Shown here: positions 1 through 64,000 of the stretch, piece by piece
Layout of the letters: the number at the start of each line of letters is the position of its first letter
How positions within the stretch are numbered: position 1 is the first letter of the stretch
Assembly (NCBI GenBank): GCA_049325535.1
Contig: JBMOKY010000001.1
Location: 749,942 to 813,941, forward strand
DNA from: Patescibacteria group bacterium
Lineage (GTDB): Bacteria > Patescibacteriota > Patescibacteriia > UBA10025 > JAHIVO01
DNA: 64,000 bases
Direction: 5' to 3'
Notes under the pieces: model-generated
What the model was told of the DNA's origin: nothing
What the model saw: only the letters and a program-made list of their open reading frames with translations
Database searches by the model: none
Position numbers and translations under genes: made by a program

Positions 1-1645
1 CACGATTTACGCAAAAAATGCTTCACTCATCTATAAAGGCACGAAAATAAACATCGTGGATACTCCCGGCCACGCTGATTTCAGTTCGGAAGTCGAGCGA
101 GTGCTGCGCTCCATCGATTCAGTACTACTCATCGTCGACGCTCAAGAAGGACCCATGCCCCAGACCCGCTTTGTCCTAAAAAAATCCCTGCAGATCGGAC
201 TGCACCCCATCGTGGTGCTCAATAAAATCGATAAACCCGCAGCTGATACTGACCGTGCCCACGACCAGGTGCTGGAATTATTCATGGATCTCGGCGCCAA
301 TGATACGCAGCTAGATTTCGTCACACTGTATGCCATCGGCATCGACGGAATCGCCAAGAAAAAACTGACAGATGAAAGCACGGATATGACTCCGCTGCTC
401 GACGCCATCCTGGAGCACGTACCACCTGCGCCGCATGACACCTCGCTGCCCCTGCGTATGCAACCATTTAATCTCGCATATGACGACTACTTGGGGCGTA
501 TGGCAATCGGGCGGATGTATGAAGGTGTGATCACCCAGGGCCAAACGGTGACTATACTGAACACCGGCGGAAACCATCGTCGTGCCACCATCACTAAACT
601 ATTCACCTTCAATGGCTTCGACCGCCAAGTCGTCCAAACCGCCGAAGCCGGCGATATCATCATGATCGCCGGAATCGCTGACATAGACATCGGAGAAACC
701 ATCTGCGCCTCAGAAACGCAGGAACCTCTGCCGGCCATCCTCATCGACGAACCGACCATCGCCCTGGATGTACTGGTAAACAATTCTCCTTTCGCCGGCA
801 GAGAAGGCACCTATGTGACCAATAGCCAGCTTCGCGAGCGTCTGCGCAAAGAGCTCGAAGTAAACGTCGGACTGGCTATTGATTTTTCCGCCAGCGACCG
901 CTACCGCGTCCACGGCCGCGGCGAAATGCATATCGCCATCCTCCTGGAAAACATGCGCCGCGAGGGATATGAAATGCAAATTTCCCAGCCGCAGGTCATC
1001 AGTAAAGAAGTCGACGGTATCCTCTCGGAGCCGTTTGAGGAGGTCACTATCGACATTCCCAGTGAATACGCCGGTACGATCATCGAAAAATTGTCCCAGC
1101 GCGGGGGCGCCATGACCGATCTGCGGCAGCACCAGACGCAATCCCGACTTCTCTTCGAAATCCCCACCCGCGGTCTGCTCGGATATCGTGGGGAATTTGT
1201 GGTGGATACCCGGGGCGAGGGCATCATGGCCTCACGGCTGCTCGGGTTCCGCCCCTATGCCGGCGACATCCGTAAGCGCGCCACCGGTTCCATGGTTTCC
1301 ATGGCCACAGGCAAGGCGCTCGGCTTTTCATTGGACAATTTACAAACCCGGGGCCAGCTGTATATTGGCCCCAATATCGAGGTATATGAGGGTATGGTCA
1401 TCGGAAACGTGTCCAAAGGCGACGACATGACCGTGAATCCGATCAAAGGAAAGCAACTGACCAACATGCGGGCTTCGGGATCAGACGACGCCATCGCGCT
1501 CACCCCGCCGATTGAACTGACTATCGAACGGGGCATGGAAATAATGAATGACGACGAGTACCTGGAAATCACTCCGCGGAGCGTCCGGCTCCGGAAACAG
1601 TTTCTCAAAGCGGTCGACCGAGTACGCGCCTATCGCAAAAAATAA
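1..1645 (+). CDS. typA: Translational GTPase TypA/BipA, 5-prime truncated by window edge (in-frame TRINIVDTPGHADF continues upstream of the listed ATG at 56)
   Basis: G3 motif DTPGHADF and G4 motif NKID are present. Full-length collinear similarity to BipA family (EF-G-like domains II-V). The frame is open from position 2. Confidence 0.9.
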   Translation, partial: TIYAKNASLIYKGTKINIVDTPGHADFSSEVERVLRSIDSVLLIVDAQEGPMPQTRFVLKKSLQIGLHPIVVLNKIDKPAADTDRAHDQVLELFMDLGANDTQLDFVTLYAIGIDGIAKKKLTDESTDMTPLLDAILEHVPPAPHDTSLPLRMQPFNLAYDDYLGRMAIGRMYEGVITQGQTVTILNTGGNHRRATITKLFTFNGFDRQVVQTAEAGDIIMIAGIADIDIGETICASETQEPLPAILIDEPTIALDVLVNNSPFAGREGTYVTNSQLRERLRKELEVNVGLAIDFSASDRYRVHGRGEMHIAILLENMRREGYEMQISQPQVISKEVDGILSEPFEEVTIDIPSEYAGTIIEKLSQRGGAMTDLRQHQTQSRLLFEIPTRGLLGYRGEFVVDTRGEGIMASRLLGFRPYAGDIRKRATGSMVSMATGKALGFSLDNLQTRGQLYIGPNIEVYEGMVIGNVSKGDDMTVNPIKGKQLTNMRASGSDDAIALTPPIELTIERGMEIMNDDEYLEITPRSVRLRKQFLKAVDRVRAYRKK

Positions 1646-1716
1646 TCATGCTCAATAAAAAAAGGGCGGGATGCGGACATCCAACCCTTCCGGTATGCGC
1701 TTGCGCATACCACCGG

Positions 1717-2202
1717 CTATTTACCGAACTGATACGAGTCAGCCGGCAGCTCGACGTACCAATCAGCCGGCAGTTCCATGAGCTCAGGAAACTCCTGGAG
1801 CCCGAGAAAATCATAGTCACTGAGCGTGCGGAGCACCAGCGTGTCATGGTCATACACGCTCTCATACAGCTCCACATACACACAGGTGTACGTGGAATCT
1901 TCGTGGAGCTTGCTCCATAGATCCTCGCGCTCAACTACGAAGCTGCCGTGCGGGCACTCAAACACGATCGCCCGCTTCTCCCGCGTACGGACCGAGGTAA
2001 CGGCCAAGCCGACTCCGATGCCGTCACTTGTCGGATTAAATGTCGGGCCGACGGCGCTGCCGTGAGTAGCGGGGGTATACACCAGCTGTTTGACGACTAC
2101 CGGTTCAGTGAGCAGCGGCGACCGCTCATGTTTTGACTGCCGACAGCCCATACACAGCAGCATACCACTCACCAACGCGACAGAAATCATGATCCGAAAC
2201 AT
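1717..2202 (-). CDS. Hypothetical lipoprotein (signal peptide with lipobox LLCMGC)
   Basis: ORF with GGAGGG SD 4 nt upstream of the internal ATG (MFRIMISV...). Hydrophobic leader ends in L-x-x-C. No recognisable catalytic motif. Confidence 0.5.
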   Translation of the reverse strand: MFRIMISVALVSGMLLCMGCRQSKHERSPLLTEPVVVKQLVYTPATHGSAVGPTFNPTSDGIGVGLAVTSVRTREKRAIVFECPHGSFVVEREDLWSKLHEDSTYTCVYVELYESVYDHDTLVLRTLSDYDFLGLQEFPELMELPADWYVELPADSYQFGK

Positions 2203-2406
2203 ACATCCCTCCAGTGCAGAGTTAATAGGATACGATCGAACAATTGCCAATGAACGGTAAAACATAAAAGTCTATCCTAAAATTGCACTTATGTCAAGGG
2301 AAACTCCAGCGACACCCCGCTGGCACGCCATTTGACTACCATCTTTTTTCTATGGCAAGATTGGATTCATCCGGACTAATGTCCTTAACTGCGTTCGTTG
2401 AAGTAT

Positions 2407-3252
2407 ATGGTATCCCTAAAATTCTTATACAAAGTCACCCGCATAGAGCAGTGCCTCATCGTCAGTTTGAGCACCTGGCTTATTGCCCTGCTCTCGGACG
2501 GGCCGCTGTGGTTTAACCAGCCGAAAATAGCCGCTGGCGTCAGCATGTTTTTCAGTTGCCTCGGCGCCAGCCTCTACCACTACGGACGACGACATGACGT
2601 CTACGCCAAAAAATGGTATGACTTGGTGCTCGTCAACCGTCCGATGTTGCTCATCCTATCCGGAACAATTTCCTTCTGCTGTTCCATCGTCACCGCCGCC
2701 GCATTTCTACCCCCGTTTTGCACATGGATAGCGATTGCCAATTTCATGATTATCATGCTCTACGCGAATTTCCTGGATCAGTACTGGCCATTTAAAAACA
2801 TCGCTATCGCGCTCGTCTGTGTCACCCCGATCATCATGGGTTGGTATTCGGGTCACCGGCTGCACCCTATCGTTCCATTCCTTATCGCGGCAATATTCTG
2901 CGCCTATCTCGCCCGGGAAATCCTCAAGGATATCCAGGATCGCTCGGCAAACCACGGAAAACGATTTACCATGGTGATGTCAATCGGCATCACCGCTTCC
3001 CAGCGGATAGCAGCCGCACTGCTCAGTCTGGCCGCCCTATTTCTCATCGGCGGACTGGTACCACTCGTTGATTCTTCATCCATCGTGCTGACGATCATTG
3101 CCATCCCCTACCTCTGGGGCATTTTCCTGCTCTTCCGCTATGCCCGCTATCTCCTGGCTCCAGCGCCGATCGCCCATCAGTACCGAACCATTGATTTCGG
3201 CATGCTGGCGCTGATGATCTCAACGCTGGGTTTGCGCGTACTGCTGCATTAA
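2407..3252 (+). CDS. Polytopic membrane protein, possibly a divergent UbiA-family prenyltransferase
   Basis: 8-9 predicted TM helices. The motif KDIQDRSANHGKRFT resembles the second Asp-rich motif of UbiA prenyltransferases (DxxGD...G..T). The first NDxxDxxxD motif is not evident. The listed ORF starts at TTG 2398; the first ATG is 2407. Confidence 0.4.
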   Translation: MVSLKFLYKVTRIEQCLIVSLSTWLIALLSDGPLWFNQPKIAAGVSMFFSCLGASLYHYGRRHDVYAKKWYDLVLVNRPMLLILSGTISFCCSIVTAAAFLPPFCTWIAIANFMIIMLYANFLDQYWPFKNIAIALVCVTPIIMGWYSGHRLHPIVPFLIAAIFCAYLAREILKDIQDRSANHGKRFTMVMSIGITASQRIAAALLSLAALFLIGGLVPLVDSSSIVLTIIAIPYLWGIFLLFRYARYLLAPAPIAHQYRTIDFGMLALMISTLGLRVLLH

Positions 3253-3261
3253 CCACAAAAA

Positions 3262-3293
3262 AGAGGGGCATCGTCCGATGCCCCTTCTCACCT
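3262..3293. terminator. Hairpin GAGGGGCAT-cgtccg-ATGCCCCTT; strong T-run on minus strand (terminates 3314..3538), weak U-tail on plus strand
   Basis: Perfect 8-9 bp GC-rich stem seen in sequence, flanked by AAAAAA (plus) = UUUUUU (minus). Confidence 0.6.
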
Positions 3294-3313
3294 CCACTGA
3301 TAAACAGATGGCG

Positions 3314-3538
3314 CTACCGTTCCCGGTCGAGACTTTCTGCATCAGCATGAGTCGCGGCGGGCGGTTTGATCTCCGGTTCGGCGGCCAGCTCCGCCGCTGA
3401 CTGGCCACGTTCCTGGCCAATCGTCTCCACGAGACTGCGACAGAGCGCATTGAGCGACAGGGCGATACTTGCCATAGGATGCGTCTCAGCACATACATGC
3501 GCTTTTTTGAGCGTGTCTTCGATGCTCGATTCTGACAT
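3314..3538 (-). CDS. Small hypothetical protein (74 aa)
   Basis: AAGGAG SD 7 nt upstream of ATG. Terminator hairpin lies immediately downstream (3262-3293). No recognisable domain. Confidence 0.5.
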   Translation of the reverse strand: MSESSIEDTLKKAHVCAETHPMASIALSLNALCRSLVETIGQERGQSAAELAAEPEIKPPAATHADAESLDRER

Positions 3539-3636
3539 ACTCGACTCCTTCTCTCCTATAGGATGTGTGCGATAATATTCATGTACATGTCATCAGTCGT
3601 GCCTCACACTACTCCAGTCCAACCATGCTGTCAATA

Positions 3637-3673
3637 TAAAAAAATACCCGTCGTCCGATGTGCGAACGACGGG
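3637..3673 (-). terminator. Rho-independent terminator, copy 1 of a recurrent module (CCCGTCGT-ccgatgtgcga-ACGACGGG + U-run)
   Basis: 8 bp stem, followed on the minus strand by UAUUUUUUUAU. Lies just 3-prime of the minus-strand gene 3694..4542. Confidence 0.7.
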
Positions 3674-3693
3674 AAAAGTGCTCTCATGAACTA

Positions 3694-4542
3694 TTATATC
3701 CGGTATTTCCCGTAGAAAACACCCAGAAACTCCATGATGCCCTGCAGTGCCTGCTCCGTACCGGCTCCTGCATACCGCTCGACATTCGTAACATTGGCAT
3801 CGACGGTCAGCTGCGTCAGGAGGAAGGAAATGTCGCTGTATGACAGCGAATCAAACAGCTCAGCTACCCTGACCGAATCGTTTGGCAGCGCATTCAGCGT
3901 AAATGCTTCCGGACGTCGACCCATGGACAGGACAAGCTGTTCCCGCTCGTCACGGCTCAGAGACACAATCTCTTCCCAGCGACCATCGGTAAACTGATCG
4001 AGGATAATCCGTACCACCATGTGCGCCCGCAGCTCCCCATAGAGCCACTCCGGCGACAGCGGTTCGGAATACGGTTCCTGCCCGGTCACCCAATCAGACG
4101 CGTGCTGCAGCTCGTGCGCCAGAAACAGTCCCCGGGAAATGCGGGAGAAATCACCATCACAGAGCGAAAGCGCCCGCGTATCCATGTCAAAAGTTGCGGC
4201 GACCACAGCGGTATTGTGAGCTACAGACACTGATTCAGGATGCACCCACACATAGAAATACGTCAGCGCCCGACTCGAATCCACAGTGAGCAGATCGCCA
4301 TTTGCCAGACGGGTCGCCGGCACGGCATTCAAATCGTAGAATGCCAATATTGATTTCGCCACCTCGCTCTGGTGCGCCAGCCAAACCAGACTTTCATGTG
4401 CCCGAGTGAGCACAGCTCGCTCATGCGCAGTCAGCGTCGGCTGTACTGGCACTTCGGGCAGGTCAGGCTGATCAGAGCTGCATCCGGCCATGATAACCAC
4501 GGCCACCACACAGAGTAAACACATGACAACGTGCTTTTTCAA
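3694..4542 (-). CDS. Lipoprotein with HExxH motif (HELQH), putative secreted zinc metallopeptidase
   Basis: Signal peptide plus lipobox (IMAGC). A single HELQH motif in the C-terminal half. No closer family assignment is possible by eye. Confidence 0.55.
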   Translation of the reverse strand: MKKHVVMCLLCVVAVVIMAGCSSDQPDLPEVPVQPTLTAHERAVLTRAHESLVWLAHQSEVAKSILAFYDLNAVPATRLANGDLLTVDSSRALTYFYVWVHPESVSVAHNTAVVAATFDMDTRALSLCDGDFSRISRGLFLAHELQHASDWVTGQEPYSEPLSPEWLYGELRAHMVVRIILDQFTDGRWEEIVSLSRDEREQLVLSMGRRPEAFTLNALPNDSVRVAELFDSLSYSDISFLLTQLTVDANVTNVERYAGAGTEQALQGIMEFLGVFYGKYRI

Positions 4543-4635
4543 AGATACCTCCGGATAAAACGGTTGTTTTGGTTTTATTTTTTACACCCGAGTCTAGCAC
4601 AAAGTGCAAAAAAGTCAAGGCTGTCGCTTGCCATA

Positions 4636-4669
4636 GAAAATACCCGTCGTCCGATGTGCGAACGACGGG
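4636..4669 (-). terminator. Rho-independent terminator, copy 2 of the same module (33-nt repeat aaaatacccgtcgtccgatgtgcgaacgacggg, identical to 3641-3673)
   Basis: Hairpin identical to copy 1, followed on the minus strand by UAUUUUCUAU. Lies 3-prime of gene 4696..5835. Confidence 0.7.
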
Positions 4670-4695
4670 TAAAACTCACTGAACGATATGCGAGA

Positions 4696-5835
4696 TCAAA
4701 CCTTCACCAGCTGATCAGGATTCAAGCCCTGCAGCCGCTCCGGGACAAAAATGCCATCCTTTCGGATGAGCACCCCATCGAGCCAGATCTCGCCTCCGCC
4801 GAATTCCGGGCGCTGGATGCAGACGATATCCCAATGAATAGCGCTGTTGTTCCCGTTTTCGGCGGGCGTACCGGTATAGGACTGGCCGGGAGTGAGATGA
4901 AACGACCCGGCGATCTTCTCATCGAAGAGCGTCTCACCGATCGGCAGCCGGATGTGGGGATTCAACCCGAAGGCAAACTCCCCGAAATACCGCGCGCCAG
5001 CATCGGTATCCAGGAAGTCATTCAGACGACGTACGTCGCCCGAACCACAGGTCGCTTCCATGATCCGACCCTTTTCCACCACGAAACGGACATTCTCGAA
5101 GCGCTGACCCTCCTTGGTCACGGTCACGGTATTGTACTGAATGACACCCTCCATCGACTCGCGCACCGGAGCGGTATAGACCTCCCCATCGGGAATGTTC
5201 CGCTTGCCGTCACACTTGACGGCACCGATACCGGCGATACTGAATCGCAGGTCAGTCTCGCCCGGACCCTTGATCTGTACCTCTGCGGCCTCATTCACCA
5301 GGTCAAACAGCGGATCCATGGCCCGGGACATGCGATCGTAGTCGAGCAGGACGGTATTCATGTAGTAATCGTAGAAAGCCGACTGGCTCATGCCGGCCAG
5401 CTGGGCCATTCCCGGCGTCCACATACGCGTCAGTATCCAACGCGTATGCTGAATGCGCTGATCCTGCAGATGCTTGCCCATGCCGGTCGACACCATACGC
5501 ATCTGCTCCTTCGGCACATCGGCCAATTCGTACATGTTGTCAAAACCCCGGAAGACAATGAACACCTGCGTGGCCATCGCCTGATTCAGGGGGCCGACGT
5601 GACACACCCGCTCAGCATGGGGCGTCAGCTGCATGTTCACCTTCCGGGTAATCCGGTCGTTACCGAGCCAGACCGAGGCAACGGTTCCACCAGCCCGGTT
5701 GACCGAATCGATGACCGCCTCGATCATCTCGATCGGCGTGCCGTCATTCGCCTGAATGATGACCAGTTCGCCCTTTTTCACCTCGGTGCAATAATTGACC
5801 AATTGGTCGGCGAATTGTGAAATCCTCGAATCCAT
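4696..5835 (-). CDS. M29-family aminopeptidase (AmpS/PepS, aminopeptidase T-like)
   Basis: Collinear similarity to the thermophilic aminopeptidase T family (…EVYTAPVRESMEGV…, …DTDAGARYFGE…, …NNSAIHWDIV…). Start moved to the internal ATG (MDSRISQF...), which has a purine-rich RBS. The listed ORF start at 5982 adds 49 aa with no support. Confidence 0.8.
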   Translation of the reverse strand: MDSRISQFADQLVNYCTEVKKGELVIIQANDGTPIEMIEAVIDSVNRAGGTVASVWLGNDRITRKVNMQLTPHAERVCHVGPLNQAMATQVFIVFRGFDNMYELADVPKEQMRMVSTGMGKHLQDQRIQHTRWILTRMWTPGMAQLAGMSQSAFYDYYMNTVLLDYDRMSRAMDPLFDLVNEAAEVQIKGPGETDLRFSIAGIGAVKCDGKRNIPDGEVYTAPVRESMEGVIQYNTVTVTKEGQRFENVRFVVEKGRIMEATCGSGDVRRLNDFLDTDAGARYFGEFAFGLNPHIRLPIGETLFDEKIAGSFHLTPGQSYTGTPAENGNNSAIHWDIVCIQRPEFGGGEIWLDGVLIRKDGIFVPERLQGLNPDQLVKV

Positions 5836-5953
5836 GAAATACACTCTCTTTCCCCTCTCGTCATGAGAGGTGTTTTTTGTATAAATAACCCTTTTGATTG
5901 TTGGTTTTTCTAATCCTGCTATCTTATACCACCACTTCCCCGCTGGCAAGTAT

Positions 5954-5988
5954 AAAAAAACCGCTCGCAGACACGTGTCCACGAGCGG
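5954..5988 (-). terminator. Terminator for lipoprotein gene 6017..7078 (CCGCTCG-loop-CGAGCGG + U-run on minus strand)
   Basis: 7 bp stem. A7 on the plus strand gives U7 on the minus strand. Confidence 0.6.
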
Positions 5989-6016
5989 GTAATAGGGTTT
6001 GGTAGAAGGAACAAAT

Positions 6017-7078
6017 TTACTTGTTTTTTGGGACGAGCCACCAATAGCAGCCCGACAGATAATAGTGGCAGAGCTCCCCGGCCACTTTCGGCAGGTACTC
6101 CGGTTTTTTCAGCCGGATAGTGATAACGGCGTTTTCCTCCAGATACACGCCCTGATCCCCCACCCACTCGACCAGATACTTCTGGCCATAGGTGGAGAAG
6201 TAGAATTCCTGACCACCGGCAGTGATCGAGAATTCTTTATCCGTTGGTTTCGGATCCTTCCGCAATCGGTCGAATCCGATCACGCGGTACCACCCGGCGG
6301 GATTTCGTAACTGAACGGTCGCACTATAGTGCTCCCAATCAATTTCCCAGCAGGCCGTATCGCAGAACGCGTCCACCGGGACATAGATCGTGATAGTCAC
6401 CGTATCGACTATCGGCACGTAAATGGTGTCCGGCGGCAAATACAACGTATCTGTCTCATGGACAAATACGGTATCGTGTACCACGTACGGTACAAGTACC
6501 GTGTCGATCACGATAATCGTGTCGAAGACATGGGTAGTGTCGTGCGCCCACTGCCAGACAGTATCACCCGGCAGAAACACGATGACGGTATCATGGATAT
6601 ACATGGGTACAAACGTAGTGTCGATCAGCGTAACCGTATCGACCACTACCACTGTCACGGTGTCCGGCGGTACAGTAACCGTAATCGTGTCGGGAGGCAA
6701 TACCACCGTATCCGGGGGCAAATAGACGCTGTCCAGCGGCACGCACTGCATGGCCACGAGGACAGAATCACGCGCTCCGGCAGCGTCCTGGACATATGCC
6801 CAAAACGGATATCGGCCGACTTCGGTAGGGACAAATGTCGCCGCCAGCTTTTCACTGACCGTTTCATGGCCGTATTTCCATACGGTCTGGTAGGGGGCTT
6901 TTCCGCCCTCCGGCTGCATGTACAGCCCGACGCCATACCCCACCGGAATAGTGTCCGGCAAAGCAAAGGCGCGAAGCTGCAGTGGCGTCGCCGTCGGTGC
7001 GGTCGGCAGTTTCTCGGCACAGCTGACGATGATAATCGCCAGTACGGCAATCACGAGTACGGCATACATGCGCTTCAC
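6017..7078 (-). CDS. Repeat-containing lipoprotein (tandem PPDTVTV / DTV repeats)
   Basis: Signal peptide plus lipobox (VSCAE). The central region is built from about 15 degenerate DTV(x)V/PPDT repeats, visible as a DNA tandem repeat at about 6400-6750. No enzymatic motif. Confidence 0.6.
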   Translation of the reverse strand: MKRMYAVLVIAVLAIIIVSCAEKLPTAPTATPLQLRAFALPDTIPVGYGVGLYMQPEGGKAPYQTVWKYGHETVSEKLAATFVPTEVGRYPFWAYVQDAAGARDSVLVAMQCVPLDSVYLPPDTVVLPPDTITVTVPPDTVTVVVVDTVTLIDTTFVPMYIHDTVIVFLPGDTVWQWAHDTTHVFDTIIVIDTVLVPYVVHDTVFVHETDTLYLPPDTIYVPIVDTVTITIYVPVDAFCDTACWEIDWEHYSATVQLRNPAGWYRVIGFDRLRKDPKPTDKEFSITAGGQEFYFSTYGQKYLVEWVGDQGVYLEENAVITIRLKKPEYLPKVAGELCHYYLSGCYWWLVPKNK

Positions 7079-8049
7079 TGGTCACCTCCTTTGACGGCGG
7101 TGAAGAGCGAAACCCCGAGATAGACCCCGTGGTCCCAGTCGACACGATCGACGCCTCGGACGGAAATTTCCGCCAGGGCGTATTTCGCGGTGACGCCGAG
7201 ATGTCGGTAGACATAGCGCAATCCGAATGTCGGACCCTCGCGCTTCTCGGCATAGCGACCGTATGCGGTCGCATACGCCTCAAACCGCTGCCAGCCGACG
7301 AGCGCGTCCCAATGATGATTGAGCCACGGACGCCAGGCGAGTCCGACGTGCACATACCGGTAGTGAAGCTTCAGTTTTTCCTGAAAAGTCCGATCGTGCC
7401 GATACAGGGAATGACCGCCTTCAGCTTCAAAGCGCAAGCGGTCGTTCCCGAGCTGACCAAAAACGAACGGCACAAATTCCTCGCCGACATATGCCAGTCC
7501 GAGCCCGAGCCAGGCATTTGAGATGATGCGGTGGTGCGGTGTCGTATCACACACATAGACTGTGTCAGGCTCCGACACATCAGCCACTGCTCCGTGTTCC
7601 AGTCCAGAGACGCTCGCCGCCATCAGACGGATAGTCACATACCGTCGGACGGTACCCGTATCGTTCTCCACGGCCGTCGCGGTACTGTAGACTCTGGCCA
7701 TGTCGGCACCGTATAACTCCAGAATCGTGGAACCCGTGACGTTTCGTTCCTCCGAAACAACCACATTGTTCTTGATGTGGTTTGCGCGATAGCGGACGCC
7801 GTCGGCGTTGCTCTTCACGCTGATCAGCAGTGACTGATTTGCATTGAACCGATCGACGATCCGCCGGATGTCCGCATCTTGCCCCTGCATGATGCGATCG
7901 AGCGCCCCCATACCTTCGTTCCGACCGAAAGTGACCGTCACCGAATCGATGGCGGAGAACTCGATCATGGGAGAATCGGCTCTGGCCGGCTCCGGACTGA
8001 TCAATGTGATGATGCACAACATACCGACGGCGCATGCCAAACGTTTCAT
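7075..8049 (-). CDS. Secreted hypothetical protein, beta-rich C-terminal half
   Basis: N-terminal signal peptide (cleavage near ARA-DS). 4-bp overlap (ATGA) with the downstream lipoprotein gene suggests an operon. Confidence 0.55.
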   Translation of the reverse strand: MKRLACAVGMLCIITLISPEPARADSPMIEFSAIDSVTVTFGRNEGMGALDRIMQGQDADIRRIVDRFNANQSLLISVKSNADGVRYRANHIKNNVVVSEERNVTGSTILELYGADMARVYSTATAVENDTGTVRRYVTIRLMAASVSGLEHGAVADVSEPDTVYVCDTTPHHRIISNAWLGLGLAYVGEEFVPFVFGQLGNDRLRFEAEGGHSLYRHDRTFQEKLKLHYRYVHVGLAWRPWLNHHWDALVGWQRFEAYATAYGRYAEKREGPTFGLRYVYRHLGVTAKYALAEISVRGVDRVDWDHGVYLGVSLFTAVKGGDQ

Positions 8050-8173
8050 GAACTACCTCCTTGGTAGATTTGATGGGTGAACAGGTTGTCAAAGTAACAT
8101 ATACTAGTCTAAGTATCCCAATCTGTTTGGATTGGAATATCGAAGTGTACTCCAATCGGTGAAAATGTCAAGA

Positions 8174-8209
8174 TAAAAAACACCCGCCGCTCGATGAACG
8201 AACGACGGG
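8174..8209 (-). terminator. Rho-independent terminator, copy 3 (divergent) of the recurrent module (…cgatgaacgaacgacggg; stem with one G-U wobble + UGUUUUUU)
   Basis: Shares the 3-prime arm and loop core with copies 1 and 2. Lies 3-prime of gene 8228..8434. Confidence 0.6.
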
Positions 8210-8227
8210 ATGAGTAAGAAGAACGGG

Positions 8228-8434
8228 TCACCCGTGGATGATCTCGACCTGATGGTGGTCGAGGATCCGGGCGATTTGCCGCTGCTGGTCGGCTGTCAGT
8301 TGAACGGCCGAAAGCTCGGCGATCACCGCGGTGGTTTCCGGAACGGAAACCAATTTCGAGAACAGATTGACAACCGTGACCAGGTCAGCGGGTGTCCGCT
8401 CTGCCTCGGAACCAACGATACAAAGGGACATATG
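8228..8434 (-). CDS. Small hypothetical protein (68 aa)
   Basis: GGAGG SD 4 nt upstream of the internal ATG (MSLCIVGS...). Terminator lies downstream. The competing plus-strand ORF 8210..8482 lacks any signal. Confidence 0.5.
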   Translation of the reverse strand, partial: HMSLCIVGSEAERTPADLVTVVNLFSKLVSVPETTAVIAELSAVQLTADQQRQIARILDHHQVEIIHG

Positions 8435-8560
8435 TCCTCCGATGAAGATGTGATGTGCGCAACTGTCAATGACGTGAGATGATAGCACGACTGGCATAGA
8501 CTGTCAATATCGCTGATAGCCACGGACGATGTCGCTCGGAAAATCCAGTGCGACTGGCGG

Positions 8561-9211
8561 TCAGTCGGACTGACGCAGACGAAAAATTACATCTGCATAG
8601 TCGGTGGCGCCGAAAATGACGCTCCCGGCTACGAGCATATCAGCTCCTGCAGTAATTATCTGACTGGCGTTATCCGGCTTCACCCCGCCATCGACGGAGA
8701 TGAGTGTGGCCAGCCCGCGCTGGTTGATACCCTGGCGGAGTTTCCGGATTTTCTCGACACAGCCGGGGATGAGCGCCTGACCGCCAAAACCAGGATTGAC
8801 GGTCATGACCAGCACCAGATCGATCAGCGGCAGTACCTCATCCAGAACCCCGATCGGTGTGGCTGGATTGATAGCCACGCCTGCCTGCGTACCAGCCTCC
8901 CTGATGCGCTGGATGGTCCGATGCAGATGCGGACATCGTTCCTGATGGACTGTCACATAGTCTGAACCAGCCTTGAGGTACTCATCGAGCAGATAATCCG
9001 GATTATCCACCATCAGATGGACGTCCAATGGCAGCCGGGTAAACTCTCGAACCGAACGGATCACCGGCGGGCCAAATGTCAGATTCGGCACAAAATGCCC
9101 ATCCATCACATCCAGATGCAGTAGATCGGCTCCGGCCCGTTCAATTGCCGAGATTTCTTCGGCGAGCCGGACGAAATTCGCCGACAGTAACGACGGAGCA
9201 ATGCGTACCAT
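8561..9211 (-). CDS. rpe: Ribulose-phosphate 3-epimerase
   Basis: Full-length match to the Rpe family (…HLDVMDGHFVPN…, …MTVNPGFGGQ…, …VDGG…). Confidence 0.92.
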   Translation of the reverse strand: MVRIAPSLLSANFVRLAEEISAIERAGADLLHLDVMDGHFVPNLTFGPPVIRSVREFTRLPLDVHLMVDNPDYLLDEYLKAGSDYVTVHQERCPHLHRTIQRIREAGTQAGVAINPATPIGVLDEVLPLIDLVLVMTVNPGFGGQALIPGCVEKIRKLRQGINQRGLATLISVDGGVKPDNASQIITAGADMLVAGSVIFGATDYADVIFRLRQSD

Positions 9212-9287
9212 AGGTACACCTCCTCTTCAAAAAGTGAAAAAGTGCTTTATTCAATTTAGTCTATTACCGTACCCCACTTTAATCTCT

Positions 9288-9322
9288 TTGGCAAATGATA
9301 AAAAATCCCCCACTCCGATTGC
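9288..9322 (-). terminator. Terminator for 9360..9965 (CCCCCA-c-TCCG attg CGGA-a-TGGGGG + AUUUUUUAU)
   Basis: Seen in sequence. Confidence 0.6.
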
Positions 9323-9359
9323 GGAATGGGGGCGATAGTAGCGGCGGCTGTCACGGAGG

Positions 9360-9965
9360 TCAGTCCGGTATGCCGTGTTCGAAATAGTTGGCGATGGCCT
9401 GATCATAGGCCTGGGTCAGGGCAAATGCCTTGGCCGCCAGTTCCCGCCGGTACTCCAGGTGCGTCTGTCCATCGAAAGAATCCAGGTGTGTGATCAGTGA
9501 CTGATAATCCGACGGTGACGTGATGACCACCACATCCCGGTGGTTCTTTGCGGCGGCGCGAATCAGCGAGGGTCCTCCGATATCGATGTTCTCGATGAGC
9601 TCAGCATCCGTGATGCCCGGCTGCCGGAGCTTTTCCTGGAACGGATACAGATTGACCACCACCAGATCGATGGGTGTGCCGCCGAGCTGTCCCAGCGCGT
9701 ACCAATCCTCCGTCTCCTCCCGACGGAAGAGGATCCCACCCGCGATACGCGGATGGATGGTTTTGACCCGACCGCCCATCACTTCCGGGGATCCGGTTAC
9801 CTCGCTGATCTTCGTGACCGGCAGACCGAGTTGCGTGATGGCGGCATACGTGCCCCCAGTCGATATGAGCTTGACCGGGCGGATGGCCAGAGCGGCTGTT
9901 AATGCGGTCAAATTGCTCTTTTCCGATACGGATATGAGCGCTGTCTTGATTGTCCGCAATTCCAT
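9360..9965 (-). CDS. purH: Stand-alone IMP cyclohydrolase (MGS-like) domain = N-terminal half of PurH; AICAR formyltransferase domain absent
   Basis: Very strong similarity to the PurH N-terminal domain (ALISVS.K, KLISTGGT, GGRVKTIHP, DLVVVNLYPF, ENIDIGGP, AAKNH), including the interdomain linker (RRELAAKAFALTQAYD). The ORF then stops and a terminator follows. Confidence 0.75.
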   Translation of the reverse strand: MELRTIKTALISVSEKSNLTALTAALAIRPVKLISTGGTYAAITQLGLPVTKISEVTGSPEVMGGRVKTIHPRIAGGILFRREETEDWYALGQLGGTPIDLVVVNLYPFQEKLRQPGITDAELIENIDIGGPSLIRAAAKNHRDVVVITSPSDYQSLITHLDSFDGQTHLEYRRELAAKAFALTQAYDQAIANYFEHGIPD

Positions 9966-10065
9966 GACGATTCCTCCATGGGAATAGGGTGTGTACGATG
10001 TATGTTTTTAATTTTATATTTCAGGTAATTGAATAACCTTAACCGATATGTATTTTTTATGCAAA

Positions 10066-10093
10066 TATAAAAAACCCTCGCCTTCAAGCGAGG
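10066..10093 (-). terminator. Terminator for HD-domain gene (CCTCGC-cttcaa-GCGAGG + GUUUUUUAUA)
   Basis: Seen in sequence. Confidence 0.6.
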
Positions 10094-10104
10094 AACGATA
10101 GCGA

Positions 10105-10695
10105 CTACTCCAATCCCAGTGCTTGATTTGTTTCCCGATACACTCGGCTCAGCTCCTCTGGCAGCGGACCATCCAGTTTGGCATTGACCAGATCCACCAC
10201 CTGTCCGTGGAACCACTGCCGGCGCGCGATTGGCGCATTGAATTTCTGGAAAATATCCTGGCCATGGCGCTGGTAAGCATCCACCATGGAAATCATGTTG
10301 TGCAGTTTATCGGCGGCTACGATCATCAGCGCATCGGGACTGGCTTTGCGCAGGTGATTGATGAAATGGGACTTGCGTACCTCCCAGGTAGCGCGCTCAT
10401 CGGCCTGGCTCATATTGGGAATTTTTTCCGGTTCACTGACCTGCAGCACCAGACTGGCCACCCGCTTACCAAAATCACGGGCCATATCCGCGGATGAATA
10501 CCCGGCGACGTCTTCGATCACATCATGCAGTATGGTCGCCACGATGATATCCTCGTCCTGAGTGTGCTGGGAGATGATAAACGCAGCCGCATACGGATGA
10601 GTCACATACGGGATGTCGTCTGTTTTTCGCCGCTGTCCTTCGTGGAGCCGGGCAGCGGTCATAAACGCGCGATGGAGACGGAGGGTGAATTGCAT
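10105..10695 (-). CDS. HD-domain (p)ppGpp hydrolase-like protein (RelA/SpoT-type HD domain, small alarmone hydrolase-like)
   Basis: Motifs HEGQRRK…PYVTHP…LHDVIEDV are typical of the RelA/SpoT HD hydrolase domain. Start placed at the internal ATG (MQFTLRL), because the listed start at 10764 would overlap the upstream terminator. Confidence 0.65.
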   Translation of the reverse strand: MQFTLRLHRAFMTAARLHEGQRRKTDDIPYVTHPYAAAFIISQHTQDEDIIVATILHDVIEDVAGYSSADMARDFGKRVASLVLQVSEPEKIPNMSQADERATWEVRKSHFINHLRKASPDALMIVAADKLHNMISMVDAYQRHGQDIFQKFNAPIARRQWFHGQVVDLVNAKLDGPLPEELSRVYRETNQALGLE

Positions 10696-10723
10696 GCTCT
10701 CAGTATACGACGCTTTGGAAAAT

Positions 10724-10762
10724 AAAAAAAGTGGCGCCTCTGCATATTGCATAACGCGCCAC
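10724..10762 (-). terminator. Strong Rho-independent terminator ending the radical-SAM operon (GTGGCGC-18 nt loop-GCGCCAC + U7)
   Basis: 7 bp GC stem plus inner palindrome. Lies 24 nt downstream of the small peptide stop codon. Confidence 0.7.
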
Positions 10763-10785
10763 ACTAGAAATTCGAGACCGGCGAC

Positions 10786-10881
10786 TTACTGCTTCGTGGC
10801 ACTTTTGGGCGGATTGCCCGGCTTCGTGACGACGACCTTAGTCACCTTCTTGCCGTCCAAGACGGCTTTACACTTGCTCAT
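10786..10881 (-). CDS. 31-aa Lys-rich peptide MSKCKAVLDGKKVTKVVVTKPGNPPKSATKQ; candidate RiPP precursor/substrate, translationally coupled to the upstream radical-SAM gene
   Basis: ATG overlaps the TGA of the 10878..12353 gene (ATGA). A perfect AAGGAGGTGA SD lies 4-13 nt upstream. Terminator lies immediately downstream. The peptide is below the ORF-track size cutoff. Confidence 0.5.
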   Translation of the reverse strand: MSKCKAVLDGKKVTKVVVTKPGNPPKSATKQ

Positions 10882-12353
10882 GCCTTCACCTCCTTCAAAG
10901 AGCTGATGTTATTGTTCCCATCGGGGAACGTCGCGAGATCCTGTACCCTGCGGTACGTCTCGATTATTCGAGCATACAATTCCGGATTGATTCTGTCTAG
11001 TACCTGCAGCGCCCGACGCCGGAACTCATCGAGCATACCGGACCGCTCCAGGAAGCGAATGATCAGGCAATCGTGATGAATAGCCCAGATCAATTTCCCG
11101 TTGTCTTGCTCCTCAAACCCGATCGGATAGAGGCGGCAGGAAAAGGGGCGATCAGTATATACTCGGCACCGGCGCGGTTGCAGCGAACAAAGCTGGCTGC
11201 ACAGCGGTGACGGGACGGACACGTCGATGGATCCATCCGGCTTTTCCGGAAAAGAATGGATGTAATGGGCAGCATCGTTGACTGTAATGGTTTCGACGCC
11301 GCTTTCCTGCATCCGAGCCAATTCCTCGGGCATCAGCCAGACGTATCCCTGGCAGCATTTGTCCGTGCAGGTCCGGCATACCTCGGCAAACGGCGCGTAC
11401 AACGCGTCGAACGCCTGGTTGCATTCGTCCAATGATCGGATTTCCGGTTCCGGCGGGACCAGCGGACACCGAACCGGATGATTGACGATCAGTGTCACGT
11501 TCGGACTGGCCAGCACACGGTAGGAACACATGCTGTCCGCGCACCTGCCAACCAGATCGGTCTGTAACAGTTCATCCAGTGGCCGCTCCAGGATATGCCC
11601 CAGTGCGGCGCTGTGCGCGTGCTGCACCTGCTCACTGCAGAGGAACACCTGACCGTCAGAGCGCAGATATACAGCCGTACCGTCGGCCCAGCAACCGTCC
11701 GGTTCCCACGCAAGCGTTTCGCCGAAGTGTTCCTGCGCCGCACCGCTCACCCGGGTGACCAGTTCCTGACGCTGCACCTCAGACAGTCCGAGCCACGGCC
11801 AGAGCCGCGCCGCCCGTCCCGCCAGCGACACTTCGTTGATATGCAATCGCAGTCCGCGCTGATGCGCGTACGCAATGATATCATCAATGTCGCTCAGGGT
11901 CCGACGAATGACCGTCGTGTACACTGTCACCGGCACGCGATGAATGATTGCCCAATCGATCACTTTGACCACCTGGGAGTACGTCTGTCCGCCACGCACT
12001 GAATCATGCACCCGCGCCGTGGTCCCATCGAGACTGATTCCCATGGGTATATCGTACGACGCCAGGGTTCTGACATCCAATTCGGTTATCAGTGTGGCAT
12101 TGGTGATGACCGCTTGGGCGAGACCGATGGCGGCCGCTCGTTTCACTAGGGAAAAGAAATCCCGGCGTACGAACGGATCTCCTCCGGTCCAGCAGATGCG
12201 GCTCACGCCAGCAGCGAATAGGTGATCGATGACGGTATACGCTTCGACGGTCGTCAGCTCACCGACGCGGGGTAAACCGGAACACTGCACACAATGTGGG
12301 CAATGTAGATTACACCCATTGGTGACTTCCCAGTGGACATCACCTACCGGCAT
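10878..12353 (-). CDS. Radical SAM/SPASM-domain protein with C-terminal CxxCxxxCC (YkgJ/FliB-like, PF03692-type) domain
   Basis: CNLHCPHC (CxxxCxxC) radical-SAM motif and a SPASM/twitch-like Cys region (C…G.VFLC, GHILERPLDEL). The C-terminal CRTCTDKCC…C…C segment resembles the zinc/iron-chelating YkgJ/FliB domain. Start set at the ATG with a GGAGGTG SD (MPVGDVHW). Confidence 0.8.
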   Translation of the reverse strand: MPVGDVHWEVTNGCNLHCPHCVQCSGLPRVGELTTVEAYTVIDHLFAAGVSRICWTGGDPFVRRDFFSLVKRAAAIGLAQAVITNATLITELDVRTLASYDIPMGISLDGTTARVHDSVRGGQTYSQVVKVIDWAIIHRVPVTVYTTVIRRTLSDIDDIIAYAHQRGLRLHINEVSLAGRAARLWPWLGLSEVQRQELVTRVSGAAQEHFGETLAWEPDGCWADGTAVYLRSDGQVFLCSEQVQHAHSAALGHILERPLDELLQTDLVGRCADSMCSYRVLASPNVTLIVNHPVRCPLVPPEPEIRSLDECNQAFDALYAPFAEVCRTCTDKCCQGYVWLMPEELARMQESGVETITVNDAAHYIHSFPEKPDGSIDVSVPSPLCSQLCSLQPRRCRVYTDRPFSCRLYPIGFEEQDNGKLIWAIHHDCLIIRFLERSGMLDEFRRRALQVLDRINPELYARIIETYRRVQDLATFPDGNNNISSLKEVKA

Positions 12354-13695
12354 AGGCCACCTCCGATTCATCGAGCGCGCCTGCCAGAATAAACTGGGTC
12401 AGCGCGCAGCGAATCTCGAGTTCCGCGATGTCGGGAAACCGGGAAATAACCGATTGCTCGGTCGTAAGCCCCTCGTCGATGATGGCGCGCAGCACTTCCA
12501 GCGCGCCGTCGTTGAGGGTGACCGTCTGATACCGGGTCACCAGGAACTTTTCCGGATGACGGTCCAGTACCTTGGTATACCGATTGACGGTAAACTGCCG
12601 ATACGCATCGGGCACCTCAATCGACGGTTCCGGCCGTATCACGTTCGATACGTCGATGGGCGGTTTGGTCAGGCCGCGTACCGCATAATCGATGCAAAAT
12701 CGATCACTGCAGTTCGCGTCGACCTTACAACCACAGACGCATTCGCTCAGAAGCGGACATGAACGGCACGGTTCATCGACCCAGGACAGATCCCGAAAAA
12801 CACCCAGCGACCGTTTCCGCCAGATCACCTCGATCGGCTCGTCCAGCACATTGCCGAAGACCAGTTGGGACTGGTTGCACAGCCGGAAATCGCCCATCGG
12901 ATTGACCGCGCAAAACGTACTCCCGACGCCGCAATTGGACGTCATGCCCTCGCGCAGCAGCCGTTCATCGATGCAGTACGGTATAGCCGTGCCAAATCCG
13001 ACGCGGCCCCCGAGTGACGGAAAATCGTCACGAGCACGCAGCATCTGCGTCACTGCATCGCGAAACTGCTCCACGGTCGGTTTGAGCCGGGGGTCACTCG
13101 CGGAATGCTGGGCGCCGATACCGCCGTCCTCATACCGGTCGACGAATACCGACTCCATGCCGTGTTCCACGGCAACGCAGATGATATCGTAGATCTGGTG
13201 GGCATTGTACCCCGTCAAAACCGGGATGCACCGGACATCATGGCCGGCACCGACATAGTAATCGATCGAGCGAAGCGCCTGATCGAAACTACGCGGACGC
13301 TGGGTGATGAAATCATGGGCAGCCGCGGTCGCCCCGTGAATCGGAACGCCGAAACAGGCCAGACGGCAAGAAATGCCGCGCAGGGTGATGCGCCCATTGG
13401 TGACGATAGTCACCGACGAGTGGTCGCTCAAAAGCTCGATGTACTCATTGAGCTTGGCAACGCCCAGGAGACTCGGCTCACCGCCGATGAGATACACGTG
13501 CGGAATGTGGCTTGTGGACACTGACCGCACGATGCGATCGACCAGTTCCAGATTTGGCGGCTGGTCACGCAACGGATTGTAGCAGAAAATACAATCCGAA
13601 TTGCATTGGTACGTCAGCTCGATGTGGCACAGGTGCGGCACCGAATCATGCGGTACACACGCCAGTCCACATCCGGCGCAATTTTCTCTGTCCAT
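12340..13695 (-). CDS. Radical SAM/SPASM-domain protein with N-terminal extra Cys cluster and C-terminal PqqD-like (RiPP-recognition-element-like) segment
   Basis: CNSDCIFC radical-SAM motif and a full SPASM motif (CGVGSTFC…GNVLDEPIEVIW…CRSCPLLSECVCGC). A C-terminal segment of about 90 aa (LNDGALEVLRAIIDEGLTTEQ…) resembles PqqD/RRE. AGGAG SD before the ATG. Confidence 0.8.
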   Translation of the reverse strand: MDRENCAGCGLACVPHDSVPHLCHIELTYQCNSDCIFCYNPLRDQPPNLELVDRIVRSVSTSHIPHVYLIGGEPSLLGVAKLNEYIELLSDHSSVTIVTNGRITLRGISCRLACFGVPIHGATAAAHDFITQRPRSFDQALRSIDYYVGAGHDVRCIPVLTGYNAHQIYDIICVAVEHGMESVFVDRYEDGGIGAQHSASDPRLKPTVEQFRDAVTQMLRARDDFPSLGGRVGFGTAIPYCIDERLLREGMTSNCGVGSTFCAVNPMGDFRLCNQSQLVFGNVLDEPIEVIWRKRSLGVFRDLSWVDEPCRSCPLLSECVCGCKVDANCSDRFCIDYAVRGLTKPPIDVSNVIRPEPSIEVPDAYRQFTVNRYTKVLDRHPEKFLVTRYQTVTLNDGALEVLRAIIDEGLTTEQSVISRFPDIAELEIRCALTQFILAGALDESEVAYAGR

Positions 13696-13771
13696 GACGG
13701 ACTCCTTTCAGTATATCATCAAAAGTTTCATGTGCTCCAAAAAAGGAGGGGGCAGCGCTGTTTCCACACCG

Positions 13772-14080
13772 CTACCCCGTGACTCCGTGCGACGAGATAC
13801 GAATAATTTCGTCCATGTCGTCCTCCGGCGCGGCCTTGTTTTTTCGTACATGACCGCACGTTTGACAACGCTGGACGATAACGAAATCGCCGCGTTTTTG
13901 CTCGATCGAGATCGGCTCCATCATGCCGAGACACTCGGCCTGACGGTCACCCGGATTGACGTCGACATGCTTCGACCACAAACACTTCGGACAGTGGTTG
14001 GTATACCCCGTACCGACGACTTCATGGCCACAATGTTCGCACGTAAAATCCTCGATCGTGCGGGTGAATTGTTTGGTCAT
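13772..14080 (-). CDS. RNHCP-domain zinc-ribbon protein
   Basis: Literal TNHCPKC motif plus flanking CxxC pairs (CEHCGH…CPKC…CQTCGH). First gene of the radical-SAM operon. GGAGGT SD lies upstream. Confidence 0.65.
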   Translation of the reverse strand: MTKQFTRTIEDFTCEHCGHEVVGTGYTNHCPKCLWSKHVDVNPGDRQAECLGMMEPISIEQKRGDFVIVQRCQTCGHVRKNKAAPEDDMDEIIRISSHGVTG

Positions 14081-14200
14081 TTGTTCGATTAAACCTCCGT
14101 ATTTCTCATTGTACTAAATTGTCAATGAGCTTCATAGTATATGCATATGGCTCACCATTGTCAAGCCCGCTTCCACCCGGAGGAAAATATGGAGCGGCAT

Positions 14201-14231
14201 AAAAAAGGGGGCTCAAACTTTTGAGCTCCCC
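14201..14231 (-). terminator. Orphan minus-strand terminator (GGGGGCTCAAA…TTTGAGCTCCCC + U6) with no confident upstream gene
   Basis: Roughly 10 bp stem with one bulge. A6 on the plus strand gives U6 on the minus strand. Confidence 0.5.
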
Positions 14232-14569
14232 GGCATATTCACAGGAAAGATGTCATGGCATCTGAGACAGACGGCTCCTCGGCCATCCCGTAATTCATCC
14301 AGCAGATGACCTTTTTCCATGCACTCGTTTTTCCCCTTATACACGTACCGTTTTCTCCTGCGAAAGAAGGTAAGTAATCGCATATACCTCCATGGAAAGA
14401 ACACATCCCTATGTATGATTTACCGGCCAGTATAGCGCTGTACCGTACGGATGTCAATAGGTACTGAGGTAAATACGACCCAAGCATTGACACGGTCAAA
14501 TAGATGTGGTACCATCATTCGCTACGCAAAAAAACAGCGTAGTGTTCATACCCAATAAGGAGGTATCCT

Positions 14570-14941
14570 GTGCAGCATCCAGACTGGATTTCTCAATTAC
14601 TTGAGCGGGCGGATATAGGAAAAACAGCCCGGAGTCTGAAGCCGCGCGCTTCGACCGAATCGGTCATCGGACGACTGCCACAGCGGCTCCAGAAACTCTG
14701 GGCCGCCTATACCCTCCAGGCCGACGGTGTGGCGAGTATTCTACGCGCCCTTGATGCGCAGCATGACTACACCCGGCCCATCTCTGGCGCAGAGCCACTG
14801 GAATGCCCGACCCTGACACACGAGACGAATAAACTTCGGCTCATGTACTGGGCATTCTGGCTCGCCGTTCACGACGAGTTCCGCATGTGCGGCAATCTCG
14901 GCGTACGCCAACACTGGCAGTTGGTCAGCATCCCTGACTAG
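14570..14941 (+). CDS. Hypothetical protein (123 aa), GTG start
   Basis: AAGGAGGT SD 5 nt upstream of GTG. A plus-strand terminator lies downstream (14966-15004). Confidence 0.5.
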   Translation: MQHPDWISQLLERADIGKTARSLKPRASTESVIGRLPQRLQKLWAAYTLQADGVASILRALDAQHDYTRPISGAEPLECPTLTHETNKLRLMYWAFWLAVHDEFRMCGNLGVRQHWQLVSIPD

Positions 14942-14965
14942 CGCACCAAAGCGCCACTGTCACCC

Positions 14966-15004
14966 GCCCCCACTGTTGCACCGCATCAGTCGGGGGCTTT
15001 TTTT
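14966..15004 (+). terminator. Rho-independent terminator (GCCCCCACTG…CAGTCGGGGGC + T7)
   Basis: Seen in sequence. Convergent with the end of the CaCA gene. Confidence 0.6.
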
Positions 15005-15962
15005 ATCCACGGCCAATGACGTAGGCCATATACCCGGCAAAAAGGATCAAATAGCCGACCCCCTGCCAGCGCTGCACCGTGTGTTTTTTACCGATGAACA
15101 TGGTGGCAAACAGCGCCAGGGTAGCTACGACGGCTACGCCTACGTCGACATTGATATTGGTATTGAATGGCAGCGGCAAAATGGTACTCGTCAACCCGAG
15201 TATCCAGAAAATATTAAATATGTTTGAACCAACGATATTCCCCACAGCTATGTCGTTTTGTTTGTGGATGGCGGCCACCACCGAAGTGGCCAGTTCCGGC
15301 AGCGAGGTGCCGATAGCCACGATGGTCAGGCCGATCAGCGCCTCTGACATGCCCACCAGCCGCGCCATGATCACTGCCTGATCGACTAATAGTTTTCCGC
15401 CAAAAAATAATGCCAGCAATCCGCCGATGATCATCGCACCGGCAACCAATCCGGAATACATTTTGATATTTTCAGTATCCTCCGGGGTATCACTGCGCGC
15501 CATACCGACCGTATAGTACATGAAAATAATAAACATGCTTATCAACAAAAACCCGTCCGTCCGGCTGAGTAAATCACGCGCTGCGCCATCAGTCGTGACG
15601 TCATTTCCCATTACCAGCACGAGTACTACCGCCAACAAGGCAAATGGTATTTCTTTCCAGGTGGTGCTTTTCTTGACGGCTAAGGGAGTGATGACGGCTG
15701 CCACCCCGAGAATCAATAAAATATTGGAAATATTGCTGCCGATGACATTCCCTACCGCCAGGTCGGCGCTGCCGCGTGCCGCGGAAAAAATGTTGACCAC
15801 CAGCTCCGGCATAGATGTACCAAAAGCCACGATCGTCAAACCGATGACCAGACTGGAAATGCCATACTTCTTGGCTACCGACGACGCACCACGCACCAAA
15901 AATTCTGCCCCACCAATCAGAATTCCCAGCCCTATCAATAGTAAGAGAACGTGAATAAACAT
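15003..15962 (-). CDS. CaCA-family Na+/Ca2+ exchanger (YrbG-like)
   Basis: Two alpha-repeat signatures (GTSxPE…GNxxGSNIxN), one in each half, across 10 TM segments. Confidence 0.85.
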   Translation of the reverse strand: MFIHVLLLLIGLGILIGGAEFLVRGASSVAKKYGISSLVIGLTIVAFGTSMPELVVNIFSAARGSADLAVGNVIGSNISNILLILGVAAVITPLAVKKSTTWKEIPFALLAVVLVLVMGNDVTTDGAARDLLSRTDGFLLISMFIIFMYYTVGMARSDTPEDTENIKMYSGLVAGAMIIGGLLALFFGGKLLVDQAVIMARLVGMSEALIGLTIVAIGTSLPELATSVVAAIHKQNDIAVGNIVGSNIFNIFWILGLTSTILPLPFNTNINVDVGVAVVATLALFATMFIGKKHTVQRWQGVGYLILFAGYMAYVIGRG

Positions 15963-16049
15963 GATACCGACACCAATGGATTATTATTAATTAGTATACC
16001 ATATCCTTCGGGCTGCTGTCCGAATAACCGCACCTACCACGTACCCAAT

Positions 16050-16436
16050 TCACGGCCGATATCTCCGTCCTTGTTCCCACCGGCGAACAGTCCTCTCATC
16101 CATACCCAGATAATGGCCTATCTCATGAAATACTACTTCGTGTACCTGCTGCCGCTGCAATTTGAGATCTGAGCCGGCGACCGCTTCGATTGCATCTTTA
16201 AATATCGTAATCTTATCCGGTAATACACCTGAATAATAAGCGCTCCGGTCTGGTAATGGCACCCCCTCATACAAACCAAGCAGGATGCCATGAGCTTGTA
16301 TTTCCTGCTCTTGCTGACGGGCCCGACGGGGCGTGTCCTCGATGACAAACGCGACGTTTTCGATTCGCTGCCGCACCGGAGCCGGCACCATGCGGATCGC
16401 TTCCTGGATATATTCTTCGCACTGTGTTCTGGTCAT
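16050..16436 (-). CDS. Zincin-like metallopeptidase family protein (DUF1025-type, HEIGHYLG)
   Basis: HExxH embedded as HEIGHYLGMDE near the C-terminus, characteristic of the small putative zinc metallopeptidase family. The listed start is TTG; the first ATG (MTRTQCEE) is used. Confidence 0.6.
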   Translation of the reverse strand: MTRTQCEEYIQEAIRMVPAPVRQRIENVAFVIEDTPRRARQQEQEIQAHGILLGLYEGVPLPDRSAYYSGVLPDKITIFKDAIEAVAGSDLKLQRQQVHEVVFHEIGHYLGMDERTVRRWEQGRRYRP

Positions 16437-16535
16437 AGCACTAGCAAGTATACCATACCGCAGGGTGCTCAAAAAAAAATACGGACCTGAGGGGGTCGGG
16501 TCCGTATGAATGGTGGGTACATAAGGGCGGATGGT

Positions 16536-16694
16536 TTATGTTGGCATTTGTGTTTTCGACGGTGAAACTGGTTCACCGCAGGTCCGACCGCCGAGACACG
16601 GAGCGGTAAAACCATTCAAATGCGGGGGCAATACGGTTTCTTCGGTTCCGTGAAAGAGCTGGTTGCAGAATAGGCACCGTACGGATTCGGTCAT
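16536..16694 (-). CDS. Small zinc-ribbon-like protein (52 aa: MTESVRCLFCNQLFHGTEETVLPPHLNGFTAPCLGGRTCGEP…)
   Basis: GGGAG SD 6 nt upstream of ATG. CxxC…C…C spacing. Not in the ORF track (below 60 aa). Overlaps the listed ORF 16573..16797 in another frame, and that ORF has no start signal. Confidence 0.4.
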   Translation of the reverse strand: MTESVRCLFCNQLFHGTEETVLPPHLNGFTAPCLGGRTCGEPVSPSKTQMPT

Positions 16695-16839
16695 CGATAC
16701 TCCCAATGGTGAGGCTTTTTATTTTTTTATTAGGATGAGTATAGCGTAGTATCGCAATCATATCAAGCCCCAGGGAAGTGCATGAAGTGTCAGGCATTGA
16801 CAGATGCCATTCTATATCCTAGGGTTAGGTGAAAATGAT

Positions 16840-17748
16840 ATGCTCATTGAATCAATACGATACAAGAAAACCAAGAAGGAGGTTCTGGTGAGTACACATT
16901 TGGAACATGCGGAAATCAGGCGTCGGTTGGCAATCGTACTGGACTGCCTCCCTGCCCTGATGAACAGTGTTGCGGCCGCTTTTTACCGTGACATGCAGGT
17001 CATTTTCAAAGGCGGCAATCCGGGGGATCCGGTGACAAAAACCGATTCAGAGGTCCAGCAGACGCTGCTCAATCGAATCATGCCTGAATGTCCGCACGAC
17101 GGCGTACTGGGCGAAGAAGACGGCGTCGACACCCGTGCCGACCAGCGCTACATCTGGCTGATCGACCCGATCGACGGCACAACCAATTTCACCCGGCGGA
17201 ACCCGTGTTTCGTTATCTCGGTCGCCTGTTTCGATTCGGTCGCCCAGGATTTCGTACTGGGGGTCATCGCCATGCCTATCACCGGGGAAATCTTCTACGC
17301 CATGCGCGGAGAGGGTACTCGACTGCGCCAGCTCGGCCACGCGCCCGAAAACCCGGCTGACATCCGCATATCGGTGGATCTCCAGCTGCCCGCTCTGGCG
17401 CTGGCAACTGCCTCAGTTGGTTTCCACAGTCGCTCGGACGCCGGCAGAAAGGAAGGTCTCCCCTTCGTATCCCGTTTCGGACTCCTGGCCGGCAAACTGC
17501 GGGTCGAGGGCAGCGTCGCTTTTGCCATGACTCACGTCGCCTGGGGCAAACTCGGCCTGGCATCGTACAATACGAACATCTGGGACATGGCGGCTGCGGT
17601 CATTCTAGTGGAGGAAGCCGGCGGTCTCGTCACCGATATCGCTGGGCAGCCCATCCGATCGCTTCCCGATCGGCGGACGCGTATCTTCGCCACCACGCCC
17701 GCGCTCCATGCGGAAGTGCTGACGATCGCCCGGTCAGTGTCCGGCTAG
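16840..17748 (+). CDS. Inositol monophosphatase family protein (SuhB/IMPase-like)
   Basis: Motifs EED…WLIDPIDGTTNF…WD are typical of the IMPase/FIG superfamily. AGGTGA SD before the ATG at 16840 (MLIESIRY). Confidence 0.8.
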   Translation: MLIESIRYKKTKKEVLVSTHLEHAEIRRRLAIVLDCLPALMNSVAAAFYRDMQVIFKGGNPGDPVTKTDSEVQQTLLNRIMPECPHDGVLGEEDGVDTRADQRYIWLIDPIDGTTNFTRRNPCFVISVACFDSVAQDFVLGVIAMPITGEIFYAMRGEGTRLRQLGHAPENPADIRISVDLQLPALALATASVGFHSRSDAGRKEGLPFVSRFGLLAGKLRVEGSVAFAMTHVAWGKLGLASYNTNIWDMAAAVILVEEAGGLVTDIAGQPIRSLPDRRTRIFATTPALHAEVLTIARSVSG

Positions 17749-17810
17749 ATATCCGCACACCCCAAACCACGACTCCCGAGCATCTCGTCGGGAGTCTTTT
17801 TTTTACACGA

Positions 17811-18512
17811 CTAGACGATCCCTTTTGCCAGCGAGCCGACGATAAGCCCGATGGCCATGGCCACGCCGCCAAGTATCATGATGCGTAATCCCGCCTTGAC
17901 CCAGTTCACCTTGGTCAATTTGGTCGTCGCCGCGCCTAATCCAAATAACCCGATGAGTGTGATTCCGATCGAAATCGGCAATGCCTGCGCTACCCCGAGC
18001 AACAAATACGCTACCAAGGGGACCGTGCCACCGATGATATACGCGCCAAACATGTAAAACCCATTGCGCAGTGGCGCGGCGCGCATCGTGCCTGCAATAT
18101 TCAGCTCCCGATATGCCATCTCCTGAAGCATGAGGTGGCGATCCCCCGCTGCCGTTTCGGTCATCTGTCGCGCGAGGTGTGGCGGCCAGCCGTCACGGAT
18201 GAACATACGCTCCAGCTCATGCTGCTCCTCATGCGGATAGTCTTTTATTTCTTCCCGTTCCTCATGTAAATAGCGGTGGTGCAGCTCTGACTGCGAACGG
18301 TTCGATAAATACGAACCGACACCCATAGAGATCGACTCCACGGCAATGATCACCAACCCCGCCAATACGATCGTGAAATGATCCTGGCTACCAATAGCGA
18401 TACCGGTCACGGCTCCCAGTGTAGAAACCATGCCGTCCTCCATGCCAAATACAATCTCACGGAGTGATGCGCCGATCGCCTGAACGGATTGATGATTATA
18501 TTTCGTCATCAA
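17811..18512 (-). CDS. VIT1/CCC1-family iron/manganese transporter
   Basis: N-terminal REIVFGMEDGMVSTLG signature and a C-terminal 3-TM block typical of the VIT family. Confidence 0.8.
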   Translation of the reverse strand: MMTKYNHQSVQAIGASLREIVFGMEDGMVSTLGAVTGIAIGSQDHFTIVLAGLVIIAVESISMGVGSYLSNRSQSELHHRYLHEEREEIKDYPHEEQHELERMFIRDGWPPHLARQMTETAAGDRHLMLQEMAYRELNIAGTMRAAPLRNGFYMFGAYIIGGTVPLVAYLLLGVAQALPISIGITLIGLFGLGAATTKLTKVNWVKAGLRIMILGGVAMAIGLIVGSLAKGIV

Positions 18513-18519
18513 CGGTACA

Positions 18520-19317
18520 TCAAACTGGTCGGAGGGTGCCCGCCCAGACCTGCCATGCCAACAATGACTTGGCGACCAAGCTCAAGATGATATACGCGCG
18601 CTCTCCATACAGGTAATCCTGCCACTTTCCTGTTTTTTTGTACTGCAGCACCATGTTCAGTGCAAACACATTGAAAAAGAGGAAAATGGAAAAATATATC
18701 CAGTAAACAAACGTCGGTGCCTTCATGTCCCCTGATCCGGCAAAAAACAGATAGAACGCCACAGCCACCCAGGGCACGGCACCGGCGATGCACCCAAACA
18801 AATACGAGGTCCAATCTGTTTTTTGAGTCGCCTGATTGTGGAGCTCCATCATCCAGCCAAACAGGATCATCATGGCATTCAGAAAAAATATCAAAAGTAA
18901 ACTGATACCATCATACATGCCGACGAGCATGGCGATGACGATAATCATCAGTGACGAGCTAAACGAATACTCAATCCACCGCGCTTTATTGATTCCCTTG
19001 AGCAGATGACGGTTATACCAGCTATTGATTGCAGGCACCATCGATATTGCAGCATGAGCGATTGCCGAGAGAAATAAAAATCCTGCAACGAGCGGCCCGA
19101 TCGGGATTTCAAATATCGTCTTCAGTACTGGTTCGAGCTTCATTGACACAGAATTAAACTCGACAAAGGCGGTCGTCACGGGCAATGTGAATGACGAGCT
19201 GAAAACCAGCATGACCACACCCTGTATTGCATGCAGCAGAGCCATGATGACATTGAAACGGCGCAATCGGCGCAATTTGTCATCGGGCGTTACGGAAACG
19301 GGCGCATTGTTCTCCAT
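18520..19317 (-). CDS. Heliorhodopsin
   Basis: 7-TM protein of 265 aa with strong collinear similarity to heliorhodopsin 48C12 as recalled. TM3 has RWIEYSFSSSLM (counterion Glu). TM4-5 have MILFGWMME…FGCIAGAVPW. TM6-7 have VYWIYFSIFLFFN…QYKKTGKWQDYLYGERAYIILSLVAKSLLAWQ (retinal Schiff-base Lys in SLVAKS). The conserved His residues are present in TM1 and TM2. Confidence 0.85.
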   Translation of the reverse strand: MENNAPVSVTPDDKLRRLRRFNVIMALLHAIQGVVMLVFSSSFTLPVTTAFVEFNSVSMKLEPVLKTIFEIPIGPLVAGFLFLSAIAHAAISMVPAINSWYNRHLLKGINKARWIEYSFSSSLMIIVIAMLVGMYDGISLLLIFFLNAMMILFGWMMELHNQATQKTDWTSYLFGCIAGAVPWVAVAFYLFFAGSGDMKAPTFVYWIYFSIFLFFNVFALNMVLQYKKTGKWQDYLYGERAYIILSLVAKSLLAWQVWAGTLRPV

Positions 19318-19343
19318 ATGTGTTTGTCAGTTATTAAATATTA

Positions 19344-20102
19344 TCATTCAACCAATAAAGCACTCCAACCGCGATCATGTGAGCGGGCCGTGGCCGGCAG
19401 GGTGCCAACAAAATCCCCGTAGCCAGAATGGTACTCAAGCGTCTCAATCGAAAACCCTTCGATGCTGGCCATGCGCGTATTTATCTGATCCTCAAAAAAT
19501 CTCTCTATATCATCCAAATACTGATCCGGCACAGCAATTCGCCCAACCTTCGCGTCATGGATGATGAGATCAATGGATTTGGGTGATGTGGCGGTGACGC
19601 TTGCCTTGACATACCCGGGGGCTTGGATGTACTCATTCACCATTCCGGAAACCTCCATGCCGCCCTCAATCATATTCACTTGCACGTCGCTGAAAACCGG
19701 ATTATCCCCCTCAAATCGTTTTAACCATGCGGTAATCTCCTCTGAGGTACCACGCATATCAACTGCGATTTCACCATCAAACATATTTGCTACTGAATCC
19801 GTCCGTGTACCGGAAATCTGCAGGGGCACTTGTGCGTACAACGTTTCGAGATGCTTCGGGTCATTGCTGACTCCCAGGTCTATTGGTTGGTCGGTTTTGA
19901 ATATGCTGCTCAACACGGGTATGGTATAAAGTCCGGTGGCGGAAATGCCCAGCGCAATTCCCAGCACAATAACAGCGAAGACAATCAAGGTAATCAGCCA
20001 TCCTCGCCGTTTCTTCGGTTTTGCAATCGACGATTTTGCCTCTGGCGTGGGCGCGATATCGGCGGGCATGTCGGTCTTTACTTGTTTTTGCGTTTGTTCC
20101 AT
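19344..20102 (-). CDS. Membrane-anchored hypothetical protein (single TM, extracytoplasmic domain)
   Basis: ORF directly upstream of the heliorhodopsin gene, co-oriented with it. Start set at the internal ATG (MEQTQKQV). Confidence 0.45.
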   Translation of the reverse strand: MEQTQKQVKTDMPADIAPTPEAKSSIAKPKKRRGWLITLIVFAVIVLGIALGISATGLYTIPVLSSIFKTDQPIDLGVSNDPKHLETLYAQVPLQISGTRTDSVANMFDGEIAVDMRGTSEEITAWLKRFEGDNPVFSDVQVNMIEGGMEVSGMVNEYIQAPGYVKASVTATSPKSIDLIIHDAKVGRIAVPDQYLDDIERFFEDQINTRMASIEGFSIETLEYHSGYGDFVGTLPATARSHDRGWSALLVE

Positions 20103-20281
20103 ATGACAGATAATCATTAACAATATGTGCTCAGTATAGCATATTTTTATTTTCTGGAGCTGTGCTGCATATATCCTTTCCACATAATAGTAATCATTAC
20201 TAGCGCCAACTTGCCCAAAAATACTCAGTAACGGTACACTATATTGAAGCGTACCTCATGCCATAGGAAGGAGGTGAGAGC

Positions 20282-20443
20282 ATGACGACGGTACGTGGTC
20301 GGCCACTCTGGCTGGTGGTCATCAGATGGGTCATGATTGCATGCGCAATCATCATTGTCTGGTTTTCACCAAGTCTGGCGGTGGCATGTGCGCTCATTGG
20401 TATCGGGCTGCCGATGATACTGTCACCGAGTCGGAGACGGTGA
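20282..20443 (+). CDS. Small membrane protein (53 aa, two predicted TM helices)
   Basis: Perfect GGAAGGAGGTGA SD 5 nt upstream of ATG. Plausible -35/-10 upstream and a plus-strand terminator downstream (20470-20505). Not in the ORF track. Confidence 0.5.
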   Translation: MTTVRGRPLWLVVIRWVMIACAIIIVWFSPSLAVACALIGIGLPMILSPSRRR

Positions 20444-20469
20444 TATGGTTGGGAATTCGTGTAACGTGA

Positions 20470-20505
20470 CCCTGTGGAATGATAGCCACGGGGTTTCTTT
20501 TATTT
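20470..20505 (+). terminator. Plus-strand terminator (CCCTGTGG…CCACGGGG + TTTCTTTTATTT)
   Basis: Seen in sequence. Confidence 0.55.
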
Positions 20506-20537
20506 AAAAAAATCCTGGCAAGCAAGCGCTTGCCAGG
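20506..20537 (-). terminator. Minus-strand terminator (CCTGGCAAGC-aagc-GCTTGCCAGG + U7)
   Basis: Perfect 10 bp stem. Confidence 0.65.
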
Positions 20538-20563
20538 AAAAAAAACGGAAAACAGCTACGTGG

Positions 20564-20803
20564 CTAGATCGGATGACACATGACGACCGGTGCAGTACTG
20601 CGATCTTTGAAAACGGCGACCATGCCACCGTTCACGCTCTGCAGCTGGCGAAGATCCGCCACCCCTGCTGAAGTGACTGCCGCTGATAAATCAGCGTTAA
20701 CGCCAGATACCGTGGCGATAGTTCGGTTGACGCCGTCTCGTCGCTGACAGCCCGGCAACACCAATTCAATGAGGTACTTAGACCCCGTGGAAAACACGAT
20801 CAT
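20564..20803 (-). CDS. Hypothetical protein (79 aa)
   Basis: GGAGG SD 7 nt before the internal ATG (MIVFSTGS). Terminator lies downstream. Confidence 0.45.
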   Translation of the reverse strand: MIVFSTGSKYLIELVLPGCQRRDGVNRTIATVSGVNADLSAAVTSAGVADLRQLQSVNGGMVAVFKDRSTAPVVMCHPI

Positions 20804-20957
20804 GCGAAACCTCCAAGGTATGATTGTGCAATCGTTAAGGAGCAAAAATTACTCATCATTCTAACTGATCAAGCCCGCCATGTCAATCCCCTCTAGGGTT
20901 ATCGCCAAATAAATAAGCTCCCTGAAGTCCGGTCGGACTTCAGGGAACAAGGGTCGG

Positions 20958-21467
20958 CTATTCATTCTGACCGACCTGAAATGCGCCTGAGGCATTGGGG
21001 AATCGTTTGGTGAAGTGGTACTTCACCGGCAGAATTCCGACAAAGCCGCCAAGTACAATCAGCGTCGTCGCAACCATTTGCGGTGGCATTTGGAAATGGT
21101 GTCCATCCCATGCCATAACCACAAAAAATTCGATTGCCGAGAACAGCCAGAGGGCTACGAGAATACTTCCGCGGCGACTGAGCATTTCCAGTCGTTCCCA
21201 CCGGACCTTTTCCTTGATGGCCAGATACATGACCAGGACGGCCCAGCAGAATTCAGGCATTTCATCCGGAACGGCGTGCAAGCCGTTTGAATAAAAATGC
21301 CAATGGAAAAGCCCAAGCAGCGAAATTGTTGGCGAGTCTACCCACCAGCCCCGGTACCGATACAGGGTATGTACAAACCGGGACCATCTCGAGCGTTTGG
21401 CATGTTGTTGCTGTGCCACCGTACTCACCTCCTTTATACAGCCGTGTGTGCTCTTGGAAACGAGCAT
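20958..21467 (-). CDS. Hypothetical membrane protein (about 4 TM)
   Basis: ORF with hydrophobic segments. No recognisable family. Confidence 0.4.
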   Translation of the reverse strand: MLVSKSTHGCIKEVSTVAQQQHAKRSRWSRFVHTLYRYRGWWVDSPTISLLGLFHWHFYSNGLHAVPDEMPEFCWAVLVMYLAIKEKVRWERLEMLSRRGSILVALWLFSAIEFFVVMAWDGHHFQMPPQMVATTLIVLGGFVGILPVKYHFTKRFPNASGAFQVGQNE

Positions 21468-21580
21468 TTTTTAGGATGCCAAAGTAGGTTACCTTCTCAC
21501 CGCAAGTAAAATTTGTCAAGCCACAAATCAGCCCGGCTACCGCCGTGCCGCGAGCACACCCGGGAGGATGCTCGGAGTAT

Positions 21581-22612
21581 CTAACTGGACGATTGTATAT
21601 ACTGATCAAAAAAATCACCAGTCCGCTCCAGCGCCAAATCCGCTGCTGCCGCGAAATCATGCCCCTGGTCCAGATATTTATCAAAAATAACTTTGACGTT
21701 ATTAGCCGCTTCCAATTCAGTTACCAGCTGTTCGGAAAATTCTATCGGCACGTAGTCATCGGCAGTTCCATGATGGATGAGGACCGGTGCGCGCATCTGG
21801 CTAAGGAAATGCAACGGGGAAGCGTTTTCCCAAAAGATGGGATTGGAGTCCTTCGTGCCGTACCGCGCAATAATCGCTTCCGCCGCCGGTATGTCACTCA
21901 TCCAGCGCTGGTAGTCCACCCAGAGATCCGGGCTGATCGGCGCATATAATACAAAGGCATCAACCAGTGTGGGCTGGGAAACAGCTACCGCCAGGGCGAT
22001 GCCGCCACCCATAGCATAACCAATCATGCCCACCCGATCAGTGTCGATAAATGCCAGATTAGCCTGCCGCACCGCCTGGATGGCATTGATTACGTCGATG
22101 ACATACCCGTACCGCAGATTGAGATCAACATCCGTATCAGTATCAGAACCACCCAAGTTTCGATAATCCGGTACCAGCGATACGTACCCACGCTTTGCCA
22201 AATACACTTGCTCTTTTTTGAATAACGATCCAGTTTGGTATGACGAAGAGTCAACCAGACCATGATTGATGACTACGACCGGAAAAGGACCTTCACCCGT
22301 AGGCGCTACCAGCGTACCAGTAATGGTCAAATCATCACTCTGATAGGTAATAAAATAGCGCACATGGCCTTCACCCGTATCCAGTACCGGCCCCAATACT
22401 AAATCACCTCCCGTGTAGGAGCGCTGCATCAGCGCCGGAATGGAAATTTCGTCTGGCAAAACGCTCTGCGCTGCCAGTTTATCCGGGTTTACTAATTGAT
22501 TGGTGTCAGCGGGCGGGACATAGGTATTCTGGTAGTTGATAGCTGCCCAGCCCGCAGCAACTAAGGCGATGACCGCCACAACTGGTAAAAAATGAGACCA
22601 GTGGAGTTTCAT
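21581..22612 (-). CDS. Secreted alpha/beta-hydrolase fold protein (dienelactone hydrolase / S9-like) with atypical GYAMGG elbow
   Basis: Signal peptide/TM. The hydrolase fold is supported by HG…GYAMGGG…D…HG(T)ADD order. The nucleophile position of GxSxG/GxCxG is Ala. Confidence 0.6.
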   Translation of the reverse strand: MKLHWSHFLPVVAVIALVAAGWAAINYQNTYVPPADTNQLVNPDKLAAQSVLPDEISIPALMQRSYTGGDLVLGPVLDTGEGHVRYFITYQSDDLTITGTLVAPTGEGPFPVVVINHGLVDSSSYQTGSLFKKEQVYLAKRGYVSLVPDYRNLGGSDTDTDVDLNLRYGYVIDVINAIQAVRQANLAFIDTDRVGMIGYAMGGGIALAVAVSQPTLVDAFVLYAPISPDLWVDYQRWMSDIPAAEAIIARYGTKDSNPIFWENASPLHFLSQMRAPVLIHHGTADDYVPIEFSEQLVTELEAANNVKVIFDKYLDQGHDFAAAADLALERTGDFFDQYIQSSS

Positions 22613-22621
22613 GAGGATGAA

Positions 22622-22894
22622 TTACTGCGCCGCCGCTTGAAGTCGCTCAAATACCCCTTCGATCTGCTGTTTTTTTTCCGGTGACGCCGTGACAAACGCA
22701 TCAGTTGCATTCGCATCCATCACCATAGTAATCAGCTCCTGTTCATCCCCGTTCAATCCAGCGGCGGCGACTATGTCCTCATACCGCTCGCGGTGCGCCT
22801 GCAGCCACGTGGCCATATGTTGAGCTCGTTCGCGCGCGGCCAGCGCTTCATCGGTTTCACGATACTGTTGTCCTTCTCCTCTTTCCATATGCAT
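22622..22894 (-). CDS. Hypothetical protein (90 aa), upstream of and co-oriented with the hydrolase
   Basis: ORF only. Confidence 0.4.
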   Translation of the reverse strand: MHMERGEGQQYRETDEALAARERAQHMATWLQAHRERYEDIVAAAGLNGDEQELITMVMDANATDAFVTASPEKKQQIEGVFERLQAAAQ

Positions 22895-22984
22895 TTGTAT
22901 TAAATGATTAATCTAGTATAATCATACCATTTCAAAACTAACTACTCCAGCATCTGTCATACTTGAGGATTTAATGCCACCATG

Positions 22985-23422
22985 CTACTCGTGCTGCGAA
23001 TTTGAATACTCAAAGTCAACTTGATCGTGCTCGTCTATGCGTGCCAACACGAAATGATAGGTTAGGTCGGGATACTGCTCGCGCAATACATCCGCGGCCC
23101 GATGCATGTCTGCCAAATGTCGTTCACGCTCTTCGTTCGCCGAGGTAAATGCCGCTCGTCCACCGTACGCCCCACAATCAGTATGATGCATGAGAAACAC
23201 ATCCTGGATACCGTGTAAATCATGGGCGGTTTTAATCTGTTTGAGGATCACATCGGTGATTTCCGAATCACCATCAGCGATCCCCTTGGCCGCACCAGCT
23301 AAACTGACTTCGTCATATTGATCGCGGAGATCAAGTGAACCCAAAAAATCATGGATTGATTCGGTCAGACGATAATCCATGCAATGTATGACTAATGCCC
23401 GACACGCATGTGGTTTACTCAT
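22985..23422 (-). CDS. Short beta-class carbonic anhydrase-like protein
   Basis: Cys-x-Asp-x-Arg (HCMDYR) and His-x-x-Cys-Gly (HHTDCGA) zinc-ligand motifs. At 145 aa it is shorter than canonical beta-CAs. Confidence 0.45.
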   Translation of the reverse strand: MSKPHACRALVIHCMDYRLTESIHDFLGSLDLRDQYDEVSLAGAAKGIADGDSEITDVILKQIKTAHDLHGIQDVFLMHHTDCGAYGGRAAFTSANEERERHLADMHRAADVLREQYPDLTYHFVLARIDEHDQVDFEYSNSQHE

Positions 23423-23862
23423 GGTTGTGGTCGAGTTGCGTCGACGCGTCGCGTGGTACGACGTTTGGCAACCCGTAATCGCGCTAATTCTTTCTCAATC
23501 TTAGCTGACAGTGCGGCGAACTCTTCTGAATCCACCCGTTTATCCTGCATTAATTGCGCTGCCCGAGCACGGGCTTCCTCGGCACGTTGTTCGTCAATCT
23601 GCTCAGCGCGCTCCGCTGAATCGGCCAAGGCAACCACTTTATCTGGATGCACCTGCAGTAATCCACTTGAAACCGCCAGATACGTCACCTGATCATCCAT
23701 GCGAATACGCACCTCACCAGCCTGCAACAATGAAACCAACGGCACGTGGTGCGGTAATACGCCAATCTCCCCATCCGGCGTGGGAATCACCACCTCATCC
23801 ACTGCTTCAGAAAATACCGTGCCATCCGGGGTAATGATTTCAAATTGTAATTTATCGGACAT
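23419..23862 (-). CDS. atpC: F1 ATP synthase epsilon subunit
   Basis: N-terminal beta-sandwich similarity (…IITPDG…GVLP.H.P…) and position after atpD. Confidence 0.85.
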   Translation of the reverse strand: MSDKLQFEIITPDGTVFSEAVDEVVIPTPDGEIGVLPHHVPLVSLLQAGEVRIRMDDQVTYLAVSSGLLQVHPDKVVALADSAERAEQIDEQRAEEARARAAQLMQDKRVDSEEFAALSAKIEKELARLRVAKRRTTRRVDATRPQP

Positions 23863-23884
23863 ATGGGAGAGTCTTCATCATTGG

Positions 23885-25285
<1,401 letters not shown>

Positions 25286-25318
25286 TTACGGTAACAAAAT
25301 TAATAATATCGAAATAAG

Positions 25319-26206
25319 TTAAGTGATTGCCGCGCGGCTAGCACTGATTTCGGCAAGTTCACTGGTGATACTTTGTTGGCGGGCTTGGTTAAAGGTAAGC
25401 GTCAAATCTTTAATCATATCAGTGGCCGCATCAGACGCATTGCGCATCGAGAACATACGTGCGGAATGCTCAGACGCATTTGACTCGAGTAATGCTTGGT
25501 ACACTTGCAGTTCGGTCAATCGATAGAGCATCGCGTTCAACACTGCAGCAGGTGACGGTTCAAACATGTATTCAAATTCTTGTTTCGTTTCTATCTCGGC
25601 TGCGCCCTGTGTCTGCCCTAATTCGGTATCCTCTTTGACAATCGGTAATAACTGACTGATACGCGGGGTTTGCTTAATCGCCGATTTATAATCAGTATAC
25701 GCAATGGCGATCTTGTCATATTTCCCATCCAGATAATCAGTGATAACCAAGCGCGCCATAGCTTGTACATCCCGGACACTCTCTGCCACATCTAATTTTT
25801 CGAAATCAGCCACGATAGTGTGCCCCTGCCGTTGGATGGTGCTTCCCTTTTTCCCCATCAGAATCACATCGACGGGCACACCTTGGGCGGATGCATAGTT
25901 ACCAGCAGTTTCCACTAATTCCCGATTAAATCCCCCGCACAATCCCCGATTTGAAGCAATCACAATCAAACCTATTCGCTGAATTTTTTCCCGCGTCTGC
26001 AGGAGCTGGTGTTGCTCTGGGTCTGTCTTGGCTGCTAAATCCTGCACGATATTCCAGGCAGTACGCGCATACTGACGTGTCGCTAAAACTGCTTGCACCG
26101 CACGGCGCATTTTTGCAGCCGAAACAAGCTCCATCGCCTTGGTAATTTTTTTGGTGTTGGTGACGGAACGGATGCGTCGTTGAATTTCTTTTGTGCCTGA
26201 AGGCAT
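25319..26206 (-). CDS. atpG: F1 ATP synthase gamma subunit
   Basis: Full-length gamma similarity and operon position. Confidence 0.9.
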   Translation of the reverse strand: MPSGTKEIQRRIRSVTNTKKITKAMELVSAAKMRRAVQAVLATRQYARTAWNIVQDLAAKTDPEQHQLLQTREKIQRIGLIVIASNRGLCGGFNRELVETAGNYASAQGVPVDVILMGKKGSTIQRQGHTIVADFEKLDVAESVRDVQAMARLVITDYLDGKYDKIAIAYTDYKSAIKQTPRISQLLPIVKEDTELGQTQGAAEIETKQEFEYMFEPSPAAVLNAMLYRLTELQVYQALLESNASEHSARMFSMRNASDAATDMIKDLTLTFNQARQQSITSELAEISASRAAIT

Positions 26207-26223
26207 GGTAACGTTGTAACTAA

Positions 26224-27744
26224 TTATGCAGCTGGCGTAACAAACGCGGTCGTCTTTTTAAAGTCTTCAATCGCGCCTACCAACTGTTTTTCTATATCCT
26301 CTTTCATTTCTTTTTCCGTCACAATCCGTTTCATGAGATCAGCATGCGAGGCATTGAGGTACTGATGGAATGCTTCTTCAAATTCACGAATTTTTTCTGG
26401 CGCCACGTCATCCAGATGGCCATTGACGGCAGTATAAATAATAGCGACTTGGTGCTCGACCGGCATGGGTTGATACTGATTCTGTTTCAAAATCTCGGTT
26501 AATCGCTTGCCCCGTTCGAGTTGCTTGCGGGTTGCTTCATCGAGATCAGAGCCAAATTGGGCAAAAGCAGCCAGTTCTCGGTATTGGGCGAGGTCCAAAC
26601 GTAATTTTCCAGCGACTTTCTTCATGGCTTTGATCTGTGCTGCTGAACCGACACGCGAAACTGACAAACCGACGTTCAAGGCTGGACGGATACCCTGATA
26701 GAACAAATCTGGTTCAAGGTAAATCTGACCGTCGGTGATGGAAATGACATTGGTAGGAATGTACGCCGAAATATCACCCGCTTGTGTTTCAATAATTGGT
26801 AATGCGGTTAAGCTGCCACCGCCATATTTTTCATTGAGACGAGCGGCTCGTTCGAGTAGTCGTGAGTGGAGATAAAAGACATCGCCGGGATAAGCTTCAC
26901 GACCTGGTGGCCGTCGGAGTAACAACGAAATTTCGCGATACGCCCAAGCGTGTTTAGATAAATCATCATAAATGATCAAAGCGTCTTTGCCTTGGTCCAT
27001 GAAGTATTCACCCATAGCGCAGCCAGCATACGGCGCGATATAGGCCAATGACGCTGGATCAGATGCGCCAGCCACAACGACGATGGTATGATCCATGGCG
27101 CCGGCTTGCTCAAGTTCAGCCACAATCTTCGCAATCTTGGATTCTTTCTGGCCAATCGCCACATAGATACAAATAACGCCAGTACCCTTCTGATTGACAA
27201 TGGTATCAATACCGATGGCTGTTTTACCTACCTGGCGGTCGCCAATGATCAATTCACGCTGGCCGCGGCCAATCGGAATCATTGAATCTATTGCTTTCAC
27301 GCCTGTTTGCAGTGGAGTATCAACTGATTTTCGAGTAATAACACGTGGCGCAATCTTTTCGACCGGATAATACATATCGGTCTTGATATCACCTTTGCCA
27401 TCAATCGCCTGACCTAACGGGTTCACCACCCGGCCAACCATTGCATTGCCAACTGGTACTTCCAGAATACGACCAGTGCTCTTGGCTGTATCACCTTCTT
27501 TGATACCTTCCTGATCGCCCAAGATTATGGCGCCGACAGTATCAGTTTCGAGGTTCAATGCCACGCCGTATTTATTGCCGGGCAATTCGATCATTTCTGA
27601 TGCTTGTACATCGGACAAGCCGGACAAACGGACAATGCCATCCCCAATCTCCTCGACCGTACCCACTTTTTCGGTTTTGGTATCAGCCCGAAAATCAGCG
27701 ATCCGCTTTTTCAATTCTTCGATAATGTAATCGGTATTTGACAT
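26224..27744 (-). CDS. atpA: F1 ATP synthase alpha subunit
   Basis: P-loop GDRQVGKT and full-length alpha similarity. Confidence 0.95.
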
Positions 27745-27822
27745 ATTTTTTAGCTATGCTAGGGTATTAGGTAAAATATTGATTAAAATAGTTCTTCAAC
27801 GAATATATCAGAGGAGTAAATC

Positions 27823-27951
27823 ATGTCTGACTCATGCCATTGTCCGCTCTGCAAAACTGTATGCACCGGGGTTGGTTGGCTCGAATGCGTCAACCTCTTG
27901 TGCCGGCACTGGTTCGTCTATCTGCCCAAACCGGGCACTCTCAAATCATAG
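27823..27951 (+). CDS. Speculative small Cys-rich ORF (42 aa, MSDSCHCPLCKTVCTGVGWLECVNLLCRHWFVYLPKPGTLKS) antisense within the atpH-atpA intergenic gap
   Basis: GAGGAG SD 5 nt upstream of ATG. AT-rich promoter-like sequence upstream. Six Cys. No homology support. Confidence 0.25.
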   Translation: MSDSCHCPLCKTVCTGVGWLECVNLLCRHWFVYLPKPGTLKS

Positions 27952-28001
27952 TGGACTCTCGACAGTCTACACACGTTGGTCGCTGTGGCGATCAACGTTT
28001 T

Positions 28002-28403
28002 TTATTTCTGCAAATGATCTTTCAGAGCCGCCAATCGGGTACGGATACTCCCGTCAACCACCACATCGCCAAATCGTACTTTCAATCCACCCATCTGCTC
28101 CGAATCAACCGCTGACCGCAATACTACCTTCTTGCCCAATACATTCTCCAAACTTTTGATAATCGATGCGGTCGTAACATGATCCATCTCCTGTGCCGTT
28201 GTCGCCGTCACTGCCACGATACCCTCCTGTTCATACGCGTACTGGCGAAACGCCGTCACAATCTTATCGGCCTGCGACAGCACACGATGTTCCTGCAGCA
28301 GTGCGACAAATGATTGCACGAGCGGGCTCACCTCAGACGACTTCTTTCCGGCAACCGATTCATATAAACTGACGGCGTATTGTCGTGGCGTGATTTTAGT
28401 CAT
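28002..28403 (-). CDS. atpH: F1 ATP synthase delta subunit (short, 133 aa)
   Basis: N- and C-terminal delta similarity (C-terminal …GGLKVRFGDVVVDGSIR.RL…). The middle region is shortened. Confidence 0.7.
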   Translation of the reverse strand: MTKITPRQYAVSLYESVAGKKSSEVSPLVQSFVALLQEHRVLSQADKIVTAFRQYAYEQEGIVAVTATTAQEMDHVTTASIIKSLENVLGKKVVLRSAVDSEQMGGLKVRFGDVVVDGSIRTRLAALKDHLQK

Positions 28404-28905
28404 TACTGTCAGAAGCTTTAGATATCGTATTCTGGATCAATGTCTGGTGCGTTTTGGGGTCCAATTCCTTTCCGATTACTTTCGCGCTGGCAGTCACGAC
28501 CAATTCAGCTAATTCTTGCTTAGCGTCTTTGAGCATCTGATCCTTCTCGGACAAAATCTCCTGCTTGGCGCGCTCGGTCATGCGTTCCATTTCTTCCCGA
28601 GTCTGGTGGAGTTTCGTCTCGCGGATTTTTTCCGCTTCAGTCATGGCTTGAGCCGCGATGATCTGCGCTTCCTTTTTCGCTTCGGTGACGATCTTTTCCT
28701 TTTCGACTTCAGCTGATTTCAGCTGTTCCTCGATGCGTTTCGCATCCGATAAGCTCCGTTCAATATCCGAAGATCGTTTATTCATCATCCGCATGATCGG
28801 CTTCAGGGCGAAAAAATACAGCACCGCCAGCACGATACCAAAATTGACGATCTGCGCGATCAGTAATTTCCAGTCGATGTGAAATGTTTGGACAAGTTCT
28901 TCCAT
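28396..28905 (-). CDS. atpF: Fo ATP synthase b subunit
   Basis: Single N-terminal TM plus long charged coiled coil. Operon position. Confidence 0.85.
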   Translation of the reverse strand: MEELVQTFHIDWKLLIAQIVNFGIVLAVLYFFALKPIMRMMNKRSSDIERSLSDAKRIEEQLKSAEVEKEKIVTEAKKEAQIIAAQAMTEAEKIRETKLHQTREEMERMTERAKQEILSEKDQMLKDAKQELAELVVTASAKVIGKELDPKTHQTLIQNTISKASDSND

Positions 28906-28985
28906 ATGAAATGTGATAATGATGGTAAATAATCAACCCACTGCAGCTGCCCAGACATTCATCTGAACAACTGCCAGTCAATCGA

Positions 28986-29285
<300 letters not shown>

Positions 29286-29297
29286 TTAATTAATCAC

Positions 29298-30194
29298 TTA
29301 ATGCTCGTCAGCGGCGGCGGCAACTGAGAAATACACCAGGGTCAGCATGGCAAATATCAGCGCCTGAATCAGTCCGACAACTACTTCCAGAAAGATAAAA
29401 GGTATCGGCAGGACAAATGCAAACAGTACTGCCATCGATGACAATAACACTTCACCGGCAAACACATTGCCAAACAACCGGAATGACAGCGAAGCGACCT
29501 TGGCGATTTCGCCGATAATCTCTATCAATCCGACAAAAAACTTTATCGGATTGACAAAAATCGTCGTCGGCTCCTTGCGTATCTTCATCGGCACTTCAAC
29601 CAGCGCCCGCACATTGATAAATTTATTGAAGTACTTCCACGCGCCCACAATAATAATGCCGAAAATATTTGAAGCAACCACCGAAAACAGTGCCAGTGCT
29701 AGCGTGGTATTCAGATCTGCGGTGGCCCCCCGGAAAAACGGAACAAATACCTCGTGGCCATCGTGCATCTCCAAAAAACCAATTGAGCCGATACCCGGAA
29801 TCAATCCCAGCCAGTTATTAACCAGAATAAACAAAAAAATGGAAAAAATAAACGGAAATACCTTTTGCGAGAGCACACGGCTACCAGTTACCGAATCGGT
29901 TAATTTCAGTGCGCCTTCAACGATAATTTCGAATGCGTTCTGGAGGCCGGCGGGAATGCGACGGATTTTCTTGCCAATGACAAATGCCAACACCGCTATG
30001 ATCAAAACGGTCATCCACGAATTGATCAGTGAATTGGTAATGGTGAAGCCGCCGACATGGGCAATCGGCTCGGCAAAAATTGTTACTTCGTGAGTGGTTT
30101 CTGTCTCTGCTGCGGCTGCGGAATCATGGCTACTCGTTTCCGTGGATACCGGTACTGCAGCATCATCATGAATTGTCGTCTCTGTTTCGGTCAT
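29298..30194 (-). CDS. atpB: Fo ATP synthase a subunit
   Basis: Subunit-a similarity including the conserved Arg region (…LSFRLFGN…). The N-terminal roughly 40 aa is acidic/Thr-rich. Confidence 0.88.
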   Translation of the reverse strand: MTETETTIHDDAAVPVSTETSSHDSAAAAETETTHEVTIFAEPIAHVGGFTITNSLINSWMTVLIIAVLAFVIGKKIRRIPAGLQNAFEIIVEGALKLTDSVTGSRVLSQKVFPFIFSIFLFILVNNWLGLIPGIGSIGFLEMHDGHEVFVPFFRGATADLNTTLALALFSVVASNIFGIIIVGAWKYFNKFINVRALVEVPMKIRKEPTTIFVNPIKFFVGLIEIIGEIAKVASLSFRLFGNVFAGEVLLSSMAVLFAFVLPIPFIFLEVVVGLIQALIFAMLTLVYFSVAAAADEH

Positions 30195-30468
30195 GCGTAA
30201 TTTTTTTCTTGATAACGTCTTTCTTCGTTCCTTCTACCTGCTTGATATATTTAGTACCGATACGAACTAAACCGGCCATAGTAAACATGAATGCCAATGC
30301 CGTCAATCCGAGATAAAACCACGGCGCGGAATCATATTTTTCATCCAGCCATTTCCCGAGAAACAACGCAGCGACGATCGGTACCACAATCCACCCGGTC
30401 ACTTCGGCAAAAACTGCCAGTGCTGGCTGCCACCAAGCCTTATCTGGTTGCTGTTTCGTTGTTTGCAT
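30166..30468 (-). CDS. AtpZ/AtpI-like small membrane protein preceding atpB
   Basis: Two TM helices. Position 5-prime of atpB as in many atp operons. Overlaps the atpB start by 29 nt. Confidence 0.5.
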   Translation of the reverse strand: MQTTKQQPDKAWWQPALAVFAEVTGWIVVPIVAALFLGKWLDEKYDSAPWFYLGLTALAFMFTMAGLVRIGTKYIKQVEGTKKDVIKKKITHDRNRDDNS

Positions 30469-30625
30469 CGGTCAAGTCAGGTAAAAAGAACAATTCTTCG
30501 CTAATATTAGTGAAATAATGTGGACAGATATCCACAATTTGGCCTTCATACTAGTACAATACACCAAATAAATCAAGACCCCCACTTTTTCAGAACGGCA
30601 AAAAAGACACCATTTGGCTAACCTT

Positions 30626-30643
30626 AGTACAATTCATATTGTA
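30626..30643. promoter_or_regulatory. Perfect inverted repeat GTACAAT-tcat-ATTGTAC in the divergent promoter region between the atp operon and gene 30725; second TAGTACAAT copy at 30552-30560
   Basis: Seen in sequence. TACAAT also fits a -10 hexamer. Confidence 0.35.
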
Positions 30644-30724
30644 CCAAATTGACTGACGATTTAATTATGGTACCGTTGGGTAATATCAAAAACAAAACTA
30701 CGACAAACCATTGGAGGTGGCACC

Positions 30725-31255
30725 TTGCACAAACAACCAAACTATTATCTGATCTGTATCCTGCTGGCATTCGCGGCAGGGATGCTCCTGGCGGCTATCT
30801 TCGGCATGCAACCGGTCGACATGACCAAACAGATCCTGCTTCTTGCCAGTGTATGCGTTATCGGTTCCGCAGTTGAATTGTTTCGAGCGCACGGTTGGCG
30901 AAAAAAACGGAAAAAGGAGTTTGCGTCAAACAAACTGACCATTACCGCTCATCCGGGCGGCGATATCCGCGTCATCCCCGCTCATGGCACGGCATGGACC
31001 TGTGCCAATTACAGCCGGGCGCTGACCATCACTGAAGCTGACGGTCGCTGTACCTACGCACTGATCGTCAGTAAACTCGATCAACAAGGGAAGTCGCTGC
31101 AGGCTCTCAGTATCGACGGCAACTGTCCGCCGGGTGATGACTGGACTACCGGTGAAATCTCAAATGTTTGTCTCACAGCCGGCGGCATCAGTTATACCGT
31201 CACCCATGAACGAAACGGTGTAAAAGAACAAGAAACCATCACCGTCAGCCGGTGA
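30725..31255 (+). CDS. Membrane-anchored hypothetical protein (TTG start)
   Basis: GGAGGTG SD 5 nt upstream of TTG. Two N-terminal TM helices. Confidence 0.5.
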   Translation: MHKQPNYYLICILLAFAAGMLLAAIFGMQPVDMTKQILLLASVCVIGSAVELFRAHGWRKKRKKEFASNKLTITAHPGGDIRVIPAHGTAWTCANYSRALTITEADGRCTYALIVSKLDQQGKSLQALSIDGNCPPGDDWTTGEISNVCLTAGGISYTVTHERNGVKEQETITVSR

Positions 31256-31268
31256 AGCAAGGAGGATC

Positions 31269-31529
31269 ATGTCATTCCGCACTACCACTCGGCCCTATCG
31301 GCTCCGTATCGACCGCCAGCACCAGCTGGCGCCCGAAACCCTCACCCCCAGTGCGCTGACGCGCATCCGCATCACTGCCGTTCAGGCGCGGCGCATCGAC
31401 ACTGGCATTCGCGTCAGTATCCGGAATGGAACGGAACATGCCATGGCTACCGCGCGGATTACCGCGCTGCATAGCTGTGGGAAAACGCACACGCTCCACC
31501 TGGAAATACTCCCCGCTCCGGAGCGGTAA
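31269..31529 (+). CDS. Hypothetical protein (86 aa)
   Basis: AAGGAGG SD before ATG. Co-oriented with 30725..31255. Confidence 0.5.
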   Translation: MSFRTTTRPYRLRIDRQHQLAPETLTPSALTRIRITAVQARRIDTGIRVSIRNGTEHAMATARITALHSCGKTHTLHLEILPAPER

Positions 31530-31552
31530 ACAACCATTTGTACAAACTATAT

Positions 31553-31598
31553 AAAAAACCCCACGCTGATCACATGAACAACGTGGGGTGAATTTTAT
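31553..31598. terminator. Bidirectional terminator (CCCCACG-16 nt-CGTGGGG; U-runs on both strands)
   Basis: Seen in sequence, between convergent genes. Confidence 0.65.
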
Positions 31599-31612
31599 CT
31601 GACGACGCCAGA

Positions 31613-32050
31613 TTAGGCTGCCTGCAGCCGCTCCAGGACTGCGGGATGATTTCTTTTCAGCCAAGTGGCTAAACCGCGAGAAAACTCGAGAATCGTCATC
31701 TCCAGATCCGCCCGAGGGTCGCCCAGAATCTGTATGTCCTGAAGATTATCGGTAGTGGGTATACGGGCAATCCGTCGCCGTGGAATTTTCGGAAGATTGA
31801 GCGCGTCTTCCAGAAACATGCACAGCGCAATCGGATCAGATGTACCGAATGAAATATCAATGAAGCGGTCGTCAGGAATACGAATGACCACCTGGTGAAA
31901 CGCCAAGGGCCTAAGCATCTGCATGCCAAAGCGCCTGCGCGGACGTGAATTGGTTGCCTGATTTTCCTGGCGAAAAAGGTAGCCGATAATAGCGCGAGCA
32001 ATGGCGCACTGCGCACCATGCACTGATTGATTCATGGCATATCGATGCAT
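31613..32050 (-). CDS. Hypothetical protein (145 aa)
   Basis: AGAGGT SD before ATG. Terminator lies downstream. Confidence 0.45.
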   Translation of the reverse strand: MHRYAMNQSVHGAQCAIARAIIGYLFRQENQATNSRPRRRFGMQMLRPLAFHQVVIRIPDDRFIDISFGTSDPIALCMFLEDALNLPKIPRRRIARIPTTDNLQDIQILGDPRADLEMTILEFSRGLATWLKRNHPAVLERLQAA

Positions 32051-32162
32051 GAAATGACCTCTTTCTTTTTGGGTACTTGCTTACTTTTCCTAGCGCCACC
32101 ATAGCGAAATCAGCGCAGCCCGTCAAGGCGGACCGCGTATCTGGAAACATGCTCAAGGTAGA

Positions 32163-33350
32163 CTAATCCCGAAAGAGAATCCCCTCTTTTGAATATATCC
32201 TGCCTGCCACAAAAATACCGGCAACAGCGAACACTAATAAGGAAATAAATGTAACGGCAACATGTGGCCAGTCATAAATTCCGAGTAGCACCTCTTTCAT
32301 GACAAATACGGCGTTCATGCCCGGTACGAGAAACATGATCAGACTCGGCTGAAAACTGGGAAGTGAATTGGCTATACCCACCGGCAACACCGCCAATAAA
32401 TAGAACGGTGAAATATAATTTTGCGCTTCTTTATAGCTTTTAGCAAATATTGCTACCGAGAGAAGTAAACCGGAAAACATGACGGCGAGTATCGCGCCGA
32501 TCCCCAGCATCACGCCGATCGCGCCTGGTGTCAGATTGATGACAATCTCACCTTCCATTCCCAGACTCGGGGTATAAAACCGAAACGAGGCGTACAATGA
32601 CGCCAGAGAAAGCACAATCGTCAGTACTGCCATCACGGTAACCGCCAGATATTTTCCCATGACGATTTTAAACCGGGAAATAGGTACCAACAGCAATGCC
32701 TCCAGTGTCTTGCGCTCCTTTTCCCCTGCTGATACGTCGATGGCCACATACATGCCGCCGACGATGGCAAAAATGACGATAAACATGGGCAGCAGAAACC
32801 CGACGAAGAAACCGCCGCGCTCCTCTGCCGTCGCGATGTCCTCAGGCTGCGGTGTGACACTCGTCATGATCTGAGGATCTACGCCCTTTTCCGTCAGCCG
32901 GCTGACCGCCTCGACCTGGTTAAATGTCTGCAGCACGGCCATCACTTTTGCCAGCGCCGTGCTCGAGTCAACTTTTGAGCTTTTATGCTTCACGACAAGC
33001 GTCGCGGGGACTTCGGCGTCAAGTGATGTTTGGAATCCATCGGGAACTTCGATGTAGATGGACACTGCCCCAGATTCAATATCAGCGGCGTAATCATCAG
33101 TTTCGACAAGTTCGATCTTGTCCTGCGCCATGAGATACTCCGTCAATGTCGGCGATACGATTTGGCTGCTTAATGCGACAACCGCTACTTTTTCCTCCGC
33201 TTGCGTGATCTGGTATTCCTGCAGTTTGAATGACCCGATCAGGATGATCGGCATGAGGATGATTGGCATGAGGATAGCCGTAGCAAGCGTGCGGCGATCG
33301 CGGATGTTATCCAGTAATTCTTTTTTACAAACGGTAAAAATCTCTTTCAT
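32163..33350 (-). CDS. ABC-2 family transporter permease (NatB-like)
   Basis: N-terminal TM, large extracytoplasmic loop and C-terminal 5-TM ABC-2 block. Follows the ABC ATPase gene. Confidence 0.8.
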   Translation of the reverse strand: MKEIFTVCKKELLDNIRDRRTLATAILMPIILMPIILIGSFKLQEYQITQAEEKVAVVALSSQIVSPTLTEYLMAQDKIELVETDDYAADIESGAVSIYIEVPDGFQTSLDAEVPATLVVKHKSSKVDSSTALAKVMAVLQTFNQVEAVSRLTEKGVDPQIMTSVTPQPEDIATAEERGGFFVGFLLPMFIVIFAIVGGMYVAIDVSAGEKERKTLEALLLVPISRFKIVMGKYLAVTVMAVLTIVLSLASLYASFRFYTPSLGMEGEIVINLTPGAIGVMLGIGAILAVMFSGLLLSVAIFAKSYKEAQNYISPFYLLAVLPVGIANSLPSFQPSLIMFLVPGMNAVFVMKEVLLGIYDWPHVAVTFISLLVFAVAGIFVAGRIYSKEGILFRD

Positions 33351-33351
33351 A

Positions 33352-34158
33352 TTATTTCCACCGGCTCAATAATCCTTTCTTTTTCGCGTTCATCAACGCG
33401 ATCTGTTTTTCTTCGGCCGCCGCTTGAGCCTCAAACATCGCCTCAGTGCCCACGATGCTGGTAAAGGCCGCCTCAAGATTTGACTGCTGGGTCTGGGCTA
33501 ACAGCTCTTTGACCGTGCCGACTGCTACCACCCGCGCACGGTGTATGATGGCCACCCGGTCGCACAATTTTTCCGCGTCAAACATATCATGGGTGGACAG
33601 CACCACCAATTTCTTCATAGTTCGCGCCTCCCGCATAAATGCGATAACCGTTTGTGCAGCTAATACGTCGAGGCCCGCCGTCGGCTCATCAAACATGATT
33701 ACTTTTGGGTCGTGGATGATAGAACGGCCAATGGCAACTTTCTGCTTCATACCGGTAGAAAATTTACCTGCCCGGCGGTCGGCAAACCGCTCCATATGCA
33801 AAATCCGAATCAATTCATCAATCCGATTCTCGAGTGACTCCCCACCCATGCCATACAGCTGGCCGAAGTACCGGAGGTTTTCTCGTGCCGTAAAGCGGTC
33901 ATACAGACCAATATCGGCGGTCAGTAAACCAATATTCCGCCGCACGTCTTCGGGCTGCTTCACGATGTCAAAACCAGCTACGGTTGCGGTGCCTGACGTG
34001 GGCTGCAGCACCGTCGCGATCACCCGGATGGTGGTTGTCTTCCCGGCGCCGTTTGGCCCCAATAATCCAAAAATTTCACCAGCATGCGCCTCAAACGACA
34101 CATTATTGACGGCGGTAAAATCGTTGAATTTCTTGGTTAATCCTTGTACTGAGAGCAT
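33352..34158 (-). CDS. ABC transporter ATP-binding protein (NatA-like)
   Basis: Walker A GPNGAGKTT, signature sequence FSTGMKQK, Walker B MFDEPT. Confidence 0.9.
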   Translation of the reverse strand: MLSVQGLTKKFNDFTAVNNVSFEAHAGEIFGLLGPNGAGKTTTIRVIATVLQPTSGTATVAGFDIVKQPEDVRRNIGLLTADIGLYDRFTARENLRYFGQLYGMGGESLENRIDELIRILHMERFADRRAGKFSTGMKQKVAIGRSIIHDPKVIMFDEPTAGLDVLAAQTVIAFMREARTMKKLVVLSTHDMFDAEKLCDRVAIIHRARVVAVGTVKELLAQTQQSNLEAAFTSIVGTEAMFEAQAAAEEKQIALMNAKKKGLLSRWK

Positions 34159-34161
34159 ACC

Positions 34162-34557
34162 CTACATGTTGAACATTTGATAAGGAAACCCATTAAACGT
34201 ATCGCCGATTAACTCGCGTATACTTCTACCCTGGCTGTGCGTGCCATAATAGATTTGAATAACGGCTTTTCCGACGCAATCCGGCCGGGGATGTACCGTC
34301 ACCTCAGTTCCGCCGCGCGCACCGATACCATCAACTAATGCCTGGGATTGATATACCAGTGCGGTTGTCTCTGCAGAACTGTGGAGCGCATCGCAGGCCG
34401 GTACCTGTGCCCAGGCGTTTGCTTGGAAATATACCACAGCCATCCAGATGATAAAAACGATGATGCCGACTCCCAGTGTACCCGTCACGCCAATCACCAC
34501 CCGCCAAAAAAATATCTGGCGCGGCGCTGGGTGAGACTGGATCGGCTTCTGTTCCAT
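34162..34557 (-). CDS. Small membrane-anchored hypothetical protein
   Basis: ORF in an operon between rmuC and the ABC genes. Confidence 0.45.
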   Translation of the reverse strand: MEQKPIQSHPAPRQIFFWRVVIGVTGTLGVGIIVFIIWMAVVYFQANAWAQVPACDALHSSAETTALVYQSQALVDGIGARGGTEVTVHPRPDCVGKAVIQIYYGTHSQGRSIRELIGDTFNGFPYQMFNM

Positions 34558-34563
34558 AGTAAT

Positions 34564-35637
34564 TTACTCATCCTTTGGCTTCGCTACCTCAAGCGGTTCA
34601 ATGCTCCCGCCGACTTCAGCGATTTTGAGCATATCCTTATCGACCTTTTTGAATTCTTTATAGGCAAAATTGTAGCTGCTGACGGTGGTGCCGAGATGCT
34701 GACCCAGCTTCTGCATGTACGTATCATAATTCGATAAATGCTTAGAAAGCAGCTCGACATTTTGACGGATTTCCTTGGCTGACTCTTCGATCTGCATAGC
34801 GCGCAAACCCTGCAGAACGGTTTGCAAATACGCTAAAAAGGAAGTTGGCGAAACTATAATAACATGGTATTTCCCCGCGGCTCGCTGTATAAGATTTTCC
34901 GTATCTTCTGCGACGGCGCCAACTTTATTTATCAATAAATCATAATAAATCGCTTCGTGCGGAATAAACATGAAGGCAAAATCCATTGTTCCCTCATTCG
35001 GCCGTACGTACTTGGCGGTCTCGGTAATGCGAAGTTTCAGATCATTCACAAACACCTTTTCCAAACGCTGATGTTCTGACGGGTCAGCTGTCGCCGCCAT
35101 GCGATTATAGTTTTCGAGGCTAAATTTTGAGTCTACGGGGATGATTTTATCCTTGACGAAAACAACGGCGTCAACAATCTCACCATCTTGAAATTTATAC
35201 TGCATCTGATAGGCATTCGGCGGCATGACATTTTTTAGAAGGGTTTCTAAATAATACTCCCCTAATACGCCCCGTTGTTTTGGATTTTTTAAAATATCCT
35301 GGAGATTACGCAGCTGATCAGCAAAACCAACCACCTGACGATTTGTTTCGTCCAGCCGGGTTAATTTCTCAGTCACTTGCTGGACTATTTTTGCCGATTC
35401 GCCGAATTGAGCCTGGATTGCCCGCGTCGAATCGGCCAATTTTAAGTCAACCGTTTTGGTCAGCTCCCCGCTCTGTTGGTGCAGCTGCGCGATACGCTCC
35501 TCCAGCCGCACCATTTTTTCATGCAAATCCTTGTCGATGCTCATATTGCCGCTGCCTTTGCGCAAGCTGAAATAAATCGACACCATGCCGCCTAAAATGA
35601 GGACCCCAATGATAATGGTAATGATATCCATGCCCAT
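34564..35637 (-). CDS. rmuC: DNA recombination protein RmuC
   Basis: N-terminal TM plus coiled coil. C-terminal RmuC signature (…GEYYLE.LL…MPPN…QYKF.DGEIVDAVVFV.DKIIPVDSKFSLENY…). The listed start is TTG; the first ATG is used. Confidence 0.8.
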   Translation of the reverse strand: MGMDIITIIIGVLILGGMVSIYFSLRKGSGNMSIDKDLHEKMVRLEERIAQLHQQSGELTKTVDLKLADSTRAIQAQFGESAKIVQQVTEKLTRLDETNRQVVGFADQLRNLQDILKNPKQRGVLGEYYLETLLKNVMPPNAYQMQYKFQDGEIVDAVVFVKDKIIPVDSKFSLENYNRMAATADPSEHQRLEKVFVNDLKLRITETAKYVRPNEGTMDFAFMFIPHEAIYYDLLINKVGAVAEDTENLIQRAAGKYHVIIVSPTSFLAYLQTVLQGLRAMQIEESAKEIRQNVELLSKHLSNYDTYMQKLGQHLGTTVSSYNFAYKEFKKVDKDMLKIAEVGGSIEPLEVAKPKDE

Positions 35638-35895
35638 AGTGTAGCGCTTTTCCTCCAATAAAACAATAAAAAAACCAGTTAAACCTATCTAAACTATTGA
35701 TAATAGTTATCCACAGTGGCTGACTTGTACCAGACCCACAATCAAGCTATACTGTAGTCACATTTCCCCCCTCCCTCAATCTTCTCTCCCCAACACACAA
35801 CAAAAAAACCAAAATCTCCCTCCCCTTCGCTCCTTCTCACACATCTCACACTCGTACACACACTCCCCTTCGTTCATTCTCTATCCAAATATATC

Positions 35896-35931
35896 GGCCA
35901 CCCTGCATATGCAACGGTGGCCACTTTTTTT
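35896..35931 (+). terminator. Orphan plus-strand terminator-like hairpin (GGCCACC-ctgcatatgcaac-GGTGGCC + T7) inside a 500-bp noncoding region
   Basis: Seen in sequence. No plus-strand gene lies upstream. Confidence 0.45.
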
Positions 35932-36159
35932 GTACCATGGTTCCGCGGCAAAAAAAAGCCCGCGGCGGGAGTGCCGTCGCGAGACTTAGGTTTTAAAGAA
36001 AATCACGTTCGATTCGAATGAACGATAGGGCGCGCGTCCGACATGTCGGACAGCCGCATATGTGTGCCATGAGTAGCGCTAATGTACAGCGCGGAAGCGG
36101 ACCGATTGTCGTCAGCAATCGGATGCTAGTGCCACACTCCATATGAACCTCCTCACGTC

Positions 36160-37005
36160 TCAGGCCTTCGGTAATCCAAAGAATTTTTCCGCATTTGCGG
36201 TAGTGATCGATGCTACTTCTTCAAATGTAACCCCCTTGATTTCAGCGACACGATCCGCCACATACCGCACATAGCGCGGCTCATTGCGCTTGCCGCGCAC
36301 CAGCTGCGGCGCTAAATACGGCGCGTCAGTTTCCACCATCATCCGGTCGAGCGGTGTTTTTTTGACGACTTCTTCCAGTTTGCGTGTTTTAGGAAAAGTG
36401 ATGATACCAGTAAAGGAAATCATCAGACCAGCGTCAAGGATTTTCTTCGCGATCGCCCAATCTTCAGTAAAACAATGCACCACCGCATTCGTGAAGCTCG
36501 CCTCTTTGACCAATTCCAGCATATCCGTGTACGCCCGCGATGGATCGGCTTTGGCTCCCCGCGTATGGATAATAATAGGTTTATTGATTTTCTGTGCCAG
36601 TTGGATCGCCTTGATAAATGTCCATTTTTGTTTCTGGATAAATTCATCATCGGCAATGCCCGCGGGTTTGTGAAAATAATCGATTCCCATTTCACCGATC
36701 GCCACTACGCCAGATTCCTGTGCCAGCTCGGCATAGTCATCCGCTTTGAATTCTTCCCGACGCGTATGAAACGAATCCTCACCCTCGTCCACATCCATAT
36801 CAAATAAATGGATCGGGTGCAGTCCGACCGCCGCATACATTTTGCCTGGATGTTCTGTGGCGAGTTTTACCGCCCGCTGGCTGGTGGAGTACTGAGAGCC
36901 GACATTGATCACCCGCAGACCTTCGGCAAGCGTACGATCGACTACCTCATCAAAATCGTACTTATATGCGGCAAAATTCAGATGGCAATGGGTGTCTATC
37001 AACAT
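36160..37005 (-). CDS. tatD: TatD-family metal-dependent hydrolase/DNase
   Basis: N-terminal DTHCH motif and TIM-barrel metal-ligand pattern. Contains an acidic insertion of about 30 aa. Confidence 0.85.
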   Translation of the reverse strand: MLIDTHCHLNFAAYKYDFDEVVDRTLAEGLRVINVGSQYSTSQRAVKLATEHPGKMYAAVGLHPIHLFDMDVDEGEDSFHTRREEFKADDYAELAQESGVVAIGEMGIDYFHKPAGIADDEFIQKQKWTFIKAIQLAQKINKPIIIHTRGAKADPSRAYTDMLELVKEASFTNAVVHCFTEDWAIAKKILDAGLMISFTGIITFPKTRKLEEVVKKTPLDRMMVETDAPYLAPQLVRGKRNEPRYVRYVADRVAEIKGVTFEEVASITTANAEKFFGLPKA

Positions 37006-37117
37006 GATTCTACGGTGGTACTAACCAATAACTTTACTTAATTAAGAATACCTTTGAATTCTAACACATCTCGCCCCATACCTACGCACAGCGACATGGT
37101 ATGGGTCGATCAGCATG

Positions 37118-37624
37118 CTAACCTACGATTTCTATCTTCAATGATTCGGGAACAAGCGGCGATAGTATACTGGCAATGGCCATAAAAAGTCCGGCAAGAA
37201 TTGAATTGTCGATGGCCTCATTGACCGTGGGCGACAACTGGAAATGGCTGGCGACGAAAAGCACCGTACCAATAACCAGCGCTCCTTCCACGAACCCCAG
37301 CATGGCTCCGCCCAGGCGATTTGCCGAACTGACGAACGGAAAGAATCGGAGCAATTTAAACCCGCGGTCAAACATTTTGGCTACCCAGCCCACCAGCTGT
37401 GTCGCGGCGATAAAGAGGACGGCAAATGCCGCGAATTCAGCCACATCGGGTTTGAGCAAAAATAGCTCAAAGAATGACGCTACTCCTTGATACAAACTCC
37501 CTGCCGCCAAAATACCCACGACCACTCCGATGATCGTGCCCAACGTATGGATAAATCCAAACCAAAAACCAGAGCCGATAAAACCGAGAAAAAGTAGCAG
37601 AATGATGAGATCAAGTGTGCCCAT
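37118..37624 (-). CDS. cvpA: CvpA-family membrane protein
   Basis: N-terminal DLIILLLFLGFIGSGFWFGFI pattern and 4 TM helices typical of CvpA. Confidence 0.65.
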   Translation of the reverse strand: MGTLDLIILLLFLGFIGSGFWFGFIHTLGTIIGVVVGILAAGSLYQGVASFFELFLLKPDVAEFAAFAVLFIAATQLVGWVAKMFDRGFKLLRFFPFVSSANRLGGAMLGFVEGALVIGTVLFVASHFQLSPTVNEAIDNSILAGLFMAIASILSPLVPESLKIEIVG

Positions 37625-37625
37625 A

Positions 37626-39056
37626 TTATTTCCTCATAAATAATGGGGTACCTTTAGTTATTTTTTCTGCTGAAAACGCCCCGACGATTTGGGCGGCGGT
37701 ATTGGGCATGAATGGCTCGAGTACTTTCACTAGATCCAGCAAAAATCGTGCCAGCTGTGACAGAAGCAGCTCCAGTGCTTCGCGCTGAGCCGGGTCTTTT
37801 ACCAGCACCCAGGGTTTTTGATCATCAATCATGTGGTTCGCGTCATCAATAGCCGCCCACATTTTTTTCAATGCCACGTCAAATGCTAATCTCTCAATAT
37901 GCGCTTCTACTTCGTCCAAAAATATTGGCGACTCAACATCGCGCGGGATCCGGCCTCCACAGTACTGCTCAATCATATTGAGCACCCGGCTCACCAAATT
38001 GCCCAGGTTATTTGCCAGATCAGCATTATATTTCTCTTTAAATAATTCTTGCTTAATATCCCCGTCCTGGCCAAAGGGAAACTGCGATAGCAGTAAATAG
38101 CGTGTGGCATCTGGACCAAACTCCCGCACTACATCATTTGGATCAATCACATTGCCCAATGACTTCGACATCTTCTGGCCGTTCAAACTGAAGAAGCCAT
38201 GGGCAAATATTTTTTTTGGAAGCTTTTCGCCAGCCGCCAATAGCATGGCCGGCCAATAAATGGCGTGGAATTTTACGATATCTTTTGCCATCAAGTGGAC
38301 ATCGGCGGGCCACCATTTCATGAATTGATTCTGATCCTGGCCATAACCGATTGCTGAAATGTAATTTTGCAGCGCCTCAACCCACACGTAAATTTTTTGC
38401 GTCGGGTAGATGGGGAAATCAATCCCCCATCGAACACGCTCACGCGTCACGGAAAAATCCTTCAGATCTTGTTTGAGAAGCCCGAGCACTTCGCTCCGTC
38501 GCGAGGCCGGTTCAACTACCAAAACATTGTCCTGTATCAATCGCTGTACCTCCGGTAGATACTGAGTTAATTTAAAAAACCAATTCTTCTCTTTAACCAC
38601 TTCTGGTTTTTGCTTGTGAATCGGGCATAGCCCGTCAATCAAATCTTTTTCAGTATAAAAATCCTCACACCCGCGACAATACAGCCCTTCGTAGGTACCT
38701 TGGTATAGAGCACCATGGGCATGTAATTTCTCCATAAAAATCTTCACCGCTGCCGCGTGCTCCTTCAGCGTCGTCCGCATGAAGATATCATGACTGATTT
38801 CTAGATTGGCAAATGCCTTTGAAAATTCACCGGCGTTGTGATCGACAAAAGCTTGGACTGACTGCCCGGCTTTTTCCGCGCTCTCAGCGACCTTGTCCCC
38901 GTGTTCATCCGTACCAGTCAGGAAAAAAACATCATACTCGCGCTGACGATAGTACCGCGCCAATACGTCAGCTGCAATCGTCGTATACGCATGACCAATA
39001 TGAGGACGGTCGTTTACATAATAAATTGGAGTGGTGATATAAAATCGTTTTGCCAT
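37626..39056 (-). CDS. metG: Methionyl-tRNA synthetase (short form, no C-terminal EMAP domain)
   Basis: HIGH (PHIGHAYT) and KMSKS motifs. Zinc-knuckle Cys. Full-length similarity. Confidence 0.95.
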   Translation of the reverse strand: MAKRFYITTPIYYVNDRPHIGHAYTTIAADVLARYYRQREYDVFFLTGTDEHGDKVAESAEKAGQSVQAFVDHNAGEFSKAFANLEISHDIFMRTTLKEHAAAVKIFMEKLHAHGALYQGTYEGLYCRGCEDFYTEKDLIDGLCPIHKQKPEVVKEKNWFFKLTQYLPEVQRLIQDNVLVVEPASRRSEVLGLLKQDLKDFSVTRERVRWGIDFPIYPTQKIYVWVEALQNYISAIGYGQDQNQFMKWWPADVHLMAKDIVKFHAIYWPAMLLAAGEKLPKKIFAHGFFSLNGQKMSKSLGNVIDPNDVVREFGPDATRYLLLSQFPFGQDGDIKQELFKEKYNADLANNLGNLVSRVLNMIEQYCGGRIPRDVESPIFLDEVEAHIERLAFDVALKKMWAAIDDANHMIDDQKPWVLVKDPAQREALELLLSQLARFLLDLVKVLEPFMPNTAAQIVGAFSAEKITKGTPLFMRK

Positions 39057-39080
39057 AATACCCTTAGTATAACAAAACTC

Positions 39081-39869
39081 CTACGTTTGCGATATCGGCG
39101 AATCGCCATCGGATGACTCTGCTGAGCCGCTGGGTGGAGAGAACTTCAGGCGTCGGATTTGCTCTTCCGGCACGCCATGGCGCTCATACATGTCACCCTC
39201 GGAAATATTCGCCATATCCTGCGGCTGAAACCCAAGTAAGCCGACTACCTGCTGCACTGCCTCCTGGCTGGGGCCCTCCACTTCCAGCCACGGTTTACCC
39301 GCCGGGCCTTCATTGATCTCGATCAGCGTCCCATTGAGATCATAGCTGGTACGGTATTTTTCTCGCTCCGAGCGTACCTGGTAGCCCATCCGCTGCAGCA
39401 ATTCGATCACTCCACCAGGGTCCTGCAGTGATGTCTCCAGCTCAATCCGATCATCTATCAGCTGCTCACGGTTGCGCGGCTCTTTTATGGTAAACGTGAG
39501 TGTATCGGCATCGCGACGCAACCGGGCCGAACGTTTCGGTAGTTCCGCCGGGCATTCCAATTGCATCTCACCATCCTGCTCACCAATGATGCGCAGTCCC
39601 AAAAATTCCATCATACCCTTGAACCGGTCAGGGTCATGTGCCGATGCAGTGCTGACGGTAATTGTTTGGGTCACGGCATCGCTATGCTTCGGCCGATTGT
39701 AGCTCTGGTCGCGCAGCAGCCGGCGCTCACGAACCAGCGTCGCTCCCAATGATACTATTTTCTGGCGCATCGCTTCCACGTCACCGATATCCAATATTTT
39801 TACTTCAATCTCATGCGGACGGACTTCCCGGCTCGGGTCCGCATCATGCGGGCTGTGTTCTGGATTCAT
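39081..39869 (-). CDS. CYTH-domain protein (triphosphate tunnel metalloenzyme family)
   Basis: N-terminal EIEVKILDI (ExExK) motif and length consistent with a CYTH domain plus a C-terminal extension. Confidence 0.55.
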   Translation of the reverse strand: MNPEHSPHDADPSREVRPHEIEVKILDIGDVEAMRQKIVSLGATLVRERRLLRDQSYNRPKHSDAVTQTITVSTASAHDPDRFKGMMEFLGLRIIGEQDGEMQLECPAELPKRSARLRRDADTLTFTIKEPRNREQLIDDRIELETSLQDPGGVIELLQRMGYQVRSEREKYRTSYDLNGTLIEINEGPAGKPWLEVEGPSQEAVQQVVGLLGFQPQDMANISEGDMYERHGVPEEQIRRLKFSPPSGSAESSDGDSPISQT

Positions 39870-39891
39870 ATAAAACTATTTTAATACATAA

Positions 39892-40578
39892 TTATTTTTT
39901 TCCTGCCACCGCCACCACGAATTCACCTTTTACCATATCCGCCTGGACTTTGTGTAAGACTTCACCGGCTGAACCGTGATAGATGGTTTCAAACTGTTTG
40001 GTCAGTTCCCGACCAACTACTACCAGCCTGTCTGGCGCGAGTACTTGTACGAGCGATTCCAGGGCTTTCAGTATGCGATGGGTGGATTCGTAAAAAATTA
40101 CCGTCCGTTCCGATTCGGCAATCTCCCGAAATAACGTCTGCCTCCCTTTTTTATGGGGCATAAAACCGAGGAATACAAATTTATCCATGGGCACCCCAGC
40201 TACGGATATCAGAGCGGTGAGCGCGGCAACGCCGGGAATCGGCACGATACGCACCTGATCGCCGAGGGTCGCTCGCACCTGATGGATCAAAACCCCGCCC
40301 GGGTCTGACAATCCAGGCGTGCCCGCATCCGAAACCAGCGCCAAGCATTTGCCTCGGCGCAATTGCTCAATGATCTCGTCGACTTTTTGTATGGTCGAGT
40401 GCTGGTGGTAACTCTGGAGCGGCCGCTGAATATCATACTGATGCAGGAGGTGCGCGGTATGACGGGTGTCCTCACAGAGGATCATATCCGCCTCCTTGAG
40501 TACGCGCAATGCCCGGAGAGTAATGTCCTCAAGGTTACCGATGGGGGTAGCGACGATGAAGAGACGACCGGTGGCCAT
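39892..40578 (-). CDS. rsmI: 16S rRNA 2-prime-O-methyltransferase RsmI (tetrapyrrole methylase fold)
   Basis: Motifs LFIVATPIGNLEDIT…ILCEDTR…SDAGTPG.SDPG are typical of RsmI. Confidence 0.85.
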   Translation of the reverse strand: MATGRLFIVATPIGNLEDITLRALRVLKEADMILCEDTRHTAHLLHQYDIQRPLQSYHQHSTIQKVDEIIEQLRRGKCLALVSDAGTPGLSDPGGVLIHQVRATLGDQVRIVPIPGVAALTALISVAGVPMDKFVFLGFMPHKKGRQTLFREIAESERTVIFYESTHRILKALESLVQVLAPDRLVVVGRELTKQFETIYHGSAGEVLHKVQADMVKGEFVVAVAGKK

Positions 40579-40661
40579 AGGGTTTATTGACGGATCATAT
40601 TCCTCCTGATAAGCTCCTCAAATAATAGCACATTACGTACTTAAAATACATGGAGGAAAAC

Positions 40662-40952
40662 ATGTATACCGATGCATTTTCCTACGGGTACTGTAGTACG
40701 CGCACTCGGGATTGGTGGGGTGTCAATTCGTGGCACACCATCCAGCGCTGCCCGCCGATTCAGTCAGCAAAACCCTCACACGGCGGGGTGCGCCGCCGGG
40801 ACGACGAATCGTTCGAGGCGATGCTGCATCGTTTCAATCAGTTCATGAAAAAATCGGGAACCAAAACCGACGTCCGCCGTACCACCGAACGGTACCTCAA
40901 ACCATCGCTCAAGCGGTACCGCCGCCGGAGTAAACGGAGAAATCTCCGATAG
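40662..40952 (+). CDS. rpsU: Ribosomal protein S21 with an unusual N-terminal extension of about 42 aa
   Basis: C-terminal 55 aa matches the S21 pattern (ESFE.ML.RF…KSG…RR…YLKPS.KR.RRRSKRR). GGAGG SD 5 nt before the ATG at 40662. An in-frame GTG at 40788 would give a canonical-length S21 but lacks an SD. Confidence 0.6.
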   Translation: MYTDAFSYGYCSTRTRDWWGVNSWHTIQRCPPIQSAKPSHGGVRRRDDESFEAMLHRFNQFMKKSGTKTDVRRTTERYLKPSLKRYRRRSKRRNLR

Positions 40953-41008
40953 CATTCGTCAGCAACTTATCCAGCTGCAGCAGGATCTCCCGTCCCGCTG
41001 CAGTTTTT

Positions 41009-42070
41009 TTAGGATTCGAGGGTGGCTTCCCGCTCTTCCTTCGAGGTCATAAAATCCTCGGCAAATGATTTGACAATCAGTCCAAACGGCACCGCTAGCA
41101 GCAAACCGACGATACCGGCCAGTTTGGCGCCGATCAACATCAGTATGATGACCACCAGCGGATTCATCCCGACAGCCTTTTGCATTACTTTCGGCACGAT
41201 CAGATGATTCTCCAGCTGTTGCACGATGATATAGAGAACCACGACCGCCAACGCCTGCACGAAATTACCTGTGGTCAGTGCGATAAATACCGCAGGGATA
41301 GCTCCAAGCAGTGGTCCTAGGTACGGTATGAATTCGGTCAGCGCCGCCCAGAGTGCCAGCACCAGGGCGTACTCCACGCCGAGCGACGTCAAACCAATAT
41401 AGGTCAATACACCGATGATCACGCTCAAGATCAGCTGTCCTTTCAGCCACATGCGCAGACGGTCCTGCGACCGATTGACCAGCTGGAACACATAGGGCTG
41501 ATACTTGACCGGCGTCACCGATCGAATAAATGCCTTCAGCGCCGAATCCTCCAGCAGCATGTAAAAAGTGATCACAACCACACCGATGAATGCGAAAAAC
41601 CCTCCGAATACGGTACCAACCGCATTGAAGATGCCGCTCGAGGTCTTACCCAGATTGGATTCGATGGATTGGATGATATTATCCAGATTGCCAAGTACCT
41701 TTTGCTGGAGTGAAAAATCCTGGAACTGTTGGAAATTTGAAATGACATTATTATAATACTCCGGGAAATGCTGAGCGATATCGGTTATCTGCGTAGCTAT
41801 CGGCGGCACCAGCAGCATCAAAACGATGGTAAATGAACCAAAAAACAAGACATAAATAAATAGGGTTGCCACGATGCGCGGGATACCGCGACGACGGAGG
41901 CTGTTGACCCAGGGATTGAGAGCGCTGGCAAGAATCGCAGAGACGACGATGATCATCAAAACATCACGGAGCAAATACAAAATCGCCAAAATACCTACGA
42001 TGAGGAATACCTTGAAAATCGTAGTAGTCGAAATGTTGATCGTTAGGTTTTTTCCCTGATGTTCTGCCAT
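41009..42070 (-). CDS. AI-2E family transporter (PerM/UPF0118)
   Basis: 8 TM helices with the conserved family core (…ILSVIIGVLTYIGL…FIPYLGPLLGAIP…). Confidence 0.8.
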   Translation of the reverse strand: MAEHQGKNLTINISTTTIFKVFLIVGILAILYLLRDVLMIIVVSAILASALNPWVNSLRRRGIPRIVATLFIYVLFFGSFTIVLMLLVPPIATQITDIAQHFPEYYNNVISNFQQFQDFSLQQKVLGNLDNIIQSIESNLGKTSSGIFNAVGTVFGGFFAFIGVVVITFYMLLEDSALKAFIRSVTPVKYQPYVFQLVNRSQDRLRMWLKGQLILSVIIGVLTYIGLTSLGVEYALVLALWAALTEFIPYLGPLLGAIPAVFIALTTGNFVQALAVVVLYIIVQQLENHLIVPKVMQKAVGMNPLVVIILMLIGAKLAGIVGLLLAVPFGLIVKSFAEDFMTSKEEREATLES

Positions 42071-42097
42071 ACTCAGTTAGCTGACAGAATGAGTATA

Positions 42098-43363
42098 CTA
42101 CAATCGAAGTAAACGGGAAAATGCCTCGGCTGCCCCGACCGGCCCGATCAGGGCCAGATTCAGCCGTCGCGGACGGAACAGATCCTTTGCGACGCGAATC
42201 AAATCAGTCGTATTTACCCGCTCTAATAGGCGTATCTGTTCAGCCGGAGTTTTTATCTTCCCATCGAAGAGCAGCTGCCGGCCCAGCCAGGCGGCTACCT
42301 GATCAGACGCTTCCAAATCCAGAATCAGTTTTCCCTTGAGAAATTCACGCGCCTTTTTCAGTTCTGCGGATGTCACCCCGTGCTGCCGGACTTTTTTCAG
42401 TTCGGCCAGAATGGCACTGATGGCCTCGTTGATCCGCCGTTTATCCAGACCGGCCTGGACCATAAATGCACCGGTATCCTGATACGGATTGACGCTGGTG
42501 CGTATAAAATAGCACAACCCTTTCTTTTCACGTATTGACATGAATAATCGGGAACTCATATTGCCTCCGAGAACGACGTTCAGCAGATAGAGCGGATACA
42601 GGCGTTTGTCGCCGTGCGGGTAAGCAGGGAATCCGAGTCCAAGCTGAACTTGCTCGGTCTCCTTTTGTTTGGTTACCACATGCGGCTCGTCCTGGACACC
42701 GCCGATTTTACGAAATGGAAATGACACGGTACGCGCCCGTTTCGGAGCAAATAATTCCGCTACCCGATCGACAATAGCATCCTGAACGTTGCCGGCGATG
42801 GTGACAATCATATTTGCGGGAACATAATACGTATGGTAGTAGTCGAGCAACTGCTGCCGGGTTACTTTTTGGATGACTGATTTGGGGCCGGCGATGTTCC
42901 AGCCCAGCGGATGGTCTCCCCACATCGCTTGCTCGAAGACGTCTTCCATCATCATCATCGGATTATCCTCGTACATATTGATCTCCTCGATGATGACGCC
43001 ACGCTCTCGCTCTATCTCTTTCTGATTAAATATCGAGTGCTGCAGCATATCCGCCAGCATATCCAGTAGCAGATCAACTGTATCCACGTGCGCTTTGATA
43101 TAGTAGCCCGTCACATCTTTCGACGTAAACGCGTTATACTCCGCGCCGATGCCATCGAGCTCTTTGGTAATCATCAGCGCCGTCGGCCGTTTGGTGGTGC
43201 CCTTGAACATGAGGTGCTCCACGAAATGCGAGACGCCATTGATCTGCCGGGTTTCGTACCGTGAGCCGACTTTGACCATGATCAATACCGTCACTGCCTT
43301 CGTATCACGAAGCGGAGAGACAATAACACGCATCCCATTGTTGAGTGTGTGGGTGGTAAACAT
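42098..43363 (-). CDS. M16-family zinc peptidase (insulinase-like)
   Basis: Inverted zinc-binding motif HxxEH (HFVEHLMFKG) plus a downstream E. Two-domain length. Confidence 0.8.
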   Translation of the reverse strand: MFTTHTLNNGMRVIVSPLRDTKAVTVLIMVKVGSRYETRQINGVSHFVEHLMFKGTTKRPTALMITKELDGIGAEYNAFTSKDVTGYYIKAHVDTVDLLLDMLADMLQHSIFNQKEIERERGVIIEEINMYEDNPMMMMEDVFEQAMWGDHPLGWNIAGPKSVIQKVTRQQLLDYYHTYYVPANMIVTIAGNVQDAIVDRVAELFAPKRARTVSFPFRKIGGVQDEPHVVTKQKETEQVQLGLGFPAYPHGDKRLYPLYLLNVVLGGNMSSRLFMSIREKKGLCYFIRTSVNPYQDTGAFMVQAGLDKRRINEAISAILAELKKVRQHGVTSAELKKAREFLKGKLILDLEASDQVAAWLGRQLLFDGKIKTPAEQIRLLERVNTTDLIRVAKDLFRPRRLNLALIGPVGAAEAFSRLLRL

Positions 43364-43368
43364 ATATG

Positions 43369-43806
43369 TTATAAATTGTGGATCATTTCATTTCCCCGCT
43401 TGGAAAAGCCGAGTTTTTCGTAAAATTTAACGTTTGTGTCGTGACAATCAAGCAGGACGCGGTAACAATCGGCCTGCTGCGCGGTTTTCATAGCCTTTTC
43501 CATCAGCGCCCGGCCGATGCCCTGCCCTTCATATCCGGGTCGTACCACCACATCCTCGACATGTGCCAAAAATCCGCAGTCATGGATGAATTTCGGCTCG
43601 ATGAGTACCGTGGTGGCACCAATTACTTCCCGTGTCTTTTTTTCCAGTGCCACAAAAATATAATGGTTCTTATTCTTCCTGATACGCTTAAATTGTTTCC
43701 GGCCTTTATCTACATTGTTGACCGTCGATGACGACAAATGCGCCAAGGTGGAAAACAACCCCGGGGTAATATATTTCTTTTTCAGCTCGACAATAGTGTA
43801 TTTCAT
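43369..43806 (-). CDS. GNAT-family N-acetyltransferase
   Basis: Acetyl-CoA binding motif (R)PGYEGQGIGRALM and GNAT fold length. Start set at the internal ATG (MKYTIVEL). Confidence 0.75.
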   Translation of the reverse strand: MKYTIVELKKKYITPGLFSTLAHLSSSTVNNVDKGRKQFKRIRKNKNHYIFVALEKKTREVIGATTVLIEPKFIHDCGFLAHVEDVVVRPGYEGQGIGRALMEKAMKTAQQADCYRVLLDCHDTNVKFYEKLGFSKRGNEMIHNL

Positions 43807-43807
43807 G

Positions 43808-44695
43808 CTACTTTCCAGTTGACTGAGTCGATACAACCGCATCAAATTGCATCATGATGACCGTTTCATATACTCCCTGTTGTTGCCTCGTCTGCCTGCC
43901 CAATTCCCGTCCGCCACGAAGCATGCCAGAGCTTTTTGTCGACACGCCATTTTCCATAATCGTAACCGTCTTGAAAATATCAGTAGCTACTCCGGCCGCA
44001 ACCATATCCGCTTTATCTACCGACATCTGCATATCTCGGCTTTGGGCTGAGGCTATCGCGATGACTTTTCCATCGCGCTGAAAAGCTTTGCCGACGTTCT
44101 GCCACATCCAATCATAATTCATTTCAGCGCTATCAGGTAATTGAGGAAGGTCGATTTCAAGCGTTGCCCGCGGACCAGCTTCAGCTTTTTTTTCCGGCTG
44201 AGCTTCTTTTTGAACGCTCCCATCCGTCTCCACATCGTGCTGACCCAATAGTGACTTATAAAACACCTGATACAAACCGTCGAGTTGTGCCTCAAAATCG
44301 GCAGTCGTGCCGCCTTGCGCGACAACAGCTTCTGCCATTTCCGATCCTTTTTTCTGAAATAGATCAACTACTCCGGTCGGTAGATTCTCCTGCGTCGCTG
44401 AAAAATAGGTCGAATCCAACTGCATTACCTTTTCATTCGCCATATTCCACATTCCCCGTAATTGGCGCTCCTGGCCCTCTGTCCACTGGCGCTCTTTTTG
44501 TTCGGTTTGTGGCTGAGCCCCTGCCTCAGCGCGAGCGTCAGTCGCCGCTCCCGCGCCCAGCATTGTTCCGCCAACGAGTACCCCCACTTTCAGCGCATAT
44601 TTAATTTGGTCGATTACACCCCGCTTCTTTTTCTGGTCACGCGCCTCATCGGTTTGCATCTCCTCCTGATTTGGAGCATAGCCTGATTCGCGCAT
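43808..44695 (-). CDS. Membrane-anchored hypothetical protein (295 aa)
   Basis: ORF with one TM near the N-terminus. No recognisable domain. Confidence 0.45.
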   Translation of the reverse strand: MRESGYAPNQEEMQTDEARDQKKKRGVIDQIKYALKVGVLVGGTMLGAGAATDARAEAGAQPQTEQKERQWTEGQERQLRGMWNMANEKVMQLDSTYFSATQENLPTGVVDLFQKKGSEMAEAVVAQGGTTADFEAQLDGLYQVFYKSLLGQHDVETDGSVQKEAQPEKKAEAGPRATLEIDLPQLPDSAEMNYDWMWQNVGKAFQRDGKVIAIASAQSRDMQMSVDKADMVAAGVATDIFKTVTIMENGVSTKSSGMLRGGRELGRQTRQQQGVYETVIMMQFDAVVSTQSTGK

Positions 44696-44698
44696 ATT

Positions 44699-46027
44699 TT
44701 ATGCTAGTTTATCATTTAAATAGTGAACTAAATCGTCAATCGCCACCCGCTCCTGCGTCATCGTATCCCGATCCCGGACAGTCACTTGTTTGTCAGTCGT
44801 ACTGTCAAAATCATAGGTGACACAATAAGGCGTGCCGATTTCATCCTGACGACGATACCGGCGGCCGATGGAGGCAATGTCGTCGTATTGGATCGTCCAG
44901 TGCTGACGTAGTGTCTGGGCAATTTCTTTGGCTGGACCTGATACTTCATCTTTTTTGGATAACGGCAACACCGCGACTTTGATCGGTGCTAATTCTTTAT
45001 GCAGACGCAACACGACTTCCTGTTCTTTGTTGCTCTCCGTGGTGGTACTGCGTCCACCGCTGATTTCGGTGTAGGCATCAATTAAGAATGCCAATGCCGC
45101 GCGATCCACGCCAGCTGACGGTTCGATGACGTACGGCACAAATGTTTCATTCGTTCCTTCATCACGATAAGATAAGCCGTGCGCCTTCAGGTCAAAATCC
45201 GTCCGATTGGCAATCCCCATCAGCTCTGACCAACCCTTATCGAAAGGGAAATTATATTCAATATCAGTAGTTGCTTTTGAATAGTGTGCCAGTTCTGATT
45301 TCGGCTGCTCAAAAAATCTCAGATTCTCTTTGCTGATGCCTAAATCAAGGAACCATTGCATGCTGGCATCGACCCAGGACTTGAACTCTTTTTCGTCTTC
45401 TTTAGGATTGATGAAATATTCGAGCTCCATTTGTTCGAACTCGCGCGAGCGGAAAATAAAATTACCCGGGGTAATTTCGTTGCGGAAGGCTTTGCCGATC
45501 TGCCCGATACCAAACGGTACTTTCAATCGCATTGATTGTCGCACTAAATCGAAATTCACAAAAATATTCTGCGCAGTCTCGGGTCGCAGGTACGCCACGC
45601 TAGCAGAATCCTCTGTGGGGCCGACGAATGTCTTGAACATGGTATTAAATTGTTTTGGTTCGGTTAGCCCCCCTCCACAATCCGGACATTTCTTGCTGTT
45701 GCCAGTGGACTGTAGTCCGTCGTCCAGTTTAAACCGATGATGACATTTTTTACATTCAACTAATGTATCGGCAAATCCACCGACGTGGCCGCTCCTCTGC
45801 CAGACGATCGGATTGGTGACGATGGCCGCATCCTGCCCGACTACATCTGCCCGCCCCTGCACAAACCGCTTCCACCATGACTTCTTGATGTTGTTTTTCA
45901 GTTCCACACCCAAGGGACCAAAATCCCAAAACCCCTGCAGGCCGCCGTACATTTCCCCGGACTGAAATATGAAACCTCGGCGTTTCGCCAGCGATATGAC
46001 TTTTTCCATGAGTGATACTTCTGCCAT
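44699..46027 (-). CDS. glyQS: Glycyl-tRNA synthetase, alpha2 homodimeric type
   Basis: Full-length class II GlyRS similarity (…FQSGEMYGGL.GFWDFGPLG…, zinc-knuckle CKKC…CPDCGG, C-terminal anticodon-binding domain). Confidence 0.95.
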   Translation of the reverse strand: MAEVSLMEKVISLAKRRGFIFQSGEMYGGLQGFWDFGPLGVELKNNIKKSWWKRFVQGRADVVGQDAAIVTNPIVWQRSGHVGGFADTLVECKKCHHRFKLDDGLQSTGNSKKCPDCGGGLTEPKQFNTMFKTFVGPTEDSASVAYLRPETAQNIFVNFDLVRQSMRLKVPFGIGQIGKAFRNEITPGNFIFRSREFEQMELEYFINPKEDEKEFKSWVDASMQWFLDLGISKENLRFFEQPKSELAHYSKATTDIEYNFPFDKGWSELMGIANRTDFDLKAHGLSYRDEGTNETFVPYVIEPSAGVDRAALAFLIDAYTEISGGRSTTTESNKEQEVVLRLHKELAPIKVAVLPLSKKDEVSGPAKEIAQTLRQHWTIQYDDIASIGRRYRRQDEIGTPYCVTYDFDSTTDKQVTVRDRDTMTQERVAIDDLVHYLNDKLA

Positions 46028-46078
46028 AATTGACCTCTAGTATAGCGTTTCCGGGGCTTTTTGGCAATGCGATTCTCG

Positions 46079-46108
46079 TTGACACTATCATAAAAACCGA
46101 GCTATACT
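46079..46108 (+). promoter_or_regulatory. Near-consensus sigma70-type promoter TTGACA-N18-TATACT placed 6 nt before the pilin ATG (leaderless-type transcript)
   Basis: Seen in sequence. No SD between -10 and ATG. Confidence 0.55.
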
Positions 46109-46114
46109 ATCCAC

Positions 46115-46492
46115 ATGAAACGTATCGCATTCATTTCATTGGGAACGCTGACACTGCTCGCCACCACGGTGGAAACCGCGCTCGCGCAGACATTTTATGG
46201 CGTGCAGTTTGACCCAGAAGGGAAAATCAAAAAGGCTACCAACCTTCCTGACGAAAGTCCAACCAATATCACGGTCAACGTGATCAAATGGGTGCTGGGA
46301 TTCCTCGGGCTGGTGGCCGTCATCATGATCATCTGGGGCGGCGTCACCTGGATGACGTCAGCTGGCAATGAAGAAAAGGTGCGCAAAGCAAAGGACATCC
46401 TCCGGGCGGCCATCATCGGACTGGTCGTTGTTTTGCTCTCCTGGGCTATGGTTACGTTCGTCTTCACCCAGACCACCGAATTAGCGAGCTAA
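46115..46492 (+). CDS. TrbC/VirB2-like pilin (type IV secretion-type pilin-like protein)
   Basis: Signal peptide, then a two-helix hydrophobic hairpin with the characteristic …LGLVAVIMIIWGGVTWMTSAGNEEKVRKAKDILRAAIIGLVVVLL… pattern shared by VirB2/TrbC-family pilins and common CPR pilin-like proteins. Confidence 0.6.
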   Translation: MKRIAFISLGTLTLLATTVETALAQTFYGVQFDPEGKIKKATNLPDESPTNITVNVIKWVLGFLGLVAVIMIIWGGVTWMTSAGNEEKVRKAKDILRAAIIGLVVVLLSWAMVTFVFTQTTELAS

Positions 46493-46571
46493 GCAAGCTG
46501 CGCACTGCATATCAAAACATCCCCAGCCAATACTGCGGACGGTGTTTGTCGTGGTGCCCGGAAATAGATCG

Positions 46572-47048
46572 TCAGTTTTTTGTTTCAACCAAAACACGCG
46601 TCATCACATCTCCGACCATGATGTGCCGCACCACATCCATTCCTTCTGTCACTATTCCGAAAATGGTATACGCCTTCGGCAGGCTGTCATTATCTTCCAG
46701 CATGATGAAAAACTGCGAGCCATTCGTATCCGGGCCGGCATTGGCCATGGCGACGATGCCCGCATCATACGCCCGCCGTACCGGCTCATCAGCGAATTGA
46801 TAGCCCGGTCCACCAGCGCCCGTACCCGTCGGATCCCCACCCTGAATGACAAACCCCGGCACCACCCGATGAAAAGTAAGACCGTCATAGTACCCGGCTT
46901 CGGCCAAATACACAAAATTGCTCACCGTCTCTGGCGCCTCATCGGAAAACAGCTCAAATACAATAGTGCCTTTATTAGTCTGCAAGCGAATCTGTTTATT
47001 TTTTATTTTTTCATCAGGCAATACACCCGGATGACGATAGGTAGTCAT
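46572..47048 (-). CDS. Cyclophilin-type peptidyl-prolyl cis-trans isomerase
   Basis: Motifs FHRVVPGFVIQGGDP…FFI are typical of PpiB-like cyclophilins. Confidence 0.9.
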   Translation of the reverse strand: MTTYRHPGVLPDEKIKNKQIRLQTNKGTIVFELFSDEAPETVSNFVYLAEAGYYDGLTFHRVVPGFVIQGGDPTGTGAGGPGYQFADEPVRRAYDAGIVAMANAGPDTNGSQFFIMLEDNDSLPKAYTIFGIVTEGMDVVRHIMVGDVMTRVLVETKN

Positions 47049-47066
47049 GGTAATACTGTTACATAA

Positions 47067-49802
47067 TTATATAGCTTCGGCTCGACGCACAGAAATCTGT
47101 CCGCCCGGCTCAAGTATGGCTACATCACGGCGGCCGATTTTACCCTGCAGTAAATAGGTGGCCAGCGCATTATCCACCGTATCCTGGATGGCCCGCCTGA
47201 GCGGCCGGGCGCCAAACACCGGATCAAAACCGGTCCGGGCCAACTCCTCTTTGGCTGCTTGACTAGCCTCGATCCTGATGCCTTTTGGTTCCAGGCGTTT
47301 GGCCACCTGCCGGAGCATCAGGTCCACGATCTGGACGATCTCCGGGAAACCGAGCGGTTTAAACACCACAATATTATCAAACCGGTTCAGAAATTCCGGA
47401 CGGAAATAGGGCTTTAATTCTTTATTGATCAGCTCGTCTTTGATGGCGTCCACTCCCGCTCCCTCGCGAATCCGATCCTGGATGACTTGCGATCCGGCAT
47501 TTGAGGTAGCGATGATAATCGTATTGGTAAAATCGATCGTCCGTCCCAGCGTATCGGTCAACCGTCCATCATCCATCACCTGCAAAAATATATTGAGTAT
47601 ATCCGGATGCGCCTTCTCGATTTCATCGAGCAGCACCAGTGAAAAAGGCTGGCTGCGCACGGCTTCGGTCAGATATCCCCCCTGGGTGCTGCTGCTCATG
47701 CCCGGCGGCGCGCCGATCAGCCGATTGATCGACATCTGTTCCTGATATTCGGACATGTCCAGACGGATCATATTTTGCTCTGCCCCAAAATAAATATCCG
47801 CGACCGTCTTGGCTAGTTCGGTTTTACCCACGCCGGTCGGACCGAGGAACAGCAGATTGACGATGGGACGGTTCATGTCCCGCAATTCAGCCCGCGCCCG
47901 CCGGAGCGCGGTGGCCACGGCCGATACCGCCTCCTCCTGATCCACCATCCGTTCGTGAATCAGCGACTCCATGTTCAGCAACCGTTCCGTCTCCTTCTGG
48001 GAAATCTTGGTTACCGGCACGTTGGTTTTATTGGACACGATTTCAGCCACGTCCTCAGCGGACACAATGGCGTTTTTTCCTTTTTTCTTGCGCACGTACA
48101 CGGCGATTTCCTCAAGCAATGAAATCGCCTTTTCCGGCAAATACCGATCGTGTATGTAGCGCTCTGATAATTGTACCGTCCGGCTGATCGATTGGTAGGA
48201 AAAGAAAATTTCATTTTTCGCCTCGATGCTGGAAGCCTTCCCCTGCAATATCTGGATAGCGCCGTTTGTATCCGGTTCATTGATCGTCACTTTCTGAAAC
48301 ACGGAGGTCAGTGAACTGGACGACTCAATATGCTGACGATAATCCAACGGCGTCGTGGTGGCAATGGCATAAAACAAACGCTTGGACAGTGCGTTGGCCA
48401 GCATGTCAGATATATCCAAATTCTCCGCGCCCTGAGTAGATACGCCTACCATATTCTGGATATTATCGATGAACAAGACAATGTTTCCCGATCGAACAAT
48501 CTCGTTGATGATTTCCAGCAACAGCGCTTCCAATTCTCCCTGCCGCCCGGCGGCGCCCACCAGCGACGCTACGGACAAACTGACAAACCGACGGTCCTGG
48601 AGCACTCCCGGCACTTCTTCGGTGGCCATCAATTCTGCGATACCCTCGACCACGCTTGATTTGCCCACGCCGGGATTGCCGGACAGGATGACATTTTTAC
48701 CGCCCTCAATGATACGCAGCACCTCCTCGATTTCACGGTCACGGCCGATGGTCGGCGGCAGCATGCCACGGCGGGCGAGCTGCGTCAGGTCATTTGAAAA
48801 ACGATCCAGGAGCGGTGTGGCCTGCGCGGTCATGGATTTATTCATCACGCCTTTCGATTTATAGGCAGCTTTGGTTCGCTGTTTATGCCAGCGCTCCGAC
48901 AGCCGATGCTGGATATTGATCCACTCCACGACATTGATGATATCCTGTTGTTCTATCTCCAAATCGAAAAATATTTCCTTGGTCAGGTCGTCCACCTGAA
49001 TGAGCGCCGTGATGAGCTGGGCAACATCTACCCTCTCCCGACGGCCATAGTACGCCTCAGCATAAGCGCGCAGGAGTACAGCCATAAATCCCTGGGACAC
49101 GCCTACTCGCCCGTCGCTTGCCGGTACACGCTGCAGCATCCGGGTAATCCGCTCAACGAGTGCCTGGCCATTCACACCGAGTCGCCCGAGCACCACCTGC
49201 ATATCCACATGACGCAGCAACGACGCGAGTATATGGAGCGGGGCCACATAGGCATGGCCAAATCGCCGTGCCAATTGCCAGGCATCCTCCACCTGCCGCG
49301 CGGCCACCGGTGTGTAGGAACCGGATACGTCTACCCAGGTATTTCGCCCGGCCGCTTCCGCATGCTGGAGCAACGAGCCTGGTTCTTCCTCAGTCAATAG
49401 TGGGTCAAACGGCCGATCAGCCACAGATCGTTCTAAGAGTGACTCCCTGGTCATGCGGTAATACGCATATAGATCGGATAGGATGCTCAGAGCAAAGATG
49501 CCCATGAGCCCATTGCGCACCAGGAACGCATCCCATACCGCGCCACCCTCGTCCAGCGTGACATATACAGTGACCCCCAGCGCCGCCAAGCCCATGATGC
49601 CAAAAAAAACAAGAAAACCATTGATCAGGGCCCGTACCGTTCGTTCGATCGTTTCTTCGAATATGTGCAGTGTGTCTAATTTCTTCTTCCAGTGCAGGAC
49701 TGACCCCTCGAGCCAAGCGTATATCGGATATTCATCAACAAAAACCTGGGCACCAGGTTTACCCTCAAGGATGACAAAACTTTTTCCGCGTGGTTCGGGC
49801 AT
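47067..49802 (-). CDS. Membrane-anchored ClpC/ClpB-like AAA+ chaperone (two TM helices N-terminal to Clp_N repeats and two AAA modules)
   Basis: First Walker A GNPGVGKSS, second Walker A GPTGVGKTE, Clp signature …LLDEIEKAHPD…, C-terminal D2-small domain. The N-terminal 120 aa contain two hydrophobic helices. Confidence 0.8.
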   Translation of the reverse strand: MPEPRGKSFVILEGKPGAQVFVDEYPIYAWLEGSVLHWKKKLDTLHIFEETIERTVRALINGFLVFFGIMGLAALGVTVYVTLDEGGAVWDAFLVRNGLMGIFALSILSDLYAYYRMTRESLLERSVADRPFDPLLTEEEPGSLLQHAEAAGRNTWVDVSGSYTPVAARQVEDAWQLARRFGHAYVAPLHILASLLRHVDMQVVLGRLGVNGQALVERITRMLQRVPASDGRVGVSQGFMAVLLRAYAEAYYGRRERVDVAQLITALIQVDDLTKEIFFDLEIEQQDIINVVEWINIQHRLSERWHKQRTKAAYKSKGVMNKSMTAQATPLLDRFSNDLTQLARRGMLPPTIGRDREIEEVLRIIEGGKNVILSGNPGVGKSSVVEGIAELMATEEVPGVLQDRRFVSLSVASLVGAAGRQGELEALLLEIINEIVRSGNIVLFIDNIQNMVGVSTQGAENLDISDMLANALSKRLFYAIATTTPLDYRQHIESSSSLTSVFQKVTINEPDTNGAIQILQGKASSIEAKNEIFFSYQSISRTVQLSERYIHDRYLPEKAISLLEEIAVYVRKKKGKNAIVSAEDVAEIVSNKTNVPVTKISQKETERLLNMESLIHERMVDQEEAVSAVATALRRARAELRDMNRPIVNLLFLGPTGVGKTELAKTVADIYFGAEQNMIRLDMSEYQEQMSINRLIGAPPGMSSSTQGGYLTEAVRSQPFSLVLLDEIEKAHPDILNIFLQVMDDGRLTDTLGRTIDFTNTIIIATSNAGSQVIQDRIREGAGVDAIKDELINKELKPYFRPEFLNRFDNIVVFKPLGFPEIVQIVDLMLRQVAKRLEPKGIRIEASQAAKEELARTGFDPVFGARPLRRAIQDTVDNALATYLLQGKIGRRDVAILEPGGQISVRRAEAI

Positions 49803-49805
49803 GGA

Positions 49806-50198
49806 TCAGGTCAGCCACATAAATGGCATATCGGTTATTTGGTAGACGATATAATAGATAACCACCAGTGGGAATACTATCCATAGAACGACCGCACAAA
49901 AAAGTACCACCAGCCAGAGTCCGGCTGCCAGCAATTTCCAGAATAAAATGATAATGCGAAAAACGATGCTTATGATCCGCCCTTCACGGGTCATATCACC
50001 GTACATCGGCTTAAACATGTTTTTCAGCCAGATGCCGAGTGCCACCCGCCGTTGCAGGTGAAATGTCGCGCTTTCTGATGCAAACCTGATCACGCGAAGC
50101 AACCCCTTCGAATACCACCAGATGGGGAAATAGAGGATATCCCAGAGGACGTCAACTAAAATGTATTTGATTGTAGCCAGTATGATATTTTGAGACAT
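49806..50198 (-). CDS. Small polytopic membrane protein upstream of the Clp-like gene
   Basis: ORF 4 nt from the clp-like start, co-oriented. Hydrophobic. Confidence 0.45.
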   Translation of the reverse strand: MSQNIILATIKYILVDVLWDILYFPIWWYSKGLLRVIRFASESATFHLQRRVALGIWLKNMFKPMYGDMTREGRIISIVFRIIILFWKLLAAGLWLVVLFCAVVLWIVFPLVVIYYIVYQITDMPFMWLT

Positions 50199-50295
50199 GA
50201 ATGTATCTCAATGTGCACTGATAATAACATTTTTTTCAGCTTTTGTAAAGGAAACAAACGCAAAAAAAATCAGCCACCCCATCTTCTCGGTGATA

Positions 50296-50676
50296 TCACA
50301 TGCCAAGTGTTTCTCGAATACGTCCGATGATATCCGTGAGTTTGACTTTTTCTTTTTCCATCATCTCGCACTGGCCGGCATCAACTGCTTGCCGTACCCG
50401 AGGATCCTCGGCATAGTTGGTCAGGAGTATTACCGGAACCAGCGCCCCCCAGCTATCCTTGCGCAACCGGTCTAATACCTCAATCCCATGCATCTTTGGC
50501 ATCATAATATCGAGCAAAATCAAATCCGGTCGCTGCGCCAATGCCGCACCGAGGCCCTCTTCACCATTTTGCGCCTCATATACGGAAAAATTCTGCTTTT
50601 CCAGCTCCTGGCGCAGTACCTGACGAATAGGCAATTCATCTTCTATGATCAAAATTCGTTTTGATGGAGTCCCCAT
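50296..50676 (-). CDS. Single-domain response regulator (REC only), paralog A
   Basis: Acidic pair EDE, phospho-Asp in LILLDIMMP, and conserved T (VILLTN). Confidence 0.8.
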   Translation of the reverse strand: MGTPSKRILIIEDELPIRQVLRQELEKQNFSVYEAQNGEEGLGAALAQRPDLILLDIMMPKMHGIEVLDRLRKDSWGALVPVILLTNYAEDPRVRQAVDAGQCEMMEKEKVKLTDIIGRIRETLGM

Positions 50677-50699
50677 ACAGACGTAGTGTAGCGCGACCG

Positions 50700-51899
50700 C
50701 TATTTATCCGCAAGCGTGCGACCCCGGGGATTATTTTTTTCCATTTTCCGTGCCGCTGCCTGTTGCTCGTTTTTCAATACTACTTCTTTAAATTTGCGAA
50801 ATGAATAAGCCATCTCATCAAATGCCCGCGAAAGTTCCCCGATCTCGTCAGCATCCTTCGTTCCGACCATATATTCCAGATTTCCCTTGCGGATGATGTC
50901 CACCCCTTCTTTCAATTTCACGATTGGTCGGCTGATCCGGCGACCCAGCCAGAGCGATAAAAGATACACGATGACGATAACTATCAGCGAAACCACGGAA
51001 ATAAATCCCAACATAGCCCGGATGGGTTGGGTGGCCTCCTGGTCCTCAATCTCAGTCATCAGGCACCACTGAAGCCGCGGCACGTAATTATGGGTGCTGA
51101 GCACTCGGACATTCCGATAATTGTATATCCTGAATATTGGCTCAGCGTGATCCTCAATGATCCCTCCCTCGCCGGCGTATTCGCGCATATCTTTGAAACA
51201 ATCACGAGTACCCTCGGAATTGACAGTCTGCTTCAGCGCCGAGTCAGGATTGAATCGCGAGGGACTGACCATGACATTGCCCGCACCAACCAGATACGCC
51301 TCACCGGTTTCTCCCAATAAATTCGTATCGCTGACGATGTCATACAGCCGATCCGGGAGAAAAACAGCAACCATCACGCCGCTCGTTTGGCCTTCATGAC
51401 TGATTGGCACCGCAATGTGAAATGTATTTCGTCCGGACGTCTCCTCATAGAGGATATCGCCAATATGAGGCCGGACTGAACCAACGATAAATTCCTTCTC
51501 CAGTGCATAGTTCTGCTCAATCCGATCTGATACCGTCGCACCAACCACAAATCCCTCGGTATCCAGGATGTATACTTCGGATAATTCCTGGAATTGCTGC
51601 AACATATGGTTCCGTAGTAACTCAGATATGGCAGCAGAATCGCACGTCAGCCCCGCGTCGACTGGAGTCATACACTGCTGGATGGCGCTCCCACCGGCAA
51701 AATCAGCCACGCGGTCGACCGAAACATCGAGGTATGTATTGACCTCGTGGGCACGGCTATAGGCAATCGTTTTCAGATTGTCAAAAACCTGGGTTTTAAA
51801 ATTGAGGGCAGAAAACCAGTAAAAGGATATGGCAGCCAGCGCAGTCAGTAACACACCGGGAATAAGGTAAATAAGCGTAACGCGTGTCTTTATGGTCAT
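50700..51899 (-). CDS. Membrane sensor: TM - periplasmic Cache-like domain - TM - HAMP, with no kinase or other output domain
   Basis: Two TM helices bracket a roughly 270-aa extracytoplasmic domain. A HAMP-like amphipathic segment follows (ISRPIVKLKEGVDIIRKGNLEYMVGTKDADEIGELSRAFDEMAYSF), then only about 30 residues. Confidence 0.55.
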   Translation of the reverse strand: MTIKTRVTLIYLIPGVLLTALAAISFYWFSALNFKTQVFDNLKTIAYSRAHEVNTYLDVSVDRVADFAGGSAIQQCMTPVDAGLTCDSAAISELLRNHMLQQFQELSEVYILDTEGFVVGATVSDRIEQNYALEKEFIVGSVRPHIGDILYEETSGRNTFHIAVPISHEGQTSGVMVAVFLPDRLYDIVSDTNLLGETGEAYLVGAGNVMVSPSRFNPDSALKQTVNSEGTRDCFKDMREYAGEGGIIEDHAEPIFRIYNYRNVRVLSTHNYVPRLQWCLMTEIEDQEATQPIRAMLGFISVVSLIVIVIVYLLSLWLGRRISRPIVKLKEGVDIIRKGNLEYMVGTKDADEIGELSRAFDEMAYSFRKFKEVVLKNEQQAAARKMEKNNPRGRTLADK

Positions 51900-52276
51900 G
51901 CGATTTTTTCCCGTACAGCCTTAATAATATCTTCTAATTTAGTTTCCGCTTTACTGAGCAGCTGGGCCCGACCAGTCCGCACCGCGTCCTGAACCCGCGG
52001 GTCATCGGCCACATTGGTCAATAAAATGACGGGTACGTGCTTTCCCCAGGTATCCTCTTTCAGACGCTGCAGCATTTCCATGCCGTGCATTTTTGGCATC
52101 AATACATCGAGCAAAATTAATTGCGGTCGTTCCTGAAACGCAATCATTGTGGCCGTTTCACCATTATCCGCTTCCAGTACCCGCAAACCGGTTTTTTCCA
52201 GTTCACGTCGAATAATCCGACGGATTGGTTCTTCATCCTCTACCAGCAAGACAGTTTGCGGAGCAGCCATAGGCAT
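51896..52276 (-). CDS. Single-domain response regulator (REC only), paralog B
   Basis: REC motifs as in paralog A, to which it is very similar. 4-nt overlap with the sensor gene start. Confidence 0.8.
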   Translation of the reverse strand: MPMAAPQTVLLVEDEEPIRRIIRRELEKTGLRVLEADNGETATMIAFQERPQLILLDVLMPKMHGMEMLQRLKEDTWGKHVPVILLTNVADDPRVQDAVRTGRAQLLSKAETKLEDIIKAVREKIA

Positions 52277-52286
52277 GGGTAATTTT

Positions 52287-52487
52287 CTAAAAATTCTCAG
52301 GGCGTAATTTATCTACCGAAGCAAGCATCGTCGTGCTGGCTTTCGCGATTTCCTGTATATACTCCCGCTGTTCGTCCGTCAGCGAATCGGCCGATTCATG
52401 CAACAGCGCCTCAGTATACAGTCTGATCGTAGTCAGCGGCGTCTTGAGCTCGTGACGGATTTCAGTAAATGAATCGGCGGTTGGCAT
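52287..52487 (-). CDS. Stand-alone HisKA (dimerisation/phospho-acceptor) domain protein, 66 aa, without HATPase_c
   Basis: H-box EIRHELKTPLTTIRLY followed by a second helix (…EYIQEIAKASTTMLASV). No ATPase domain lies anywhere in the neighbourhood. Confidence 0.5.
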   Translation of the reverse strand: MPTADSFTEIRHELKTPLTTIRLYTEALLHESADSLTDEQREYIQEIAKASTTMLASVDKLRPENF

Positions 52488-52495
52488 AGATGTAA

Positions 52496-52987
52496 TTATT
52501 CTTCAATCGGGGTAAAACTATCCACGGTGCCGCAAAATGTAAAGAGGGTGCGGCAGCATCCCTCCGCAGAAGTGCGGCAGACACTGGAAAATGTCACTTC
52601 AACCTGATCTCCGACATACGGGCGAAATTGTTCGCGCATGGAATCATACTTGCCAAATCCGATTTCAAAACCTTCATTGCTCAGTATGCCGTATGATTCG
52701 CTCGGGGTCTTGTACCCTTTGATAAAAACGACACCCGTCGAGGTAATCGGCTCATTGGTGTTGAAATTTCCGGCTGGCTCAGCGGAATTAGTATTTGCTG
52801 CGGCATTTACATTTTGATTGTCAAGCCCTACCGTAGCATTCACCGTGGCATTGATGTTCGTCGTGGATACCGATTGATTGCTGTTTAGCTCATTGACTTT
52901 GCTGAAAAAAGAAAACCCAAAATACCCGATCACTCCGAGGACGACGACCGTGATCCCGATTAAAATAAACTTTTTTGACATATTCAT
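52496..52987 (-). CDS. Membrane-anchored secreted hypothetical protein with Asn/Thr-rich low-complexity linker
   Basis: N-terminal TM/signal anchor. The C-terminal domain has 4 Cys. Confidence 0.45.
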   Translation of the reverse strand: MNMSKKFILIGITVVVLGVIGYFGFSFFSKVNELNSNQSVSTTNINATVNATVGLDNQNVNAAANTNSAEPAGNFNTNEPITSTGVVFIKGYKTPSESYGILSNEGFEIGFGKYDSMREQFRPYVGDQVEVTFSSVCRTSAEGCCRTLFTFCGTVDSFTPIEE

Positions 52988-52998
52988 AGAGATATAAA

Positions 52999-53685
52999 TT
53001 ATGGCTGCGGGATGGTATTAATAATGTCCGCGGCCGAATTGAAAAAATGTAGTTGCGTCACAAATTCCTTCGGCAATGTGCCGAGATTCATCATGGTATT
53101 CAGCAGTCCGATCCAATAATTACTGACGAAAAGTAGCTGCGGCGGCTGTTCGGTATGGTACTCGCGATTTTTCAAATGTACGATGGCGCGCATCAGTACC
53201 TGGAATGTGCCCAGTCCCCCACGGAACACGACGATAATCGGCGCGCAAGTCGCCAATATTTCATTGCGGGGTTGTGGGGAATTCACCACCGCCACCGGCG
53301 ATGTTCCGTCAATCTCTTTTTTCAGCTCGGTGAAAACTACTCCGATTGATTTTCCCTGTGCCGCGCTCGTGGTCGCCCCCATGATCCCGCCGGGACGACC
53401 GCCATTAATGATGATCCCGCCGGATTTTACTATCGTACCGACCAATGCCCGCGCTTCCTGGCACTGAGTGTGGGACTGCTCCAGGCTGCCGCCGCCGCTG
53501 ATCGCCACCACGAGACCCTCGCTCTCATAGGTGATCAGTTCGTCCTTGTGTGACTCGTGTATGGCGGCAAACCCATGGCTATGGCGCGCCGTCGCCGTGG
53601 AGATTGCCTCCCCGAGTAGCCGGCGTTTTTTCCGGGCGTACAACTCCTCTGGTTTGACAATTTGATTATTCATATCGAAGAGCAT
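52999..53685 (-). CDS. LOG-family (TIGR00730 / SLOG Rossmann) protein
   Basis: Motifs GGGxxGxMGA (NGGRPGGIMGA) and …FRGGLGTFQVL… are typical of the LOG / lysine-decarboxylase-like family. An N-terminal extension of about 50 aa is present. Confidence 0.55.
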   Translation of the reverse strand: MLFDMNNQIVKPEELYARKKRRLLGEAISTATARHSHGFAAIHESHKDELITYESEGLVVAISGGGSLEQSHTQCQEARALVGTIVKSGGIIINGGRPGGIMGATTSAAQGKSIGVVFTELKKEIDGTSPVAVVNSPQPRNEILATCAPIIVVFRGGLGTFQVLMRAIVHLKNREYHTEQPPQLLFVSNYWIGLLNTMMNLGTLPKEFVTQLHFFNSAADIINTIPQP

Positions 53686-54916
53686 CTAAAGCATTAATTT
53701 TCGCGGCACGGCGAGCTGGGTACACCCCGGTGATGACGCTGATGATAAATATAATCGCCGCGATCAGCAGTACAAAAATGAACGGGGTATAAAATATCTC
53801 CACCGGATCGCCTCCCAGGCGATTAGCCAGATACTTCATCAGGTAATTGAGCCCCTGGCCAGCCAGCCACCCAAGGCCGATACCGATCAAACCGCCGGTC
53901 ATACCGATGACGATCGCCTCGACCAGAAATAACCGATAAATGTCGACGGCGGTGGCACCGAGCGTTTTCATCAAGCCGATTTCACGGGTACGTTCGAGCA
54001 GGGAAACGGTCAGGGTGTTTAATGCGCCGATGGCGGCGACGAACATGGCGATAGCGCCAAAACCGGCGACAATCAATTCAAACACCACAAATATTTTATC
54101 GATCTGACCGACGGTGTCCGCCACAGAGTCCACCTGGTAGCCCATTGACTCGATCTGCTGGCGCACCTGGGGCAAGGCCGCTTCATCCTCCACTTTGATC
54201 CGGGCGACATTATACTCGGCATCTTCACCGTCATTGACCTTCACCCGAGCGGCGCTATAGTCCGGTTTGTACCCTAAACTTTTCAGGTATTCCAGCGGGA
54301 CGTAGGCCAGGCTCAATTCTTTGTCTTCATTGATGGCGCCGGCTACCGTGACTAATACATCGGTGGGAACCAGCTCTTCTTCAGTCGAACCCTCAATTTT
54401 CTTCGGCACCAGCAGCCGTAAATTCATCTTTTGATCGATTGACTCCTGGGGTGTCTCAAAACCGATCAGACTCAGCGCCGTTTTGGTCAGTACAATTTCC
54501 GGTTTGTCCTCGCCGCTAAATCCATTTCCATATGAAATCTTAACCCCTTCATAACTGAGAAATTTCGGATCGGTACCATATATCGCCACGTCAGTAACCG
54601 AAGCGCCATTGGTGATTTGACCGGACAAACTCAGTGACGGACTGACATCCTTCACGTTCTCTAGATTTTTAAAATCATCTACCACCTCATCATTGAGCTG
54701 GAGCAGCGTGGACTCACCTTTGGATACGTCCAGTATCGTCAGTGCCTCCACATTCGCGATCTGGCTCCGGACCAGGCGTTGCAGCCCAAATCCTATCGAT
54801 ACCAAAAAAACTATCAGCGAAATACCGACCGCCATGCCACCGATAGTCAGGAAACTGCGCAGCTTGCGGCGGCGGAGATTGGTACTGGATAATAATACGG
54901 TAAATCCTAATTGCAT
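53666..54916 (-). CDS. ABC transporter permease, MacB/FtsX-like (N-terminal TM, periplasmic domain, C-terminal FtsX 3-TM block)
   Basis: Topology and C-terminal FtsX-type signature. Follows the ATPase gene. Confidence 0.8.
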   Translation of the reverse strand: MQLGFTVLLSSTNLRRRKLRSFLTIGGMAVGISLIVFLVSIGFGLQRLVRSQIANVEALTILDVSKGESTLLQLNDEVVDDFKNLENVKDVSPSLSLSGQITNGASVTDVAIYGTDPKFLSYEGVKISYGNGFSGEDKPEIVLTKTALSLIGFETPQESIDQKMNLRLLVPKKIEGSTEEELVPTDVLVTVAGAINEDKELSLAYVPLEYLKSLGYKPDYSAARVKVNDGEDAEYNVARIKVEDEAALPQVRQQIESMGYQVDSVADTVGQIDKIFVVFELIVAGFGAIAMFVAAIGALNTLTVSLLERTREIGLMKTLGATAVDIYRLFLVEAIVIGMTGGLIGIGLGWLAGQGLNYLMKYLANRLGGDPVEIFYTPFIFVLLIAAIIFIISVITGVYPARRAAKINALDALRYE

Positions 54917-54918
54917 AG

Positions 54919-55779
54919 TTAGGCTGACAAAAATTGTTCGCTTCCCTGGATCACCCGTCCATCGCGAATATAGATAGTACGCGAGGCATACCGAACATAA
55001 TCAATATTGTGGGTGACCAGGATAATCGTTTTCTTGAATTTTTCGTTGAGCTCCTTAAATAAATTCATCACCCGATCGGCTGATTTACTGTCCAGATTAC
55101 CGGTCGGCTCATCAGCAATGATGATACCCGGATCATGTACCAGCGCCCGGGCAATAGTCACTTTTTGCTGCTGTCCACCGGACAGTTCCGTGGGAAAATA
55201 ATCCGCATGATCATCCATGCCGATTTCCCGCAAACGCTGCATGGCTATTTCGTGTCGTTTTTTCTTGTCCTCATTATTGATAGCCATCGGGAGTTCGACA
55301 TTTTGTACCACGGTCAGTGACCGCACCCATTCCGGCCGCTGAAACACGATACCGATTTTACTGTATCGGATTTTGGAAATTTTATCCGGTTTTTTAGTGG
55401 TCAAATCAATGCCACCAAGGATGACATGTCCGGAAGTCGGGGGCTCCAGCCCCAGCAGTGTATTGAGAACGGTTGATTTGCCGCTTCCTGACGGGCCCAG
55501 AATAACGATAAACTCCTCAGGATAAATACTAATGTTAATATCCTTCAAAACATGGATGACATTTTTACCCACCACGAATTTTTTCTGCACGTCTTTCACC
55601 TCAAGTAGCGGTTTTGATTTCTTGCCAGCTGGGGCTGCCGCCGCGGTCTGCTGTGCTAATTGCGCAATGGTCAAACCGCCACCTGTCTCGGCAGCTGGCA
55701 TACTCGTCCTCGCCAAAACCGCCGTCGGTTCGGTTATTTTCTTTTTTTGATTTTCGCTCGTGCTCGCCATACTACTCAT
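54919..55779 (-). CDS. ABC transporter ATP-binding protein, MacB/LolD-like
   Basis: Walker [10 protein letters not shown], signature LSGGQQQKV, Walker [12 protein letters not shown]. Start set at the ATG 1 nt downstream of the giant gene stop. The listed longer start is TTG. Confidence 0.85.
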
Positions 55780-55780
55780 T

Positions 55781-58700
55781 TTAAAATAAGCTTCCGACAT
55801 TGCCCAACCAGGAGAAGGTAGCCTCAAGATTAGAAATAATCAACTGAAGGAACGACTCGCGCTCACGGGACGTCAGCACCGTGTGTGAATCCGATTTGGT
55901 CACGTTACCGGCCTTATCAGTCGACACCACCCGAAAATGATATGTTTTTGCCGGAGCGAGATTGGTCACTACCACCAAATGATCGAGTACGAGCTCGGCA
56001 TTCTCTTCTGTTTCATCGGTATAATCAGTACCACCCAACCCAACGCCATACTCTACCTTTGAAGTCGTGGCTTCATTTGTTTTCCAGGAAATGACGATTT
56101 GGATCTTTGAGGCATCCCCGGAACCGATCGTGTTTGACTCAGATGCGACGCCAAATATTTCCGGGGGGGTAGTGTCTTCCAGTGTAGTAAATTCCAATTC
56201 AGCGGATTCTGCCTGATACCCAAATTCGTCATTCCCCCTGACGATATATTTATACAGCGTGGCATCCTCCAGCCCGAAGAGTAGCACGGAATGATCGGTC
56301 TGTAGCGCGGCTGTTCCCTGCACCTTTGGAGCGATATTTTCATTGTAGTACTCCACTTCCGAGGTAGTGGGTACGTTTGTCTTCCATCGGATTTCAGTCT
56401 GCCCTTCGGCTTTATTTTCCGTAACCACATCGCTCACCTGAGGAAATGTCAGCGTCTGAAATGTGTAGTTGTCCGAGCTAATCGTATTGCCCGATTTATC
56501 CACGCCATTGATACGAAGATTGTACGTGGTACTGTCTGAAAGGTTTTCCAGCTTGACCGTATGAGTAAATGCAAATGAGCCGGACGTATCAGTATAAGTC
56601 AAGCCGTAATTGGTCGTGGTGCCGTACTCGATAACAGCCGTCGTCTCCTTGTTCGTTTCCCAGGAAATGATGGCATCAAACAGCCGGATATCCGACACCT
56701 CCAGATTGAGCACTCGCGGAGCCTCGAGAGTCGTAAATGACTGCACTGACGACAGGGCGACATTTTCATCCACGTCGATACTCTTCACTTGATAGTAATA
56801 TTTAGTCTGGGGTTTGAGGCCGGTGACTTTCACCGAGTGCGACTCGACCTGATCAGCGAGTCCCTGTTCAGTATCGAGCCCGCCCTCAGTCAGGCCGATC
56901 TCCACGAACGACGAAGCGATACGCTCAGTACGCCAGGTAATGGTCGCAGAATATGAATCGGCAACAGCAGTCGGCCCCTCGGTAATTTCCGGCGGCTGGG
57001 TGAAGCGGCCCTCTGGTTTCTCCGACACCACGTCGGTGGGGTCTGATGTAGCCGCGGCTTTGTCTTTGGCCGTAATCAGGTAAAAATACTCCTGCGTATT
57101 ATCGAGGCCGGTGTCGAGATACCCCGTCGAGGTGATGGTGGCGATATCTTCAAAGGTCTCATTATCCGTGGACCGGCTGATGGTATAGAATAATTCGTCA
57201 TCAGTGGTATACCCCTCCGGCGGATCCCAAGTGATGGTGATCGAGTAGCGCTTGGCGTCGCGATCCGACGAATCGGTGATGGTCACAGCCTGTGGCGGAC
57301 CCGGCGGGGTGGTGTGGGCTACAAATTCGACGGCGGCATAGTTATCATAGCTGAGGTTGCCGCCATCATCCACCGCCAAAACATAAAACGTATTCGTACC
57401 CTGCTGCGTAGCGGCATCAATCGGACCGACGCTCGTCGCTTCCGTGTACGTCACATTAGATTCATTCGGCAAATTATTGATGGAGTAATAATACCCCGCC
57501 ACCGTGACACCCTCATCCTGCGGCGCCTCCCATTCAAAAGTATAGCTATTAGTCGTATTGCTCAGTGGATCCACGGTCAGATTCAGCGGTGCCGATGGCG
57601 CGCCTTTGGTCAGGAACGTGAAATCGGTCGAATACCCAGTATTGCCGTCCTGATCCGTCCAACGCGTACGATAATGGTACTCGGTATCGGGCTGTAGATT
57701 AGTCAGAGTAACTTCGTGTTCATTGACCAGGTCGGGCGTGCCGGCTTCATTACCGTACGCCGTCGTCGTTCCATATTCCACGTAGGAAGACGCGTCGTGC
57801 TCGACGATATTACCGTACTGATCCTGATCATCCAGCGTCAACCATTCCACGATCGCCGAACGGATGAAGGGCGTGACAGTTGGCTGACCACTCATGAGTG
57901 GAGCAAATTTAAATTTACCCTCGGGTTTGATTTCCAAAACTGCTGAGTTACCCGACTGCACACCACCGGTACCGGCCGCGCGCGCAAAGTAGCTATAAGT
58001 GATATCAGTATCAAGGCTGGTATCCAAATATCCCAGGGTGTTGACCGTAGCAATCTTTGAATAATTCGCCGGCGGATCATCCACCGAATCAGGATTTTCA
58101 CAATCCGCTTCACAACGATATACATTGTACCCGGTCACTCCCGACCCGACATCAGCTGGTTCATCCCAGGTCAGCACCACGGAGTATTTTTGTGTGGCGC
58201 GATCGGACGTATCGGTCGCCGCGGCACTGGAAGGAACACCAGGCGCATTTGAAGAAAAATAGTAATTTTCCGATACGTAATTATCATAGTCAATATTATT
58301 GATCGCGTCAGCGGCGACGATGTAAATGGTGTTTTCTCCCTGCTGCGTGGCCGCAGAAAACGACAACAATGACCGTGAACTGGTTTGCGTACTGGTCGTC
58401 CAGCCGCCATCAGGCGACGGCGTGGCGCTGCCGGCCAAATTAATTCCGCATGTTTCCGCCGAAGGCAGCTCATTGATGGTATAGCAATAACGAAGTATAT
58501 CAGCTGAATCGCAATCCCCAGCTCCAGAACCGAGACACGTACTCGGCAAATCCCACGTCACGGTAAACGAATTGACGTCCTCCTGGGGACTGAGCGCGCT
58601 CGTCACCGGATCGATAACGATATTCTGCGGCGCTGAAGGTGCGTCGCCGGCATAGTAAAAAATTCTTTCCCGGCAGGTGACGGAAACATTATCAGCATTG

Positions 58701-61700
58701 TCCACCGAGTATACGCAAAATGAATTTTCTCGGGTCTGCGTGGCGAGCTCATCATTGACCGCGTTGGTCGGCACGCAGGTCTGCGCCCCTTCATTGATTG
58801 CATAACAATACTCCTTGATCCCCGAACCGCCGGTATCGGTCGCTACTGGCCATGAAAAATCAAAATTATTGACCGATGTCCAGCTGGCGGGCGTGGCCGT
58901 CACTGACGAAGGTCGCGACGGCGCAATGGTATCCAATTTATAGGTAAAAAGCGTGCCGCTCGAAACAGACGTATTATTATTTCGATCCTTCGTCCGGATG
59001 ATCAGATAGTATTCGTCAGACGTCAAAGCTGAAGCCGCCTGAGTGGTGACGTCCCATGATCCAGCCGATCCGTCAGGTGAGGCATAAAAATTCGTTCCGC
59101 CGACATAGGCGAGATTGGTTGGATCATCGGCATCGTCAATCGGATCTTTGGTATCGTCACTGCCAAAATATACGTAAAACCCGTCTATGCCGATACCGCC
59201 GGCATTATCAGCGGCAGACCAGTCGAAATACGGCGTTGTTTCATTTGTCCATGTATCATCGGCGATGCCGGTACCCATCCCACTATCAGTATAGCCAAGG
59301 ACCACCGCTGGATTGCTCGGCGCCGACAGGTCACTATAGTACGTCCAGCTGATATCATCGATCGACGGGGTGTACACTTGGTCGGAGGCAAAGCTGAGAC
59401 GCACCTGGCCGTACTGGGATACATCCGATTCCACTGAATAATATGTCGTGCCGCCGATCGTACGGACGTTCCCCGCCTCTTCCCATTCCCCGGGCGTGGT
59501 GCAACTAGCGTCATCACAGGTCCGCGTCTCTACCGCCAGCGAGGTATTGTCAGCTAATGTGCTGGTCACCGCCAGGGTGCCATACCCAAAAACACCTGCG
59601 GTGAAATCATTCACTTGCGATATCCATGATCCGTTTGCCTGGAAACCGGTCGATGCCGTCGAAACCACATACCGCTCCATGGCCGACGTGGACTCACCGC
59701 GAAAACCCAATATGATATTATTATCGGTCATCACCAAGGAACCGTATTCATAATACTGAAGCACGGTTCTCGTCGTCCACGAATCCCCCGACAAATCATA
59801 AACATACATTTCATCGGTATTATTACCCCGAGGCACCAGAATATTGCCCTGGCCATCCAGTACGCAGGCATCACCATAATACAAAGCAGCCGGCGCCAAC
59901 GCCATTGTTTCCCAAGTCAAACCCGGATTATCCGCCGGATCGGTATTAAACCGATATATATTCCTCGTATTATTACTTTGTACATAATACACATAATTAT
60001 CTCCACCGACAGAAGCGTACACCGCGCAAGAACCAAGATACGCTGCTGCGGTCAAGTTCGTACTCGTACCGATTTGTGTCCAGACATCATCAGTGATGTC
60101 ATATGAATAAAAGTACCGCGTGTTAGCACCCGTAATGAGGTATATCGTATCATTGCCGTCATACACCAAATCAGCGCCATAACCCGGTTCTGTAATATTT
60201 GCCGGCGCGCTTGTACGATGATTCAGTCGTGTCCATAAATCTGTTTTCGGATCATAGCGGTAAAAATACGCGATGTTATCCCCCAGGCCATCATCGCCAC
60301 TCAGCAAATATACTCCATCGAGCGCGTCAGTGGCATGATCAATATACTCCGCGTCAGCTCCGAATCGGACATAGTGCGGCACGCTGGCGCGCTTTTCCCA
60401 TCGCTCCAATTCCGGATAGTACGCATAGAAATCGGGGGTATTCAAACCGCGCGCCACAAACATCGCATCCTTCGTATCCTCAGCGTCATCATAAAAAGCC
60501 GTAGCGCCATAATAAAACCCTGCCCGGTTCAGGCCGGTTGGCAGTGCTTGCGTCCGCCAGCGGTTATCCGACACGTCATACGCCAATAAAGTGTATTCAG
60601 CCTCGCCACGCAGCACGTACAGCGTATCGGTTTCTTCGACATAGAACATGGAATTGGAGCTACCCAGGTATTTACTGGTCGGGATGTCAGCCAGGTATTC
60701 CCACTTATTTTGGGCGATGTCATAGCGCAGAAAATCGTTTGACACGTGACCCCGCAGCAGATAAATGTATCCGTCGATGTAATATGACGTCGCGCCATAC
60801 GATGTCCAGAGCGGAACGTTGTTGCCGTATGACCAGCTGCCACCTACTTCATATTTATAGAAATCGTTATCATTGTACCCCCGCGTCGCATACACACAGC
60901 CGCCGGCCGTTCCACAATAATCGCCATTGGGCACATAGGTCAGTGTGTGTCCATAGTACGCTGTTTGATCCATGTCAGGCACCGCCGGATCGCTCCAGAT
61001 ACCGGTGGAAATGGTATACTTCATGAAATAATATTGGGCGTTCCCGCTGGAAGCATAGATAGTGTCATTGCCGTCATACACTAGGCTGCCACCGTAACTC
61101 ACGATCTGCGAAACAGGATTCATCGTATCCCACGTTTTGGCGCTAATATTGTACCGCTTAAACGTCGTGCCATTGCCGGCCGTCGCAAATAAACATCCTG
61201 AGGCGTCTGTACAACCGAGGGTAACACCGTTGGGCACATACACCATAGCAGCACCACGGGTGACATTCACCGTCCCGTATGCCGTGTGTGTCTCGTCATA
61301 TGTTTTATTGGAAATAGAATACGCCCACAGGTTTTGCGAGTTATTGCCGCGTAATATAAATAATGTATCGTTGCCGTCGTAGGCGATGGTCGACCCGTCA
61401 TTGGCCGTAGTGGCAGATAGCTGCAGCGGTGTCGGAGCCTCATGCGTCCACACGCCATCGGCCACCGAGTCTAATTTCATGGTATCACCCGAATCGGCAT
61501 TGGTATTGATATTCGTTTCCGTGATTCCAACCGCCCCAAAATCCGCGCTGTCATCCCAGTCGACGGATGCCGACGGTGAAATGCCGCTGTACTCATAAGT
61601 AAATACCGTCTGCGCGGCAGCGACATTTCCCGCTTGATCTTTGGCGGCCACGCGCAAGTGGTAAATGCCCGAAGATATCTGATTGCCGTCCTTGTCTACC

Positions 61701-64000
61701 GTCACCACGTACGTATCATCAGTCTGAAAATAATCCTCACTGGTGGACGGATCAAACGCGACGTCGGCGTCCGTCACCCAGGCTACATAATACCCGGCCA
61801 GTCCGGACTCGCCGTCACTGCCACCGGAAAATTCGAAGTAAGGATTGACGTAATAATAATTTTCCCCGTCCACCAGGACGGATGTCTCGGCAGCATCGGA
61901 ATACCCGTCAGCCGACGGATTAGTCGGATCAGTGGAATCTTTTTCGTAATTGATGGTGAAACTATTGACGATCGGCGTGCTGGTATTATCGGAATGAAGC
62001 TCGACCTTCACCTGAATATACCTTCCTACCGTCGAATCGATCTCCCAGTCTATATCCTCTACCTGATCCCAGGCGGTCCAGGATACCTGGTCATCCGACG
62101 TCCGAGTATAGAAATCCACCGTGGTCGTACCCGGCGTAGTCACTGAGGCGGAAAATCCGTTGAAAGCAGTGGCATACGTCAGATCAATAGTATCGGAAAT
62201 CCAGGTGGCCGACGGAATATATTCATCCGTTTCCGTGGCATATGCATAAATGGCGAACGTATCACTTCCGCGACGTACATACATAGTATCGTTCGCGTCA
62301 TCATGCGCCATGGACTGGCCCCGGATAAATTCAGTTGGTAATTCACTCACTTTCGTCCACTCATCTTCGGAAATGTCATACCGATAATAATTCTTATTGA
62401 ATCCGCTGGAAATGGCGTAGATATTATCGACACCATCAAATTCCAAGACGGTATTATAGTACGCTGCCGCCGGAAAATCATTCAGGGTCGACCAGGTATC
62501 GGTGTCGGGATCATACCGGTAAAAATTACCGCGCCAGTAACCCGGCATGACAAACACGTCATCACCATTATCGGTGATGGCTCCGCCATAAAACGCGGCG
62601 TTTGTTGCAGGAATGTCCGGGATAGTTTCCGTGGTCCAGCCAGCACTATACCGAAATACATTGCGCGTGCCATTGCCCTGCAGCACGTAAAATTCATTAT
62701 CAGCCAAACAGGTAATCCCGGCGCCTTCTTCCGGATTTCCCGGTATGCTGCCGATAGTACTCCAGGTGCCGGCCGATATGTCATAGTTTGCTACCGTAGC
62801 AGTATTGCGCGCACGAATATAATAAATATTATCATTTCCGTCGTAGCACATGGACGACCCGATCTGCGGACGGTAATCAGTCGGGGTAGTAGCTAGATCG
62901 GTCAAACTATTCCATACTTTTGCGGCGATGTCATACCGATAAAAAGTTACTGATGTATCACCGCGCATGATAAAAAGACAGCCAGTGGCATCAGCGCAGT
63001 CTACTCCATTGGGCACAAATACCATTTCATTGCCATCGTACGAACCCGAAGCATCGGCATTTAATGTGATGGAATCCCACTTACCCTCCGTCACATCATA
63101 TTTCAGGAGCTCGGGCCGATTGATACCGGGCAGGGCATATACATACCCATCCAGATATTCCAGCGAGCCGCCTTCATTCACCGTCACGTTCATATCCGGC
63201 GTATCGGCCGACAGCGCATCCCAGGTATTTGCCTCCACATCGTATTGGGCAAATTCATCGTTCGACCCGCCGGTGACCATGTATATAGTTTCAGTATCAT
63301 CGTTGTAGGCCATCGCACTTCCGTAATTGATGCGACCAGAAGTACCCAAATCAGTGTCTACTGTGGCCGCCTGGACCCAAGTGCCGTCTTTTATTTCATA
63401 ACGAAAAAAACGAACATTGTTATTTCCCTGAAAGGCGTAAATACAACCCTGCTCGCAATAGGTCGTCTCCCCAACGGTCCAGCTTTTGCTGGAGTACTCG
63501 AGGGCGTGCCCATTCGTCGTATAAATCTGATATGGTGACGGAATGCTATTCTCATTGTCCTTCCATATACCGGTGGCGATATTGTACGACCAAAACTTGT
63601 CAAAATTTTTACCCTGCACCGCGTACAATTTTCCATTTTCCCCGCTGACGATGTCCGAACCCAGGCCCCATGTGTCTGGCGCGTCAGCCAGCCGGTCCCA
63701 GGTGTCCGCGGCAATGTCATAGCGGAAAAAATCTTTTCTGGCATCTGTTGAATCATCGCCATCCTGACCGTTGATGGCATAGAGATATCCATCGTAGTAC
63801 GCCAGGCTGCCACCATAATGAAATCCAGTTGGCGCATCCGCCAGTTGTTTCCACGTCGCCAGCTCAGGATTGTAGCGAAACAAATCAGGCTGACGGCCGC
63901 CGATGATCATGTACAGATAGGTACCGTCAGTGACCAGGTCAGCGCCATAGGTGGCCCCATCGTGGTTATTGAACCCCGTGTACGCGTTGCTATACACCAT
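55781..64000 (-). CDS. Giant repetitive surface/secreted protein, N-terminus beyond the window end (>2739 aa): long array of Kelch-type beta-propeller-like blades followed by several fibronectin-III-like domains
   Basis: Continuous ORF of 8.2 kb. At least 40 degenerate repeats of about 50 aa have a Y(D/E)GNDTIY…W…(L/M) pattern. The C-terminal 700 aa contain FN3-like units (…VEYGTTTAYG…TEYHYRTRWTDQDGNTGYS…, …KTYHFRVVSTDKAGNVTKS…). Confidence 0.8.
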   Translation of the reverse strand: MVYSNAYTGFNNHDGATYGADLVTDGTYLYMIIGGRQPDLFRYNPELATWKQLADAPTGFHYGGSLAYYDGYLYAINGQDGDDSTDARKDFFRYDIAADTWDRLADAPDTWGLGSDIVSGENGKLYAVQGKNFDKFWSYNIATGIWKDNENSIPSPYQIYTTNGHALEYSSKSWTVGETTYCEQGCIYAFQGNNNVRFFRYEIKDGTWVQAATVDTDLGTSGRINYGSAMAYNDDTETIYMVTGGSNDEFAQYDVEANTWDALSADTPDMNVTVNEGGSLEYLDGYVYALPGINRPELLKYDVTEGKWDSITLNADASGSYDGNEMVFVPNGVDCADATGCLFIMRGDTSVTFYRYDIAAKVWNSLTDLATTPTDYRPQIGSSMCYDGNDNIYYIRARNTATVANYDISAGTWSTIGSIPGNPEEGAGITCLADNEFYVLQGNGTRNVFRYSAGWTTETIPDIPATNAAFYGGAITDNGDDVFVMPGYWRGNFYRYDPDTDTWSTLNDFPAAAYYNTVLEFDGVDNIYAISSGFNKNYYRYDISEDEWTKVSELPTEFIRGQSMAHDDANDTMYVRRGSDTFAIYAYATETDEYIPSATWISDTIDLTYATAFNGFSASVTTPGTTTVDFYTRTSDDQVSWTAWDQVEDIDWEIDSTVGRYIQVKVELHSDNTSTPIVNSFTINYEKDSTDPTNPSADGYSDAAETSVLVDGENYYYVNPYFEFSGGSDGESGLAGYYVAWVTDADVAFDPSTSEDYFQTDDTYVVTVDKDGNQISSGIYHLRVAAKDQAGNVAAAQTVFTYEYSGISPSASVDWDDSADFGAVGITETNINTNADSGDTMKLDSVADGVWTHEAPTPLQLSATTANDGSTIAYDGNDTLFILRGNNSQNLWAYSISNKTYDETHTAYGTVNVTRGAAMVYVPNGVTLGCTDASGCLFATAGNGTTFKRYNISAKTWDTMNPVSQIVSYGGSLVYDGNDTIYASSGNAQYYFMKYTISTGIWSDPAVPDMDQTAYYGHTLTYVPNGDYCGTAGGCVYATRGYNDNDFYKYEVGGSWSYGNNVPLWTSYGATSYYIDGYIYLLRGHVSNDFLRYDIAQNKWEYLADIPTSKYLGSSNSMFYVEETDTLYVLRGEAEYTLLAYDVSDNRWRTQALPTGLNRAGFYYGATAFYDDAEDTKDAMFVARGLNTPDFYAYYPELERWEKRASVPHYVRFGADAEYIDHATDALDGVYLLSGDDGLGDNIAYFYRYDPKTDLWTRLNHRTSAPANITEPGYGADLVYDGNDTIYLITGANTRYFYSYDITDDVWTQIGTSTNLTAAAYLGSCAVYASVGGDNYVYYVQSNNTRNIYRFNTDPADNPGLTWETMALAPAALYYGDACVLDGQGNILVPRGNNTDEMYVYDLSGDSWTTRTVLQYYEYGSLVMTDNNIILGFRGESTSAMERYVVSTASTGFQANGSWISQVNDFTAGVFGYGTLAVTSTLADNTSLAVETRTCDDASCTTPGEWEEAGNVRTIGGTTYYSVESDVSQYGQVRLSFASDQVYTPSIDDISWTYYSDLSAPSNPAVVLGYTDSGMGTGIADDTWTNETTPYFDWSAADNAGGIGIDGFYVYFGSDDTKDPIDDADDPTNLAYVGGTNFYASPDGSAGSWDVTTQAASALTSDEYYLIIRTKDRNNNTSVSSGTLFTYKLDTIAPSRPSSVTATPASWTSVNNFDFSWPVATDTGGSGIKEYCYAINEGAQTCVPTNAVNDELATQTRENSFCVYSVDNADNVSVTCRERIFYYAGDAPSAPQNIVIDPVTSALSPQEDVNSFTVTWDLPSTCLGSGAGDCDSADILRYCYTINELPSAETCGINLAGSATPSPDGGWTTSTQTSSRSLLSFSAATQQGENTIYIVAADAINNIDYDNYVSENYYFSSNAPGVPSSAAATDTSDRATQKYSVVLTWDEPADVGSGVTGYNVYRCEADCENPDSVDDPPANYSKIATVNTLGYLDTSLDTDITYSYFARAAGTGGVQSGNSAVLEIKPEGKFKFAPLMSGQPTVTPFIRSAIVEWLTLDDQDQYGNIVEHDASSYVEYGTTTAYGNEAGTPDLVNEHEVTLTNLQPDTEYHYRTRWTDQDGNTGYSTDFTFLTKGAPSAPLNLTVDPLSNTTNSYTFEWEAPQDEGVTVAGYYYSINNLPNESNVTYTEATSVGPIDAATQQGTNTFYVLAVDDGGNLSYDNYAAVEFVAHTTPPGPPQAVTITDSSDRDAKRYSITITWDPPEGYTTDDELFYTISRSTDNETFEDIATITSTGYLDTGLDNTQEYFYLITAKDKAAATSDPTDVVSEKPEGRFTQPPEITEGPTAVADSYSATITWRTERIASSFVEIGLTEGGLDTEQGLADQVESHSVKVTGLKPQTKYYYQVKSIDVDENVALSSVQSFTTLEAPRVLNLEVSDIRLFDAIISWETNKETTAVIEYGTTTNYGLTYTDTSGSFAFTHTVKLENLSDSTTYNLRINGVDKSGNTISSDNYTFQTLTFPQVSDVVTENKAEGQTEIRWKTNVPTTSEVEYYNENIAPKVQGTAALQTDHSVLLFGLEDATLYKYIVRGNDEFGYQAESAELEFTTLEDTTPPEIFGVASESNTIGSGDASKIQIVISWKTNEATTSKVEYGVGLGGTDYTDETEENAELVLDHLVVVTNLAPAKTYHFRVVSTDKAGNVTKSDSHTVLTSRERESFLQLIISNLEATFSWLGNVGSLF

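What the first reader, a model, noticed from the sequence alone, without database searches (positions are those of the whole stretch)
55781..64000. Giant (>2739 aa, 5-prime end off-window) Kelch-repeat/FN3 surface protein directly followed by a MacB/FtsX-type ABC pair and a LOG-family gene
The 8.2-kb ORF is a long array of degenerate roughly 50-aa blades (Y[DE]GNDTIY…W…) followed by several fibronectin-III-like domains. This is typical of giant adhesin-like proteins of episymbiotic small-genome bacteria. The stop codon is 1 nt from the start of a MacB-like ABC ATPase, then an FtsX-like permease, then a LOG-family protein, all co-oriented. This suggests the transporter is dedicated to export or surface handling of the giant protein, or to a linked envelope function. 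The N-terminus and secretion signal are beyond the window.
Basis: partly seen in the sequence, partly recalled or inferred. Interest (0 to 1): 0.55.

Follow-up and report, generated by a model that had tools for sequence, protein, structure and literature searches.

The report
Giant surface protein with dedicated ABC motor
The window ends in an intact gene for a 2,865-residue surface protein of an ultrasmall (Patescibacteria/CPR) bacterium. Across this whole group of bacteria, this protein family is encoded next to its own MacB/FtsX-type ABC ATPase-permease pair, and I found no paper that describes this unit.

Summary
Window 55781..64000 (-) is one open frame of 2,739 codons. The full protein is 2,865 aa, and only 126 aa lie off-window: a basic stretch and one hydrophobic signal/anchor helix. 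It contains 24 Kelch blades in two 12-blade blocks, each followed by a beta-sandwich. About a dozen FN3-like domains follow, then a conserved 20-aa amphipathic C-terminal helix. The next genes are an ABC ATPase, a MacB_PCD/FtsX permease and a LOG/SLOG-like gene.

The giant-plus-ABC/FtsX linkage recurs in 24 further Kelch-giant loci, down to 27% identity, with no informative exception. Proteins that lack Kelch blades but keep the FN3 array and the tail are also flanked by this pair in 5 of 6 informative cases. The LOG-like gene is linked only in the closest clade.

Best reading: the protein is exported by Sec. The type VII ABC pair then acts on it from outside the membrane, by anchoring, assembling or actuating it, probably through the stalk and tail. 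It is not the exporter. This mechanism is inferred. It is a new variant of a known kind.

The parts
55781..64000 (-). Giant envelope protein gene. The window holds residues 127-2865 of 2,865 plus the stop codon. The first 126 codons (basic stretch and signal/anchor helix) lie beyond the window.
   Evidence: ORF and translation. Full-length P0001 and source contig loci L001/L002. More than 110 collinear homologues of 2,240-2,970 aa in Patescibacteria.
62219..63976 (-). Kelch block 1, about 12 blades (P0001 aa ~135-720).
   Evidence: Pfam Kelch_6, Kelch_1 and Kelch_3. Blade motif spacing of about 45-55 aa. Block boundaries are approximate.
61577..62218 (-). Beta-sandwich (jelly-roll-like) domain 1 plus a conserved Ig/FN3-like domain (P0001 aa ~721-934).
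   Evidence: Conserved family columns (SGTWxS...TRTSxD...WSxW...RYxQxK; PYFxW...GYYVY). Assigned by homology with the modelled block 2. Boundaries are approximate.
59309..61576 (-). Block 2: N-terminal strands, 12 four-stranded Kelch blades and a C-terminal beta-sandwich (P0001 aa 935-1690).
   Evidence: AlphaFold2 model with mean pLDDT 89.3 and pTM 0.86. Foldseek finds tandem double propellers and 6-bladed Kelch domains, with TM-score only 0.3-0.4 for full-length matches.
55853..59308 (-). Array of about a dozen FN3-like / purple-acid-phosphatase-N-like beta-sandwich domains (P0001 aa ~1691-2842). Residues ~1921-2260 are an insertion found only in the long class.
   Evidence: Pfam fn3 and Pur_ac_phosph_N x4. 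AlphaFold2 model of the last 426 aa shows four sandwiches at pLDDT 87. Foldseek finds fibronectin and LAR FN3 strings. The insertion shows in the conservation profile. The domain count is estimated from length.
55784..55852 (-). Conserved C-terminal tail: a basic patch followed by an amphipathic helix of about 20 aa (SRERESFLQLIISNLEATFSWLGNVGSLF).
   Evidence: Present at the very C-terminus of nearly all full-length family members in four sequence variants. Predicted as a helix but unpacked, pLDDT about 52-56. Helical hydrophobic moment 0.43 against 0.27 for body windows. Too polar for a transmembrane helix: best 19-aa hydropathy is 0.96. Also present in Kelch-less paralogues.
54919..55779 (-). 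ABC ATPase of the MacB/LolD/FtsE type. An alternative in-frame start lies at 55800. It has a non-conserved N-terminal extension of about 55 aa.
   Evidence: Pfam ABC_tran 117 bits. NCBIfam best matches are MacB, LolD and FtsE, all below their cutoffs. Walker A (GPSGSGKST), signature (LSGGQQQ) and Walker B (IIADEPT) are visible in the translation. Orthologues in other loci align only from about residue 40-65.
53666..54916 (-). Type VII ABC permease, 416 aa, with a MacB-like extracytoplasmic core domain and an FtsX C-terminal domain.
   Evidence: Pfam MacB_PCD 71.9 bits and FtsX 69.6 bits. PDB sequence matches are YtrF 9o9x (E 9e-30), 5xu1, MacB, LolF, LolC and LolE. Alignment of 19 orthologues from giant-linked loci.
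52999..53685 (-). LOG/SLOG-superfamily protein, 228 aa. It overlaps the permease gene by 20 nt and is linked only in the closest clade.
   Evidence: Pfam Lysine_decarbox 36.2 bits and LDcluster4 32.9 bits. TIGR00730 scores 37.6 against a cutoff of 96.35. Present after the permease only in L003, L007, L009, L012 and L017. FRGGxGT is invariant, but no Glu follows in any of the 6 orthologues.
52496..52987 (-). Small membrane-anchored protein of 163 aa with a Cys-rich C-terminal part, loosely associated with the unit.
   Evidence: No Pfam or NCBIfam match. Orthologues follow the LOG-like gene in L003, L009, L012 and L017, and sit directly upstream of the giant gene in L005 and L006.

Best explanation
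This is one copy of a conserved Patescibacteria envelope unit with two components.

1. **A very large extracytoplasmic protein.** It has an N-terminal Sec-type signal or anchor. Its 'head' here is four Kelch half-blocks totalling 24 blades, with two beta-sandwiches. A rod of about a dozen FN3-like domains follows, ending in a conserved amphipathic C-terminal helix.
2. **A dedicated type VII (MacB/FtsX-like) ABC ATPase-permease pair**, tightly coupled to the giant gene.

**Proposed mechanism**
- The giant protein crosses the membrane by the general Sec route, using its own N-terminal signal.
- The ABC pair does not translocate it.
- As in other type VII systems, cytoplasmic ATP hydrolysis moves the permease's extracytoplasmic domain.
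- That movement acts on the already exported protein, most probably through its conserved stalk end and C-terminal helix. The effect would be to hold it at the membrane, assemble it, or switch, extend or release it.
- The variable heads (Kelch here, LamG-like or none elsewhere) would then be the outward-facing binding parts.

**Shown versus inferred**
- Shown: the gene is intact, the domain anatomy, the conserved two-way synteny, and the fact that the linkage follows the FN3 array plus tail.
- Inferred: Sec export, a physical contact between tail and permease, and what the ATP-driven step achieves.
For: **The giant gene**
- It is intact, and the full length was recovered.
- The N-terminal hydrophobic helix is conserved family-wide. 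The long class has a long basic stretch plus the helix. The short class often looks like a classical signal peptide, e.g. ...PQIAFA...SSATA, and ...ATPVSA|AS in L062.
- The long class has conserved Cys pairs, which fits an extracytoplasmic location.

**Anatomy**
- AlphaFold2 models have pLDDT 89 and 87.
- Foldseek finds double propellers and FN3 strings.

**Forward synteny**
- ABC plus MacB_PCD/FtsX lies beside the Kelch giant in 24 loci besides the window's own.
  - Directly downstream in 21: L003, 8, 9, 12, 14-19, 21, 25, 26, 33-35, 37, 38, 76, 84, 105.
  - After an inserted paralogue in L007.
  - Upstream in L011 and L022.
- This holds down to 27-30% giant identity, with unrelated flanking genes.
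- No informative locus lacks the pair.

**Reverse synteny**
- In a metagenome scan with the permease alignment, pairs with ABC identity of 42% or more have a relative of the giant (Kelch-bearing or Kelch-less) upstream wherever upstream DNA exists.
- Generic MacB pairs (permease 25-30% identity) never do.

**Co-divergence**
- Identity of the giant correlates with identity of the ABC and of the permease, r = 0.79 and 0.72 over 27 loci.

**The linkage follows the stalk and tail**
- Kelch-less proteins that keep the FN3 array and tail are flanked by the pair in L118, L119, L122, L062 and L067.
- Tandem paralogues in L004 and L007 share aa ~1510-2865, including the tail.

**The tail**
- It is conserved, amphipathic, unpacked in the model and not a transmembrane segment.

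**Precedent**
- Type VII ABC systems each work with an extracytoplasmic partner: FtsEX-EnvC, LolCDE-LolA, MacAB-TolC and YbbAP-TesA (abstract of PMC12646458, seen).
Against: - There is no direct evidence of contact between the giant protein and the permease. Complex prediction was not possible with these tools.
- One tail-bearing protein, P0194 (3,494 aa, locus L120), has no adjacent ABC pair.
- The N-terminal helix of the long class may stay as an anchor. Both ends would then be membrane-associated, and the geometry is unclear.
- Putting propellers near the N-terminal anchor and the rod distal would be unusual for an adhesin.
- No enzyme domain was found that the ABC pair could regulate, unlike the FtsEX partners.
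- Nothing is known about expression or localisation.
- Cultured Saccharibacteria with Tn-seq data (S. epibionticum) show no Kelch protein in their Pfam table, so no genetic data apply.
Confidence: 0.5

Rival explanations
1. The ABC pair is a dedicated exporter. It recognises the conserved C-terminal tail as a secretion signal and moves the giant protein across, or out of, the membrane, as in type I secretion.
For: The C-terminal tail is conserved and uncleaved-looking, and the genes are strictly adjacent. Tail-bearing paralogues share the operon.
Against: The permease is of the MacB/FtsX type, with 4 predicted TM helices and a large outside domain. It is not an HlyB-type exporter. From established knowledge, this class has no transmembrane substrate channel. 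The giant has its own N-terminal signal or anchor. No RTX repeats and no membrane-fusion or outer-channel genes lie nearby.
Confidence: 0.1
2. The ABC pair is a Lol-like extractor. It pulls the membrane-embedded N-terminal anchor (or the tail) out of the outer leaflet, to release the giant protein to the wall or S-layer or to shed it.
For: LolC, LolE and LolF are among the closest solved relatives of the permease. The long class has an anchor-like N-terminus. The synteny evidence is the same as for the best explanation.
Against: The short class has ordinary signal peptides that would be cleaved without help. The feature shared by all linked proteins is the C-terminal array and tail, not the type of N-terminus. 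No LolA-like acceptor gene was seen.
Confidence: 0.15
3. The giant protein is an autonomous adhesin or S-layer-like coat. The ABC pair has an unrelated job, such as peptide or toxin resistance, and the two are merely co-inherited.
For: Large FN3-bearing surface proteins of Patescibacteria are generally read as host-adhesion candidates (PMC13059738). MacB-type pairs are common resistance pumps. One tail protein has no ABC pair beside it.
Against: The adjacency survives complete turnover of the flanking genes and divergence to 27% identity. It holds in both search directions and is kept when the head domains are swapped. The stop and start codons are 1 nt apart or overlapping.
Confidence: 0.1
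4. The unit is a contact or glycan sensor. The propeller heads bind a ligand and the ABC pair relays the event to the neighbouring receiver-domain proteins, as Bce-type ABC pumps signal to kinases.
For: Stand-alone receiver genes recur right after the permease in L003, 9, 11, 12, 14, 16, 22 and 26. A HisKA-only ORF and a dCache/HAMP protein follow in the window. The top Foldseek match is the double-propeller sensor domain of BT4663.
Against: The fold match is generic (TM-score about 0.3). Many loci (L033-L037, L118, L119, L122) have no signalling genes nearby. No complete histidine kinase lies in the window's cluster.
Confidence: 0.07

Closest known systems
FtsEX with EnvC / PcsB / CwlO (type VII ABC controlling an extracytoplasmic partner)
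   Same: An ABC ATPase plus a 4-TM FtsX-fold permease with an outside domain. The partner protein is exported separately and is acted on from outside. From established knowledge, the partner is gripped through helices.
   Different: The permease carries a MacB-type core domain and scores far below the FtsX and FtsE cutoffs. The partner is a 2,865-aa Kelch/FN3 protein with no hydrolase or coiled-coil domain. A cell-division role is not indicated.
LolCDE, MacAB-TolC and YbbAP-TesA (other type VII ABC systems)
   Same: The same permease architecture and ATPase type. LolF, LolC, LolE and MacB are among the best solved relatives. Each system has a dedicated envelope partner (PMC12646458 abstract).
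   Different: No equivalog cutoff is met. No membrane-fusion protein, outer channel, LolA-like carrier or lipase lies nearby. The host is a monoderm-like Patescibacterium.
B. subtilis YtrEF (PDB 9o9x)
   Same: It is the best solved sequence relative of the permease, E 9e-30. It is a separate ATPase and permease in a monoderm, linked to cell-envelope properties (title of PMC8060467).
   Different: The match covers only the C-terminal FtsX domain (query residues 247-416). The ytr operon has no giant surface protein, as far as I know.
Large FN3- or repeat-rich surface proteins of Patescibacteria and giant repeat adhesins
   Same: Very large size, an N-terminal signal or anchor, and a rod of FN3-like domains with binding-type heads. 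Such proteins are usually proposed to mediate host contact (PMC13059738).
   Different: This family is collinear and evenly conserved over its whole length across classes. It ends in a conserved amphipathic tail and is tied to a type VII ABC pair, rather than to sortase, type I secretion or other known surface-display routes.

Membership tests
Type VII (MacB/FtsX-superfamily) ABC system | ABC ATPase with intact nucleotide-binding motifs | tested here: met
   Pfam ABC_tran 117 bits against a cutoff of 25. Walker A, signature and Walker B motifs are readable in the translation.
Type VII (MacB/FtsX-superfamily) ABC system | Permease with a large extracytoplasmic core domain after TM1 and an FtsX-type C-terminal domain | tested here: met
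   MacB_PCD 71.9 bits (residues 21-240) and FtsX 69.6 bits (residues 286-408). PDB relatives are YtrF, 5xu1, MacB, LolF, LolC and LolE.
MacAB-TolC tripartite pump (MacB proper) | Reaches the MacB equivalog score, with a membrane-fusion protein partner | tested here: not met
   NF007826 scores 83.6 (permease) and 205 (ATPase) against a cutoff of 966. No HlyD/MFP family was found among the neighbours scanned.
FtsEX (cell division) | Reaches the FtsE and FtsX model cutoffs | tested here: not met
   FtsE TIGR02673 scores 186.7 against 264.85. FtsX_Gpos scores 61.5 against 225, over the C-terminal part only.
LolCDE | Reaches the LolD and LolC/E model cutoffs | tested here: not met
   LolD TIGR02211 scores 204.1 against 307.75. 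lolCE TIGR02212 scores 75.3 against 362.45.
Kelch-repeat beta-propeller proteins | Repeated four-stranded blades of about 45-55 aa that match Kelch models | tested here: met
   Kelch_6 scores 101.8 bits against 25.3. There are 12 four-stranded units in the AlphaFold2 model of block 2. Foldseek finds Kelch domains.
FN3 / purple-acid-phosphatase-N beta-sandwich arrays | Tandem FN3-fold domains | tested here: met
   fn3 84.3 bits and Pur_ac_phosph_N 97 bits in 4 stretches. The model shows four sandwiches. Foldseek finds FN3 strings.
LOG (cytokinin-riboside-phosphate phosphoribohydrolase) enzymes | PGGxGTxxE motif with its Glu (motif recalled from the literature) and a family-level score | tested here: not met
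   The superfamily hit exists only at the Pfam level (36.2 against 27). TIGR00730 scores 37.6 against 96.35. The motif reads (F)RGGxGT followed by hydrophobic residues, with no Glu in any of 6 orthologues.
Type I secretion substrates | No N-terminal signal, RTX-type repeats, and an HlyB-type ABC with a membrane-fusion protein | tested here: not met
   An N-terminal hydrophobic signal or anchor is present. There is no RTX hit. The ABC is of the MacB/FtsX type and no MFP was found.
Tripartite C-terminal sorting signals (LPXTG, PEP-CTERM and similar) | A motif, then a hydrophobic TM segment, then a basic tail at the C-terminus | tested here: not met
   Best 19-aa hydropathy of the tail is 0.96. 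The basic residues precede the helix rather than follow it. No sorting-signal model in NCBIfam matched the last 906 aa.

The most novel reading that the evidence does not exclude
The conserved basic-patch-plus-amphipathic-helix tail may be a previously unrecognised C-terminal docking or sorting signal. It would be read by a dedicated type VII ABC mechanotransmitter. Together they would form a Patescibacteria-specific, ATP-powered system for surface display or actuation of giant modular proteins with interchangeable heads (Kelch, LamG-like and others). Such a system could drive attachment to, or detachment from, host cells.
Probability: 0.25. Interest if true: 0.85.

Novelty: new variant of a known kind. 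Interest (0 to 1): 0.62.

Why it matters
Patescibacteria make up a large share of bacterial diversity. They are thought to live attached to other cells, yet the machinery of their cell surface is almost unknown.

This work gives a concrete and widely applicable handle on that surface:
- a giant surface protein with fixed architecture, conserved from Kerfeldbacteria-like to Microgenomates-, Moranbacteria- and Saccharibacteria-labelled genomes
- an ATP-driven type VII ABC pair that is always encoded beside it

If the ABC pair acts on the protein's stalk and tail, that would add a new kind of partner to the type VII ABC family, namely a giant modular surface protein. It would also define a new C-terminal signal that could be used to list the 'clients' of the system in any genome.

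Tried and rejected
**Searches that failed or had to be narrowed**
- The alignment of 39 diverse family members (A1) was too divergent for the locus search. A closer set (A2) worked.
- The 95-sequence alignment and the 73-sequence structure input were too large. Thirty sequences were used instead.

**Searches that returned nothing useful**
- A protein search with the last 130 aa, meant to list tail-bearing 'clients', returned only 5 fragments.
- Look-ups of P0216 and P0205 ended at contig edges.
- L040 has no long ORF upstream of its ABC gene despite tblastn matches, so it was left uncounted.

**Literature**
- Nine searches found no paper on this unit.
- The essential S. epibionticum proteins SEML1_0890 and SEML1_0891 looked like a lead but are only 195 and 565 aa and unrelated in architecture.
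- That organism's Pfam table has no Kelch or Pur_ac_phosph_N entry.
- Its MacB-like pairs have no giant neighbour.

**Other rejected ideas**
- Promoter and terminator scans gave no clear operon boundaries: promoter-like sites were near the shuffle expectation and the terminator-like sites were weak.
- A pseudogene reading is rejected because the frame is intact on two assemblies.
- A transmembrane tail anchor is rejected because the hydropathy is too low.
- Galactose-oxidase-like or other enzymatic propellers are not supported. The invariant residues are nearly all structural W, G, Y and P.
Full report
**1. The observation**

Window 55781..64000 on the minus strand is a single open frame of 2,739 codons that runs to the window edge. 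At about 50% GC this cannot arise by chance: by my arithmetic, (61/64)^2739 is roughly 1e-57.

A protein search returned the full-length product, P0001, of 2,865 aa. It differs from the window translation at one residue. It is encoded intact on two independent Logan assemblies, whose gene order matches the window. Only 126 residues are therefore missing. They contain a basic stretch of 14 K/R residues and one hydrophobic helix at about aa 41-63.

Pfam confirms the domain content:
- Kelch_6, 101.8 bits
- Pur_ac_phosph_N, 97 bits in four stretches
- fn3, 84.3 bits

- An ABC ATPase. Its ATG at 55779 lies 1 nt after the TAA stop. An in-frame ATG at 55800 would overlap the giant gene by 20 nt.
- A MacB_PCD+FtsX permease at 53666..54916.
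- A Lysine_decarbox/LDcluster4 protein at 52999..53685.

**2. Anatomy of the giant protein**

Blade motifs recur every 45-55 aa in two blocks of about 12 blades each.

An AlphaFold2 model of the second block (P0001 aa 935-1690) is confident, with pLDDT 89.3 and pTM 0.86. It shows short N-terminal strands, twelve four-stranded blades and a C-terminal beta-sandwich. Foldseek against the PDB finds tandem double propellers (BT4663 sensor domain, GH74 enzymes, WD40 pairs) and six-bladed Kelch domains. TM-scores for the full-length matches are only about 0.3-0.4, so the similarity is generic. I infer that the N-terminal strands and the C-terminal sandwich form one split domain with the propellers inserted. 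I could not inspect coordinates to check this.

A model of the last 426 aa (pLDDT 87) shows four FN3-like sandwiches. A terminal helix follows (P0001 aa 2843-2862) at pLDDT about 52-56, meaning it is not packed on the body. Foldseek finds fibronectin and LAR FN3 strings.

The invariant residues of the family are almost all W, G, Y and P. This points to structural rather than catalytic conservation.

**3. The family**

More than 110 collinear homologues were found. They carry NCBI labels of Patescibacteria, Kerfeldbacteria, Nomurabacteria, Moranbacteria, Microgenomates and Saccharibacteria.

- There is a long class of mostly 2.8-2.97 kaa at 41-76% identity.
- There is a short class of about 2.4 kaa at 26-30% identity.
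- The difference is an insertion of about 340 aa of FN3-type domains.
- Conservation is even along the whole length.
- Reading every one of 1.84 billion cluster representatives with a 996-aa query gave 114 proteins at E <= 1e-30. By my count from the list, roughly 30 of these are collinear giants of 2.38-2.95 kaa.

Two features are shared by nearly all full-length members:
- An N-terminal hydrophobic helix. The long class has a long basic lead. The short class often looks like a classical signal peptide.
- A C-terminal tail made of a basic patch and an amphipathic helix of about 20 aa. It comes in four variants: ESFLQLIISNLEETFSWLG, DALNLVIENLSKTFGFL, NATEIVVNTFSSKFGWI and NVFDNILNLMLKLFRF.

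The tail's helical hydrophobic moment is 0.43, against 0.27 for other windows of the same proteins. Its hydropathy of 0.96 is too low for a membrane span.

**4. Does the linkage to the ABC pair recur?**

*Forward test.* The loci came from a scan of species-representative genomes and from look-ups of distant homologues. I compared them with the window's proteins. Together with the metagenome loci of the reverse test below, 24 Kelch-giant loci besides the window's own have the ABC ATPase and MacB_PCD/FtsX permease next to the giant gene.

| Position of the ABC pair | Loci |
|---|---|
| Directly downstream (21) | L003, 8, 9, 12, 14-19, 21, 25, 26, 33-35, 37, 38, 76, 84, 105 |
| After an inserted paralogue (1) | L007 |
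| Just upstream (2) | L011, L022 |

- The flanking genes are otherwise unrelated.
- The remaining loci end at contig edges, or continue into a paralogue and then end (L004-6).
- No informative locus lacks the pair.

*Reverse test.* I scanned metagenome contigs with an alignment of 19 linked permeases and screened the loci for the giant.
- Pairs whose ATPase is at least 42% identical have a relative of the giant (Kelch-bearing or Kelch-less) upstream wherever upstream DNA exists.
- The many generic MacB-type pairs (permease 25-30% identity) have none.
- The identities of giant, ATPase and permease co-vary, r = 0.72-0.79 over 27 loci.

The pair is therefore dedicated to this protein family.

**5. 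What exactly is linked?**

Many Patescibacteria proteins lack Kelch-like blades but keep the FN3/PAP-N array and the tail.

| Protein or locus | Description | ABC pair adjacent? |
|---|---|---|
| Tandem paralogues in L004 and L007 | 1,587-1,688 aa; share aa ~1510-2865 of the giant including the tail | share the giant's locus (pair seen after the paralogue in L007; L004 ends at the contig edge) |
| P0113 (L118) | 2,373 aa | yes |
| P0115 (L119) | 1,555 aa | yes |
| P0224 (L122) | 1,793 aa, LamG/DUF2341 head | yes |
| Shorter proteins in L062 and L067 | FN3 array plus tail | yes |
| P0194 (L120) | 3,494 aa | no |

The constant partner of the ABC pair is therefore the FN3 array with its tail. The head domains vary.

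The LOG-like gene follows the permease only in the closest clade (L003, 7, 9, 12, 17). It scores below the TIGR00730 cutoff. In the six orthologues aligned it lacks the Glu of the PGGxGTxxE motif, which I recall from the literature. It is a lineage-specific addition, probably a ligand-binding SLOG-type protein rather than a LOG enzyme.

**6. The ABC pair**

- The ATPase has intact motifs.
- Its best NCBIfam matches are MacB, LolD and FtsE, all below their cutoffs.
- The permease's best solved relatives are B. subtilis YtrF (9o9x), 5xu1, MacB, LolF, LolC and LolE. No equivalog cutoff is met.
- No membrane-fusion, outer-channel or LolA-like gene lies nearby.
- Permease length falls into two groups, about 400 aa and 600-850 aa, which follow the tail class.

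**7. Mechanism**

From established knowledge, type VII ABC systems do not carry substrates across the cytoplasmic membrane. They use ATP to move an outside domain that acts on a partner: FtsEX-EnvC, LolCDE-LolA, MacAB-TolC and YbbAP-TesA (abstract of PMC12646458). The giant protein has its own signal or anchor.

I therefore favour the following sequence:
1. The protein is exported by Sec.
2. The ABC pair then acts on the exported protein to retain, assemble or actuate it.
3. The conserved, unpacked amphipathic tail and the adjoining stalk are the likely handle.

This last step is inferred from the conservation and the synteny pattern, not shown.

The rivals are scored lower, for the reasons given in their entries:
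- a tail-directed exporter
- a Lol-like extractor of the anchor
- unrelated co-inherited genes
- a contact sensor feeding the neighbouring receiver proteins

**8. Novelty**

Nine literature searches found no description of this unit. Large FN3-bearing surface proteins of Patescibacteria are mentioned only generically, as adhesion candidates (PMC13059738). The genetically tractable S. epibionticum has no Kelch protein in its Pfam table.

I rate this a new variant of a known kind: a type VII ABC system with a new class of partner and a possible new C-terminal signal. Interest is moderately high. The unit is widespread in a poorly understood major lineage and gives testable predictions, but its function is still inferred.

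Noticed in passing
window 50296..52487 (-): After the unit come a 66-aa HisKA-only ORF, a stand-alone receiver protein, a dCache+HAMP membrane protein with no kinase domain, and a second stand-alone receiver. No HATPase_c domain lies in the cluster. The HisKA-only ORF is conserved in L003, 9, 11, 12 and 17, and receiver genes recur after the permease in several loci. This may be a phosphorelay with a Spo0B-like dimerisation/phosphotransfer protein.
   Followed up: partly
window 52496..52987 (-); L005:9280-9741; L006:9263-9724: A 163-aa membrane-anchored protein with a Cys-rich C-terminal part has no family match. It travels with the unit: after the LOG-like gene in the closest clade, but directly upstream of the giant gene in L005 and L006. 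There its N-terminus reads like a lipoprotein signal (...LMTGC).
   Followed up: partly
L004:18482-28420; L007:8870-13903; L005:18866-20206: One or two extra genes sit between the giant gene and the ABC pair (the contigs of L004 and L005 end before any ABC gene). They encode Kelch-less paralogues of 1,587-1,688 aa with their own basic-plus-hydrophobic N-terminus and the same FN3 array and C-terminal tail.
   Followed up: yes
L036:15-6125; L037:287-7999: In the Saccharibacteria-labelled locus L036 and the similar L037, a second giant protein (2,036-2,570 aa, faint NHL-repeat hits) lies directly upstream of the Kelch giant. It ends in a clearly hydrophobic C-terminal segment, not the amphipathic tail.
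   Followed up: no
L033, L034, L062, L067, L076, L084, L118, L119 (permease genes): Permeases linked to the 'DALNLVIENLSKTFGFL'-type tail are 600-850 aa instead of about 400 aa. They have extra N-terminal sequence and a much larger region before the FtsX domain.
   Followed up: no
window 47067..50198 (-): A 911-aa ClpB/ClpC-like double-AAA protein carries hydrophobic helices in its first ~130 residues. A 130-aa membrane protein precedes it. The pair is conserved next to the unit in L007 and L012. A membrane-anchored Clp-type unfoldase is unusual.
   Followed up: no
L011:3369-5905: Four genes with prepilin-type N-termini (e.g. GFTLIEILLA, GYSLIEIVLA) lie directly upstream of the ABC-permease-regulator-giant cluster in this locus.
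   Followed up: no
L010, L013, L019, L023, L025, L029 (record titles): Several genome records that carry this family are titled 'uncultured Gammaproteobacteria bacterium'. The two longest of these loci (L019, L025) nevertheless carry the giant-ABC-permease unit, and L025 also has a T4SS-pilin gene like the window's. The titles look like mislabels.
   Followed up: no
S. epibionticum genes SEML1_0053/0054 (supplement of PMC10633639): A MacB_PCD/FtsX permease and an ABC ATPase of 311 aa show a growth-defect classification in Tn-seq, with no giant gene beside them. Whether they are orthologues of the pair studied here was not tested.
   Followed up: no
window 54919..55800 (-): The ABC ATPase has a low-complexity N-terminal extension of about 55 aa (Ala/Thr/Gln/Lys-rich). 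Orthologues either lack it or have unrelated sequence there, and the true start codon is uncertain (55800, 55779 or further downstream).
   Followed up: partly
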